Assembly: GCA_019828565.1 (NCBI GenBank)
Contig: JAHDYR010000003.1
Span: 248,001 to 312,000 of the forward strand
Origin: Carpediemonas membranifera BICM
Taxonomy: Eukaryota > Protista > Fornicata
DNA length: 64,000 nucleotides
Direction of reading: 5' to 3'
The notes below the pieces were generated by a model. The model was not told the origin of the DNA, did not search any database, and worked only from the letters and a program-made list of their open reading frames with translations. Numbering within the stretch: the stretch's first letter is position 1; each line of letters opens with the position of its first letter. This document shows, in pieces, positions 1 through 64,000 of this stretch. A program made the position numbers and the translations under genes.

Positions 1-1241
1 GATCTCTGCTCAAGACATCCAAGGTGGGCGACGGCGGCCTCGCTACGATTGCCGAGGCCCAGGTGGGCGACTACTACGAGGGCAGGGGCCAGTGGGCGCG
101 GGCAGTGAAGCACTACGAGACGGCTGGGGACTACGGTCGCATGGCGGACATGCTGCTCCGGATGGAGATGTACGAGGATGCTGCGGCATTGATTGACATG
201 CTAGAGGCGTCTAGTCCAGTTCTTACGAGGATCGGGCACGTCATGCTGTCTGTTGGTCTCATCGATGAGGCCGCCAGAGCTTTCTTGCGCCAGGGAAACA
301 GATCCGTCGCCATCGATGCGTGTGTCACAATGAATAGATGGCCTAAGGCTGTAGAGATCGCCGGTAACGACCCAGCCCTTGTGGAGAAGGTCAGGGAGCC
401 CCTCGTGTCATATTGCAGCACCTTGACCGCCAAGGGCAGGGTCATGGACGCTGCGAGCCTGCTCTCCCGCTGTGCTTTCCACACGGAGGCGCACAAGGCC
501 CTGAACGAAGCTGGTACACGTCTGATCCGGCAGGATGTGCCTCGTGTGGCCGGGACAAAGCTCTCTGCCCCACCCCTGCTGGGTAGACTCGTGCTAGCCA
601 AGCGGATCTTCGTCCAGGCCGCCATTGAAGCGATGCTTGCCCGTACAAGGGCGCTCCAGACGTCCACACGCGGCCTCAAGGACCAGGTCCAGGGTATGGA
701 TCAATGGGCCCCTGCCTTTGGAGTCCACTTCCTGCTGCTGGCTCAGACCCTGATCACAAAGGGGCGGGACTACTACCACTTCGCCCTGATCGCAGCTGAG
801 AGGGCCAGTCTGTATAGCCAGCTGACGGATGGTCTGGTAACCAAGTCGACGGAGGCCCTTGCTGCCCTGTTGCTCGGAGACCAGGGGGCGGCCTCTGATT
901 CAATGAGCGCGCTCGAGACTGCTGACCGTGCATCCGAGTCGCTCAGGACAGAGTACACGAAGCTCTCACTGCGGCTGTTCAGGTCGGGTGTCAAGGACAG
1001 GGAGCGGACTCCATGGACGTGCAAGCAGTGCAAAACTGTGCACAGCGAGCCGGCCGCCGCTTGTTCTCAGTGCGGCGCTGTCGTGCCTGTGTGCATGGCG
1101 TCGGCCCAGGTGATCGACGACAAGGCTCTGACGGATGTGTGTGGACGGTGCAGGCAGAGCACGATGCAGGGAATGGCGCCCAGGAACGCCAATGGCACTC
1201 CATACTGCGCACTGTGCCATGCAATGTTTATGAAACTATAA
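1..1241 (+). CDS. WDR35: IFT-A subunit WDR35/IFT121, C-terminal part (5' end outside window)
   Basis: TPR-like helical region (AIDACVTMNRWPKAVEIA; GVHFLLLAQ) followed by a C-terminal Cys cluster CKQC..CSQC..VCMASA..CGRC..CALCH typical of WDR35. Confidence 0.8.
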   Translation, partial: SLLKTSKVGDGGLATIAEAQVGDYYEGRGQWARAVKHYETAGDYGRMADMLLRMEMYEDAAALIDMLEASSPVLTRIGHVMLSVGLIDEAARAFLRQGNRSVAIDACVTMNRWPKAVEIAGNDPALVEKVREPLVSYCSTLTAKGRVMDAASLLSRCAFHTEAHKALNEAGTRLIRQDVPRVAGTKLSAPPLLGRLVLAKRIFVQAAIEAMLARTRALQTSTRGLKDQVQGMDQWAPAFGVHFLLLAQTLITKGRDYYHFALIAAERASLYSQLTDGLVTKSTEALAALLLGDQGAASDSMSALETADRASESLRTEYTKLSLRLFRSGVKDRERTPWTCKQCKTVHSEPAAACSQCGAVVPVCMASAQVIDDKALTDVCGRCRQSTMQGMAPRNANGTPYCALCHAMFMKL

Positions 1242-1611
1242 GGATGATGTAAATGACAGAGGTGCGTGTTGACGTGCTTTTTAAAGATCTGAGGCCTCTG
1301 AATCGGCACCTGGATTAATACACTGCCGATTTCAAGTTCTGTGAAGCCGCAGGTTAAGACCATGACAAATCTTTCCTCAAGCGCCTCTTTCGCCCGTTCA
1401 ATCCACACATCCCTACAGGGTCGGTGGGGGCTGGTGGTGCCTTGGACACGAGATATGAATGATTCAAAGATTGGTCAAATGATTTGGGTACATGGGTGTG
1501 GCGCCGTACACAATAAAACGGGGCTATCACCATCGTCATGGCGAATCAATCTGAATCTATTTTTGGATCGCGTCCCGCGTGTGCAGTTTTGCCCTCACAC
1601 AAACAAACAGT

Positions 1612-2277
1612 ATGGAAGACATGGACAGAACTTCTAGATTCACATTCAGCACGAACTTGCAGCGAACAACCTGGGAAGATTCTGTGAAAACTACAACTCG
1701 CCGTCTCGGAGCTGGTAACTTGCCTGCTATTGACCAGAATCTCATCGACACGGTCCTGAATGAGCTGGAGGGCAAAAGCGTCAATCGTAGCCTTACAGGT
1801 GCGCACAAGTATGCCATTTGGAGATATTCCACCAATGACTACTATGATATCAACCAACTGCTGAGATCTGACGCCGACATTGCTGCTTCGGAGTGGAACG
1901 CCATCATCCGCCACGCCAACCACGGTGTGAGAAATGTCACCTCTTCCGATCCGCACACCACCACTCTGTACCGGGGCCTCCAGATCGATCCGAACCTTGA
2001 GGTCGGCGACCAGTTTTATGAGTGGGGGTTCACCTCTTGCTCCCGAAGCCGCACGGTTGCCGAAGGTTTCGCTGGTGATGGCCCCATCTGCCGCATCGTG
2101 GAATGGCGTTATGGCCTGAACATCGAGAACCTCAGCGAATACCCTCACGAGCAGGAGACGCTTCTTCCCATCAATGCCTGCTTCGAGGTTACGAAGGTGA
2201 CTGAGCCGAGTGGTGTGCAACGCCGCAAGGTCTATACGCTCAAGCAGCGTGTTGACATCTCTAAGAACTATGAGTAA
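1612..2277 (+). CDS. Mono-ADP-ribosyltransferase, ARTC (R-S-E; VIP2/C3/ecto-ART-like)
   Basis: Y..IN..LR, TLYRG (R), GFTSCS (S-x-S), EYPHEQETLLP (E-x-E); first ATG at 1612; no signal peptide. Confidence 0.85.
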   Translation: MEDMDRTSRFTFSTNLQRTTWEDSVKTTTRRLGAGNLPAIDQNLIDTVLNELEGKSVNRSLTGAHKYAIWRYSTNDYYDINQLLRSDADIAASEWNAIIRHANHGVRNVTSSDPHTTTLYRGLQIDPNLEVGDQFYEWGFTSCSRSRTVAEGFAGDGPICRIVEWRYGLNIENLSEYPHEQETLLPINACFEVTKVTEPSGVQRRKVYTLKQRVDISKNYE

Positions 2278-2508
2278 ACTCACCACTTGCCAAGTCACTC
2301 GTTGGGGCGTCTCCGGCTATCTCCCACCAGTCCCACGAGAGCTGCCGCAAGTTATTCCTAGACCAACGGGAGCAGCTGTGTTCGCCGTCAGACGCGACAC
2401 GCCGTTGCGCAGGCCTCACCCACGTAATCGACCACTGCATACTCGTGTGTGTGGACTCGCCCGCGGTAAACGTCACTTCATTCATTCAATCAAATCATTT
2501 ATCATCAA

Positions 2509-4218
2509 TCAAAAGGCAGGGCAGTGGTCATCAAATCTGTAGCCGTTCGACTGGTGCTCAGTCGTCAGCCCGCGCTGGATGCAGCAAATGCCAGAGGCGT
2601 ACGCTGCCAATGCGATGACCTCCTCCTCGCGGGGGTAGTACGTGTACGAGGGCGACGCCTCGCGCATGTACTTGTAGAAGTTCATAAAGTTGCCGAGGTC
2701 GTTGTCATGGATGCCCTTGCGGCCCTCGAAGTGCGGGTTGAACGGCGCCGCGTTCGAGCAGCCCTCCGACACCCAGGGGCCGACCGCCTCGAGGCCCCGG
2801 ACGTAGTTGTTGTGCTTGGGCCACCTCGCGATGACGCCGGCCATGCTCGTGCGGGCCCTGACGAGACCCTGGCTGTTCCGCTCGCATATGACCTTCGCCT
2901 GGGTGCCTAGCACCTTGAGTGGCACCGTCTCCGTGTGGCAGCTCTTGTGCTTGTGGAAGAGGTGGTGGTGGGTGTGGCAGACCGTCTCCCGGACCTCCAT
3001 GCTCCACGTCCGCTCCTGTCCGGCCCTCAGGGGGTGGTGCCCGAGCGGGTAGACCTTGGCGGGGTGCAGCTGTCGGTTGACGCGGTGCCCGAGGTCCTGG
3101 TAGACCCCCGCACTGATGCTCTGCGCCCCCTTGAACCAGGCAGCGTGGGCGGCCTCGGCGGCACGCATCTCGGCGGCACGGTCGTTGTGGGCCTTGTGGA
3201 GGGCGGCGTTGATGGCGGTCTCGACGTGGGCGCGCTTGGTGCTGTCTGTGATGTAGTGGGAGATGCGGTGGACGGTGTACTTAATCTGCACCGGGTTCGT
3301 GGCAAAGGACGTCACGCGGCTCCTCCAGGCGTGGATCTCGGGGTTGCCGCCGATGATGTCGGTTGTGCCCATCTTTCTCCAGGACACGTACGAGTTGCCC
3401 GACTTGCGGTGGGACTCCCCAGCGACGCCGTTGAGCTCGTTCTTCAGCTCATTGAGGAGCGTGCCCTCCGCCATCTTGCTCCATATGCAGGAGCGGAGGA
3501 TCGTCTGGTGCTCGAGCATCCCGCCAAAGTCGGCCGACGTCGTCAGGTGGGTGCCCCAGTACTCGAGGAAGAGGCCGTAGAGGTTGGCGTCGTACGTCGA
3601 GGGGAGGGCGGCGACTGCAGTCTCGAAGTAGGGGTCGAGGTCGTGCGAGGAGGTCGAGAGTGTGTAGGCAGTAGCGGTGCGGGTTGATACAGCGAGGGAG
3701 ATCGGGCCGTTGAAGAACTTGCTGTAGATGGTCTTCATGTTCTGGCTGTGGGACATCATGCCGCCAACGATTGTTTTGCCGTCGACGGTGGTGCTGCCGA
3801 TGTTCCAGCTGAGGGTCTTAGCGTAGTCCTCGTACTTCTTGTACGCGCTCGCCTCGTCGGCCTGAGCAAGACCGCGGTTAGTGAAGGTGACCTGGCTGGG
3901 GATGGCGGTGCCGTGGTACGTCTTGGGGCCCGCAGTCATGTGGACAACGGGGAGGCCAAACTGACCAGTGGCCATGTTGTAGCCAACACCAACTCTACCG
4001 ACAAGCAGCGGAACGGCGTTCGCCTCTTCGAACTTCTCGGCGTGCATGTCGTTCACTTCCACCGTCTTCAGGTGCTGGAGGCAAACGCGCTCCTGGTTTC
4101 CAGTATACGCCTTGCAGAAGCGCTGAGCGGATGCTGCAGCGGCGTGATGGAATGAAGAAGCGTCACACAGCACTAGGGAAGCGCAGACAAGCAATAGAGC
4201 AAGGGAATGTCGACGCAT
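2509..4218 (-). CDS. Secreted MACPF/perforin-like protein
   Basis: N-terminal signal peptide; VGVGYN motif; MACPF signature YGLFLEYWGTHLTTSADFGG; IIGGNP..W..S...NP..I. Confidence 0.85.
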   Translation of the reverse strand: MRRHSLALLLVCASLVLCDASSFHHAAAASAQRFCKAYTGNQERVCLQHLKTVEVNDMHAEKFEEANAVPLLVGRVGVGYNMATGQFGLPVVHMTAGPKTYHGTAIPSQVTFTNRGLAQADEASAYKKYEDYAKTLSWNIGSTTVDGKTIVGGMMSHSQNMKTIYSKFFNGPISLAVSTRTATAYTLSTSSHDLDPYFETAVAALPSTYDANLYGLFLEYWGTHLTTSADFGGMLEHQTILRSCIWSKMAEGTLLNELKNELNGVAGESHRKSGNSYVSWRKMGTTDIIGGNPEIHAWRSRVTSFATNPVQIKYTVHRISHYITDSTKRAHVETAINAALHKAHNDRAAEMRAAEAAHAAWFKGAQSISAGVYQDLGHRVNRQLHPAKVYPLGHHPLRAGQERTWSMEVRETVCHTHHHLFHKHKSCHTETVPLKVLGTQAKVICERNSQGLVRARTSMAGVIARWPKHNNYVRGLEAVGPWVSEGCSNAAPFNPHFEGRKGIHDNDLGNFMNFYKYMREASPSYTYYPREEEVIALAAYASGICCIQRGLTTEHQSNGYRFDDHCPAF

Positions 4219-4457
4219 GGCTGTGAGCGCAGTTTATCTTTCTGTTGCTTCGTTGGAGACGATCCAGGATTCTCAGAGTGGCGGGTATCTGAAGATGGTA
4301 GCCCTTAGTGCACACCCTGACTGGGCTGAGACAGCCGCACACTTCACATATTTGTTTCGGCAAAAATACGATTCGCTCTGATCGGAAAGTCAGGCCGAGT
4401 CAAAGCCGATTTATGCCGAAATGTGATAAAATAGTCATGCCGCTGCTTATCATTGAG

Positions 4458-5210
4458 CTAGTAATATATCATGATCTTGGCCACCGCTTCTTTCAGTAGC
4501 CGGCCAAATTTCTTCTTCTGCTTCTTCTCAGGTTTCCAGGGTGCGTTCTTCTGCGCAGCCTGCTTTCTGGGCGATAGCACTGGCCGACCCTTCTTATCAA
4601 ACCGCAGGAGGTTGTACTCCTCTGTGTTTTGCCGGGTAAACCCTTCCTCGCCCTCACCCCCAGCGATAAGAATGTCGTGGGTAGAGGAGTATGCTCCCAT
4701 GTCGATGCTATCGTTCGAGACCTCCTCATAAGACTCTGTCCGGCCAAGGACAGGGGGTGGCACGGATGGCGAGTGCTCGGGTTCGTCTTCAGAGAACACA
4801 AGCTTGTCGATTCGCACGCCATAACGATTGGTATATGCTTGCTGGCCCTGTTTGATGATTTTTTCACGCTTTTGTTGCCTTTCTTGCTGTCTCTTCATTG
4901 TGGATCGAAGAGCACCTTCAGAAAATGGATCACGACTTTTCTTGCAGGTCTTCTCTGCAAGCATGAAATCAACACGCTGACGCTGCATCTTCTTGCTGAC
5001 AGCTTCCATTTCCCTAGGCGACCTTATCCTCGTTAAACGAGAATCACTTCTGGCTTGATGCAGTCGCCAGAGTCGAAACACGATTTTTACCGTATATTCA
5101 CCATTGCGACGCTCTATTCCCTTAGTTGCTGCCACATCCAAGCTGTGGAGGGGTGGTACCCCAAGCCCTGCCTCACCCCGCTCCCACAAATGACCTAATT
5201 TACAATACAA
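4458..5210 (-). CDS. Hypothetical basic/charged protein (true start may be downstream)
   Basis: 250-codon ORF, K/R/E-rich, no recognised motif. Confidence 0.45.
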   Translation of the reverse strand: MYCKLGHLWERGEAGLGVPPLHSLDVAATKGIERRNGEYTVKIVFRLWRLHQARSDSRLTRIRSPREMEAVSKKMQRQRVDFMLAEKTCKKSRDPFSEGALRSTMKRQQERQQKREKIIKQGQQAYTNRYGVRIDKLVFSEDEPEHSPSVPPPVLGRTESYEEVSNDSIDMGAYSSTHDILIAGGEGEEGFTRQNTEEYNLLRFDKKGRPVLSPRKQAAQKNAPWKPEKKQKKKFGRLLKEAVAKIMIYY

Positions 5211-5218
5211 GCGAGCAT

Positions 5219-6337
5219 CTACTTCTTCGACCCTGCACAGAGTCCAAAGAGCTTATCCCAGAGGAGATACTTCGTCCACGCCGCCCCTATCGCCATACCC
5301 ATACCCATAGTGTGAACAGGCATAGTTACTGCGGGCAGGGGCGGTGTGTAGTCATTCACGGGTGCTGACTTAGGCACGGTGTGGTGGCCCCAGTCCACAG
5401 CCATGGGGCGGCCCCCAATGATGTAGGCGCCTCCTGTGCGGACTTCGGGGGCTGGGGGAACGGGCGGCGGGCCGAAGGGGATGATGGCTGCGGCGGCGGT
5501 GGCGTCATATCCAGGGGGGAAGGCGAGAGTCTTGCCGGCAAGGAAAGAGCCGCCTGCACCGGTAATTAGGGCGGTGGACGCGATTATAGGGACGAGGAAG
5601 AGGCAACAGGCACACAGCGAGAGCAGCAAGAGGAGGAGGAGGAGCAGTAAGAATGCGGTGAAGGAAACGCAGGATATGTCCTGGAGGATCGAGAGTAGCA
5701 CATCGGAGTGGACCTCACTGAACGCATCAGTGATGTCATCAGCGGACTCTGCCAGGAAGAACTTGCCTCCTGTCCTCTCTGCCATCTTGGTGAGGAGCTC
5801 CACCTCGCTCTTCATGCCGATAGTGTACATCTTGTAGCCGCCGTCGATAATATCCTGCATGCCCGCGTCCGTATCAACGTTGAACGGGTATGTAGGGGAC
5901 CCATCGGACATGAATATGATGATCTTTTCGAAAGAACCATCGGGGCTAGCCTCCATGATGTTGAAGGCCTGCTGGAGCCCTACTCGATAGTCAGTGCCGC
6001 CACTGGGGTTGGTGTTGTCCACAGCGTCAGTAATATCGCCGAAGTCCTGGGTCAGCGCCACTTTCTTGAGGGATTGACTGTCCCATAGAACGGCGCCAAC
6101 GTAGTCCGATCCAGTGAGCTCATCCACGAATGAAGCAACTGCCGTACGCAAGTTTGCTACGAGATCACCGGCCATAGAGCCAGAATAATCGAGGGAGAAC
6201 ACAATATTCACAGGTGTCCGCCCATCGTCGTCACCGCAGATGAACCCTGCGAATACGGGCGAAATACAGCATGAATACAAGAATAAGCATGCTAGAAAGA
6301 GCCTCGCTGAACTGAGCAGCGGATGGCTGGTGACCAT
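5219..6337 (-). CDS. Type I membrane protein with a von Willebrand factor A domain
   Basis: Signal peptide; MIDAS motif DYSGS, GGT, IIFMSDG; poly-Leu TM segment; Pro-rich tail. Confidence 0.85.
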   Translation of the reverse strand: MVTSHPLLSSARLFLACLFLYSCCISPVFAGFICGDDDGRTPVNIVFSLDYSGSMAGDLVANLRTAVASFVDELTGSDYVGAVLWDSQSLKKVALTQDFGDITDAVDNTNPSGGTDYRVGLQQAFNIMEASPDGSFEKIIIFMSDGSPTYPFNVDTDAGMQDIIDGGYKMYTIGMKSEVELLTKMAERTGGKFFLAESADDITDAFSEVHSDVLLSILQDISCVSFTAFLLLLLLLLLLSLCACCLFLVPIIASTALITGAGGSFLAGKTLAFPPGYDATAAAAIIPFGPPPVPPAPEVRTGGAYIIGGRPMAVDWGHHTVPKSAPVNDYTPPLPAVTMPVHTMGMGMAIGAAWTKYLLWDKLFGLCAGSKK

Positions 6338-6442
6338 TATCTTGCTTGACTCGAAAACGACTCAATCACTTTATCGGCAGGCGATTCCCGACCCATACCG
6401 CCTCTAGACGGTCAAGGTAGACTCCCTCTACCACTCCTCCGC

Positions 6443-7747
6443 TCAGCGGGCATCTTTCTTGGTCAGCCCGGCGTGGTTGTAGCAACTAGCCCAGCAATGC
6501 AGCACGGTACCAACCAAGAAGTTCCACGTGATCGTATCCGAGAAGTACCATGGCCCAGTGTCACCCCTGATAAACTTCACTACCGGGGCGACTGTGAGGA
6601 AGTAAACGGCGAGGTTGGTGAACCCCAGGCCGACAGTTACAAGAACAGTGACGAGCACCGAGAGTCTATTGGCCATCTGACGATCCGAATCCATGTAGTA
6701 GCTCATCGCCATGAGGGCTGGGAAGAATCCTGTGACGACACACCGCAGTAGGTACCCTATGTCGTTCATGGTGAATGTGTCGGGCAGGAGCTCGAGCAGG
6801 ATGATGTAGACGAACTCATAGACGACGACAGAGATGCCAAACCACACCCCGATGATTGCAAGACCCAGCTTGACCCGACTGGTGCCTCTTACGAGAACTT
6901 TCCGGACCAAGGCTCTGGTGAACCGACCGCAGAGGACGACAATGAATAGGTATACGATGTGAATGGTGTTCATGGCAGCCGCCCGGGTCTGGAATGAGTC
7001 GCCGTCGTCCAGGGCTGGGGAAATTACGTATATATGTATAAATAACTCGATAGCGACCAATGCCCAAACGACAGGCTGGGCAAGAAAGGGAACGTGGAGC
7101 TGTCGCATGAAAAATCCGCTGAACACGTCGAGATCCAGGGCCGCAAGGATGAAGTGAGGCGGCATCAAGCCGTACAGGCCTCTAGTGATGGCAGTGCGAC
7201 TGGTGATTCCAAAGAAGAAACGGTGGACGGCCTGGAGGAAGAGTGTGTAGAGCAGACCCCCGCCAATGGCAACAAAGAGACGGAAGGAGCCCCATAGAGG
7301 GTTGGGCTTGAAGGGCGTGGCGAGGTCCGGTGTGTTTGAGAAGTACACAGAGAGGTAGACGGCGATGAGAGCAATATAGCCCGACACCGTGCCGAAGAAC
7401 TCGTTGTACACGCCCAGTGGCATCACCACGTTTGCTAGGATGAACATGCCGGCGGCGAGCACGAAGGCGGCGGCACAGGCGGGCAAGATTGTGAGGTCGC
7501 CGAAGATTAGCTTGTAGTGAGGGCCATCGCTCTTAGGCGGCTCGTTGAGAATGGCTTCGTCCAGGGTACTCACCACAGTGACGATGGAGTCCTGGATGTC
7601 CTGCATGCGCACGTCAATCTCGTCTGAACACGGTGCGGGGTCCAATTCGTATGGTGCGTCGCTTGTGCTATCTGAACGGCTTCTGATGAGCGTTGGGAGC
7701 TCCTCTGGGAACACTACATCCCCGCGTTCAAGCCCATCACTGTCCAT
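6443..7747 (-). CDS. Multi-pass membrane protein, unknown function
   Basis: Acidic N-terminus followed by about 9-10 hydrophobic segments. Confidence 0.6.
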   Translation of the reverse strand: MDSDGLERGDVVFPEELPTLIRSRSDSTSDAPYELDPAPCSDEIDVRMQDIQDSIVTVVSTLDEAILNEPPKSDGPHYKLIFGDLTILPACAAAFVLAAGMFILANVVMPLGVYNEFFGTVSGYIALIAVYLSVYFSNTPDLATPFKPNPLWGSFRLFVAIGGGLLYTLFLQAVHRFFFGITSRTAITRGLYGLMPPHFILAALDLDVFSGFFMRQLHVPFLAQPVVWALVAIELFIHIYVISPALDDGDSFQTRAAAMNTIHIVYLFIVVLCGRFTRALVRKVLVRGTSRVKLGLAIIGVWFGISVVVYEFVYIILLELLPDTFTMNDIGYLLRCVVTGFFPALMAMSYYMDSDRQMANRLSVLVTVLVTVGLGFTNLAVYFLTVAPVVKFIRGDTGPWYFSDTITWNFLVGTVLHCWASCYNHAGLTKKDAR

Positions 7748-7960
7748 TGGTTGTTGCTGTGGCGGCAGTGATGGAACCTCGAAAGAATGATGCCTTCAGA
7801 GATTGGGGAGCAAGATGCCGGGGCATGTACCGGCGTTGCCACCCAGCCCCTGTGCCATCCTGGGTATACATCGTCGGGGCACCGTCGAAGTCTCGGACTC
7901 AGAGTCGCCCGTCATTCTTGAATTCAGTCAGTTGCGAGTCAAGGCGGGATAATCGGGACC

Positions 7961-9067
7961 ATGCCGGTGCCCCATCATCGTATCACCGCGATACCCACTC
8001 TACCTGCAGGTCGGCATCACTTGATGACACCCTGCAGAGCGATGGTCGCGACGATCCACGTGTTTCCTTCCACAGCTAAACCCGCTGGAACACTAGAAGC
8101 ACTGGCAAATACACATGTGGCGCACTATATTGAAGCTCGTAGCATCAAATTAGTCGTGCTTTCCGATATTGACGAAGAGCTCGCCATGAAGCTGCACCAT
8201 GGCCTAGAGGAGAATGACCATGTTAATTTCACTCTCAGCAAAGACGATGAGGTCGTCCATGTTGACTCATCACAGACCGTCTCTGCACCCCATGTCCTTG
8301 GACTTCTTTCGAAGCACTTTAGCCCCAATGCACCCGCACCCGTGCCTGCAGCGGCCCCTCATCGTGCCACCGGGCGGTGGTCAGATCCTGTCGACCCGTC
8401 ACCAGCACCCCAACCCCACTTTATCGACGAGGACACCCTTGCCAAGTTTACGATCAAACCTGACCCGCCCCAGTCGGACCCCAAGTCCCCCGACCCCACT
8501 GTTGTACTCGCCATATGCCTGCAATCCGGTCGTATACAGCGTTCATTCACAAAGTACAATACTTTATCCGACGTTCTTGCTCAAGTCATTGAAGAACGCC
8601 TTGTCCAACCTGTTGGACTGAAGATCAAGGTCCCACTGGGAAATGGAGCGCGATGGCGGACCATTGCTGGGGCAGACCCCCAGATCCACAGCACCCTCGC
8701 CTCACACGGACTTTGGCCACGGAGTGTGGTTCATGTCATTGAGCAACATGCCGAGCACATGCATAACGCGCCCTCGCCAGACGTGAGGATGTCCACTGGT
8801 GATTTCACCAAGCCTGCAGGGGAGAAGGGCTTTTTCTCCAAGCTCAAGCGAAAGATGAAGCCCGGTCACCACGCTAAGCCTGTCATGGCCGCCCAACCCA
8901 CCCACGGAACCAGGCGGACTGTGACTAGGGATGGCCGAACGTACCAGCAGCAGCTTGGTGATGATGACTTGTGTGACTCGTTGCTGCAGGAAGACCAGCA
9001 GGGCAAGGGGCCGGGTGACGGAGACAGGGAGACCTGGAACAACGGGAACGGGGTGACTTTCCAGTAG
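7961..9067 (+). CDS. UBX-domain protein (UBXN4/Ubx7-like); start uncertain
   Basis: UBX-like segment (IQRSF...TLSDV...TLASHGLWPRSVVHV); C-terminal TWNNGNG resembles the UBXN4 TWNGNS end. Confidence 0.6.
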   Translation: MPVPHHRITAIPTLPAGRHHLMTPCRAMVATIHVFPSTAKPAGTLEALANTHVAHYIEARSIKLVVLSDIDEELAMKLHHGLEENDHVNFTLSKDDEVVHVDSSQTVSAPHVLGLLSKHFSPNAPAPVPAAAPHRATGRWSDPVDPSPAPQPHFIDEDTLAKFTIKPDPPQSDPKSPDPTVVLAICLQSGRIQRSFTKYNTLSDVLAQVIEERLVQPVGLKIKVPLGNGARWRTIAGADPQIHSTLASHGLWPRSVVHVIEQHAEHMHNAPSPDVRMSTGDFTKPAGEKGFFSKLKRKMKPGHHAKPVMAAQPTHGTRRTVTRDGRTYQQQLGDDDLCDSLLQEDQQGKGPGDGDRETWNNGNGVTFQ

Positions 9068-9186
9068 AGCGGTGCAGTTTTATGTGTTTTGGACGATAAA
9101 TCATTGCTGTGATCTGCTTGGCGTGGGTTATTGAGTTGGAAGTCTGGTGCTATTTGATGGGGCCTTGGCTGCAGGTAACTAAACGC

Positions 9187-9237
9187 TTCAGTCGCCCCAG
9201 CGTCTGAAGGCGTTGACTATCGCTCAGATGCCAGACA
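9187..9237 (-). repeat. Conserved ~50-nt motif downstream of the RCC1-like unit (copy of 45953-46007)
   Basis: ttcagtcgccc..cagcgtctgaaggcg(t/c)tgactatcgctcagatgccagaca matches the reverse complement of 45953-46007. Confidence 0.85.
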
Positions 9238-9239
9238 CG

Positions 9240-10100
9240 ACCGGCGTCCATGGGTCGACGTTGACGGGGATGAGCTCATGCTCTGAACAAGATGTCGGCT
9301 GCGAAGAGACTGTAAGATAACGGCAATCGGCCAGCCTTGCCTCCCCTCGTCTTAACACACCCGTCAACCTGAATCACTGGCCGGTGGTGTCTCGGAATTC
9401 GATGTATAGCCGGTGTACCGTGTATGGTTTAATGAAAGCAACGAACTTCCGCAGTTTAGGGTCACACCGCGCGTGGTAATTATAAATCTTCTGCCAATAT
9501 GTGTCGCCTCAAACGGCACATAGGCCTGTTGTAGGCGGTTTGTCATACACAGATGAGTACGGCCGTCAGTGACCCAGTAGAGATAATGACCATCGGCTAT
9601 AAGCCCCTTGACCAGCTCTGGGAACCGGAGCGGGGTGGGTGCGAGGAACTTGCCGGATTCATGCAGCAGACCGGACTGGACGAAATACCGTGCGAGGAAA
9701 ATAGTGAAGGGGAAATTGTAATTAGAACAAAGGAGCCGGTCGACCCTGAAGGGCAGGTCGACGAATCCAGTCATCTCATCCTCGTGCCCGAGTCCCAGCT
9801 GGCCATCTTCGTTGTACCCGCTGATCATCTGCCGATCGCCCTAGGAGAGGATGACGACCACACTTGTAGAATATCACACATGCATGATGTGATCTGGGAC
9901 AAAGCCAGTTGGCACAGAGACTGGGTGGAAGAGGTCCTCGTCTTCTTCGTAATTGTCGGAAAAGCACCATGCGGGAGAGCCCGCCATGACAGTGCCGACT
10001 GGGGCGAGTATGAACGCCCGATTACCCTTTCTCGACACATCAGTCACCATCCTGTGCTTCTCCAGGCGGGCAGACTGGCCTCGAGCTCGGCGACCTTGGG
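9240..10100 (-). pseudogene. Degenerate RCC1-like repeat family gene
   Basis: Paralog of 45125-45853 (FHPV.VP.GFVPDHIMHV, GYNEDGQLGLGH, LPFRVDR, TPLRFPE) with in-frame TGA and TAG and frameshifts. Confidence 0.75.
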
Positions 10101-12036
10101 GTCATGACATGTCACATTTATCCGCATATGTACACTACTGCTGTCGTCTCTTGTATACATCGAGTGTCCGCGCGCTGGCGTCCGTCGCCTGGACGAACCT
10201 GGGCATCCAGAAGTACGGCAGCGTTGTCGCATGGTGCTCGCCGTAGACCCGCTGGAACAGTGCCCGGTAGTGGCGCTGCTCGGCCGTCGCGGGCCTCATG
10301 TGGGGCGAGGTGACGATCTCAGAATCCTGGACCGTATCCTGGATGACCTGGAACCAGGCCCGCTTCGTGCTGCTGACGCCGTCGCTGAATGCCTCCTTGG
10401 TGCGCCACAGCACCGCCTTGGGCAGGACGCCGAGGTCGGCGAAGGCGGATCGGAGCAGCCACTTCTCGCACTGCCCGTGTATCGCGTGACAGCGGACGGT
10501 CCTGGCGATCGTCAGGTACGTGCGCACGAACTCCTTGTCGAGGAACGGCGTGCGGGCCTCGAGCCCCTGGGAGGCGATGGTCCTGTCCGAACGGAGGACG
10601 TCGAAGAAGTGGATGTCGCCCAGCAGGCGCCGGCACTCCGCGTCGAAGGCGTCGGGCGTCGGGGCGCAGTGGAAGTACATGTAGCCGCCCGTGACCTCGT
10701 CGGACCCGTCGCCGTTGAAGATGACCTTCGCCTCGCTGTGCTCGCTGATGTACTTCGACACGAGGTAGTTGCCGACGCTGGCGCGCACGGTCGTCGTGTC
10801 GAAGCTCTCAATCGCCCCGGCAACGTCCGGGATGGCAGCCAGGAAGTCAGCCTCGGAGACAATCACCTCGGTGTGCGTCGTCCCGAGGTGGTCGGCGACC
10901 ATGCGCGCGTACTTGAGGTCAACCGAGCCCGGCATCCCGATGCTGTAGGTCTCGAGGCGGCCGGGGTCGTCTGGGCAGTAGAGCCGGCACACGAGCGCCG
11001 TGATGAGGCTGGAGTCAAGACCGCCGGAGAGGAGGCAGGCGATTGGGCGATCAGAAGTGTCGATGCGCTTCTGGACGGCAGCGATGAGCGTGCGGCGTAC
11101 AGAATCCATGGCCTGCTCGCTGGAGTGGATCTGCTCGGCCTCGGGCAGGCGGTGCCAGCGCTCGCGGCTGACCTCCTCCCAGCCGCCCTGCGAGAGGCGG
11201 AAGCTCGCCCACGTGCCGGGCGCGAACTGCTCGGCGTGGGCGGTGACGCCGAGGACCTTCTCCAGACCGGCGACCATCTTGAGCTCCGACGAGAAGCCGA
11301 CGCCGTCGGGCGTGCGGAACTCGAACATGGGTCGGACGCCGAAGGGGTCGCGGGCCGCGTAGAGGATGGGCTCAGTGCCGCGCATGTCCCAGATGTTGAG
11401 GGCGAAGACGCCGTCGAGCAGGGAGACCATCTTGGAGAAGCCGAGCTTGGCGTAGAGGTGGAGGATGACCTCGCAGTCGGAGTGCGTCGTCGTGGGCAGG
11501 TCGAACTGTTTGCGGAGCTGGCGGTAGTTGTAGATCTATGTGAGCGCGCTGGAGAGGACAAACTTCGCCGTTGCAGACCAGGCCGAGGCCCTCGGTGCGG
11601 AGGGGTTGGTGCGAGCCCTCATCGAGGCCGTTGATCGCGAGGCGGTGGAAGCCAACAAGGAGGGCGCCGGGGACCTCGTACGTCAGGGAATGGTACTCGG
11701 GGCCTCTCGCGGCGCCCAGCATGAAGGCGTTGTCGTAGATGGCCTTGTAGTCATCGCGGGACAGGGAGGTGCTCAGGAAAGAGAAGATGCCGCACATTTG
11801 GTGTTCGGACGGAAAGTGGCCTCGGGGAACCCGAAGTTGCATCTCCGATCCGAGAATGGCATCTCGCAGCGACCGCTGATCCTCCCCGGATCTGGAAGAG
11901 CGAATCTCGCGACATGCACTGAATGCGCATGCGAAAGGGGCCGTGGCATGCTCGCTGAACAATAGGTGTATCAGAGGTGCATTTTCGTCATCGCTGTCAA
12001 GATCCGCGCCCGTAAACTGCTCCGAGAGAGGCCGGG
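9983..12036 (-). repeat. 2054-bp inverted duplication of 43129-45182
   Basis: Paired coordinates sum to 55165 throughout; near-identical with a few substitutions. Confidence 0.95.
10135..11797 (-). CDS. ASNS: Asparagine synthetase (glutamine-hydrolysing), copy 1; intron 11536-11563
   Basis: N-terminal MCGIF, RGPE, FHRLAING, NGE|IYNY rejoined by a 28-nt intron, LLSGGLDSS, GDGSDE. Confidence 0.95.
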
Positions 12037-12220
12037 CAACGATGCGCTGACCGCTAGACAGCTAGACAACTGGACTGAGCCTGCCTACTGACAACATCAT
12101 TGCGCTAATTCTCTCGCGACGCATGCAGGCACAACTTGAACTAATTTTTGGAGAAAACGGATGTGTTGCTATGGCTCTTTATCCCACGATACTGTGCTTG
12201 AGACGTTCTCCTAGCGTCTT

Positions 12221-15200
12221 ATGGGACCGATAAAACGAGCGTGCACTTTAACCCCGAAAATCGGCTGCAGGTTGATGACGGGGTCTTCCGGCAACGAAAA
12301 CAGCGGAGGCAAAGCCCCGAGTAATATTAAGGTTATCGCTCGCTTCAGACCGCAGAACGACATGGAGGTCGCCAAGGGAGGCCACCGTTGCGTTGATATT
12401 GTGCGGAAGGACACCGTATGCCTTTCTGTGGGCGATATGCAGCATCAATTCAGCTTCGACAAGGTTCTCGATGAAGATGCCACTCAACAGGAGGTGTTCG
12501 ATGCCGCAGCGAAGGATGTTTTGGCTGACGTTTTGAAGGGGTATAATTCTACCATCTTCGCCTACGGCCAGACGGCTGCAGGCAAGACATACACAATGGA
12601 GGGCCCAGAGATCCACGATGACCATCTCCAAGGTGTCATAGCCCGCTCTGTGGCCACCATCTTTGACGAGCTTGAGGGAAGCACCAACCAAGACTGGTCC
12701 GTAACAGTCTCGATGCTAGAGATCTACATGGAGCGTATCAGGGACCTCCTGGACCTCAAGGACAACTTGGCCATCTACGAGTCAAGAACTGGGTCCGTGA
12801 ATGTCCCAGGAGCGACCGAGATTATCGTCTCCAGACGTGAAGAAGTCCTCGAACTCCTGAGAGAAGGCACCAGGAACCGTGCCATTGCTGCCAACAAGAT
12901 GAACGAGGCCTCCTCCCGCTCCCACTCCATCTTTTGCCTCACCATCGCCAGGAAAGACCTTATTACCCTGACCCAATCCGTGTCTAAGCTCTACCTCGTA
13001 GACCTGGCCGGATCAGAGAAGGTCACGAAGACTGAGGCCGAGGGGCTCCACCTTGAAGAAGCTAAGCGGATCAACCAGAGCCTGCTGTCCCTCGGCACTG
13101 TCGTTAATGCCCTCACGAGTGGCAAGAGCTCACATATTCCATATCGTAACAGCAAGCTGACCCGGGTGCTGCAGGAGAGTCTGGGTGGCAACAGTAGCAC
13201 CAGTCTCATCGTGTGCTGCTCCCCCTCCTCGTTCAACTCCCCGGAGACCCTGAGCACTCTCCAGTTTGCCCACAGAGCTAAGACAATCAAGAACAGGCCC
13301 GTGATCAACGAAGAGCTGACTCTTGAGGACATGCGCGAGCTCTTAGCTCAGGCAGAGAAGGAGGTCACGAGGCAGCGGCACCTCCTCGCATCCATGCGGG
13401 CCGGTGACGGTTCAGCCGCCTCATACTCCGACGCCGCCGTCCAGGTCGACTACGACGGCCCCTCTCTCCTCCGCTCCCCCATGACGGGCACTGCCGGTCG
13501 AGCTGATTCTGATGCTTTCAACTCGGCCCAAGCTGAGGTTGCACGACTCACAGACCTCGTGCAACAGCTGCAGCATCGGTATGCCCAGTCTCGGGCCCAG
13601 TCCATCTCTCGCCAGGCCGAGCTTCAGAGGACACTGGCTCGGTCTCAGCAAGAGAATGTCATTGGACTCGCACGGCTGAGGGAGCAGCTTTCAGACGAGA
13701 GGGCGGCTACAGAGCAGGCCAGGGAGGCGTCAGACGCGTTGGACAGGTTCGTTCAGATCAGGAAAGAAGCCCTGCGTCGCATCGAGTCCAACCCAGTCGG
13801 CGCAGTCGCCGAGATGGCCTCTGTCGGCTCAGACTCCCTCGAACCGCAGGCACCCACTCCCATACCGGGTCGTCCCATGCGTATGGTGCCCGGCTACCGC
13901 GACCTGACCGACGACTTAGACAGCACTCCCTTCCCTCTCCACGGCGCGGTTAGGCTGAGGTCTCCTGACGTTCTCAAGTCCATGCTGGACAAGCCCGGGC
14001 TCCGGCTCGATGACTTGGATGAGGCGGGTGACGCCGCACTTCATGTGTCGGCCAGGCTGAGCTCGGTCCAGTGCGCCCACGTCCTATTGTCCGCCGGGGC
14101 GGCCGTGGACGTCGCCAACAGCAGCGGCCAGACCCCTCTGGCTGTGGCGTGTGAGGCTAACCCCGCTCATGCGTCGGACATCATCCCTCTCTTGTTGTCA
14201 CACGGTGCCAGCATCAACGCTAAGGACGGCAAGGGCAGGACTCCCTTAATTACTGTATTTAAGCGGAGATCAGCCGGTTTGAGTGCCGGCCGACTCCTGC
14301 TCCAGACGAGCCTTGCGAACATTGTCACGGAGGTCTCCCCTGGCCAGTGGTCCTGGTCCCTACTGCATGAGGCAGTCAAGGAGGGTCTGCCCGACTGGGT
14401 CAATGAGCTGTGTGACGCCATGAATGACATCAACGGGGTCGACCTGGACGGCTACACCCCGCTCCACCAGGCGATCAGATACGGTCGACCGTCATGCGCC
14501 CTTGCCCTTCTCTCCCACGGTGCCGACCCCGACGCTGTATACGGTGACAGCGAGGGTAACGCCATGACTCTATCCGTGGAGTACCGTCAGATCGATATGA
14601 CATGCCTTCTCTTAGACCATGGCGCCCGGCCCAACCCGATGTTTGGGGACAAGCCGTTGCTCTCCCAGTGTGTCGTGGCTGGCCAATATCGATGGGTTGA
14701 CCTGCTGTTGGAGCATGGCGCCTCTGTAGCCGGTCCAGACTCCCCTGTGAAGGTGGCCTGTGAACTCGGTGACCTGACCGCCATCCAGCACCTTGTCACT
14801 GGTCTCGAGGCCCTCAGCCAGCAGGAGCGGGCGTCGTTATTCGATGTAGCAGCACCAGACCACCCTTTGCTCCGCTGCCTCGCTTCCCTCGACCCACGTG
14901 CGAAGGAGACCGTGGAGCTCCTTTGTATCCTCCAGGAACACGGTCTCGACATCGACACGAGGCTACCATTTACCACAGATGATCAGCCAAGATCCGGCAC
15001 GGCCCTACACTGCGCTGTGGCAGCAGACTCGGTCGACTGGGTGTGCACGCTGGTCGCCCTCGCCGCCTCTATCGACGCGCCTGACACCGAAGGCGACACG
15101 CCCATTCACCACGCCTTAAGGTGCACCACCGGCGATGTTCTTCAGACACTGATTTCCCACGGAGCAGACACCTCGGTCAAGAACTACGCCGACCAGACCC

Positions 15201-15748
15201 CCGCCGAGCTTGCACTGGCACTAGGCCGCTTCGACCTCCTCGCACAGCTAAAGACGGGAGCCGACATCGATGAAGCGAGAACAATCCTTGAAGTCGCCAT
15301 CATTGCTGACGACGCGCTTGGTCTCAGGGCAACCCTGTCGTCTGACGTTGCCCCGATACCTGATGTCAAAGCCACTCCGCCCATGTGGACTGGGGCGAAT
15401 TGTGACCGGCGCCGTGCGGAGATGTTCGCCCACCCCCTGCCCACAACTGGTATGCTGCCCCTGCAGCTGTGCTACGCGTACGACAGGTATCAGCTGGCCG
15501 AGCTGCTTCTATCTGAGTACAACGCTGACCCCGACTCGGCATCCATCACGGGCAACGGCACCCTCCTGCTCGATGCTGTGAGAACTGAGCGGGCAAAGTG
15601 GGTGGGCATGTTACTGGCCGCTGGAGCAAATCCGAGGGCGTCTGACAGCCGCGGGGTTACACCCCTCGCTGTTGCGGGCGTTAGTGGGAATCTTGAGCTC
15701 GTGCAAAGCTTCATTGAACACGGCGTACAGGTCCAAGAGATCGGATGA
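12221..15748 (+). CDS. Kinesin (kinesin-1-like motor) + coiled coil + ankyrin repeats; start 12221 or 12276
   Basis: RFRP, YGQTAAGKT, NEASSRSH, LVDLAGSE, HIPYRNSKLT; many G.TPLH/A ankyrin repeats in the C-terminal half. Confidence 0.9.
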   Translation: MGPIKRACTLTPKIGCRLMTGSSGNENSGGKAPSNIKVIARFRPQNDMEVAKGGHRCVDIVRKDTVCLSVGDMQHQFSFDKVLDEDATQQEVFDAAAKDVLADVLKGYNSTIFAYGQTAAGKTYTMEGPEIHDDHLQGVIARSVATIFDELEGSTNQDWSVTVSMLEIYMERIRDLLDLKDNLAIYESRTGSVNVPGATEIIVSRREEVLELLREGTRNRAIAANKMNEASSRSHSIFCLTIARKDLITLTQSVSKLYLVDLAGSEKVTKTEAEGLHLEEAKRINQSLLSLGTVVNALTSGKSSHIPYRNSKLTRVLQESLGGNSSTSLIVCCSPSSFNSPETLSTLQFAHRAKTIKNRPVINEELTLEDMRELLAQAEKEVTRQRHLLASMRAGDGSAASYSDAAVQVDYDGPSLLRSPMTGTAGRADSDAFNSAQAEVARLTDLVQQLQHRYAQSRAQSISRQAELQRTLARSQQENVIGLARLREQLSDERAATEQAREASDALDRFVQIRKEALRRIESNPVGAVAEMASVGSDSLEPQAPTPIPGRPMRMVPGYRDLTDDLDSTPFPLHGAVRLRSPDVLKSMLDKPGLRLDDLDEAGDAALHVSARLSSVQCAHVLLSAGAAVDVANSSGQTPLAVACEANPAHASDIIPLLLSHGASINAKDGKGRTPLITVFKRRSAGLSAGRLLLQTSLANIVTEVSPGQWSWSLLHEAVKEGLPDWVNELCDAMNDINGVDLDGYTPLHQAIRYGRPSCALALLSHGADPDAVYGDSEGNAMTLSVEYRQIDMTCLLLDHGARPNPMFGDKPLLSQCVVAGQYRWVDLLLEHGASVAGPDSPVKVACELGDLTAIQHLVTGLEALSQQERASLFDVAAPDHPLLRCLASLDPRAKETVELLCILQEHGLDIDTRLPFTTDDQPRSGTALHCAVAADSVDWVCTLVALAASIDAPDTEGDTPIHHALRCTTGDVLQTLISHGADTSVKNYADQTPAELALALGRFDLLAQLKTGADIDEARTILEVAIIADDALGLRATLSSDVAPIPDVKATPPMWTGANCDRRRAEMFAHPLPTTGMLPLQLCYAYDRYQLAELLLSEYNADPDSASITGNGTLLLDAVRTERAKWVGMLLAAGANPRASDSRGVTPLAVAGVSGNLELVQSFIEHGVQVQEIG

Positions 15749-15818
15749 GAATGCGGCATTGTAAAATTATCGTTTCGACGGGATTTGGAAACATGCGGTG
15801 ATCTGGTTGGGTCCACCA

Positions 15819-16031
15819 TTGTGCTGCGCAGGATTAGAATTGTTGAGTCCAAAACACACAGTGATCCAAGCAGCATCAGGATCGCAGTGTGGTTCATCAT
15901 ACTCTATCAATCGTGCGCAGCATATCACGCGCGCTGCAGCGCGTGCTTGCTCAACTTAGCAAGTTAATGACAGCGAGGAAGAGCACCTCTCTGGGAGTCG
16001 TAGTGGAAAGGAGATTGCTCTATCTGATCTG
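15819..16031 (-). ncRNA. Stand-alone copy of the putative Fanzor omegaRNA/right end
   Basis: Reverse complement of 37216-37427 with 2 substitutions and 1 indel; flanks unrelated; no nuclease ORF attached. Confidence 0.8.
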
Positions 16032-16051
16032 CTTACCTTACCTTACCTTAC
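16032..16051. repeat. (CTTAC)x4 microsatellite at the 5' junction of the omegaRNA copy
   Basis: cttaccttaccttaccttac immediately adjacent to 16031. Confidence 0.9.
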
Positions 16052-16103
16052 AGTCTACACTGCCATCGTGACATAAACTGCACCATGAGGCGAGGACGAC
16101 CTG

Positions 16104-17396
16104 ATGCAAACGGCGCAACCGACGCCTAGGCTTGACGTCTTGACGAACAGGGAGTTTCGTGGTGTTCATGTCTCTGATTCGATGCCCTCGATGATGCCAC
16201 ACACCTCATCCCCAGTGAGCAGGCGAAACAGAATCACCATCATCAGAGGGAAATGCGGTCTGATCTCCACATCGCATCTGAACGCTAATAGAGCAGGTAG
16301 CAGCATTTCTCTCCAATCTCGGCGGCTTCAGCCCTGTTCTGTGGCCTTCCCCCTGACAGCCTCCTTCACGTGCTTCCTGGGCACCTTAGACGACGAGACC
16401 ATCGCCAACCACGTCACTAACGCCGGCGGTCCAATCTATCCTGTGCGGAAATGCACCCGTGCGGTCACATCTCTCGTGGGGAACAAGGGAATCCCACTAG
16501 TGGTCGACCCTCGTCTCATAGAAGGATGCTACTCCGCGAACTTCATCATCCAGGCCCCACGGAGCACCACAGGGAATGACAGGGATTCCCCCGAGTACGA
16601 GAACATGCTGGGTACCGTGGTGGAGTTCCCTTGGGGTCTGTCACTCGTCATTGCTGGGCCAGACGGCATCATGGAAGCCGTCCACGTCCGACTGAAGGCG
16701 GTACATGACTCTGAGCTGTACCTCCGGAGCCACGCAGGGACGCCCATGGCCCTGTCTGACGTGCCCTTCGACCCAACCAACCCCGTTCACACCGCCCTCA
16801 TGGACCGTGTTTACGATGCTGTTTACAAGAAACCCGCACCCAGCCTGAGTCATGACTCGTGGGTCGACCTAGGGTTCCAGAGACCAAACCCGACGTCGGA
16901 TTTCAGGGGCGGGGGCATACTTGGCCTGCTGCAGCTTGTGTACGTGCTCGAGAGGTCCGAGGAGGCGGTGACTATGGTCGCCAAGGGCATGCGGGTCTTC
17001 GAGCAGGCTGTGCCTGTCCCCCTGTGTGCCATCGACATCGCCCATCGTCTGAGGGACTTCGCCCGAAGTGTAGCCGTGAAGAACAGCATCCTGGTGCGCC
17101 TGGCCAACAAGGTCGTCCGCATGGACGTAGAGGGCGAGCCCCAGGGCTTGTTCGACCTGCAATCCCTCCTATCCTCCAATGAGACATCAGAAGAAGACGT
17201 CGCCGCCGTCACTGACTCAGATGTGCTTTCATGCAGACCTGCGCTGCTCGAGGCCATGCTCCAGTTCGGCGCTGAGGTTGTTAACATGATCCTGGTCGAG
17301 TTTGAGACGTCTAATGCGACTATTCACCAGTACAACACCGTCCTGCAGAGTGTTATTGGAACCGTGACCAAGGAGGAGATCCCGGCAATGGTGTGA
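16104..17396 (+). CDS. ELMO-domain protein (ELMOD, Arf/Arl GAP family); start uncertain
   Basis: WVDLGFQRPNPTSDFRGGGILGL matches the ELMO signature W..lGFQ..dP.tDFRg.G.LgL. Confidence 0.85.
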   Translation: MQTAQPTPRLDVLTNREFRGVHVSDSMPSMMPHTSSPVSRRNRITIIRGKCGLISTSHLNANRAGSSISLQSRRLQPCSVAFPLTASFTCFLGTLDDETIANHVTNAGGPIYPVRKCTRAVTSLVGNKGIPLVVDPRLIEGCYSANFIIQAPRSTTGNDRDSPEYENMLGTVVEFPWGLSLVIAGPDGIMEAVHVRLKAVHDSELYLRSHAGTPMALSDVPFDPTNPVHTALMDRVYDAVYKKPAPSLSHDSWVDLGFQRPNPTSDFRGGGILGLLQLVYVLERSEEAVTMVAKGMRVFEQAVPVPLCAIDIAHRLRDFARSVAVKNSILVRLANKVVRMDVEGEPQGLFDLQSLLSSNETSEEDVAAVTDSDVLSCRPALLEAMLQFGAEVVNMILVEFETSNATIHQYNTVLQSVIGTVTKEEIPAMV

Positions 17397-17764
17397 GCAG
17401 TGTATTTACTTGTATTCAATAGGCTTCACGTGAAGACGAGTTCTTTATGAGGGTGACGTATAATATGCAGTAGTAAGATAAGTCAGACATTTGCTGGGGG
17501 TGAAGTGACATGCGAGGAGTCGCCTCAGATCAGATGGATACCATGCTTAAAGCAACGAGATCTCCAATCTTGCGTCGCCTCGCGCTTGGCCAGCAGTCCC
17601 GAGGCAGCTCTTGGAAGGGGTGGGTATCGTCGGCCACTTAAACTGCGGGAAACGACACTCTGTTCTAACCAGTGGCCAGGTGGCGCTAACGGGGTCGAGA
17701 TTGAACCGCAAATAACGGATCGGTCCCCTAATTTTCTCGGGCAAATTTCCCGATCGAACACGCT

Positions 17765-18481
17765 TTGCTCATGTCGTTTGTTTCGATCAATACATACCTC
17801 TCACGGAACAATGGAGGACCAATGTATGTTCCCAAAGAGGGCGCGGATAGTATGACGAACCTGATTTCTCAATTAACGACGCGGATGCAAAATATCGACA
17901 ATACAGCGCGTGTTGGCCAAACAAGCTCCACATGCCCGAATTGCCACAACCGATCGACCTCTCCTATCCACAAGCAAGCCCCTAGTTCGATTCTGCAATC
18001 ATACCCAAATCCGTCCATCGACGAAATCTCCGAAGCGTGCCAACGAGCCATCGCTCACAACAAGAGCAAGTATTCACAGCTCACAGACGAGGAATACCAG
18101 CCGTCAGCCTACTCTCACTCGATGCCGAGCGTCCTGCCGTCGGAACCGAGACCAGTCCCGACAAGCACACATCTCGACACCGCGCCAGTCCACACTCCGG
18201 TCAGGATAGCCAGTCAGCCGTACTCACGGCCACTAGACGAGCAGCGTGAGGCTGAGATGACGCTTGGTCGGACCCGGCCTAGCCTTCCCCCTGCCAGACA
18301 CAGGCCTGAGATCGTCATAAGTTTGGAAGACGCCCCACCAGCCTCCCGTCCCCCACCGAGAGCACGCACCCGCCCGCCACCTGTGGGTACGAGTGTGAAC
18401 TACAGACTGGCACAGGCGGCACTGCGGAGGGGGCAGCACCGGTATAGAGAGACACTGGACAAGATCAGGAAGCTGGGGTGA
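17765..18481 (+). CDS. Hypothetical low-complexity protein; start uncertain
   Basis: P/S/R-rich ORF; gtaaac-type 3' motif downstream. Confidence 0.5.
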   Translation: MLMSFVSINTYLSRNNGGPMYVPKEGADSMTNLISQLTTRMQNIDNTARVGQTSSTCPNCHNRSTSPIHKQAPSSILQSYPNPSIDEISEACQRAIAHNKSKYSQLTDEEYQPSAYSHSMPSVLPSEPRPVPTSTHLDTAPVHTPVRIASQPYSRPLDEQREAEMTLGRTRPSLPPARHRPEIVISLEDAPPASRPPPRARTRPPPVGTSVNYRLAQAALRRGQHRYRETLDKIRKLG

Positions 18482-18555
18482 GGGCGCGGGTAGATGTAGT
18501 AAACGACACTAGCGGGACTGGGGTGTTTCCATGAAAGAAGAGAGTTTACTGGTGT

Positions 18556-18930
18556 TCAGTTGCCGGAAGTCAGTCGCTCACGTTCCTTCTCGCGCTTCTG
18601 ATGCGCTGCTACGATCTGCTTCTCCTTCTTTTCCCTGAGAACGGCCGTCTTTTGGAGCACTGCTTTCATCCTGCTGTCAATATCAAGAATGGCTGTCTTG
18701 CAGCCTTGCGCGCGCTGCCTATACTCGGGTATCGATCTAAATAGCTTATCTAATCTCTCTAGCTTGGCATTCATGTCCTGTTGAGCGGTGGGGTTGTCAA
18801 TTTGTTTCTGAAGCTTCGAAAGTACCGCATCCTGTGCTTCTTTCAGCTCTGCGAGACGTTCACTCAAGCTCTCTGTGTGTGTTTTGTATGCATCGTGCGT
18901 CATATTCGTCAAGACCGAAGCATCAGCCAT
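18556..18930 (-). CDS. Small coiled-coil protein, Snapin/Pallidin (BLOC-1) family-like
   Basis: L..L...Q..l, 'IPEY..R......I..I..R...', basic C-terminal KEKQ..QKREKERERL reminiscent of pallidin. Confidence 0.5.
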   Translation of the reverse strand: MADASVLTNMTHDAYKTHTESLSERLAELKEAQDAVLSKLQKQIDNPTAQQDMNAKLERLDKLFRSIPEYRQRAQGCKTAILDIDSRMKAVLQKTAVLREKKEKQIVAAHQKREKERERLTSGN

Positions 18931-19125
18931 TTTGAGCGTCCTCGGCTGTGTTGTGCTCGCCGCCGCCAGAAAAAATCTGCAGACGAAGGGCGGCCGAGTG
19001 GGCTGTGTATTATGGGCCTAGGCGCTTCTAGCAGCCACGAAATGGCGACCCACCCTCACGTAAACGCGTAAATCGAAAAAAAGCTGCGAAATTCCCCATC
19101 AGCTCAGCGAAGTCCTGGTTCCACG

Positions 19126-20685
19126 ATGAGTGTTATTGACTCACCGAAGGCCACGGCGTCGAGAACACCATCAAGGAATCGTGCTCCAGTACGTGGACGA
19201 ACAGGGACCTTTGTACCGCAAAATACGGCGCAGTCGCCTTCTGTTCGGTCCAGAACGGCAGCAGCAACACCTAGCAAGCTCAGCATGTCATCAGCACAGC
19301 GTATATGGAAGAATTCATCCACGACGAACACCGAGGAGATCATAGAGCGGCTGGGAGGGATGGTGACCGACGAAACCCAGACCGAAATGACGATATCGTT
19401 CGGCGGACCTGGATCTGGGTCCGGGGCGCATACTGCCCGGCTCCCGACGCCCACATTTAGCGATAGCGAGAGCTCATCGTCGTCTTCCGCCTCCCCTTCG
19501 TCGCCCGGGTCGCCTGGGTCTGAGCGCATCAGTATCCTGCCCACAACACCGGATGCCAGGTCGCCAGTATCGCCTAGATTCAACAGCGTGATGCCTGGAT
19601 CACCATCTCGGTCCATGGTATCGATGCTGCCGCAAGTAACTCCACGCACTTCTGCAATTTCCATGTTTGGCCAGCCGAGTGAGAGGGCCCCCGAGCCGAG
19701 TCCCACGAAAGCAGCTAAGCCCTCTAGGATGCGGCGGGTGCCACCGTCAGACTCTCTGGGTATCACGCTGCCCACGCTCAACTCTGCAGCCCCCAGACTT
19801 CCTTCATCCGCCAGGTCCCCAGACAAAGTAGGCAGACCCTTCCCCAGCCCACAGCAGTCACCAGTGTTATCCAGACGCGACTCAAGACCCCCAAGGGCAC
19901 CTGGTAGCCCAGCCCAGCCGACTCCCACTGCTGAGCTCAGCAGCAGGGTCGGTGGTGCTGACTTCTCCGTTCAATCGGGGCCCAGGGTGTCTAGCCAGCT
20001 CGCCCAGTCAACACAAGCCCAGCCCACACCAGAGAAGCCCGCGACTGCAGAGATTGAGCCCAGCCCCTCCGTCGAAGTGGTGCTCTCTGCTCCTGACGAT
20101 GATATGAGCACGAAGGAGGAGGAGGAGGTCATCTCACCCACGCCCGAGCCGCCCAAGACCCCCGAGCCTGTGGAGAGCGAGCAGATCGTAATGGTCAATT
20201 TTCCTTTCATCAAGAGTCTCCGGCAGAATACTATTGATGAACTCAGAATCGACAAGAGATTGACTCCAATGGCTGCACGACTCACTGCTGCGGCCCTTGA
20301 AGATGCGGGGCGGCTGCAGAAACTTGTCTTCTCCCGCGACTGCTTGGGGGCCGAGACGGATGCTCTGTTCACTGCCTTGTCGACACACAAGGGCCTTAGG
20401 AACCTGTATCTCGGTCAGAACCAGATGAGCGACGTCGTTGTCGGGCGACTGGCTAAGAGTCTGGCTGAAAACCAGACAATCGCCGAGCTGAACCTTTATG
20501 ACAACGACATCACCACCGAGGGCGTCTTTTCTCTGCTCCCGTTCCTCATGGAGAACAGCAGCCTCAAGATGCTCAATCTTAGCTACAACAAGATCGACGG
20601 GGAGGGCGCCAGAAGTCTGAGTCAGGCGATGCGGCTGAATGTCGTCCCCGGCCGACGTGTGGTTCTGAAGGGTAATCCGATTTGA
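19126..20685 (+). CDS. S/P-rich protein with C-terminal RNI-like leucine-rich repeats
   Basis: LRNLYLGQNQM, IAELNLYDNDI, LKMLNLSYNKI repeats. Confidence 0.8.
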   Translation: MSVIDSPKATASRTPSRNRAPVRGRTGTFVPQNTAQSPSVRSRTAAATPSKLSMSSAQRIWKNSSTTNTEEIIERLGGMVTDETQTEMTISFGGPGSGSGAHTARLPTPTFSDSESSSSSSASPSSPGSPGSERISILPTTPDARSPVSPRFNSVMPGSPSRSMVSMLPQVTPRTSAISMFGQPSERAPEPSPTKAAKPSRMRRVPPSDSLGITLPTLNSAAPRLPSSARSPDKVGRPFPSPQQSPVLSRRDSRPPRAPGSPAQPTPTAELSSRVGGADFSVQSGPRVSSQLAQSTQAQPTPEKPATAEIEPSPSVEVVLSAPDDDMSTKEEEEVISPTPEPPKTPEPVESEQIVMVNFPFIKSLRQNTIDELRIDKRLTPMAARLTAAALEDAGRLQKLVFSRDCLGAETDALFTALSTHKGLRNLYLGQNQMSDVVVGRLAKSLAENQTIAELNLYDNDITTEGVFSLLPFLMENSSLKMLNLSYNKIDGEGARSLSQAMRLNVVPGRRVVLKGNPI

Positions 20686-21008
20686 TACGGTAGTCTTTGC
20701 CTGTCAAGATTGCGCGATTATTGTACGATACGCATAAATTATCCAGTTGAAAGTTTAGTGATTCCGGAGAGACAGGCTGATACGCGTGATTCGGTCGGTA
20801 GGAAATCTGGCTTTCACACGCGGATTATTGCCCATCGCCATTCGACAGTGGTAGTGATGTCTTAACCGGGTAGTGAGACGTTGATTCAGTCACAATATTT
20901 CCACTCCCCCCCGAATCACGAGATTATAATCAGATTCTGTTCCGGGTTGACTGCTCTTGACTTGTCTCGAAAATTCTCAGAGACAATTCCCGCTTCGTTA
21001 TTCCAACA

Positions 21009-22729
21009 ATGGAGAAGCTTGAGAACCTGTCCCCATACGCGTTCCTCGGGAAGAACGAATATCGTCCCAAGATCGCTCGCGTTGTCGGCTACGCCGCCAC
21101 CATGGCTGGCATGATCGGCCTCGCTGCTCTGTGGTGCTTTGCTCCCAACAGCGACCACCGCAAGTACTACAGCCATGTTCCCGATGGCGCCACTGATGCT
21201 GAGAAGCTTGCTTATAGAATCGAAGAGGGCTGGCGTTTCCTCCAGCTCCTTCTCGTCCTCATGCTCAACTATGTGGGTTTCCCCCTCCTCATGTATGTCC
21301 CCAGCCCCGTCCATAACGCAGGGTTTTCCCCCGTAAGGCCACCTCCTCTGTCCTGGCCTTTGCCTTTAAGACTGCCTCCATTTCTTTCCTCCTGATCACT
21401 TTCCTCCACTCTATGGTCAGCTGGCACTTTGACGACGACGAGATCCCCCTTGTCCACGTCATCCTCGAGGCCTCATTCGGTGTGGCCGCTGCCCAGATTG
21501 TCTTCAGCTCCGTTGAGGGCAACGTTTCCCACTTCCAGGTCGTTGTCATCGCCATCTCCGTCTCTGTCTTTTACACCCTCAACCTCGCCCTCAACGTCCG
21601 CGTCTTCAAGGTCATGGATGTCGGAGGCTCCATCCTCGTCCACCTGTTCGGTGGCCTCTTTGCACTCTCTTGCAACCTCGGCCTCTTTGGCGTCAACTAC
21701 ACTCTTCACCGCGCTGATAAGACCCGCGCCGGCTACAGGGCTCCTGATGATGGTGCCTGGCGCACTGGCGATGCCCTCGGCTACGCTGGTACCCTTATCC
21801 TCTTCGTGACGTGGCCCGCCTTCGCCGCTGGCCTCACCCCTCTCGAGCACTTCTTCGGCTCTGGCTTCAACTGCATCATCGCCCTGTGCGCCTCCTCTGT
21901 CTCTGCCTTCGTCTCCTCGGCCCTCGCTCGCGAGATTGCCAACAAGGACGGCACCTTCCGTTTCGACAACGTTGACATCATCAACGCCACCCTTGCCGGC
22001 GGTGTTGCTGTCGGTGCTACCGTCGACGCTGCCCTCCCCTTCGGTATCTTCGTCCTCCTCGGCGTCTTTGTCGGCTTCGTCTCGTCCTTTGGCTTCACCT
22101 TCGTCTCCCCCTTCCTTCTCAAGAAGATCGGCCTCCACGATACCTGCGGTGTCCTCAACCTCCACGTCATCCCCTCCATCATCGGCATCCTCTGGTCTCT
22201 CCCCGTCATCTATATCATCCTCGATAACGACGGTGGTGACGACGTCCTCTCCTATGCCATCACTGAGGCCCCCCACGACTCTATCGCCGCCTCTGTCGGC
22301 TACCAGATCGCCGGCATGCTCGCCACTATGTTCATCGCCGTCTGCGCTGGCTTCACCACTGGCCTTGTTGCCGGCAAGCTGGACCCCCTAACTTCGTCCA
22401 AGACTTTCGACGACGAGGAGTGGTTCCGTCTCGAGTACCCCGAGATGGAGTCCGCGTCTGAGACTGACGTCGAGGCCCCCCTCGAGCCCATCAAGCCCTC
22501 GGACCCCGTTCCCGAGCCCACCATCATCGACCCCACCGTTGACCCCATCCCCGACGAGACCCCCGAGACTCGCGACGACCAGACCCTGCCCGAGGCCGCC
22601 TCTGCCGACGAGTCTGCCCTGGTCGCTGCCAACGACTCTGAGGGCTCTGTCGTTGATGCTGAGGACCAGCCTATCATCGTTGCCCCCGAGTCCGACGAGG
22701 AGAACCTCCATAGCCTCCACGACGAGTAA
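21009..22729 (+). CDS. Rh-type ammonium transporter; intron 21293-21321
   Basis: Splicing gives VGFPLLM|VFPRK; DVGGSILVHLFGG, GTLILFVTWPAF, NATLAGGVAVG, HDTCGVLNLH. Confidence 0.9.
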
Positions 22730-23131
22730 GACAGTCATAAATGTACTGGTAGTTACCACAGGTCGCAGTTTTGGCAGTTTATTGATTGGATGCTTGATTC
22801 AATCATAAGTCAAGATTCTATCCCTTGATCGACGCGTCAAAGGACTCGAGACTTTCTGGATGGGAGTGTTATAGCGATTGGAATCATGTATGAATTGATA
22901 TCAGTCCAAATATTTGCTTGATTCGCTGACCCGTGGAGCTGATTCGCGTTTGACTTCAAAAGAATCTGTGCTCCATTTTCACTTTTGTGCTAAATCGTGG
23001 GTCTACCCGGCCTGTGAGCTTCAGGGTCCACTCTGGACGTCATTTACGAGGAGCATGTACACCGAGATCTCGCCAAAATCAGTGTATATGGTCAAATCTG
23101 ACTTTACTCAGATCATCCACTTGTTGCCCAA

Positions 23132-25725
23132 ATGTTTGCAAGAAGCATTACGCTCTTTGCCCTTTTGGCCATCGTTGTGGCAAGCGATTACACCGCTTGG
23201 GCTTCTCCCTCCAACGATGTAGGCATCGCCATCTACTACGCGAAGCCTTCCCAATGGAAGTCCTGCTATCTTCACTACAGCCTCGATGGTAAGACCTGGA
23301 ACACTGTTCCTGGTGACCTTATGGCGCGTTCTCGCCGTTCTGGCTACTCGCAGTTCTACGTTTCCGTTCTTCCTACCGCCACGAAGGTGACATTCGTCAC
23401 TACGAACGGTGAGGGCGCTTGGGACAATAACGGTGGCCGTAACTACGTTGCCACTGGTGCCGGCGCCTATCTTGTTGACAACGGATCAGTGAAACCCGTC
23501 TCTCTTACCTGCCAGGGCTCTCCCATCTGCTCTGGCCACGGCACATGCCACGCCGACGGCCACTGCGTCTGCCAGAAGAGCTGGGGCGGTGAGTCCTGCA
23601 ACCGCCAGTGCCCTGGCGGCAGCAAGCCATGCAACGGTCACGGCTACTGCTCTACCTCTGCCACATGCGTCTGTGACGCCGGTTGGGCCTCCTGCTCCGG
23701 CGTGGACTGCGGCACAAGTGTCTATACTGACAACCAGAACTGCGGCGCCTGCGGTGTTGTCTGCCAGGCCATGCCCAACGATGCTTCTGCCAAGTGTGCC
23801 GGCGGCAAGTGCCTCCGCACCTGCAAGTCCGGCTTCACACTCTGCAGCGACGGCACCTGCCTCGCCAAGTGCCCCGAACCCCCGCTTCCCGGCTGCCAGA
23901 CCTACAACCCGAACAACTGCGTCGGCAATAACATTGACACTCCCGATTCCCTTGCTGCCAACACGTTCCAGACGCCCAAGCCCGGGTCGACTCACTACCA
24001 CCCCTCCTACCAGGCGTACTACCGCATGGTTGGCTGGCCGTCCATCAAGTACTCTGCTGACCGCAAGAGCGCCACTGTCTCGATCAACCTCAAGCAGGCG
24101 TCTGCCCACAAGACCGACAAGATCACCTACGTCTTCAACGGTGTCTCCCAAAGCTCACCCAGCAAGACTTTCGACTCATCTTTCAAGGATACTCTCACGA
24201 TTAAGGTCGTGGCCGATGGCACCGAGACTATCGAGCTCGAACAAGTCAACTTTATCTGGCAAAACGAGCCCCTCGTTCAGCACTGGCCCAATGGTGACTA
24301 CCGTAACGGCCAGAAGGGCGCTGTCGTCGAGCTATTCATGTGGCCGCACATGGACGTTGCTAAGGAGTGCGAGGCCATCGGCAAGGCTGGCTACCTCGGC
24401 GTGAAGATCTCGCCGACCAATGAATACGTCATGTCCACCCAGCCCTTCAACAACGAGCTCAACCCGTGGTACTTCGCATACCAACCGACCTCCTACATCC
24501 TAGAAGGCCGTGGTGGCACCCGTGACCAGCTCCGCACGATGATCACCGAGTGCCGCAAGCAAGGCGTCCGTGTCTACGCTGACGCCGTCATTAACCACAT
24601 GACTGGCTGCGGCAACGACGCCAACTGGGCCCACCGCGACAACCACTGCACCACCTGGCCCGGCAAGCAGACTACCGCTGCCAACATGTCTCCCTACTAC
24701 ACCGAGTGCTTCGACTACATCCCCAACGACAACACGGGGCTGCCCTGGATGGAAGAGTTCCCCGGCGCTGCCTGGCAGAGTGTCGACTTCCACTGCCAGC
24801 GGGCGCTTAACTCTTGGACTGACCCCCTTGACCTGGACGCTGGCTGGCTCACGGGCCTCACTGATCTGAACACTGGAAGGGACAATGTTCGCGGTCGTCT
24901 GGCTGACTATCTCACTCAACTTCTTGGGGCCGGGTTCACCGGCTTCCGTGTTGACGCGGCCAAGCACATCAAGCCAGAGTCTCTCGCTGCTATCTTCGGC
25001 AACCTGCGTCGGAACCTCGGCGGCAAGCTTCCCGAGGACTTCTTCTGCTACCTCGAAGTCCTTACAGGCGGCGAGAAGGATATGCTTCTCTGCGACGGCA
25101 GCTCCGGCTACAACTACGGCGAGGAGCTCGTCGGCCACCTCCAAAAACAGGGCTTTGACGCCGATGACATCGACAAGATCAAGATTTGGTTTAGCCCCTT
25201 CCCCAACGACCCGAACGGTGCCTGCGGCAAGATCTCCCGTAAGCGCCTCGTCATTGAGAACGACGACTCTGGTTAGTACTCCCTCGCTTCTCTCACACAG
25301 ACCAACAGAACCCTGGGTCCTCCTCTCGCGACATGCACGACAAGGGCGTCATCCTCGTCAAGACGGGCGACATTGCCGGACATCGTCACTTTGAGAAGCA
25401 GCTCTTCGACGGACCTAATGGAGTTAACGACAATGCCAACGATTGGCCCATCCGCCTTGTTCTCTCTTCTTACTGGTTCGCTGAGAACGGCGCCATGGCC
25501 CCACCCGACGGCAAGTCTGACTGCAAGCAATGCAAGGTGACCTGTGACGGCTGCAAGACGGTGGAGTATACCCCCGCCTACGTGTACGATGCCTGTGGGT
25601 ACACCAAGCCTGGGTACACCAGGGTGCATCGTGATAAGACCATCATTAACGCCATGCGAGGATGGATGGGGCTCAGCACCAACGAGGCTAACTCTGCCAT
25701 TGGTCTGCCCGACGGCTGCAACTAA
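23132..25725 (+). CDS. Secreted GH13 alpha-amylase with N-terminal CBM25-like module and EGF/Cys-rich linker; intron 25272-25300
   Basis: Signal peptide; WDNNGGRNY; EGF-like CSGHGTC; DAVINH, GFRVDAAKH; a 29-nt intron joins NDDS-DQQNPGSSSRDM. Confidence 0.9.
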
Positions 25726-25932
25726 CCAGGTTCTATAAATCACTGCTGACTGAGGGTTGGGTGGCAGTGGCGGTGTTGGGCTGGACGCTGGCTGGTACTT
25801 CTGGCAGAAATATTGCTATGTGTGGTCTCATCATAGCGCAGTGACATGCTGAACGCCACGCGGTGGTTTCCTGTCTCGCCCTCGGGATTGATTTATGTTG
25901 TGGTCTTTTCTGGCAATACGTTCCCGTTGTCC

Positions 25933-27672
25933 ATGAACACGAATCTGCAGCCCGCAATCGTCTTGCTGAAGGATGGAAGCGAACAAGCACAAGGTTCCTC
26001 TCATATACTCACAAACATCAAGGCCTCTAAGGCTGTTTGCGACACAATCAAGACAACCCTTGGCCCAAGAGGCATGGATAAGCTCCTCCAGGGACAGAAC
26101 GGCACTATCGTAAGCAACGATGGTGCTACTATCATGCGCGAGCTCGATGTTGTTCACCCCGCCGCCAAGACCCTTGTCGACATTTCCCGTGCTCAGGACA
26201 TCGAGATCGGTGATGGTACCACCTCTGTCGTGGTTCTTGCTGGCGCTATGCTTGAAGCTGCCCGCCCTTACATCGAGGAGGGCATTCACGCCAACACTAT
26301 CATCTCTACGTTCCGCAAGGGCGGCGAGCTCGCGGCGAAGGTTGTGGAAGCCTTTGCCACAACTCAGGCTACTGATACTGAGGTTCTGCGTCGTCTCGCC
26401 TCCACCTCCATGAACTCCAAGCTGATCTCAGCAAGCAGCAAGTTCCTGTCTCAGCTTGTGGTCGACGCCGTCTCGGTTGACGCCGAGCTTGGCATCAAGA
26501 CCGAGCTTGGCGGCTCGCTCGAGGAGACACAGCTGATCCACGGCATTGCGTTCAAGAGAACGTTCACATATGCCGGTGCCGAACAGCAGGAGAAGCACTT
26601 CGTGAACCCCAAGATCGCGCTCCTCAACGTCGAGCTCGAGCTCAAGGCCGAGAAGGACAATGCTGAGATCCGCATCTCTGATCCCGCTAAGTTCCAGGAG
26701 ATCGTGGCGACCGAGCACGACATCATTCGCTCCAAGCTCGAGACCATCAAGGCAACGGGCGCCAACGTCGTCCTCTCCAAGCTCGCCATCGGTGATCTCG
26801 CCACGCAGTGGTTTGCTGACGAGGGCATGTTCTCTGCCGGCCGAGTCGACGGCGACGACATGAAGCGTCTCGTCGCTGCTACCGGCGGTAAGGTGCTCTC
26901 TACTGTCAACGGCATGAACGCGACACACCTCGGTGTCTGCGAGTCCTTCGACGAGGAGTATCTCGGGTCGACCCCCTACAACTTCTTCCGCGGCTGCCCC
27001 GCTGCCACGCTCATCATCAGAGGTGGTGCTGAGCAGTTTATCGCAGAGACGGAACGCTCGCTCCATGACGCCATCATGGTTGTCCGCCGCTCAATCAAGA
27101 CCACCAACCAGCGCGTCGTTGCTGGTGGCGGAGCCGTTGAGATGGAGATCTCCCGCCAGCTCCAGGAGGCCGCGGGCGAGATCGTCGGCAAGGAGCAATT
27201 CCTTCTCGGCGCGTACGGCAAGGCGTTCGAGACCATCCCCCGCCAGCTCATCGAGAACGCCGGCTTCGACGCCACGACTGTGCTTAACATGCTTCGTACC
27301 GTCCACGCTGAGCCCGACGTCGCCTTTGACTCGACTCAACCCGAGTCTGACTTCAACCGCAACCGGTTTGCTGGTGTCAACATCAAGGAGGAGGGCATCA
27401 TCAACACCCACGCCGCCTTTGTCTGGGAGCCCATCCAGATCAAGCTCAACGCGATCCAGGCCGCCACTGAGGCTGCCTGCCAGATCCTGTCGATCGATAT
27501 GACTGTGTCCAACCCCAAGCACGAGCAGGCCCAGGCCCAGGCCAGGCAAGACCACCACGCGATGCAGCAGAAGATGGCCAACGCCGGCATTACGCCCCAG
27601 GCCGCTGCGGCTGGTATGGGCGGTGGCATGGGCGGCGGCATGAGGCATTTCCAGGGCCGCCGCGGAAGATAA
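25933..27672 (+). CDS. CCT7: T-complex protein 1 subunit eta
   Basis: TTLGPRGMDK, GDGTTSV, FKRTFTYAGAEQQ, ELELKAEKDNAE (eta-specific). Confidence 0.93.
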   Translation: MNTNLQPAIVLLKDGSEQAQGSSHILTNIKASKAVCDTIKTTLGPRGMDKLLQGQNGTIVSNDGATIMRELDVVHPAAKTLVDISRAQDIEIGDGTTSVVVLAGAMLEAARPYIEEGIHANTIISTFRKGGELAAKVVEAFATTQATDTEVLRRLASTSMNSKLISASSKFLSQLVVDAVSVDAELGIKTELGGSLEETQLIHGIAFKRTFTYAGAEQQEKHFVNPKIALLNVELELKAEKDNAEIRISDPAKFQEIVATEHDIIRSKLETIKATGANVVLSKLAIGDLATQWFADEGMFSAGRVDGDDMKRLVAATGGKVLSTVNGMNATHLGVCESFDEEYLGSTPYNFFRGCPAATLIIRGGAEQFIAETERSLHDAIMVVRRSIKTTNQRVVAGGGAVEMEISRQLQEAAGEIVGKEQFLLGAYGKAFETIPRQLIENAGFDATTVLNMLRTVHAEPDVAFDSTQPESDFNRNRFAGVNIKEEGIINTHAAFVWEPIQIKLNAIQAATEAACQILSIDMTVSNPKHEQAQAQARQDHHAMQQKMANAGITPQAAAAGMGGGMGGGMRHFQGRRGR

Positions 27673-28425
27673 ATAGTAGATGGCCATGAGTCTTTTTGGT
27701 TCTAGTATCTGATTGTTTCCATCTGTCACAATACTAGAAGCTATTGTCGACCACGGCAACACGACTATTCAGTCAATCGAGCAGGTCTGGTAGCAGCTGG
27801 CCTGGTGAACGGCAACGGACTGGGATAAGAAGAATGTGGATTGGGTTTGGCTAGTCACAGGCAAGGTTCGATTGCATCTTGAAGTGATACAGAGGCTGGT
27901 AAATACGTATATTTTTTGAATCCAGAACCGGAAAGTTTAAACAACAAGGGGTTGACATGTCATTTCGGACGACAGCATTCCGCTGGTTAGTTGCTCCCAC
28001 CGTCTGCCACAGCCACGCCTTGAAGTCGTCTGGGGACACAACTCTGGACCCGACCCACATCCTTGGCCAATGTCTCTGTCTTTCTTCTCGGATATGAGAG
28101 TGCTGAATGGTGGTGTTGGTCACCCCATGCCAGTGTTAGCAGTCAGTGGATGGTTGTGGTTGTCAGATATGTTAAGGTGTACCAGACGGGGCGTGTGATG
28201 AATGAAGTGACGACGCTCCCAGCTCCAGCGACGAGGACATGATCAACAGAGCGAATCATACTCGAAAATCGGTAACAGCCAAAACCTCGAAGCAGACTGC
28301 ACCGATCATAAATTCACCTTGAGCTCACCCCCTGAAATTTCGATGAAACAACTGCCTCTACCACAAGTCTGGGGCAATAAATCGAACAGCGAACAGGCCA
28401 TTTAACAGAAGCAGCAGTGCCTGCT

Positions 28426-29434
28426 CTACTCCATCGGAACATCCTCGTTTGCGGCAAAAGTGCTCCTCGTTAGATATCCGAGAATATGACGGAGAGAGAT
28501 CACAAACTTCAGCTTCCCAGCGTCGTCAACAATGATAACCCTCGTCAGATGTTGCTCAGCCACCAGCTTGATAACCTCGCCGAACAGCACGCTTGGGGGC
28601 CGACAAATCATGCGAGTATCCTCGGCCTGAACTACAAGAACGTCCTCGAGCTTAACAGTTCCCATATCTCCAAGAGTGGAAGGCAGGGCGCGGGATAGAC
28701 GGATGAAGTCGTTCTTCGAGATGAGCGAAATGACGTGATCATCGTCGTCTACGATGGGGATGGCCGAAATGTGGCGGTCGGTAAGGATTCGGACGGCGTC
28801 GAGGACAAGGGTCGAGCCGCGCACAGTGGGGCAGTTTTCGTCCACGTAGAAGCCCTCTAGCTCATTCACTGGGGTGTCCAACACCTGTGAGGGAAGTCTG
28901 AATCGCGAGACCAAATGGCGGATGAGACGACTGAAAGTGACCGTGAAAATGAGGGACTCCGCGTCACTAGACTGCTTCATCACTGGTATACGGTGAATGT
29001 CGTTCTCGAGAAGGATCTGAGTCGTTTCACTCAGACTCATTTCAGGACGAACAAAGAGGAGCCCCCGGCCTGAATCATACTGATGCATCCAGTCCTTGAG
29101 GATAATGTTGTCCAAGTAGTGGAATATGTGGCTGGATTGAGGCTTGTCGCGGACGAAATGGTCGTATACCATGAGGAATGAGCTCATGATGTCCTTTCCA
29201 GTCCATATACCAGTGTACTTCATCAGTATGGCGTCCCAAACTAGGGCGTGAGTTACTGCTGTGTAAATACGGTGTTGGGGACGAACAGTTGTCGGCGAGC
29301 GTCCTCCAGATCCGGTACAGGCTCATTGTGTTGTCGACGACAATGACACGTCCACTGTCGGGCATCATGTCGTAGCATGTGCTTGTTTTAAAGAAGTCTG
29401 CGATCGTTTCGCTCTGATTATTATCCTCCGTCAT
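28426..29434 (-). CDS. AMPK gamma/SNF4-like CBS-domain protein; intron 29259-29286
   Basis: TCYDMMPDSGRVIVVD; splicing gives LADNS-VTHALVWD; IHRIPV, ISAIPIVD CBS motifs. Confidence 0.88.
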
Positions 29435-29600
29435 TATAGGACGATGTCTGGTGTCTCAACGCTCGTTGCTTTTTATGAAGCACTCAAAAACTGTGGGAGG
29501 GCCTCATAGGACCTGCCATACGCCCTAGAGCATGCCTTGTAGTCTCTTGAGGGCACCCACACTTTCTTGGAAATTGTGCAGGTCGGTATTGCACGAGCAG

Positions 29601-32600
29601 ATGAGGCCATTCTTGCTTCTCCTGCTCCTTGCCGCATGCTATTGCCTCTTTATAAGCGCCGAAACTACATACAAGAGCGATGACGAGCTGCAGCACTTCT
29701 ACGCGAACGAGGACGTCACTGTTACAATGGAGAACTACATCCTGGACGGAAACGCCGTCTATGTTGACTTCGGGGACGGTACTACAGTTGCGTGGTCCAG
29801 CACAGAAGAAGCCACACACGTTTATTCCGCTGCAGGCAACTATACGCTCACGATCTACTATTGCAGCGGCACGACAGGCACTACGCCCGTACCGACGTGT
29901 GATGATGTCTATTCACCCTTCACCCGTGCCCGGGTGGAGGTGCATGAGCGGGACCTGTGCTATCGCCTCCATGCCCGCGCCGTGGGCAACGAACAAGCCT
30001 CCTCTCTTGCCATTAACAACGGCGCGAGCATCGCTGTGTTCATTGAGGACCCTACCGGTGCCCTGGACTCTGCCACGCTGGCCAAGATGTACCAGAGCAT
30101 CGGCTTCGACCCCACCGTCGAGCCAACCAACAGTAGCGTCACCGTCACCGACGGTGCTTTCGATGAAGGCCACGGTTGCTGGAACTACACAGTCACGTCG
30201 AGCCAACAGGCCCCCGCGGTGCACGTGGAGCTCACACTGCGGGCCCCAGGGTACAACCACGGCAGCTGCCTGGTTGGATCGACCGTCATCCACCTCACGC
30301 TGATCAACGCACTCTCCTTCGACGACTTCGGCCATCTACCGGGCACTGCGACCAGCAGGATAGCCCAGGACATCGTCAGCAAGGGCTTCATCCCGACATC
30401 CCTCGGGGTCGCCACCCACCCCTGCACCCCTGCCGTCGGCATCGTCTGGATGACTGGAGGCCAGCCAGACTCAACCGACCCCGGCTATGACACCACCATC
30501 AGGGGCCTGGGCACATTGGTCTGGACTACCATGGATGGATTCGACACTGTGACACCGATTGACTTGGCAAGGGTTGATGAGCTCGATATCTTGACCGCAG
30601 ACGACCTTGATACGTCCATTGACAACTCCACATCGATCTGTGTGAGTAGTAGTATCAGATCTTGCCTTGGTATGGAGATTTATTCGATCTCGTTCGTCGG
30701 GGGTGACTATTCAATGATCGCGCTGACTTCCGAGGGCCCTGTGTTCATCCAGAGCCCCATAGCAGACGAGGCAGAAGCACTACACGCGACACTGACCGTC
30801 GCCAACTTTACCAGCATGAATTCTGACATCCTGACAACGCTTGACGGTCGAATGTCGACCGTACCTTACGAGTACGCCTCGCTGAGGGTCGCCCCGTACT
30901 GTCCTACTTACGGTGCCGACTCGACTTCCATGGTGACACTTGTGGTCGGCGGATCTGATGAATTTATGATGTACTCAGCCGTGGAGACTCGGTACTACGC
31001 TGTCCCAACGAGCGTGTCCTTTGCCGACCTCACTGACGATGAACGGGACGAGTATCAGGTGCACGCCCAGTCAGATATCGACCTTTCTATCGCCCACACC
31101 GTGGTCAGTGAGCCCAACTCCTGGACTGCGGTGGCCATTCCGAGCACACTAGCATTGGGTGAGCAGACTATCTTAGATGCTGTGTACAGCGTTGGCCAGC
31201 AGGCTTTCTTCTTCCTGACCAAGGACTCGAGCGATGAGCGTCGGGTTCTGCAGGCATACCAGGTGGAAGGCGAAGACGACACGACATCCGAGCAGGGCCA
31301 CTGGGTGGTCAGCGCGGGCTTTGGTGACCACACTGTGGTCGGAATTGAGCTCAGCGGGCCTAGTCTACTGGCCTACGGCGAACATGTCTGGGCGAGCTGG
31401 ATTGGAGACCTTGTGTTTCATGTACAGGTCAACTTCCCAGCGGGGGTGCTGGTTGAAACTCTCGTAACACAGCAGAACGAGCCGTATCTCGCCACTGCCA
31501 TCGACAGTGACGGCTTGCTCTACGTGCTAAGGCCGCCCATGCCTGGTGTCGGCGCCGTAGGACCCACTGCCGCTGGGATACTCTCATACCCACTGTGTAT
31601 GGTGGGGTTCGCCGCCGCCACGCTCACTGTGGAGATGCCCGCCGCGTACACCGGCGTCAGTGGCGATTATCCACTCGGGATCCTCTCTGACGTCGACTCC
31701 CTGGCCGTCAACCCGTTTAAGGTGGTGAGTATCCCATACGGCGCATTGCTGCTTGACATCACGCCCAGCAGCGCTACAAGGGGTATATCATGGGTGCCTG
31801 ATATTCTCCCAGCTTCATACCACGATGTGATGTGGACGCCGATGAATATCACCAGCGGCCTCCAGGCAGAGGTCGACCTCGATTTCACCATCGCATACAC
31901 CCTGACGGCTGGGGAATGGAGCAGTACGATCATCGGGGTTGACGGCAGGTTCGTCGAAACCAGCCACGACTTTGACGCACCGGTCGCTGCCACGACTCAC
32001 CCAGCCCTGCTCGCAGACCTCGCACCGACCTTCACATCAGCGACGGGAGACACATGGCCGGCCATGGGAGATGCAGCGGTGCTGACACTAGACATCAGCG
32101 CCCTTGCAGCCGCTGATCAGGTGGGATGGACGGGCAACTGCGTTGGGATGACCGTGCATTTTAAGACCGCTGGGGCCATCATCGTCACCGAAATAGTCTC
32201 GCAGACAGTTGCTAACGGCGTCATCGTGTTCCCCGGCCAACTCTCTCGTGTCCTCGGCACCACCGTCGAACCCGGCCGGTGGACGCTGTTCGCAGGCAAC
32301 GTACCATCCAACGTCGCAGCCCTCAGCCTTGGGCAGGCCCTCACGGTCTCAGCCCCGGCCGGGTCGCCCCCGGTGCAGACTCTGACACTTTCAGGAGACC
32401 CGCTCAGCACGTTCACGTGGGATGACGCGGATGTTGGGTATATCGTAGAAATCGACGGTGAGCGGGCAATCATCACCGCCATCGGCTCGTCAACTGTCGC
32501 CACAACCCTCCAGACGGGCGCCACTGCTCTCACAGCTGGCGCATACACCCTGACCGACTCGCTCACAGTCTCACCACCCGCTGATAGTGTCAGGCCGCAC

Positions 32601-33665
32601 ATTTCAACGGCTGACGCGGCCCTTGCCAGCGGTGAGGTGACTATCTTTACCGGAGTCGAGTCGAGTCAAGTTACTCTGACCCTGCCTGACACGCCGTTTA
32701 TTGACAAAGGAGCGTCTGTGGTCATCACATCCACTCTTCGCCCCGAGAACTCGATCATCGCGCTCAGTGACCCAAACAACTTCTCTGTAGCGGTCAAGGC
32801 GACGTCTACAGGCACTAACATCACACTTACCAACAACGGAGATGTCGCGAACACCCAGGTCGCCGTGTATCAGCTCGAGTCGTCACTCCACAGCACTGGA
32901 GGCCGCGCTACAGCCAGTTTCATCGCCGCATGCCCGCCCCAAGACGGCGTGGTGTTTGACACAGGCATGACTGACGCAGAGCTGCTCGATGTCGGGTCCA
33001 GCACGACCAACGTGGAGCTGCTGCCAACGAACTATCGCCCACCCAGCAAGTACGGTGTTGCTGTCCCAACTACAGACAACATTTATAACGGAGACCCAAG
33101 CACCGGGATGTATCTGACGACTGAGAGCCAGTCAACATCCACTGGTGAGTACAAGCAGTGTGCCGGTGCCTCGGACAGGGCGGGATGCGGATGCACCGAC
33201 GCCCAGACGATCAGCGACAACATCAACTACTCCGACTGCGTTGACCGGGCGTTCCGCTGGTATTACGGCGACCAATTCACACCGTCCTTCATCAGGTACA
33301 CCAACGGCGTGGGGTCGGCCATGACGAGCTCATATTTCCTGAAGGAGCTCAACGGCCGCATCGACTACTGCATTGACCCCGATGGCGATAATGTGTGCTC
33401 ATCCCAGTCCTCACAGGAAGCTTATTTGTTGGACTATGACACTGCCATCAAGTTTGCTGGCGAGGGGTTGTACCACTTTAAGATTTACATACAGGGCGAT
33501 ACATTCTGTAACATGACGTCGTTCATGAAGGTATGGATTTATGAGCCCCCAACCCGCGAGGTGATCAGGTACATGCAATACTCCATCACGGCGTTCATCA
33601 TGGCCACGCTGGTGTTCGGTTCGTATCTCATCAACCTCAAGGTCAACGGCCGCAGGTTCAAGTGA
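29601..33665 (+). CDS. CatSper auxiliary subunit beta-like type I membrane protein with N-terminal PKD domain
   Basis: Signal peptide; PKD motif VDFGDGT..THVY..AGNYT; C-terminal LPTNYRPPS.G.AVP.TDN.YN.DPS..TG.YKQCA....R..C.CT..SDC..LYHF....DTFCN + TM, matching my recollection of CATSPERB. Confidence 0.75.
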   Translation: MRPFLLLLLLAACYCLFISAETTYKSDDELQHFYANEDVTVTMENYILDGNAVYVDFGDGTTVAWSSTEEATHVYSAAGNYTLTIYYCSGTTGTTPVPTCDDVYSPFTRARVEVHERDLCYRLHARAVGNEQASSLAINNGASIAVFIEDPTGALDSATLAKMYQSIGFDPTVEPTNSSVTVTDGAFDEGHGCWNYTVTSSQQAPAVHVELTLRAPGYNHGSCLVGSTVIHLTLINALSFDDFGHLPGTATSRIAQDIVSKGFIPTSLGVATHPCTPAVGIVWMTGGQPDSTDPGYDTTIRGLGTLVWTTMDGFDTVTPIDLARVDELDILTADDLDTSIDNSTSICVSSSIRSCLGMEIYSISFVGGDYSMIALTSEGPVFIQSPIADEAEALHATLTVANFTSMNSDILTTLDGRMSTVPYEYASLRVAPYCPTYGADSTSMVTLVVGGSDEFMMYSAVETRYYAVPTSVSFADLTDDERDEYQVHAQSDIDLSIAHTVVSEPNSWTAVAIPSTLALGEQTILDAVYSVGQQAFFFLTKDSSDERRVLQAYQVEGEDDTTSEQGHWVVSAGFGDHTVVGIELSGPSLLAYGEHVWASWIGDLVFHVQVNFPAGVLVETLVTQQNEPYLATAIDSDGLLYVLRPPMPGVGAVGPTAAGILSYPLCMVGFAAATLTVEMPAAYTGVSGDYPLGILSDVDSLAVNPFKVVSIPYGALLLDITPSSATRGISWVPDILPASYHDVMWTPMNITSGLQAEVDLDFTIAYTLTAGEWSSTIIGVDGRFVETSHDFDAPVAATTHPALLADLAPTFTSATGDTWPAMGDAAVLTLDISALAAADQVGWTGNCVGMTVHFKTAGAIIVTEIVSQTVANGVIVFPGQLSRVLGTTVEPGRWTLFAGNVPSNVAALSLGQALTVSAPAGSPPVQTLTLSGDPLSTFTWDDADVGYIVEIDGERAIITAIGSSTVATTLQTGATALTAGAYTLTDSLTVSPPADSVRPHISTADAALASGEVTIFTGVESSQVTLTLPDTPFIDKGASVVITSTLRPENSIIALSDPNNFSVAVKATSTGTNITLTNNGDVANTQVAVYQLESSLHSTGGRATASFIAACPPQDGVVFDTGMTDAELLDVGSSTTNVELLPTNYRPPSKYGVAVPTTDNIYNGDPSTGMYLTTESQSTSTGEYKQCAGASDRAGCGCTDAQTISDNINYSDCVDRAFRWYYGDQFTPSFIRYTNGVGSAMTSSYFLKELNGRIDYCIDPDGDNVCSSQSSQEAYLLDYDTAIKFAGEGLYHFKIYIQGDTFCNMTSFMKVWIYEPPTREVIRYMQYSITAFIMATLVFGSYLINLKVNGRRFK

Positions 33666-33863
33666 GGAGTATTGGTGATAACGGTTTCTTTAAATTCATG
33701 GAGGTGGATGTGACATGGCGGTGGGGAGGGTGACAAGGGACGCTACTTCGCCCTACAGCACAGCTGGTTACACTCACTCCATAGTATTTCCATTGACGTC
33801 CAGCGACATTCTGCGAGCATGCGACATGCTGCTTTATGTTAAGAAAGTCCTGGCACTAGCACA

Positions 33864-34220
33864 TCAGGGCTCGACCTCCTGGTCAGCTGGCTCCACCGCC
33901 TCTTCGCCATCGGCTGCCTCTTCCTCTTCTGGCTCCTCGGGTTCGTCGGGGGCGTCAAATGGTGTGATGTCTGGCGCTTCAAAGTCATCGTCATCGCCCT
34001 TTGCCACCGTGAGGATGATCTCAGCGTCATCCTCGATAGCGAACTCCTCCAACGCCCTGTTGTCGATCAGCACAACATTCTGATAGAGCAGCCTTTGTCT
34101 ACCAGCGGGAATTTGGATTATTGCGGCAAGCTGAACCTTCACTGAGCGAACAGTATCAGTGGGATTCACGAGAAGAAACACCTCAAGCTTCTTTCTCCTG
34201 ATTCGGATGCAATGACTCAT
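33864..34220 (-). CDS. Elongin B-like ubiquitin-fold protein
   Basis: IRIRRKKLEVF..TV..VK.....I...P..QRL..; DDDFEAPDITPF resembles Elongin B DDTFEALCIEPF. Confidence 0.7.
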   Translation of the reverse strand: MSHCIRIRRKKLEVFLLVNPTDTVRSVKVQLAAIIQIPAGRQRLLYQNVVLIDNRALEEFAIEDDAEIILTVAKGDDDDFEAPDITPFDAPDEPEEPEEEEAADGEEAVEPADQEVEP

Positions 34221-35009
34221 AAGTTTGGTGGTGATGGCAAAACTGCGTTTTGTCCCGCCGATACGGCGGAAAAGGCTGGCAGCGCGAACAGCACTACCAT
34301 GGAGCCTGCATCTCTCGTGTCTGGCCCTTTTTCTCACTTGCCGCCATGTGCCAATGTGTGAAGAGGCCACTTGTCCCCACTCAAACTTACTGAGGCGCGC
34401 ATGGTAGGGCGTGAGGCGTGTTGAGGTCTTTGATGGTGATATGTGTGGCTATGTATCGATATAATTCTTGGACAGAGTACAACCATCCGTCTAATCGAAG
34501 AGAAATGGACCTCTTTAACACGCCAGACATCACCAACGATGATACGATCGATGTTTCCTGCTCTATGACCATCGATAGTTGTGGGGGCCGCAAGTGTGCC
34601 CGCGGTCTTGTTAAGCCACAGGCTGGCAAGATGTAGGGAGCTTTCTAATGGCGCCACAGCTGTTCTATCTGCTTTGGAGGAAACAGTGTAAACAATGGGA
34701 CGATTTGGACAGCCGTTGAGGCGTGCGCCGATTCATATATTCATGGATCTCTTGCATCCTGGATGTGAGAACCAAATATTCGCATGATGACGACGCGAGC
34801 ACATAGTATGGACCATAACAGTCGGCTTCTCCTTCACTTTCGCCGCCCCAGCCCCATTGATCCTCATCCCGCAGTTTAAGCCGCCACCGATGTGGTATTT
34901 AGAGGGTTTATGTGGAGGATTCATGTAAAGGTGACTTAGGCAGTCGACCCCCCTGGGATGAACTCCAGAGGACTGAACAGGTTCAGTCTGACGGCCCACC
35001 TGTCTTCTA

Positions 35010-35039
35010 GACTCAACAATTCTTATCATGCGCAGCACA
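35010..35039 (+). repeat. 30-nt direct repeat of the omegaRNA 3' terminus, upstream of the Fanzor ORF
   Basis: gactcaacaattcttatcatgcgcagcaca vs gactcaacaattctaatcctgcgcagcaca (15819 copy): 28/30 identical. Confidence 0.85.
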
Positions 35040-35361
35040 CTACCTCCACTCACCCACTTCAGCCCTCGTCTGTACAATCTGGCTTTCGTGCTTTCAGTCG
35101 TCGGTCTGCACGAAAAGATGCGTCGTCCATCGTCTGTGTCGAACGCTGCTGTCTTCTTTCGCGTCTGTGCTCGTCTGTTACGCGCTCATCTGTCGTCCAT
35201 TGCCGGCGTCTGAAGCTCATGACGTCGTCGTCGTCTGTTGTGAGAGACACTAGTGGTGGAAAGCGGTTGTAACTAGTAGTAAAGACGCTTTGTGTTGTAT
35301 GATGCTGGTTTCTTGTTTTGAGGGATGCTGCTAGCTGATGAACCCTGAAAAGAAATGATCG

Positions 35362-37283
35362 ATGCAGGCAGCTCAATATACTCCAATGCCTTCCAAGATA
35401 TACACGGTGAAGGCTTCCGTTAACAAGGCCATTGGCGAGATTAACGGTGGAGGCGATAACAACGCGCCGCGGCGAGGAAATCTTGAACCGGGCATGCGTT
35501 CTTTCACGCAGGCTAAGTACACATTCACTTGCCTGCTTGCGTGCGTCTCTGCATCTGCGCACGCGTTGACCCCACCGAGGACAGTCAACCTGTTCGACCA
35601 GGTCCTCGCGCAGATCGTCAGCATTGCTCAGCAAAAGGTGTCGAAGGCAAAGGCAGCGGATCGGTGCAGGTGGATTGGCGACCTGGCGATGTGGAGGGAC
35701 CCTGACATAACCCCACTCGTCCGGGACCTCGTCACGGCTTATAGCTACCTTGGCTTGTGCAAGCCATTTGACACCTGGTTGGGCGAGTACTCCACAGCAA
35801 CCCGGGTCTGGCTCTCGCGCGCGTCACCCGGGTACCTGACTCGTCTTCGTGCTGGATTAGAACGAGTGCGTCCGCTCCTCCATGATCAGCCGGGTGTTCG
35901 ACAGGATTTTCTCGACACCCTAGGCGAGCTCGACACTGAGGTTGCCGCAATATCCGCCGATCATGGCAGGTATCATCCTCAAATGCATCGCCCGAGGGGC
36001 AACGGGTGGGTCGCACTGGTACCGTGGCCGAGGCCCTTGTCGGCGTGCTGTCGTGCGTCACGCGCATGAGTGCTGCAGTGACCAAGCTGGTCACACTCAC
36101 TCGTGCCGTGAACCTCGAGCTCAGCCAGGCCCTGCCAGAGCCGAAGCTCATTCCGTTCGTGCCGATGGCGCCGGTCAGGCCTGGGTTCATGACCCTCGAG
36201 CGCGGAGTAACAGCGCTCACCCCCGCGATGAAGAGGCGCCTGCGTGTGCACGTGAATTGGTCAGCAACCAAGAATTTGACCGACGAGCAGGTTGATAGAT
36301 ACGAGCGTGATCACGGCGACATCACCAAGCTCCGCAGAGTGCTCTCTGTGAAGACAGACGGGGTCTCTGTTGCTGTGACGGTTTGGGTGGGTCGCGAGAA
36401 ATACCGTGGCGGACGGGTGGCTGACCGGCCCACGTACAAAAAGGGTAGCAGCAACAAGCGGGCTCGGCTCGGTCAGGATGACGCCGAGGCTACTCCTGCC
36501 CCGGACATTCAAGCTCTCATGGGCTTCGACCCTGGTGCTCGGTCGCTGGGCGGCTACACGATCCGCCGCCCAGACGGGCAGAGTGTATCTGGCGTACTCG
36601 CTAAGTGTGGCTACACTGTCACCCCCTCTTTCCGCGTGAATATGAGCGCAGCATCGTTCAAAACGACAAGTCTAGAGGCTCTCAAACAGTCGATTAGGTT
36701 TGTCCATGAGAACATCGTTCAGATCATCAACGAGGGGACGAGAAAGTGTTTCCGCCGGGCGACTTTTGCCAATCACTGTCTGCGCCTGAAGCACTTCGCC
36801 CGGGCTGGACGTCAACTCCTGGATGATCTCGGCGGGCGCCCCCAGGAGCCCATTCACCTCGAAGTCGCGTATGGGGCTGCACTGTTCGGTTCCGCCGGCA
36901 CTCCCTCCTGTGCTCCGTACCGCCACTTTGCTCGAGCTCTCCCTGGCATAATGCTCCGGCACAACGTCGTCGTGACTGTCACGATGGTCTCCGAATTCCG
37001 CACTTCCATCGTGTGCCCATACTGCAAAGCACACTTCAGACGTGTGGTGCACACACACCGCACCATGCTCTGCCAGAATCCCGCGTGCGAGGGAGCTCCA
37101 TGGCGCGTTGAACGGCTACGTCGGCATCCCGAGCAGAGAGACATACTTCTCAATCTCTCTCACCGAGATAAGAGCGCCAGCGAGAACATCCTTTGGTGCA
37201 CCTTCGATGCAACTTCAGATCAGATAGAGCAATCTCCTTTCCACTACGACTCCCAGAGAGGTGCTCTTCCTCACTATCATTAA
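35362..37283 (+). CDS. Fanzor1 (eukaryotic TnpB-family RNA-guided endonuclease), ~630-640 aa, with one frame break at ~35940-36069
   Basis: N-terminal YTVKASV; KTDGVSVAV; RuvC-I MGFDPG (D at 36528); SFKTTS; VAYGAALF; RuvC-II VSEFRTS (E at 36993); Zn finger CPYC..CQNPAC; RuvC-III HRDKSASENI (D at 37167). Confidence 0.85.
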
Positions 37284-37427
37284 CTTGCTAAGTTGAGCAA
37301 GCACGCGCTGCAGCGCGCGTGATATGCTGCGCACGATTGATAGAGTATGATGAACCACACTGCGATCCTGATGCTGCTTGGATCACTGTGTGTTTTGGAC
37401 TCAACATTCTAATCCTGCGCAGCACAA
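37216..37427 (+). ncRNA. Putative Fanzor omegaRNA scaffold overlapping the ORF 3' end; guide predicted from ~37428
   Basis: Conserved in a second copy; hairpins cttgct/agcaag (37284-37301), cacgcgc/gcgcgtg (37302-37321), and a long stem tgctgcgca(37325)/tgcgcagca(37416) enclosing gagt/actc, cacac/gtgtg, gatcc/ggatc. Confidence 0.75.
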
Positions 37428-37437
37428 CCGACAGGAA

Positions 37438-37851
37438 ATGGTGCTTCCTCGCAACTTCAGACTTCTTGAAGAGTTGGAAAGGTCTGAAAAGGGCATGATT
37501 GATGACTTGATTTCCTTTGGGCTCAATGAGGACGATCCCGAGGACAGAACACTTAGCCGATGGAATGCAACCATTATTGGAGCCGAAAGAACTCAATTCT
37601 TCAACAGAATTTACAACCTTTCGCTCTTCTGCGGTGCCAAGTATCCTTCCGAGCCCCCACAAGTCCGCTTCTTGTCCTGCATCAATGCATTCTTCGTCAA
37701 TGAGTCCGGCCTGGTACTCCCCGACGCTCTCCCGATCCTGAAGAACTGGAGGCCCGAGTCAACGATGGAGGACATACTGAAGGCTATTGCTGCGGCCATG
37801 GCGACTGCCCCGAGGAAGCCCCAGCCCGTCGAGGGAAGCTGCTACCAGTAG
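37438..37851 (+). CDS. MMS2: Ubiquitin-conjugating enzyme variant MMS2/UEV1
   Basis: MVLPRNFRLLEELE..EKG, W..TIIG, NRIYNL...CG..YP..PP.VRF. Confidence 0.9.
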   Translation: MVLPRNFRLLEELERSEKGMIDDLISFGLNEDDPEDRTLSRWNATIIGAERTQFFNRIYNLSLFCGAKYPSEPPQVRFLSCINAFFVNESGLVLPDALPILKNWRPESTMEDILKAIAAAMATAPRKPQPVEGSCYQ

Positions 37852-38439
37852 GGTGCGGGTGGATGTATTGTTAGTAGCGCCGGTGGATCCAATAAACAGC
37901 AGTGTTTACAGGTTGTCGAGCCTTGTTTGTCGTTGTCGACTTCAGGGTGATGGATACAGTTGTCGGGAGTTGGAGGACGCCCGCTATGCAGCTATCATGG
38001 GTTGATGTTGTTACTCAAGAAGAACGGTGCCGATTGCACAGACAGACTGTGTGAGGTATTAAAGACATGCTCAGTGAAAGGAAGGTCATCAGTTAAAGGA
38101 TTAAAAATTGTATTGATTGTTCAGACGGCTCTTCCAAGTATCATCAAGGCATGCATTGGCGACTTACTGGTCTGTGAGGGAAAGGGAGGTGAAGAGAACG
38201 AGGAAGTGAGAGCAGAAGCAGCTGTGACCACGATCAAGGCGGAAACGGAATCAAGGGCAATATTAATTACCAAATAGACCGTCTACTATGCTGGCATGGC
38301 AGCCATTACCCGGTTCATGGAAAACTGTCCATTGTCTCACTCGATTTCGACACCACTTGTGTCGAATTAATCAAATGATCACGAACCATTAATTACATAT
38401 CATTCCAGAAGAACACATCTCCCCATAACAGTTTAGTAC

Positions 38440-38997
38440 TTAGTTGAGGATCTCATAGCAAGTCGACTCGCCGTGGAAGTAGGAGTTGAAAGCAGAGAGG
38501 TTGCTCTTCCAGCAGAAGCACTCCCGGGAAGAAGAGTTGGAGATCACGGAGGAGCAGCCGTGAGCGATGCAGAAGCCGATGTGGACCTCGCCGTGGGCGA
38601 CGATGATGGAGCCAGCGTCGGCGCTGGAGCAGGAAACGCGGCGGCCTCTGCCGGCGTTCAGAGCCTGAACAACGGAGGGAACGTAGTTAACGTTGGAGCC
38701 GATGGTGCGGATGCCAGCGTGCTTAAGGACGCGGTTGACCCTATGTTAGTTCGAGAAAAGCTGCTTTGAGCGGAAGACGAACATGCAGGCGCAGCCCTCG
38801 ACGCCGTGATCCTATGTGAGATGAGTAGATTAGAACAAACGGGGCCTGTGTGATGAACATTGGACGAATAAGAACAAACAAGTGACGCTGGACTGACCGA
38901 TCATCTCCTTAGCAGCCTTAGCAGCACGGGCATCAAGGTTGGCGGAGACAACGGAAACAAGGAGGAGAACGAGGATAGCAAAGACAGCAACCTTCAT
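38440..38997 (-). CDS. Secreted NlpC/P60-like (Cys-His) putative peptidoglycan hydrolase, 150 aa, 4 exons (38880-38997, 38841-38845, 38783-38811, 38440-38740)
   Basis: Three GT-AG introns (34, 29, 42 nt) with host-type ends give an uninterrupted 453-nt CDS: signal peptide...GCACMVNRVLKHAG...ADAGSIIVAHGEVHIGF..SNSSS. Confidence 0.8.
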
Positions 38998-39670
38998 GTT
39001 CGTCGATGGAGAAATTGTGGGTGTTAGAAGTCTGATTTGGTCAAAGTAACAGCGAGCTTCCATGATATCATTCGGATCAGACGGGATGCGGACTCAGCTA
39101 CATAAAAATAGTCCCACAAAGCGATTGAAGCGTCTGTTTCGCGTTGGCTGGCAGCCAGATTACTGAGAAGTGATGTACAGTGTCTGGCAGGGATTTGTAT
39201 CGCAGATTCGGGGTTGGTGACCGGGCAAAGTTGACCCGATTGTGGCACAAAGTGTGCTGCAGTGTACGATTATACCGCAACTTGAGAATGAAAATCTTTG
39301 GATCCTCTTGATCTTCTGATCATCAGCGTATCTCGAAAAAAAGAAAACTGACAAAAGAAGCTCGAGGGGAAGAAACGAGAAAATCGGAAGGTATACACTA
39401 ACAATACGATACATAGCGTCTCATATTGGTCCACGTGCCACTCAAACCTAACTGTGCAGAAAAACGTTGCGCGAAAAGTTTGCGGCGACTCCAGCTCGAG
39501 TCAGATTCTTTGAATAACCCGTATGTTGGCCGTCGTTGCATTAGAGTGAGTGTGGATCAAGCAGATGCTTCTTCATACTACAAAGTACTAGTGGTTCTCT
39601 TTTGAACGTGAAAGATAATCACTTTTTGCGCCTCACTCTGAAGCCGAGAATTTCCACCCTAACACAGACA

Positions 39671-41011
39671 ATGAGAGAGATCGTCCACATTCAGGCTGGT
39701 CAGTGCGGTAACCAGATTGGTGCCAAGTTCTGGGAGGTTGTATCCGACGAGCACGGCATCGACCCCGCTGGCAAGTACAACGGTGACTCCGAGCTCCAGA
39801 TCGAGCGCATCAACGTCTATTACAACGAGGCTACCGGCGGCCGCTACGTCCCCCGCGCTGTTCTTGTTGACCTCGAGCCCGGCACCATGGACTCTGTCCG
39901 CGCTGGTCCCTTTGGTCAGCTCTTCCGCCCCGACAACTTCGTTTTCGGCCAGAGCGGTGCTGGCAATAACTGGGCCAAGGGCCACTACACCGAGGGTGCT
40001 GAGCTTGTCGACGCCGTCCTCGATGTTGTCCGCAAGGAGGCTGAGGGCTGCGACGCCCTTCAGGGCTTCCAGATGACCCACTCCCTTGGCGGTGGCACCG
40101 GTGCCGGCCTCGGCACTCTTCTGATCGCTAAGATCCGTGAGGAGTACCCCGATCGTATGCTCACCACCTTCTCTGTCGTGCCTTCCCCTAAGGTTTCCGA
40201 CACTGTTGTCGAGCCCTACAACGCTACTCTCTCCGTTCACCAGCTCGTTGAGAACTCCGATGAGGTCTTCTGCATCGATAACGAGGCCCTGTACGACATT
40301 TGCTTCCGTACCCTCAAGCTCACCACCCCCACCTACGGTGACCTCAACCACCTCGTCTCCCTCGTCATGTCCGGCGTCACCTGCTGCCTCCGCTTCCCTG
40401 GCCAGCTCAACTCTGACCTCCGTAAGCTCGCTGTCAACCTGGTCCCCTTCCCCCGTCTCCACTTCTTCCTCGTTGGCTTCGCTCCCCTGACCTCCCGCGG
40501 CTCCCAGCAGTACCGCGCCCTCTCTGTCCCCGAGCTTGTCTCCCAGATGTTCGATGCCAAGAACATGATGGCTGCCTCCGACCCCCGTCACGGCCGCTAC
40601 CTCACCGCCTCTGCTCTCTTCCGTGGCCGCATGTCCACCAAGGAGGTTGATGAGATGATGCTCAACATCCAGAACAAGAACTCTTCCTACTTCGTTGAGT
40701 GGATCCCCAACAACGTGAAGGCTTCCGTCTGTGACATCCCTCCCAAGGGCCTCAAGATGTCCGCCACCTTCATCGGCAACTCCACCGCCATCCAGGAGCT
40801 CTTCAAGCGCGTCTCTGAGCAGTTCACTGCTATGTTCCGTCGCAAGGCCTTCCTTCACTGGTACACTGGTGAGGGCATGGACGAGATGGAATTCACTGAG
40901 GCCGAGTCCAACATGAACGATCTCGTTTCCGAGTACCAGCAGTACCAGGAGGCCACCGCCGAGGAGGAGGGTGAGTTCGACGAGGAGGAGGAGGAGTACG
41001 CTGACATGTAA
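39671..41011 (+). CDS. TUBB: Beta-tubulin
   Basis: [24 protein letters not shown], acidic tail; [22 protein letters not shown] are Giardia-like. Confidence 0.99.
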
Positions 41012-41156
41012 GCATGTAACTTTCCCACTCTCCATAAATGCAATGCTAATCATGTGGTTTATCCGACGCGTTAAGTCTCACAGACCGAGCCCTTTCCTAA
41101 TGAACACTCTAATTCGCCAACCACACAACCCCAAGTCAACCCAAAACCGCTGATGT

Positions 41157-43026
41157 TTACGAGTTGACTCCCAGTCCGTACACGCTCCCAATGACGTTCA
41201 TCCGGGACACCCCATACACCCGCCTCGGCCCAGCACTCACAGACCGCCGTACCGCAGGCTTGTGTTTAGCGGGCGTGGTCGGACTGCCCTTGGCCCTCGC
41301 CGCCCTCGCCGTACTGGTGATACTGACCCTGAGCGGGGCGGGTGTTGTGGGTCTACTAGACCTGCCACGGGCTGGGACACGGGCACTGTCGGTTGCAGGT
41401 CGGGTAAGGCCATGGAGCGGCCTGGTAAACGTCGAGGGAGGGTGGTTGTTGACTGACTCGATCTGAAGTCGACGGACTGTTACTAAGCGAGAGTCTAGCT
41501 GACCTAGTGTCGATAGAGGTGCGCGGCAGGCGAGCCACTTGCATGCCAGGATATTGTTGTATCTTGGAATCTCCATCAGACCTAAGTACGGTGAATCTGG
41601 TGCAGGGAACAGCATCCGCCACTGTCCACAGCGGTGGGCCTCCTCCTCTAGCTGCAAGAGCGTCTCCTTGGCGTGGGCGGGGAGGGTCTCGGGGTTGAAC
41701 ACGTCTAGGTCCCGCAGAGAGCGCTTGACTCGGCCCGTTTTGATGGAAGCCGGCGCCTTGGGGAGGCTGAATCCGACAAGATCGCAGAGATCACTCAAAA
41801 CTGAGGATTTGATTACCCTATCCATCGGGGAAGATGAAGCTGTGCTCGGGCTTGTGTTAATCTCTATGAGCCAAGGTTTGAGGGCCGCGTCGAGCATGAT
41901 ATCGACACCGAAGAGCTCAAACGCGTTTCCACTGGGACAATTTCCCTTGAATGCACTGTTAATGTTGGCATCGCCGCATAGAACTGCTCTGACGATGACA
42001 TCGGTGATTCTCTCCCACGTGGCCTTGAAGTCGTCCCCGCGCTGCCCCATGAAGGCCGCCAGCATGGTCAGGCTCCATTTGGACAGCTCAAACCACGACT
42101 CGTCGAACTCTGGTGGCGAGTCGACGCTGAACAGGGGAAGGTCGGCCCCGGGCTGGACGAAGTCGGCGCCCTTGACGTTGACGCTGTAGTTGGTGAGATG
42201 CATCATGCGGCTCTTCTTGGCAGCGTGGCCCTTCTTGTACCGCTTCGTGGCGAAGCGGACGAGGCCTTCTGGGTAGACGTAGAGCTTGAGTGGGTCAATG
42301 GATGTGATAGCGATGTATATGCGGATGTCGATCTTTCGACCGTCAACAAGGTACGGTGAGGACAAATATCGCTGCACCAGACTATGCTTGGTCTTACTAA
42401 CCGGCGCCATGCTATCAATAACCTTGATTCCAATCCCCCTGGCGCTGGCGCATGGCTTATGGATGTACATGCCCTTAGTCTGCGCCATGTCGGCCTTCAG
42501 CGCCTTGTAGTCGCCGGGCATGATAAATGTAGCCGGGCTGAAGAACCCGAACTCTTTGCTGCCCACCCTGCGGCACATATGGGCGATGTTCCGTGCGAGC
42601 TTGTCCTTCCGACCGAGTTCGAAAGTCCCGGGGAAGTGGGACACCCACTGGTGTTCGTTCAGCTGTGTAACAACGGCGGGAGACACATACGGGTGTGTAA
42701 TATGAGTACTTCTGCGCTTTCCCCCAGTGCACCGTCCATTTTGACGATGGGACGTTCTTGAAGCCATTTTCTGTGAATGTTTGGCGTACGATGTTGGTTT
42801 TTGCCCCAGACATCTTCAGGATTGGCGCGGAACCCGAAGTTTTAGCTCCAGGATGCAATGTTGCGCCTGCTAGATCGTGATTGAAGGATATTGTACGCGG
42901 ACGATGGAGAAAAATGCTCCGCAACGAAAAGAGAGGCCCTGTGGGCTTCTCTGCCGCCTTAGCGGTTAGTTTGCTGTCTGATGCAGAAGCCTGAAGACTT
43001 GGAAGCCTGTCAGGCGTCTTCACCAT
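41157..43026 (-). CDS. Tubulin polyglutamylase (TTLL4/5-like); intron 42663-42690
   Basis: Splicing gives YYTP-LNEHQWVSHFPG; KPCASARGIGI, QRYL..P.L..GRKIDIR.Y, HLTNYSVN, FELFGVD, PWLIEINTSPS. Confidence 0.9.
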
Positions 43027-43128
43027 CTTCCGCGATGCGTTGTGCAGTTTCGAAATTCTGCATAAAACTTGAGAATAGTGTCAGAAGGGATAGTATGCGG
43101 CTTCATATGGAGGCGTTGCCATTCCCGA

Positions 43129-45182
43129 CCCGGCCTCTCTCGGAGCAGTTTACGGGCGCGGATCTTGACAGCGATGGCGAAAATGCACGTCTGATACACC
43201 AATTGTTCAGCGAGCATGCCACGGCCCCTTTCGCATGCGCATTCAGTGCATGTCGCGAGATTCGCTCTTCCAGATCCGGGGAGGATCAGCGGTCGCTGCG
43301 AGATGCCATTCTCGGATCGGAGATGCAACTTCGGGTTCCCCGAGGCCACTTTCCGTCCGAACACCAAATGTGCGGCATCTTCTCTTTCCTGAGCACCTCC
43401 CTGTCCCGCGATGACTACAAGGCCATCTACGACAACGCCTTCATGCTGGGCGCCGCGAGAGGCCCCGAGTACCATTCCCTGACGTACGAGGTCCCCGGCG
43501 CCCTCCTTGTTGGCTTCCACCGCCTCGCGATCAACGGCCTCGATGAGGGCTCGCACCAACCCCTCCGCACCGAGGGCCTCGGCCTGGTCTGCAACGGCGA
43601 AGTTTGTCCTCTCCAGCGCGCTCACATAGATCTACAACTACCGCCAGCTCCGCGAACAGTTCGACCTGCCCACGACGACGCACTCCGACTGCGAGGTCAT
43701 CCTCCACCTCTACGCCAAGCTCGGCTTCTCCAAGATGGTCTCCCTGCTCGACGGCGTCTTCGCCCTCAACATCTGGGACATGCGCGGCACTGAGCCCATC
43801 CTCTACGCGGCCCGCGACCCCTTCGGCGTCCGACCCATGTTCGAGTTCCGCACGCCCGACGGCGTCGGCTTCTCGTCGGAGCTCAAGATGGTCGCCGGTC
43901 TGGAGAAGGTCCTCGGCGTCACCGCCCACGCCGAGCAGTTCGCGCCCGGCACGTGGGCGAGCTTCCGCCTCTCGCAGGGCGGCTGGGAGGAGGTCAGCCG
44001 CGAGCGCTGGCACCGCCTGCCCGAGGCCGAGCAGATCCACTCCAGCGAGCAGGCCATGGATTCTGTACGCCGCACGCTCATCGCTGCCGTCCAGAAGCGC
44101 ATCGACACTTCTGATCGCCCAATCGCCTGCCTCCTCTCCGGCGGTCTTGACTCCAGCCTCATCACGGCGCTCGTGTGCCGGCTCTACTGCCCAGACGACC
44201 CCGGCCGCCTCGAGACCTACAGCATCGGGATGCCGGGCTCGGTTGACCTCAAGTACGCGCGCATGGTCGCCGACCACCTCGGGACGACGCACACCGAGGT
44301 GATTGTCTCCGAGGCTGACTTCCTGGCTGCCATCCCGGACGTTGCCGGGGCGATTGAGAGCTTCGACACGACGACCGTGCGCGCCAGCGTCGGCAACTAC
44401 CTCGTGTCGAAGTACATCAGCGAGCACAGCGAGGCGAAGGTCATCTTCAACGGCGACGGGTCCGACGAGGTCACGGGCGGCTACATGTACTTCCACTGCG
44501 CCCCGACGCCCGACGCCTTCGACGCGGAGTGCCGGCGCCTGCTGGGCGACATCCACTTCTTCGACGTCCTCCGTTCGGACAGGACCATCGCCTCCCAGGG
44601 GCTCGAGGCCCGCACGCCGTTCCTCGACAAGGAGTTCGTGCGCACGTACCTGACGATCGCCAGGACCGTCCGCTGTCACGCGATACACGGGCAGTGCGAG
44701 AAGTGGCTGCTCCGATCCGCCTTCGCCGACCTCGGCGTCCTGCCCAAGGCGGTGCTGTGGCGCACCAAGGAGGCATTCAGCGACGGCGTCAGCAGCACGA
44801 AGCGGGCCTGGTTCCAGGTCATCCAGGATACGGTCCAGGATTCTGAGATCGTCACCTCGCCCCACATGAGGCCCGCGACGGCCGAGCAGCGCCACTACCG
44901 GGCACTGTTCCAGCGGGTCTACGGCGAGCACCATGCGACAACGCTGCCGTACTTCTGGATGCCCAGGTTCGTCCAGGCGACGGACGCCAGCGCGCGGACA
45001 CTCGATGTATACAAGAGACGACAGCAGTAGTGTACATATGCGGATAAATGTGACATGTCATGACCCCAAGGTCGCCGAGCTCGAGGCCAGTCTGCCCGCC
45101 TGGAGAAGCACAGGATGGTGACTGATGTGTCGAGAAAGGGTAATCGGGCGTTCATACTCGCCCCAGTCGGCACTGTCATGGC
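43129..45182 (+). repeat. 2054-bp inverted duplication of 9983-12036
   Basis: Near-identical reverse complement. Confidence 0.95.
43368..45030 (+). CDS. ASNS: Asparagine synthetase, copy 2; intron 43602-43629
   Basis: Same motifs as copy 1; one visible K/E difference (cgcaaa vs cgcgaa). Confidence 0.95.
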
Positions 45183-45853
45183 TTGTCGGTGGCAAATTAT
45201 CTCATTTATATATCGGTCCAGGCAAGGAGGAGAACCGCTTCCACCCAGTCGCCGTGCCCGCTGGCTTTGTCCCAGATCACATCATGCATGTTAACTGGAC
45301 TGTCATCCTCTCCATGGGCGATCGGCAGATGATCAGCGGGTTCAACCATGATGGCCTGCTGGGGCTCGGGCACGATGATGAGCTGACTGGCTTCGAGGAG
45401 CTGCCCTTCAGGGTCGACCGGGTCGTGCCAGCAGATTCCTTCAACGTCTTCTTCAGCGGCCGCCAGCTGCTGTTCGCCGGCGAGGTTCCAAAGACGATTG
45501 CCCAGTCGGGCCTGCCGCCTGGATACGACGCTGACGAGGAGTGCGTCGCAGCCACCCCGCTCCGGTTCCCAGAGAGGGTCAAGGGGTTCTTTTGTGACGA
45601 TTATCTTCTCGTCTGGGTCACTGAAGGCCGCACTCATCTGCATGATGGAGATGCTCAGTACTCTGTGCTATTTGAGGCAAAAGCGTTGTCCAAAACAGCC
45701 GTCAGCTTATGTCGCAAGTCCACCGACATGTGGTTCAGGGTGACGGGCGTGTCAAGTGGGGTGGCGAAGCTGGTCGAGTGCGAGGCGCCCGATGATTGTG
45801 ACATCTTCGCCATCCTCTCAGTCGACTTAGACGCGTGGGAAGGCGGCGCCTAG
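45125..45853 (+). CDS. RCC1-like repeat family protein, probably 5'-truncated
   Basis: GFNHDGLLGLGH RCC1-like motif; paralog of 9240-10100. Confidence 0.55.
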   Translation: MCRERVIGRSYSPQSALSWLVGGKLSHLYIGPGKEENRFHPVAVPAGFVPDHIMHVNWTVILSMGDRQMISGFNHDGLLGLGHDDELTGFEELPFRVDRVVPADSFNVFFSGRQLLFAGEVPKTIAQSGLPPGYDADEECVAATPLRFPERVKGFFCDDYLLVWVTEGRTHLHDGDAQYSVLFEAKALSKTAVSLCRKSTDMWFRVTGVSSGVAKLVECEAPDDCDIFAILSVDLDAWEGGA

Positions 45854-45952
45854 CATGGCCATCGCCCAGGTCCCGTAAATTCGGATTCTCTGTTGGTTCA
45901 GCACTTGCCGGGAAGCTCTGACAGGACAGCCATGGGTAAATCTTTATATTAT

Positions 45953-46007
45953 TGTCTGGCATCTGAGCGATAGTCAGCGCCTTCAGACGCTGGCGAGGGC
46001 GACTGAA
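45953..46007 (+). repeat. Conserved hairpin-forming motif downstream of the RCC1-like gene
   Basis: Matches 9187-9237 inverted; cagcg/cgctg and cgccttc/gagggcg stems. Confidence 0.8.
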
Positions 46008-46225
46008 ACATGGTTGTTACCGCCAGGCCGGCAGTGACGCCAACGCTGTGTCCCGCCGGTCCGTCGAATGCCAGCATGGTGGGGTTGGCTGAAGTGGCAG
46101 GTGAAAAGCATCGCCTGTCGTGAGTACCTGTCACTGGTTGGCATGGCGCCGATACAGTGGATCATTACAGAAGTCAATGTTCTTCAGATCGTGCTGATTT
46201 CTACTCGATTTTCTTTGGAATCAGG

Positions 46226-48481
46226 ATGGCAGTTGGACCGCCAAGCAACCAGGAGGCTTCGGAGGCTTTTCCTTCCGTGCAAGGCTCGTCAAGCAATCAG
46301 AATATCGCAGAGGCACTGTTTTCTATCCACGATCCATATGCCGTGCCGCCGAAGAGTTGGCGCAACGTCAATTCGCTGATTGAGCTCGTAGCTGCTGAAG
46401 ATCCCACTGCTCCATGCCTCGGTACACGGAGCTACACTCCTGAGGGCCGCGGTGACTTCGAATGGCTTTCTTTCGAAGAGACAGTGAAGCTTGTTGACTG
46501 TTTTGCCGGCGGCCTGCACACTCTTGGCCTCAAGAAGGGCGACAAGATCGGAATCATGGCCAAGAACCGTGTAGAGTGGTGTATATCCGACCTTGCGTGT
46601 GCCCGTCTCGGCATTATCACTGTGCCGCTGTATGACACGCAAGGGCCAAAGGAGGTCGAATTCATCTCCCAACAATCTGACATCACTGCCATCCTTGTGG
46701 CCGCCGAGCACCTGCCCCTCCTCAGACAGCTGTGGGACGAGCCCAGCTGCGAGGCTGTCAAGACCATGGTCCTCTTCGACTACCGCCTTGACGACGCCGC
46801 CCTCCTCCGTGCCGTCCGCCCCGACCTCGCCGAGCACACTCTAGCGGTCCCCGAGTACGTCAAGATGTCACTAGACGCCGTCCCAGCTGACGAGCGGGCC
46901 AACCTGTGCTCCCTTGTCACTCACTCGTTCACCCAGCTCTGCGAGGTTGGAAGAACTCACCAAGCGCCTGCCGTAGACATCACAGCTGACGACCTGCTGA
47001 CCTTTGTCTACACCTCTGGCACGATGGGTGACCCTAAGGGCGTCATGATCACTCACGGCAACATTCTCACGGCTGTAGTGGCGCTGATACCGTACTGGCC
47101 AAAGAGGACTGGCGACATGCGGGCCAGAGGTGAGTATGACTCAATCATTTCGTATCTTCCAAACGCCCATGTATTTATGCGTGTTATTTCCTTCCTCGCA
47201 CATATCAACGTTGGTGGGATCGGTTTCTCTCAGGGCGACACCCGAAAGCTAATGGACGATATCGCGTGCCTTCGACCGTCCGTCTTTCCGTGCGTTCCCA
47301 GGATCCTGACGCGCATGTTCGATGTGGTCAGCAAGCAAGTCGCCGCCATGCCCGCTGTGACCCGTTTCATCTTTTCAACAGCCTATGCTATGAAGAGAAA
47401 GGCTCTATTCGACGGCCCTGAACGACGTCAGCCCAACTTCCTTGTCCAACGCGTGTTCAAGAAGACGGAGCAGGTCATCGGCGGCCGGGTGCGTCTCATA
47501 TTCACCGGCTCAGCCCCGCTGCCAGTGCAGGTTAACGAGTTTATTCAAGTCGTCTTCGGGTCCCCCGTGATCGAGGGCTATGGGATGACTGAGAGCTGCT
47601 CGACTGCGGCGGGCCAGATCACTGGGGTTCAGGACATGGGCAATGTCGGTGTGCCTGAGGGCAACCTGCAGATCAAGCTGATCGACGTGCCCGACCTCGA
47701 TTACCTCGTCAGCGACAGCCCCAACCCCCGCGGTGAGGTGCTACTCAAGGGCGGGAACATCTTCAAGGGCTACTACAAGGCCGAGGACAAGACGGCTGAG
47801 GTGATTGACGATGACGGCTGGTTCCACACAGGGGACATCGGCGAGATGCTGCCCGGCAACAGGCTCAAGCTCATCGACCGTAAGCGGAACATTTTCAAGA
47901 TGGCACAGGGCGAATTCGTGTGCGGCTCGGCCATCGAGGACGTCTGCACGGCCAACTGCCCCGCAGTCGGGTCGATCTTCATCTACGGAAACCGGTACGA
48001 GAGCTTCCTGGTTGCTGTGGTCGTCCCCAACAAGACCATGGTCGACCAATGGTGGGCCGAGCTCGGCAAGGACAAGTCCGTGGCGTACGAGGCAAGGATG
48101 ACGGATGCAGACATCGTAGGAAAGGTTCACGAGGAGCTGCTTGCGGCCTGTAGGAAGGCTGGGCTCCGTTCGTTCGAGCATCCTAAGGCAGTCATTCTCG
48201 ACTCGGAGGAATGGGCCATTGACAGCGGCCTGATGACGCCCTCGATGAAGCCGAAGAGAGCTGCCCTCAAGGTCAAGTACAAGCAGAACATCTTGCATAC
48301 CTATGTTGCGATCAAGAACAATGTGCCGAATGTTAATCGTTTGGCTATTAATGACGCAGCTGAGCTTTCTCTTGATGCGGTGAGGATGGTGTTGTCCGGC
48401 AAGGCGGGCATCCTTGACGAGGAGAGCTTGACTACATTGACATTTGGCAGCCACGTCATGAAGGTCAACAGCACCGTATAA
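46226..48481 (+). CDS. Long-chain acyl-CoA synthetase
   Basis: YTSGTMGDPKG, SYLPNAH, EGYGMTE, GWFHTGDIG, IDRKRNIFKMAQGE. Confidence 0.93.
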   Translation: MAVGPPSNQEASEAFPSVQGSSSNQNIAEALFSIHDPYAVPPKSWRNVNSLIELVAAEDPTAPCLGTRSYTPEGRGDFEWLSFEETVKLVDCFAGGLHTLGLKKGDKIGIMAKNRVEWCISDLACARLGIITVPLYDTQGPKEVEFISQQSDITAILVAAEHLPLLRQLWDEPSCEAVKTMVLFDYRLDDAALLRAVRPDLAEHTLAVPEYVKMSLDAVPADERANLCSLVTHSFTQLCEVGRTHQAPAVDITADDLLTFVYTSGTMGDPKGVMITHGNILTAVVALIPYWPKRTGDMRARGEYDSIISYLPNAHVFMRVISFLAHINVGGIGFSQGDTRKLMDDIACLRPSVFPCVPRILTRMFDVVSKQVAAMPAVTRFIFSTAYAMKRKALFDGPERRQPNFLVQRVFKKTEQVIGGRVRLIFTGSAPLPVQVNEFIQVVFGSPVIEGYGMTESCSTAAGQITGVQDMGNVGVPEGNLQIKLIDVPDLDYLVSDSPNPRGEVLLKGGNIFKGYYKAEDKTAEVIDDDGWFHTGDIGEMLPGNRLKLIDRKRNIFKMAQGEFVCGSAIEDVCTANCPAVGSIFIYGNRYESFLVAVVVPNKTMVDQWWAELGKDKSVAYEARMTDADIVGKVHEELLAACRKAGLRSFEHPKAVILDSEEWAIDSGLMTPSMKPKRAALKVKYKQNILHTYVAIKNNVPNVNRLAINDAAELSLDAVRMVLSGKAGILDEESLTTLTFGSHVMKVNSTV

Positions 48482-48528
48482 ACTGTCACTCCATTCATAT
48501 CATTATTTATCCGCGAGAGATTGGGCGA

Positions 48529-51500
48529 TCATCCGTCACCCATCAAACCAGCCACGTTGATGTCGCCCCGCATCATAAAGTCCGCGGCCTGGGCCTTGTT
48601 CTGTGCCCGCTCCACCCGTCCCTCGGCTGTGGCAGCGGCTGAGACGCCACTGACTGTAGACCCCTGCTTGGCCTCGCCGATCTGACCCACCAGAGTCTGA
48701 AGGAACGCGAACATCACCTTGCGCTGCTTCTTGGCGGAAAGCCCGGCAATACGCTGGGCTGCCTGCTCGTATGCAGAGCCGTTGTAACCAGGGTACTTGG
48801 CCAACTCAGCACACATGAGGTGGAGCTTGTTGACACCGTGTAGACTAGTGTGAATCGCGCATACTAGCCCAACGATCTCCATGGTGAAGTCCAAGTTCTT
48901 GGGATCGGCCACAGCCTGGATCGCAATAGGTAGGACCTCAGTGACGACTGGCTCGAGCAACTCGGGAAGCTGGATAAGATGGGGGGCCGCGGCCTCGAGA
49001 GCACGCGTGGTCTTCTTTGTCGCAACCATGCAACCCCAGGTCATGATCATCGAGGCCTGACGCACTAGAGCAAGCTGGACGGGTCTCAGAGCTGGATCCG
49101 GGCCCGTGATGCGGGTGAGGGCGTCCTGGTCGAGTTGGACAACGTGGCCGACTGTTCTCACACCAAAACAGGAGGATATGGCAATGCCAACACCATTGGC
49201 GACATCCACGCCGAGTGCTTTGATCACCATTTCCTCCTCAATAGCCTCTCTAGAAACAGAGGCAGAGGAGGCTGACGCAGCAAGCGCAGGACCGGCGATG
49301 CCGATGATCGTATCTAGCTTTGATACGAATATCTCCATCATATCCATAGATATGACCGCTGATAGCTCTGGTAGCAGCCTCTTTGTCATGCATCTGCAGT
49401 GGAATAGCTTGGAGTGTGGCTGGGGCAGGGCGTCAAGGATGAGGAGGACCACGTCTGGGGTGACGCAGCCAGCCTTACATGCCATGCCGATAAATGTTGC
49501 TGAGAGTTCATATAACTCATGTAAAAGGTACTGGATATACAGAAGATCGTTATCTGGATGGTCCATATCCGATCTCAGATCTGATCCGGTTCCGATTTTC
49601 CCCAGAAGTCCGTTGACCTCCACCTGTGGGAATGAGTCGAGTCTAGGGTCTCTAGGCCCCGTGTAGACTCTGTTGATGGCAGCAACGCACTGCACTGCGA
49701 TAGGTAGGATGGCAGATGTCAGCAGCTGTACGATGGGGCGGTCGGCGTCACTAATCTCAGGGCTTAATGGTGATCTCTGTGATCTACCGTGGCTCATCAT
49801 CGCGGGGAACATTAGCCGACGCAGGACGGATACGAAGCACCGCATGGAAAAGTGCAGCTTACGGCGGGTGGCCCATTCCTCCGGACGGGCGTTGTTGCTA
49901 GCCAAGTCGGGCTTGTCGGCGGCCAGCACGGCGAGGAGGTCTTGGGTTTGCAGGGCTGACGTCCACTGGTTGTAATCCGACTCGAGCAGTGCGAAGATGA
50001 AGCCCTGCCTGTCGGGGAGGGATCCAGATGCCACTACCATTGCTTCCACAAGGGTTGCACGCTCGTTCTCACTGAGGACAGGGAAGCCTTGGGAGTCGCG
50101 GCGTTCACATCCAGATTGATAGAATCTATAGACGATCTCGAGATACGGGGTTGACATGGCGGGTGATTGGACCACAATTGTCAGAAGAGCGTTACATGCA
50201 CGACGTCTGGTTGATAGTGTATCTTGGGATAGATCTACCATATCTACGTTAGCCTCGTGCGGTCCCCTCCACTCAATCGACTGTAGTAAGAATCTAATAA
50301 CCGCTTCAACGGGATCACCCTCGATCTGGAGGGCGCTGAGCCGAGCTAGGGGGGCAGCGAATGGGATAAGCGCTGTAACCACCCTGAAGGCGACAATCGC
50401 GTGCTGGGACTGGAAAGTCGTCAGCCACTGGAGTGCTTGTAGTAGTAGCTGGTAGACCTCATTGGTATACGGCTGTATGGTCACACCCTCCGCTGTGGCG
50501 GCCGTTTCGATGCCAGACACGACCGCTTCGAGCCCATGGAGCGCCCCTTCAACAGTAGCATAGCCCGGTGACTTTGTAGTACAGTGGCCTGTCGGACTGG
50601 GGTACTGTCCAGGGTCCGGGTTCGAGTCCTGCGATGCACACCTTTCTACAGCCAACCACAGTGCTTGGGCCGGATAATGTGGGGCCAAGAGACGAATGGT
50701 GTCTGCCGCCCGACCGATGAGAACGCCCATGTAATCTGCCCACTTGTCGTCGTCGCCGAAGTCTATCGCTGCGAAAAGGGAAGATGGTTCGTCTTCACTT
50801 GGCCCTCCTTTCTTATCGAGGCGGTGGATGCACAGATAGAGGAGCCTGTGCCATATTTCGTCAGGGACAGCCTTCCTGGACTTATCGTCTCTGAGGATCT
50901 TAAGGAAGAACTGTAAAATGTGGCCAAAGACGGCATGTGACGGGTGTTCCGCAAACTGCCCCAACAGCACCGATACTGCGGGTACATGGGGTCTCAGGGG
51001 GTTGTACTGGTTAGAAGACACTGAAGGGAACAGCTGCACAAGCTGCACGAAGAAATAATAGTCTGGGTCGTCGGTTGGATCCAAGGAGGTGAACATCGCA
51101 GGGAAGAGAGCGACGACGCCGCTGAGAATGACGTCGTGCTGTCCTTCTGGGGGACGGCGAAGGGCGACGTCGAGGACCTCGAGAGCGCCTATCCGTCCAG
51201 CCTGGTTGTTGAGCTGCATGACCATCTGGGAGAGCACATGGGGGGGTTCGAGAAGAAGCGACATCGGCATCCATTGTCCAAGGACAGCGGTCAGGCCAAT
51301 GGCTGCTGTACAGACGGCTTCTGAGGTGGAGGCGACCGAGTCTGCTATGAATGAGAGCAGCGTACGTGAGAGCTCGCTGACCGCGGTAATGGCAGCGCGG
51401 CGGGCGTCGGTCGGCAGGTTGGGCAGTTTCTCGGCAACACACTCGCTCAGGGTGCGGAAGGCATATAGTACTACCTCCCGGGCACTGTCTGACGCCTCTG

Positions 51501-51930
51501 CATCAGCCCCCAGACGCATGGGATAGTCGGACACACATTGAGGCCACTCGATGAACATTAGCCCGCCAAGAAGAGCGCCGATCTTGTTCTTGACGAACAC
51601 AGGGGTGGTCTGGTCGACGGTGGCGGTGAGAGATAGTGTGGACTGGCGAAATAGGTCCCGTTGAGGGAGGTCGAGGGTGAGGAAGAAGCGTTCGAGGAAG
51701 TCGGAGAGAGCAGAGAGGCCGAAGTGCCGTGCCTGAGGGTCATTGGCCTTGGAAAGAGCAAAGAATGCATCCAAATTACCCGTATTCGAGCGGAAAGCAT
51801 CCAAATACTGCTGTGCTTCTTGTCTGCTGGCCGCCGGGGCAGCTGGATCGAAAACAGCCATAAGAGCCGCTGTAATAGTATCATCCACGCCAGATCCCAT
51901 CGCTGCATTGCTGCTTGGGAGGGCGTTCAT
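48529..51930 (-). CDS. Karyopherin-beta family exportin (exportin-5-like)
   Basis: N-terminal IBN_N/Xpo1-like: R.EA..YL..F, RHFGL, FVKNK....L....EWPQ; ~1130 aa HEAT-like. Confidence 0.7.
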   Translation of the reverse strand: MNALPSSNAAMGSGVDDTITAALMAVFDPAAPAASRQEAQQYLDAFRSNTGNLDAFFALSKANDPQARHFGLSALSDFLERFFLTLDLPQRDLFRQSTLSLTATVDQTTPVFVKNKIGALLGGLMFIEWPQCVSDYPMRLGADAEASDSAREVVLYAFRTLSECVAEKLPNLPTDARRAAITAVSELSRTLLSFIADSVASTSEAVCTAAIGLTAVLGQWMPMSLLLEPPHVLSQMVMQLNNQAGRIGALEVLDVALRRPPEGQHDVILSGVVALFPAMFTSLDPTDDPDYYFFVQLVQLFPSVSSNQYNPLRPHVPAVSVLLGQFAEHPSHAVFGHILQFFLKILRDDKSRKAVPDEIWHRLLYLCIHRLDKKGGPSEDEPSSLFAAIDFGDDDKWADYMGVLIGRAADTIRLLAPHYPAQALWLAVERCASQDSNPDPGQYPSPTGHCTTKSPGYATVEGALHGLEAVVSGIETAATAEGVTIQPYTNEVYQLLLQALQWLTTFQSQHAIVAFRVVTALIPFAAPLARLSALQIEGDPVEAVIRFLLQSIEWRGPHEANVDMVDLSQDTLSTRRRACNALLTIVVQSPAMSTPYLEIVYRFYQSGCERRDSQGFPVLSENERATLVEAMVVASGSLPDRQGFIFALLESDYNQWTSALQTQDLLAVLAADKPDLASNNARPEEWATRRKLHFSMRCFVSVLRRLMFPAMMSHGRSQRSPLSPEISDADRPIVQLLTSAILPIAVQCVAAINRVYTGPRDPRLDSFPQVEVNGLLGKIGTGSDLRSDMDHPDNDLLYIQYLLHELYELSATFIGMACKAGCVTPDVVLLILDALPQPHSKLFHCRCMTKRLLPELSAVISMDMMEIFVSKLDTIIGIAGPALAASASSASVSREAIEEEMVIKALGVDVANGVGIAISSCFGVRTVGHVVQLDQDALTRITGPDPALRPVQLALVRQASMIMTWGCMVATKKTTRALEAAAPHLIQLPELLEPVVTEVLPIAIQAVADPKNLDFTMEIVGLVCAIHTSLHGVNKLHLMCAELAKYPGYNGSAYEQAAQRIAGLSAKKQRKVMFAFLQTLVGQIGEAKQGSTVSGVSAAATAEGRVERAQNKAQAADFMMRGDINVAGLMGDG

Positions 51931-52229
51931 GATTTCACTGGCCAATGCACTGTCTGTCGATCAGACCCCAGCTCTGATTGGCCCAGCGAGATGGAAGCTC
52001 GCGTTGCTGTGTCAGAGGGGATGATCATAGCTGAGAATGCTTGGGTCCCAATGTTGGGGTCGATCTCAAAATGATTCACACAGCCAGGCTCCTGGCGAAA
52101 GACGAACCTGAGATTCAATTGAACCACTGTAGAGGCGACCTTGTCATCCAATAGGCAGTACAACAAGGGCGCAATCCTCAAGGTTCTCCATCGAGTCCTG
52201 GTGCAGTTTAAGGTTTGTCCGGAAGCGAG

Positions 52230-52748
52230 ATGAGCGCGATTGAGAGCCTTATACAGCAAATTAATGAATTGGAACGTGCAAACCGCGAGAATGAAAGCAA
52301 AATTCTCATGGAGCAACACAAAACTGCTGCAGCCAAGAAGGATCTCGAGGAGAGCAAGGAGAACGTCTCCAATCTCGAGAAACAGCTCTATTCCGTCAAT
52401 GAGAAGTGTCACACACTCGAGCAAAAGCTTTTGATGGCTGAACAATCCATCAAGCTGAAGGAAGAACAGATTGCCTCCCATGTCTATCAGCTTCAGAGCA
52501 TCCAGCGTGACATGAAGCACGAACAGGAGCAGTATCAGTCCCACAGGAGAGAGTTCAAGGAGCGGCTCGACGCTGTGAATGCCCAACTACTCCAGTACCT
52601 CACCGCTGGCGCTGCACCGACCGAGCTCCTCTCGCCAAGCGACGCTCCCGGCTCACAGGGCCCCGAGTCGCCCACGCAGTCGCAGGCGGTTGGAGAAAGC
52701 CAGGACGATGTGACTATGGAGACATGCACGACGGAGGAGTTCCCCTAA
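52230..52748 (+). CDS. Coiled-coil hypothetical protein
   Basis: E/Q/K heptads; the 3' end is re-duplicated in the tandem repeat. Confidence 0.6.
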   Translation: MSAIESLIQQINELERANRENESKILMEQHKTAAAKKDLEESKENVSNLEKQLYSVNEKCHTLEQKLLMAEQSIKLKEEQIASHVYQLQSIQRDMKHEQEQYQSHRREFKERLDAVNAQLLQYLTAGAAPTELLSPSDAPGSQGPESPTQSQAVGESQDDVTMETCTTEEFP

Positions 52749-53346
52749 ATTCACCCTAAATGATTCGAACTTCTTTTCTTTCATGCGGGTTTTGCCAGAG
52801 AGAATGGCTGAAGGTGACGCACACTGCTTCGTCATTCAAACTTCAGCGGTAGGAAGCCTTAACGATGTCCTCTATCTGCACCTTGCTGTGAGCTATGGTA
52901 CTTGTGTCGACTCGGGCGTAGTCGAGAATGGCCCGATGTGAGCAGGCGGCCTCAACTGCGCCTACCACATCCACCATCTAGACGCCGGCAAGGGTTTCCT
53001 CGCGGGCTTTGGAGAGACTCGCGTGGACGTCCCCCCGGTCCGGGCGTACACCCTGCCGGAACGATTCAAATCCTTGTTTCACGCATGGCAAGTCAACAGA
53101 AACGGCTACGTTGGCTGGGGTATGATTTGCAGGTGTGGGAGATGACAGCCCGACATCACCCCTTTGCACTGAAATCACTTCCAAGAAGTTATGTCTGGAA
53201 AACGCTTGTTTCGTCACATGGCCGAGAAAAGTCTTTCCCGAACTGATTCAGGACGTTTGCAGACTTATGCGGTCGAATCCGATGGCATGGGAGCAAGGAT
53301 CTCAGCGCACCAGAGGCTGGGTAAACTGCACTCGCGAAAAATCCGA

Positions 53347-54351
53347 ATGTCGGCTGATCAGCTAGGGGACGCATCAGAGCTTGTCCTCGACGACTTCGAG
53401 TACCTAAAAACGGTGGGGACAGGTACGTTCGGACGAGTTCGCCTTGTGAAACACAAGGTTACTGGACGCTTCTATGCGATGAAGATTCTAGACAAGAAAA
53501 GCGTCGTTCAGCACCGTCAAGTGCAGCATATCCTTAATGAGAAGTTCATTTTGTCCTCTATTCAACACCCATTCATTGTGAACCTTGCCGCCACCTTCCA
53601 GACGACGCGGAAACTTCTCATGGTTCTCGAGTACGTGCCTGGCGGTGAGTTGTTCAGCCATCTGAGGATGCGCGAGAAGTTTCCTCTGGACATCGTGCGG
53701 CGCTATGCTGCCGAGATCGTCCTCGCCTTCGAGTATCTGCACGCCCGCAACATTGTCTACCGCGACCTGAAGCCCGAGAACCTCCTGCTCGACGAGAAGG
53801 GTCACATCAAGATCACCGACTTCGGGTTCGGCAAGATCATCAACGAGCGCACCTTCACCATGTGTGGAACTCCTGAGTACCTCGCTCCCGAGATCATCCA
53901 GTCTAGAGGCCACGGCAAGGCCGTAGACTGGTGGGCCCTCGGCATCCTCATCTACGAGATGACGGCGGGCTATCCCCCATTCTACGACGCTGACGGGGAT
54001 CCCTATAAGACATATGAGCAGATCCTGTCTCAGCCAGTGCAGTTTACGTCTGACTTCGACTCCGACACCCGGTCCCTTGTCCGTCACCTGCTGCAGAAGA
54101 ACAAGAGCCAGCGCCTCGGTAACTTGCACGGTGGGGCCCAGGATGTGAAGCAGCACCGCTTCTTTGATGGAGTCAATTGGGATGCGATCTTCCAACGGCG
54201 GACTGACGGACCCATTATCCCCAAGGTCAAGGGTGCCGATGACACGAGTAACTTTGAGGATTATTCAGAAGACGACGACTTGCTGGACCCTGCAAAGCAG
54301 CGGCGCCCACTGAAGTTCAAGGGTGGTGTCGATCCGTTCGTCGGCTTCTAG
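53347..54351 (+). CDS. cAMP-dependent protein kinase catalytic subunit, copy 1
   Basis: [43 protein letters not shown]-terminal FVGF. Confidence 0.93.
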   Translation: MSADQLGDASELVLDDFEYLKTVGTGTFGRVRLVKHKVTGRFYAMKILDKKSVVQHRQVQHILNEKFILSSIQHPFIVNLAATFQTTRKLLMVLEYVPGGELFSHLRMREKFPLDIVRRYAAEIVLAFEYLHARNIVYRDLKPENLLLDEKGHIKITDFGFGKIINERTFTMCGTPEYLAPEIIQSRGHGKAVDWWALGILIYEMTAGYPPFYDADGDPYKTYEQILSQPVQFTSDFDSDTRSLVRHLLQKNKSQRLGNLHGGAQDVKQHRFFDGVNWDAIFQRRTDGPIIPKVKGADDTSNFEDYSEDDDLLDPAKQRRPLKFKGGVDPFVGF

Positions 54352-54585
54352 ATTGTTTACATAAAGCTCCATAAAGCTCCAACAGCATGTGGTGGTTTTT
54401 AGGCGTTCTGGTTTAGTCTATTGGTGCTAATCGGGTTGAGGAGAGAGTTTTGGTCGCCCTGGGGTAAACCAGGACAGAATAAGAAACACTCAGACTGCCC
54501 TAGACATGCGGGACTGGTTCATTAGGCTTTACATGCGTGTAAAGGGACTTATGTTAATGATCTGGCCACGTGAAGAGAGTGCGTG

Positions 54586-56455
54586 ATGCAGGCTATAGAC
54601 GTGCCTGCTACAGTCACGACGCGGTTGAAAGAGTTGCGGTACTGCCAGGATGATATTATGAAGCACAAGGGCACCAGCCGAATCTTCCAGCGGCTTCCTC
54701 GGCACCTTCGCCGCCGTGCGATGTCGTACGACGTCCACAGGTATCCCCGCAACGTGCGTCAGGCTGTTAAGCATGAAATGGACAAGACCAGTGTCGATCG
54801 CACGACAGGAGAGCCAATTGGCCCGAAGAAGCTTCGCAAGGCCATCAGGAAGCGCTCCAACCTTCTCACACGAACCTTCCGTCTATCGAGACCCAATGTA
54901 TGGCTCGAGACACATCTGTGGAACGTTAAGCGCTTCCATATGGCACCCCACTTCGGATACACCATCCCGACCTCCGCCACGATGAAGGGCATCCGCACGG
55001 TCTGGCGTATCGCCAACAGCGGCGCGGTAGTCCATGATATGTCATACTACACGCCTGTAGAGGTGCCAGACGTCGCAGCCCTCCCGACCCGCGGCACCCC
55101 GCTCCAGGTCGACGTCGGCGCCCTGCTGCCCGACATGGGGCTGCCCCTGACCCTCCCTATCGCCATAGCGGGCGACAGGGCGTTCATTGTAGTCCACAGT
55201 ACATTGGCAGACGCCTTGGTCGACGCCATACCCGGTGCCGTCTCCCGCCGGGATGCCCTGTGCGGCTACCGCCTGGTCGGGCCCGCTTCCCTCGACGTTG
55301 CCCGCACCGCCCTGGTCCCAGTGAACAACACCGCCCCCACCATGGCCCCCGGGTCCAGGCCCGACCCGACGAGGTCCTCATACGTCACGGTCGAGGACCC
55401 CCGCATCAAGGTAGTCCGCTCTTTCAACGGGGCCGACCCGTATGGCCTGCTGCCGATGAACAAGCGCCGTGACCCGCCGCACCCGCAGGAGACGGCGGTG
55501 GGGCCGGGCCAGGCCAAGGAGATGATCGCCCAGCTCAACCCCGCTGTCGGCGAGACACCCGCCCCAGCACCCCCAGCCTGGCCATGGCCCGCGGACGACG
55601 GGGACGTCACTGTCGACCGGGACGCCCTCGGGGACCTGGGTCGACCCGTACCGACGTGGCAGCTGAACGAGAGCCGGGCGGACCAGATCACGGGCCCGCC
55701 CGCCCCCGGCCCCCGCCCCACGGTGTGCATCACACCCCTGCCCCATGGGCGATCTCCCAGGCCTCCTGGTCCTGGCCCCCCGCGAACTGGGGCGGGTTTG
55801 TGTACAGAGGCCTGGTGCACGCCAGGGCCCACCCCCTGGGCCGCGAGGAGTGGCGGTACCTCGCCCATGAGACCGGCAGGGCACTGTACCCCTGAGGACT
55901 GTCCCTTGACAGCCCCCCGGGTACGGCTGCATGGTCGCCAGAGCCTGGGATGCCCTCGAGACATGGCGTCGCCGTCCCCCGGCCAAGCGGGCGCCCGTGG
56001 ATGCTGGGACACTCCCGGCACCGTTCATGCCGCCCATCTCTGCTGCTCTGGGTGATCAGTACGCCGAGTGCGAGCGGGCTCTCGTGGCCGCCGCTTCCTC
56101 TGTAGACGGCACTACGAGGGCCAAGGCTGGTGAGAAACGCCACGCGGCGAATATCCGCAAGACATGGCTGCTGACGAAGCGCCCGGACATGGCTGCCCCG
56201 CACACCGAGGGGCAGGGGGCCAGCACCAGTGTCCCCGTCGCCCCCATCCCCACTGACCCGCCCCGACTCAGCGGGCAGCGTGTCGTGCTGTTTGAGTGCG
56301 AGTCCGGTCGACCCCGGTCCTGTGGTAGGATCGGCGCGGGGTTCGTGTTGGAGAGTTGGTTCTCACTCCCGGCTGGACGTGTGAGGGGTCTCGCGGTGGA
56401 TGTTGGTCTCGGGGAGGATGCTGGGGTGACGTTTAGTGATGTTCCCTTCGTGTGA
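54586..56455 (+). CDS. POP1: RNase P/MRP subunit POP1, copy 1 (frameshifts in C/G runs)
   Basis: FQRLPRHLRRRAMSYD, WLETHLWNVKRFHM, HDMSYY; POPLD-like GREEWRYLAHETG..YPEDCP, W.RRPPAKR in shifted frames. Confidence 0.85.
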
Positions 56456-57222
56456 GTGAATATCGGGTTGACGGTACAGATTGCTCGGCGGGGCACCTCA
56501 CCGCTGGCGCTGCACCGACCGAGCTCCTCTCGCCAAGCGACGCTCCCGGCTCACAGGGCCCCGAGTCGCCCACGCAGTCGCAGGCGGTTGGAGAAAGCCA
56601 GGACGATGTGACTATGGAGACATGCACGACGGAGGAGTTCCCCTAAATTCACCCTAAATGATTCGAACTTCTTTTTCTTTCATGCGGGTTTTGCCAGAGA
56701 GAATGGCTGAAGGTGACGCACACTGCTTCGTCATTCAAACTTCAGCGGTAGGAAGCCTTAACGATGTCCTCTATCTGCACCTTGCTGTGAGCTATGGTAC
56801 TTGTGTCGACTCGGGCGTAGTCGAGAATGGCCCGATGTGAGCAGGCGGCCTCAACTGCGCCTACCACATCCACCATCTAGACGCCGGCAAGGGTTTCCTC
56901 GCGGGCTTTGGAGAGACTCGCGTGGACGTCCCCCGGTCCGGGCGTACACCCTGCCGGAACGATTCAAATCCTTGTTTCACGCATGGCAAGTCAACAGAAA
57001 CGGCTACGTTGGCTGGGGTATGATTTGCAGGTGTGGGAGATGACAGCCCGACATCACCCCTTTGCACTGAAATCACTTCCAAGAAGTTATGTCTGGAAAA
57101 CGCTTGTTTCGTCACATGGCCGAGAAAAGTCTTTCCCGAACTGATTCAGGACGTTTGCAGACTTATGCGGTCGAATCCGATGGCATGGGAGCAAGGATCT
57201 CAGCGCACCAGAGGCTGGGTAA

Positions 57223-58254
<1,032 letters not shown>

Positions 58255-58488
58255 ATTGTTTACATAAAGCTCCATAAAGCTCCAACAGCATGTGGTGGTT
58301 TTTAGGCGTTCTGGTTTAGTCTATTGGTGCTAATCGGGTTGAGGAGAGAGTTTTGGTCGCCCTGGGGTAAACCAGGACAGAATAAGAAACACTCAGACTG
58401 CCCTAGACATGCGGGACTGGTTCATTAGGCTTTACATGCGTGTAAAGGGACTTATGTTAATGATCTGGCCACGTGAAGAGAGTGCGTG

Positions 58489-60356
58489 ATGCAGGCTATA
58501 GACGTGCCTGCTACAGTCACGACGCGGTTGAAAGAGTTGCGGTACTGCCAGGATGATATTATGAAGCACAAGGGCACCAGCCGAATCTTCCAGCGGCTTC
58601 CTCGGCACCTTCGCCGCCGTGCGATGTCGTACGACGTCCACAGGTATCCCCGCAACGTGCGTCAGGCTGTTAAGCATGAAATGGACAAGACCAGTGTCGA
58701 TCGCACGACAGGAGAGCCAATTGGCCCGAAGAAGCTTCGCAAGGCCATCAGGAAGCGCTCCAACCTTCTCACACGAACCTTCCGTCTATCGAGACCCAAT
58801 GTATGGCTCGAGACACATCTGTGGAACGTTAAGCGCTTCCATATGGCACCCCACTTCGGATACACCATCCCGACCTCCGCCACGATGAAGGGCATCCGCA
58901 CGGTCTGGCGTATCGCCAACAGCGGCGCGGTAGTCCATGATATGTCATACTACACGCCTGTAGAGGTGCCAGACGTCGCAGCCCTCCCGACCCGCGGCAC
59001 CCCGCTCCAGGTCGACGTCGGCGCCCTGCTGCCCGACATGGGGCTGCCCCTGACCCTCCCTATCGCCATAGCGGGCGACAGGGCGTTCATTGTAGTCCAC
59101 AGTACATTGGCAGACGCCTTGGTCGACGCCATACCCGGTGCCGTCTCCCGCCGGGATGCCCTGTGCGGCTACCGCCTGGTCGGGCCCGCTTCCCTCGACG
59201 TTGCCCGCACCGCCCTGGTCCCAGTGAACAACACCGCCCCCACCATGGCCCCCGGGTCCAGGCCCGACCCGACGAGGTCCTCATACGTCACGGTCGAGGA
59301 CCCCCGCATCAAGGTAGTCCGCTCTTTCAACGGGGCCGACCCGTATGGCCTGCTGCCGATGAACAAGCGCCGTGACCCGCCGCACCCGCAGGAGACGGCG
59401 GTGGGGCCGGGCCAGGCCAAGGAGATGATCGCCCAGCTCAACCCCGCTGTCGGCGAGACACCCGCCCCAGCACCCCCAGCCTGGCCATGGCCCGCGGACG
59501 ACGGGGACGTCACTGTCGACCGGGACGCCCTCGGGGACCTGGGTCGACCCGTACCGACGTGGCAGCTGAACGAGAGCCGGGCGGACCAGATCACGGGCCC
59601 GCCCGCCCCCGGCCCCCGCCCCACGGTGTGCATCACACCCTGCCCCATGGGCGATCTCCCAGGCCTCCTGGTCCTGGCCCCCGCGAACTGGGGCGGGTTT
59701 GTGTACAGAGGCCTGGTGCACGCCAGGGCCCACCCCCTGGGCCGCGAGGGAGTGGCGGTACCTCGCCCATGAGACCGGCAGGGCACTGTACCCTGAGGAC
59801 TGTCCCTTGACAGCCCCCGGGTACGGCTGCATGGTCGCCAGAGCCTGGGATGCCCTCGAGACATGGCGTCGCCGTCCCCCGGCCAAGCGGGCGCCCGTGG
59901 ATGCTGGGACACTCCCGGCACCGTTCATGCCGCCCATCTCTGCTGCTCTGGGTGATCAGTACGCCGAGTGCGAGCGGGCTCTCGTGGCCGCCGCTTCCTC
60001 TGTAGACGGCACTACGAGGGCCAAGGCTGGTGAGAAACGCCACGCGGCGAATATCCGCAAGACATGGCTGCTGACGAAGCGCCCGGACATGGCTGCCCCG
60101 CACACCGAGGGGCAGGGGGCCAGCACCAGTGTCCCCGTCGCCCCCATCCCCACTGACCCGCCCCCGACTCAGCGGGCAGCGTGTCGTGCTGTTTGAGTGC
60201 GAGTCCGGTCGACCCCGGTCCTGTGGTAGGATCGGCGCGGGGTTCGTGTTGGAGAGTTGGTTCTCACTCCCGGCTGGACGTGTGAGGGGTCTCGCGGTGG
60301 ATGTTGGTCTCGGGGAGGATGCTGGGGTGACGTTTAGTGATGTTCCCTTCGTGTGA
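58489..60356 (+). CDS. POP1: POP1, copy 2 (frameshifted in homopolymers)
   Basis: Identical to copy 1 except for indels. Confidence 0.75.
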
Positions 60357-61145
60357 GTGAATATCGGGTTGACGGTACAGATTGCTCGGCGGGGCACCTC
60401 ACCGCTGGCGCTGCACCGACCGAGCTCCTCTCGCCAAGCGACGCTCCCGGCTCACAGGGCCCCGAGTCGCCCACGCAGTCGCAGGCGGTTGGAGAAAGCC
60501 AGGACGATGTGACTATGGAGACATGCACGACGGAGGAGTTCCCCTAAATTCACCCTAAATGATTCGAACTTCTTTTCTTTCATGCGGGTTTTGCCAGAGA
60601 GAATGGCTGAAGGTGACGCACACTGCTTCGTCATTCAAACTTCAGCGGTAGGAAGCCTTAACGATGTCCTCTATCTGCACCTTGCTGTGAGCTATGGTAC
60701 TTGTGTCGACTCGGGCGTAGTCGAGAATGGCCCGATGTGAGCAGGCGGCCTCAACTGCGCCTACCACATCCACCATCTAGACGCCGGCAAGGGTTTCCTC
60801 GCGGGCTTTGGAGAGACTCGCGTGGACGTCCCCCCGGTCCGGGCGTACACCCTGCCGGAACGATTCAAATCCTTGTTTCACGCATGGCAAGTCAACAGAA
60901 ACGGCTACGTTGGCTGGGGTATGATTTGCAGGTGTGGGAGATGACAGCCCGACATCACCCCTTTGCACTGAAATCACTTCCAAGAAGTTATGTCTGGAAA
61001 ACGCTTGTTTCGTCACATGGCCGAGAAAAGTCTTTCCCGAACTGATTCAGGACGTTTGCAGACTTATGCGGTCGAATCCGATGGCATGGGAGCAAGGATC
61101 TCAGCGCACCAGAGGCTGGGTAAACTGCACTCGCGAAAAATCCGA

Positions 61146-62150
61146 ATGTCGGCTGATCAGCTAGGGGACGCATCAGAGCTTGTCCTCGACGACTTCGAGT
61201 ACCTAAAAACGGTGGGGACAGGTACGTTCGGACGAGTTCGCCTTGTGAAACACAAGGTTACTGGACGCTTCTATGCGATGAAGATTCTAGACAAGAAAAG
61301 CGTCGTTCAGCACCGTCAAGTGCAGCATATCCTTAATGAGAAGTTCATTTTGTCCTCTATTCAACACCCATTCATTGTGAACCTTGCCGCCACCTTCCAG
61401 ACGACGCGGAAACTTCTCATGGTTCTCGAGTACGTGCCTGGCGGTGAGTTGTTCAGCCATCTGAGGATGCGCGAGAAGTTTCCTCTGGACATCGTGCGGC
61501 GCTATGCTGCCGAGATCGTCCTCGCCTTCGAGTATCTGCACGCCCGCAACATTGTCTACCGCGACCTGAAGCCCGAGAACCTCCTGCTCGACGAGAAGGG
61601 TCACATCAAGATCACCGACTTCGGGTTCGGCAAGATCATCAACGAGCGCACCTTCACCATGTGTGGAACTCCTGAGTACCTCGCTCCCGAGATCATCCAG
61701 TCTAGAGGCCACGGCAAGGCCGTAGACTGGTGGGCCCTCGGCATCCTCATCTACGAGATGACGGCGGGCTATCCCCCATTCTACGACGCTGACGGGGATC
61801 CCTATAAGACATATGAGCAGATCCTGTCTCAGCCAGTGCAGTTTACGTCTGACTTCGACTCCGACACCCGGTCCCTTGTCCGTCACCTGCTGCAGAAGAA
61901 CAAGAGCCAGCGCCTCGGTAACTTGCACGGTGGGGCCCAGGATGTGAAGCAGCACCGCTTCTTTGATGGAGTCAATTGGGATGCGATCTTCCAACGGCGG
62001 ACTGACGGACCCATTATCCCCAAGGTCAAGGGTGCCGATGACACGAGTAACTTTGAGGATTATTCAGAAGACGACGACTTGCTGGACCCTGCAAAGCAGC
62101 GGCGCCCACTGAAGTTCAAGGGTGGTGTCGATCCGTTCGTCGGCTTCTAG
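61146..62150 (+). CDS. PKA catalytic subunit, copy 3
   Basis: Protein identical to copy 1. Confidence 0.93.
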   Translation: MSADQLGDASELVLDDFEYLKTVGTGTFGRVRLVKHKVTGRFYAMKILDKKSVVQHRQVQHILNEKFILSSIQHPFIVNLAATFQTTRKLLMVLEYVPGGELFSHLRMREKFPLDIVRRYAAEIVLAFEYLHARNIVYRDLKPENLLLDEKGHIKITDFGFGKIINERTFTMCGTPEYLAPEIIQSRGHGKAVDWWALGILIYEMTAGYPPFYDADGDPYKTYEQILSQPVQFTSDFDSDTRSLVRHLLQKNKSQRLGNLHGGAQDVKQHRFFDGVNWDAIFQRRTDGPIIPKVKGADDTSNFEDYSEDDDLLDPAKQRRPLKFKGGVDPFVGF

Positions 62151-62384
62151 ATTGTTTACATAAAGCTCCATAAAGCTCCAACAGCATGTGGTGGTTTTTA
62201 GGCGTTCTGGTTTAGTCTATTGGTGCTAATCGGGTTGAGGAGAGAGTTTTGGTCGCCCTGGGGTAAACCAGGACAGAATAAGAAACACTCAGACTGCCCT
62301 AGACATGCGGGACTGGTTCATTAGGCTTTACATGCGTGTAAAGGGACTTATGTTAATGATCTGGCCACGTGAAGAGAGTGCGTG

Positions 62385-64000
62385 ATGCAGGCTATAGACG
62401 TGCCTGCTACAGTCACGACGCGGTTGAAAGAGTTGCGGTACTGCCAGGATGATATTATGAAGCACAAGGGCACCAGCCGAATCTTCCAGCGGCTTCCTCG
62501 GCACCTTCGCCGCCGTGCGATGTCGTACGACGTCCACAGGTATCCCCGCAACGTGCGTCAGGCTGTTAAGCATGAAATGGACAAGACCAGTGTCGATCGC
62601 ACGACAGGAGAGCCAATTGGCCCGAAGAAGCTTCGCAAGGCCATCAGGAAGCGCTCCAACCTTCTCACACGAACCTTCCGTCTATCGAGACCCAATGTAT
62701 GGCTCGAGACACATCTGTGGAACGTTAAGCGCTTCCATATGGCACCCCACTTCGGATACACCATCCCGACCTCCGCCACGATGAAGGGCATCCGCACGGT
62801 CTGGCGTATCGCCAACAGCGGCGCGGTAGTCCATGATATGTCATACTACACGCCTGTAGAGGTGCCAGACGTCGCAGCCCTCCCGACCCGCGGCACCCCG
62901 CTCCAGGTCGACGTCGGCGCCCTGCTGCCCGACATGGGGCTGCCCCTGACCCTCCCTATCGCCATAGCGGGCGACAGGGCGTTCATTGTAGTCCACAGTA
63001 CATTGGCAGACGCCTTGGTCGACGCCATACCCGGTGCCGTCTCCCGCCGGGATGCCCTGTGCGGCTACCGCCTGGTCGGGCCCGCTTCCCTCGACGTTGC
63101 CCGCACCGCCCTGGTCCCAGTGAACAACACCGCCCCCACCATGGCCCCCGGGTCCAGGCCCGACCCGACGAGGTCCTCATACGTCACGGTCGAGGACCCC
63201 CGCATCAAGGTAGTCCGCTCTTTCAACGGGGCCGACCCGTATGGCCTGCTGCCGATGAACAAGCGCCGTGACCCGCCGCACCCGCAGGAGACGGCGGTGG
63301 GGCCGGGCCAGGCCAAGGAGATGATCGCCCAGCTCAACCCCGCTGTCGGCGAGACACCCGCCCCAGCACCCCCAGCCTGGCCATGGCCCGCGGACGACGG
63401 GGACGTCACTGTCGACCGGGACGCCCTCGGGGACCTGGGTCGACCCGTACCGACGTGGCAGCTGAACGAGAGCCGGGCGGACCAGATCACGGGCCCGCCC
63501 GCCCCCGGCCCCCGCCCCACGGTGTGCATCACACCCTGCCCCATGGGCGATCTCCCAGGCCTCCTGGTCCTGGCCCCCGCGAACTGGGGCGGGTTTGTGT
63601 ACAGAGGCCTGGTGCACGCCAGGGCCCACCCCCTGGGCCGCGAGGAGTGGCGGTACCTCGCCCATGAGACCGGCAGGGCACTGTACCCTGAGGACTGTCC
63701 CTTGACAGCCCCCGGGTACGGCTGCATGGTCGCCAGAGCCTGGGATGCCCTCGAGACATGGCGTCGCCGTCCCCCGGCCAAGCGGGCGCCCGTGGATGCT
63801 GGGACACTCCCGGCACCGTTCATGCCGCCCATCTCTGCTGCTCTGGGTGATCAGTACGCCGAGTGCGAGCGGGCTCTCGTGGCCGCCGCTTCCTCTGTAG
63901 ACGGCACTACGAGGGCCAAGGCTGGTGAGAAACGCCACGCGGCGAATATCCGCAAGACATGGCTGCTGACGAAGCGCCCGGACATGGCTGCCCCGCACAC
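62385..64000 (+). CDS. POP1: POP1, copy 3 (appears in frame; runs off the window)
   Basis: Reads TPCPMGDLPGLLVLAPANWGGFVYRGLVHARAHPLGREEWRYLAHETG without a shift. Confidence 0.85.
   Translation, partial: MQAIDVPATVTTRLKELRYCQDDIMKHKGTSRIFQRLPRHLRRRAMSYDVHRYPRNVRQAVKHEMDKTSVDRTTGEPIGPKKLRKAIRKRSNLLTRTFRLSRPNVWLETHLWNVKRFHMAPHFGYTIPTSATMKGIRTVWRIANSGAVVHDMSYYTPVEVPDVAALPTRGTPLQVDVGALLPDMGLPLTLPIAIAGDRAFIVVHSTLADALVDAIPGAVSRRDALCGYRLVGPASLDVARTALVPVNNTAPTMAPGSRPDPTRSSYVTVEDPRIKVVRSFNGADPYGLLPMNKRRDPPHPQETAVGPGQAKEMIAQLNPAVGETPAPAPPAWPWPADDGDVTVDRDALGDLGRPVPTWQLNESRADQITGPPAPGPRPTVCITPCPMGDLPGLLVLAPANWGGFVYRGLVHARAHPLGREEWRYLAHETGRALYPEDCPLTAPGYGCMVARAWDALETWRRRPPAKRAPVDAGTLPAPFMPPISAALGDQYAECERALVAAASSVDGTTRAKAGEKRHAANIRKTWLLTKRPDMAAPH

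What the first reader, a model, noticed from the sequence alone, without database searches (positions are those of the whole stretch)
35362..37450. Fanzor1-type RNA-guided nuclease with a cognate structured omegaRNA in a metamonad-like protist
Seen: two overlapping ORFs (35362-36069, 36006-37283) together encode ~640 aa with TDGVSV, GFDPG, YGAALF, SEFRTS-CPYC, CQNPAC and HRDKSASENI. All three RuvC acidic residues and the zinc finger are intact. A 212-nt multi-hairpin block overlaps the last ~22 codons and runs to 37427. Established: this motif order and size are those of Fanzor1/TnpB (OMEGA) nucleases, whose guide RNA comes from the element's right end, with flanking host DNA as the spacer. 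Inference: this is a complete eukaryotic OMEGA system in a lineage where I am not aware of a characterised Fanzor.
Basis: partly seen in the sequence, partly recalled or inferred. Interest (0 to 1): 0.95.

Follow-up and report, generated by a model that had tools for sequence, protein, structure and literature searches.

The report
Fanzor nuclease in LTR-like mobile element
This is a frameshifted copy of an abundant mobile element of the free-living protist Carpediemonas membranifera; it carries a gene for a very divergent, probably RNA-guided DNA-cutting protein (Fanzor) between ends shaped like tiny retrotransposon LTRs and lands next to host promoters, a carrier the literature says has not been seen for these enzymes.

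Summary
The motifs and the structured right end are real. The protein is a divergent Fanzor1-type nuclease of Carpediemonas membranifera: about 120 records in three subfamilies, nearest to giant-virus TnpB/Fanzor-like clusters (TM 0.59-0.64). This copy is not complete: a private 4-nt deletion near 35982 splits the ORF, while an intact 642-aa paralog exists elsewhere. The gene sits in a 2,536-bp element (34891-37426) with TG...CA ends, a 5-bp duplication and no transposase. Read backwards, the element has about 41-bp LTR-like repeats, a purine tract and solo repeats. Insertions fall 11-13 nt from a host promoter-like motif (GCAGTTTA), always on the left-end side; here the element landed 11 nt before the UEV1/MMS2 start codon. 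A solo scaffold copy with another guide lies at 15820-16031. Best reading: a non-autonomous Fanzor element on an LTR-derived chassis, inserted by a Ty3/Gypsy-type integrase. The two repeats keep fixed differences, so canonical LTR copying does not fit. No adjacent TAM, guide-RNA expression or cleavage is shown. I found no paper on this family; the scan already noted it on other DNA of this genome.

The parts
34871..34878 (+). Host promoter-like target motif GCAGTTTA, 12 nt before the element
34886..34890 (+). Left 5-bp target-site duplication ACCGA
34891..35039 (-). Left end; on the minus strand an LTR-like TGT...ACA repeat, 41 bp in its short form and 149 bp here because of an insert
34903..35005 (-). 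Insert in the left repeat between two TTTAG-like words; a longer form in L008 reads as an endonuclease-like C-terminus (non-LTR origin inferred from motif memory; no Pfam hit)
35011..35039 (+). 29-bp direct repeat of the element's right end
35040..35057 (-). Purine tract abutting the left repeat (PPT-like; pyrimidine tract on the gene strand)
35362..35985 (+). Fanzor gene, N-terminal part, up to the 4-nt deletion near 35982
35986..37283 (+). Fanzor gene, C-terminal part: RuvC-I D 36528, RuvC-II E 36993, C4 zinc finger 37014-37088, RuvC-III D 37167
37284..37426 (+). Predicted omegaRNA scaffold: two short hairpins and a long terminal stem; one more hairpin at about 37226-37269 overlaps the ORF end
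37387..37426 (-). Right-end LTR-like repeat (40 bp here), also the 3' arm of the terminal RNA stem
37427..37431 (+). Right 5-bp target-site duplication ACCGA
37432..37451 (+). Predicted guide (flanking host DNA), spanning the UEV1/MMS2 start codon
   Evidence: inference from PMC13565253
37438..37851 (+). Host UEV1/MMS2-like ubiquitin-conjugating gene, start codon 11 nt after the element
15820..16061 (-). Solo right-end copy (scaffold 16031-15820, 98.6% identical) with another flank; gene and left end replaced by a TAAGG run; same motif 12 nt upstream (16074-16081), duplication 4/5

Best explanation
A non-autonomous mobile element whose only gene is a divergent Fanzor1-type nuclease, with its guide-RNA scaffold at the right end (anatomy shown). 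The ends derive from a very short LTR retroelement lying antisense to the Fanzor gene, and a Ty3/Gypsy-type integrase acting in trans inserts it, giving TG...CA ends and 5-bp duplications (inferred). A host factor bound to the promoter-like motif probably tethers the integrase, as Sap1 does for Tf1 and TFIIIB for Ty3 (inferred). Intact copies would make Fanzor, load right-end RNAs (also in trans from broken and solo copies), cut element-free sister chromatids or alleles, and let homologous recombination copy the element in (inferred from the OMEGA homing model; this host lacks NHEJ, PMC8516963). This copy most likely makes no full protein but may still supply a guide RNA. Whether the mobile form is RNA or DNA is open; ordinary two-jump LTR copying does not fit.
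For: Atlas features 0.97-0.98 and TM 0.59-0.64 over 473-511 residues to ~600-800 aa TnpB-domain/DUF8286 clusters of giant viruses (one source). DPG, shifted E and C4 spacing met; weak but in-register match to GtFz1 (E 1.5). Perfect 5-bp duplication in 11 of 18 two-ended copies. TG...CA repeats and a purine tract in all three subfamilies, whose proteins are only 40-44% identical. Solo repeats exist. A resident Ty3/Gypsy has a 54-bp TGT...ACA LTR holding the same motif. Motif with at most 2 mismatches at 10/10 A/C sites and, reversed, at 6/6 B sites, versus 0.9% and 0.3% background; 0/16 on the mirror side. 14/17 insertions lie within 75 nt upstream of a host ATG versus 29% expected, p 6e-6. Motif near 32/122 host starts versus 6.2 in shuffles.
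Against: The two repeats of an element differ in fixed ways in every family, and the insert stays in one repeat only across independent insertions; canonical reverse transcription would erase this. No tRNA primer site was seen. The only Gypsy I could read has a different LTR and a 4-bp duplication, so the helper is not identified here. No conserved base lies next to the duplication, so a normal TAM is missing. No compensatory changes among the near-identical A scaffolds. My AlphaFold models failed (pLDDT 35 and 32). The motif consensus was drawn from the same sites it scores.
Confidence: 0.6

Rival explanations
1. A cut-and-paste DNA transposon moved by an unidentified DDE transposase of the integrase type (Ginger/IS481/IS3-like). 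Fanzor does ordinary restorative homing at excision sites; the internal repeat and pyrimidine tract are the Fanzor promoter, not an LTR and PPT.
For: Each end is inherited intact, as in DNA transposition. Fanzor-only elements with an unknown helper and variable 5-nt duplications are known (10.1101/2023.08.09.552727). Homing pays best for elements that excise (PMC13565253). The repeat contains a promoter-like motif.
Against: Only 3-6 bp of inverted repeat; three unrelated end sequences all show direct repeat plus purine tract plus solo copies; no empty-site joint among the contigs laid (weak evidence); no such transposase in 12 loci.
Confidence: 0.22
2. One reading: this locus is a working, complete OMEGA system (break is an assembly error or is bypassed), possibly kept to act on the UEV1/MMS2 start region.
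For: Catalytic residues intact; only one frame break; nanopore-based assembly of a repeat family (PMC8516963); guide spans the start codon.
Against: The deletion removes one unit of a 4-nt tandem and is private; six of the seven other copies are also broken, each differently; substitutions spread almost evenly over codon positions. The guide is simply the insertion flank, and most copies sit near a start codon. One RNA-guess run has no contig depth over 35512-36195.
Confidence: 0.1
3. Fanzor itself reads the motif as a distant TAM and positions integration 12-13 nt away, like Cas12k in CAST elements.
For: Motif orientation is subfamily-specific (A and C forward, B reverse) and strictly tied to the left end; no other protein is encoded.
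Against: The motif is a common host upstream element and also lies in Gypsy LTRs; solo repeats without Fanzor obey the same rule; known Fanzor1 TAMs abut the target (PMC13565253); RuvC residues are kept.
Confidence: 0.08

Closest known systems
Fanzor1 elements SPu-1 (SpuFz1), SfAV Fanzor1, GtFz1 (PMC3627910; 10.1101/2023.08.09.552727; PDB 9cer)
   Same: 600-650 aa, DPG, E shifted to 7 residues before the C4 finger, RD; Fanzor is the only gene; right-end RNA with a terminal stem next to a variable flank
   Different: No real terminal inverted repeats; random 5-bp duplication; no motif next to the target; direct terminal repeats; no significant sequence match outside Carpediemonas
Non-autonomous LTR elements (TRIM/LARD-type; from my own knowledge)
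   Same: Short TG...CA direct repeats, purine tract, 5-bp duplication, solo repeats, antisense cargo, no mobility gene
   Different: The two repeats are alike only over the first ~30 nt and keep fixed differences; no tRNA primer site; cargo is a nuclease whose RNA uses one repeat
Tf1 (S. pombe) and Ty3 (S. cerevisiae) targeted integration (PMC7175516)
   Same: Insertion at promoters at a set place relative to a bound factor; Sap1 binds both LTRs and targets, as the motif here lies in both
   Different: Strict one-sided orientation, subfamily-specific; tethering factor unknown
IS200/IS605 and IS607 TnpB elements
   Same: Right end makes the guide RNA; left and right ends share sequence in direct orientation
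   Different: These make no target duplication and have an adjacent TAM and a Y1 or serine recombinase; none seen here

Membership tests
Fanzor1 | DPG motif in RuvC-I | tested here: met
   FDPG invariant in subfamilies A, B, C
Fanzor1 | Catalytic E just upstream of the zinc finger | tested here: met
   E330, first Cys 337; aligns with the GtFz1 E
Fanzor1 | D-X(125,275)-[TS][TS]-xx-C4-X(5,50)-RD (PMC3627910) | tested here: met
   spacings 157 and 25
Fanzor1 | Full-length TnpB/Fanzor fold, ~600-700 aa | tested here: met
   Atlas model of paralog P0047, TM 0.59-0.64 to 601-818 aa clusters; own AF2 models uninformative
Fanzor1 | Branches with Fanzor1 rather than Fanzor2 in a tree | not tested
   no alignable outside homologs; assignment rests on size and Atlas neighbours
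Fanzor1 | Intact reading frame in this copy | tested here: not met
   4-nt deletion at codon ~209; intact in L003/P0047
Fanzor1 | omegaRNA from the right end running into the flank | tested here: inconclusive
   sharp conservation boundary and stable fold; no covariation, no Rfam hit, no small-RNA data
Fanzor1 | TAM directly 5' of the target, including the 5' duplication | tested here: not met
   no conserved base within 12 nt of the left end; motif lies further out
Fanzor1 | RNA-guided DNA cleavage | not testable with these tools
   needs biochemistry
Non-autonomous LTR retroelement | TG...CA terminal direct repeats | tested here: met
   A ~41 bp, B 48 and ~63 bp, C 40 and 43 bp
Non-autonomous LTR retroelement | 4-6 bp target duplication | tested here: met
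   5 bp, 11 of 18 perfect
Non-autonomous LTR retroelement | Purine tract before the 3' repeat | tested here: met
   15, 18 and 17 purines of 20; 16 or more in 0.9% of background
Non-autonomous LTR retroelement | Identical repeat pair in young copies | tested here: not met
   fixed differences in all three subfamilies
Non-autonomous LTR retroelement | Primer-binding site after the 5' repeat | tested here: inconclusive
   no TGG-type tRNA site; 8-nt palindrome in two B copies only
Non-autonomous LTR retroelement | Autonomous partner with matching ends | tested here: inconclusive
TIR DNA transposon (DDE) | Terminal inverted repeats of 10 bp or more | tested here: not met
   3-6 bp only
IS200/IS605/IS607 | No target duplication | tested here: not met
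   5-bp duplications

The most novel reading that the evidence does not exclude
These are Fanzor homing nucleases that spread through an RNA intermediate on LTR-retrotransposon machinery by a non-standard copying route, never excise, and drive themselves into empty sister chromatids or alleles, using the host promoter motif 12-13 nt away in place of an adjacent TAM. That would contradict the stated view that retrotransposons carry no Fanzor (PMC13565253) and give a nuclease with a new recognition geometry.
Probability: 0.3. Interest if true: 0.85.

Novelty: new variant of a known kind. Interest (0 to 1): 0.67.

Why it matters
[quoted passage not shown] Three subfamilies with LTR-like ends in one genome challenge that and make it testable. 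The lack of an adjacent TAM, with a fixed motif 12-13 nt away, points to an unknown way of telling empty from filled sites. The host lacks NHEJ and ORC and is proposed to depend on recombination (PMC8516963), so an abundant guided nuclease could be a notable source of breaks there (speculation). The intact 642-aa paralog and three protein/RNA pairs are ready candidates for biochemistry. This particular copy matters less: it is broken in the assembly.

Tried and rejected
Intron: the NCBI model (J8273_1077) skips the break with a predicted intron, but the paralog codes straight through there, so I rejected it. The 35001-35039 match as a second, upstream omegaRNA: rejected, it does not fold (z +1.0) and is part of the left end. 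Pfam, NCBIfam and PDB sequence searches gave only weak zinc-finger hits. Two AlphaFold runs were too poor to use and Foldseek gave nothing. No relatives in metagenome or viral contigs; 75 hits to a 17-nt end word were chance (two contigs labelled human-gut metagenome were left out of the comparison). No Rfam match. No second target for any guide in the DNA held, apart from one 14/15 self-element match. A test of whether the end repeats recombine more than the body failed because all copies are mosaics throughout, which may partly be a polishing artefact. Read depths were not used as copy numbers.

Full report
Observation. The ORFs 35362-36069 and 36006-37283 and the listed motifs are present. 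In ORF2, D175, E330 and D388 sit at 36528, 36993 and 37167; E lies 7 residues before the first Cys; the spacings D-to-TS (157) and C4-to-RD (25) meet the Fanzor motif of PMC3627910. The right end folds well: z -3.07 for 37216-37445 and -4.4 for the last 145 nt, as two short hairpins and a long terminal stem.

Host and family. All 40 hits of ORF2 are Carpediemonas membranifera proteins, about 120 records in all. The window is contig JAHDYR010000003.1, gene model J8273_1077. HMMER over 1.84 billion representatives and a profile search found nothing else. There are three subfamilies, A (this one), B and C, 40-44% identical. The ESM Atlas puts the intact paralog P0047 at 0.98 by features and TM 0.59-0.64 over 473-511 residues next to TnpB-domain/DUF8286 clusters, mostly of giant viruses; the window's ORF2 scores 0.97; these count as one source. 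The C-terminal profile hits Cas12f (E 0.0014) and, weakly but with the E in register, GtFz1 (E 1.5). My own AlphaFold models failed. Fanzor-type is well supported; Fanzor1 rests on size and neighbours, without a tree.

This copy is broken. Against L003 (P0047, 642 aa, one ORF) it lacks 4 nt at codon ~209 and 3 nt at codon 80; none of 7 other copies shares the 4-nt loss, and only L003 of the 8 is intact. Substitutions fall almost evenly on the three codon positions, as in neutral decay. All contigs that bridge 35982 carry the 4 letters but differ at 6-8 other places, so they are other copies and cannot settle this allele.

The element. From 12 loci of the same assembly it runs from 34891 (TGTG) to 37426 (CACA), 2,536 bp, between two ACCGA. 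Eleven of 18 two-ended copies have a perfect 5-bp duplication. It encodes nothing but Fanzor. The last 29 bp recur in direct orientation at 35011-35039. On the minus strand the plan is: 41-bp TGT...ACA repeat, antisense scaffold and gene, purine tract, second repeat. The second repeat is split by an insert of varying length (103 nt here); its longest form reads like an endonuclease C-terminus, which I take for a non-LTR remnant by motif memory only. B and C have the same plan with unrelated repeats, and purine tracts of 18 and 17 in 20. Solo repeats of 43-65 bp occur. A resident Ty3/Gypsy in L003 (RT, RNase H, integrase) has a 54-bp TGT...ACA LTR, with solo copies at window 9414-9467 and in L002, but a 4-bp duplication: the same style, not the proven helper. 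I saw the repeats and duplication first; the LTR reading came from earlier scan notes and I then tested it.

What does not fit LTR copying. Standard reverse transcription makes both LTRs identical each round (established knowledge). Here the distal parts of the two repeats differ in a fixed way in all three subfamilies, the insert stays in one repeat over independent insertions, and even the shared 29 nt differ within four A copies. No tRNA primer site is seen. So either the mobile form is DNA with both ends kept, or copying is non-standard. Copies are extreme mosaics (minimum 28 crossovers in 2.4 kb among 8 copies) and inter-subfamily chimeras exist (P0005; L012), as template switching or ectopic recombination would give; polishing artefacts cannot be excluded.

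Target choice. All 8 scored A sites and both C sites have GCAGTTTA (0-2 mismatches) ending 11-13 nt before the left end; all 6 B sites have the reverse motif at exactly 12 nt. Backgrounds are 0.9% and 0.3%, and the mirror side never has it. The consensus came from these sites, but it stands independently: 16 exact copies in the window versus 0.78 expected, and within 80 nt of 32 of 122 host start codons versus 6.2 in shuffles, in both orientations. Fourteen of 17 insertions lie within 75 nt upstream of a host ATG versus 29% for random intergenic points (p 6e-6). Here the element split the motif from the UEV1/MMS2 start, 18 nt apart in the empty site. That explains why the guide covers a start codon, with no need for a regulatory role. 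A run guessed to be RNA has UEV1 contigs with a poly(A) end and no depth over much of the Fanzor ORF; contigs cannot show starts or levels. Tf1/Sap1 and Ty3/TFIIIB are the precedents for tethered promoter integration (PMC7175516).

The RNA. Conservation among 10 A copies stops exactly at CACA and the flanks differ, as for TnpB/Fanzor right-end RNAs. B and C also end in a long terminal stem. There is no compensatory change among the near-identical A copies and no expression data, so the RNA is inferred. The solo copy at 15820-16031 keeps the scaffold, the motif at 12 nt and a 4/5 duplication; its gene is replaced by a TAAGG run, a filler also seen at another deletion joint. In known Fanzor1 the 5' duplication is part of the TAM and the 3' one part of the scaffold (PMC13565253). 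Here the duplication and the 7 nt before it are random, so how the nuclease would spare the filled site is unexplained; the distant motif is the only candidate.

Mechanism. Shown: anatomy, target rule, decay of this copy, one intact paralog. Inferred: insertion by a Ty3/Gypsy-type integrase in trans; tethering by a promoter-binding host factor; guide RNA from the right end; cutting of empty sisters or alleles and copying-in by recombination in a host without NHEJ (PMC8516963).

Novelty. No paper in the library holds Fanzor with Carpediemonas or metamonad; supplementary tables of the Fanzor surveys were not checked and subscription papers are missing. The 2026 review finds no retrotransposon with a Fanzor. 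It works like a Fanzor1 element and meets the protein signature; it fails the adjacent-TAM test and, as an LTR element, the identical-repeat test, so I file it as a new variant. The scan has reported the same family on other DNA of this genome; those notes are leads, not support.

Noticed in passing
window 9414-9467: 54-bp solo Ty3/Gypsy LTR holding GCAGTTTA 8 nt from its end; same LTR heads a gag-pol in L003 and is solo in L002 with a 4-bp duplication
   Followed up: partly
window 9187-12036 and 43129-46007: Inverted duplication, 2,054 bp identical, containing an asparagine synthetase gene, with flanks similar to an RCC1-like repeat in L005
   Followed up: no
window 52200-64000: Three near-identical 3.9-kb tandem units with a protein kinase A-like gene and a POP1-like gene, with frameshifts between units; recent amplification or assembly artefact
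   Followed up: no
window 16032-16050: TAAGG run, the probable telomere repeat, fills the deletion joint of the solo copy; a head-to-head TAAGG/CCTTA filler seals another deletion derivative (35361 to 35622)
   Followed up: partly
window 35181-36937: A 1,755-nt internal deletion derivative appears as a joint in all four runs laid
   Followed up: no
L005 18648-21899: Non-LTR retrotransposon ending about 190 nt before a tRNA-His gene
   Followed up: no
L003 230-5845: Ty3/Gypsy with its integrase 3' part inverted and a 1,546-bp duplication; hairpins in place of a tRNA primer site
   Followed up: partly
L010 9232-9235 and L012 11239-11246: Elements nested at each other's ends: an A copy lies 12 nt after the motif-like word inside a B right end
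   Followed up: partly
L012 556-2413 and protein P0005: Chimeric elements joining subfamilies B/C and B/A inside the Fanzor gene
   Followed up: no
window 29532-33665: 1,377-aa membrane protein with a CATSPERB C-terminal Pfam hit in a flagellate
   Followed up: no
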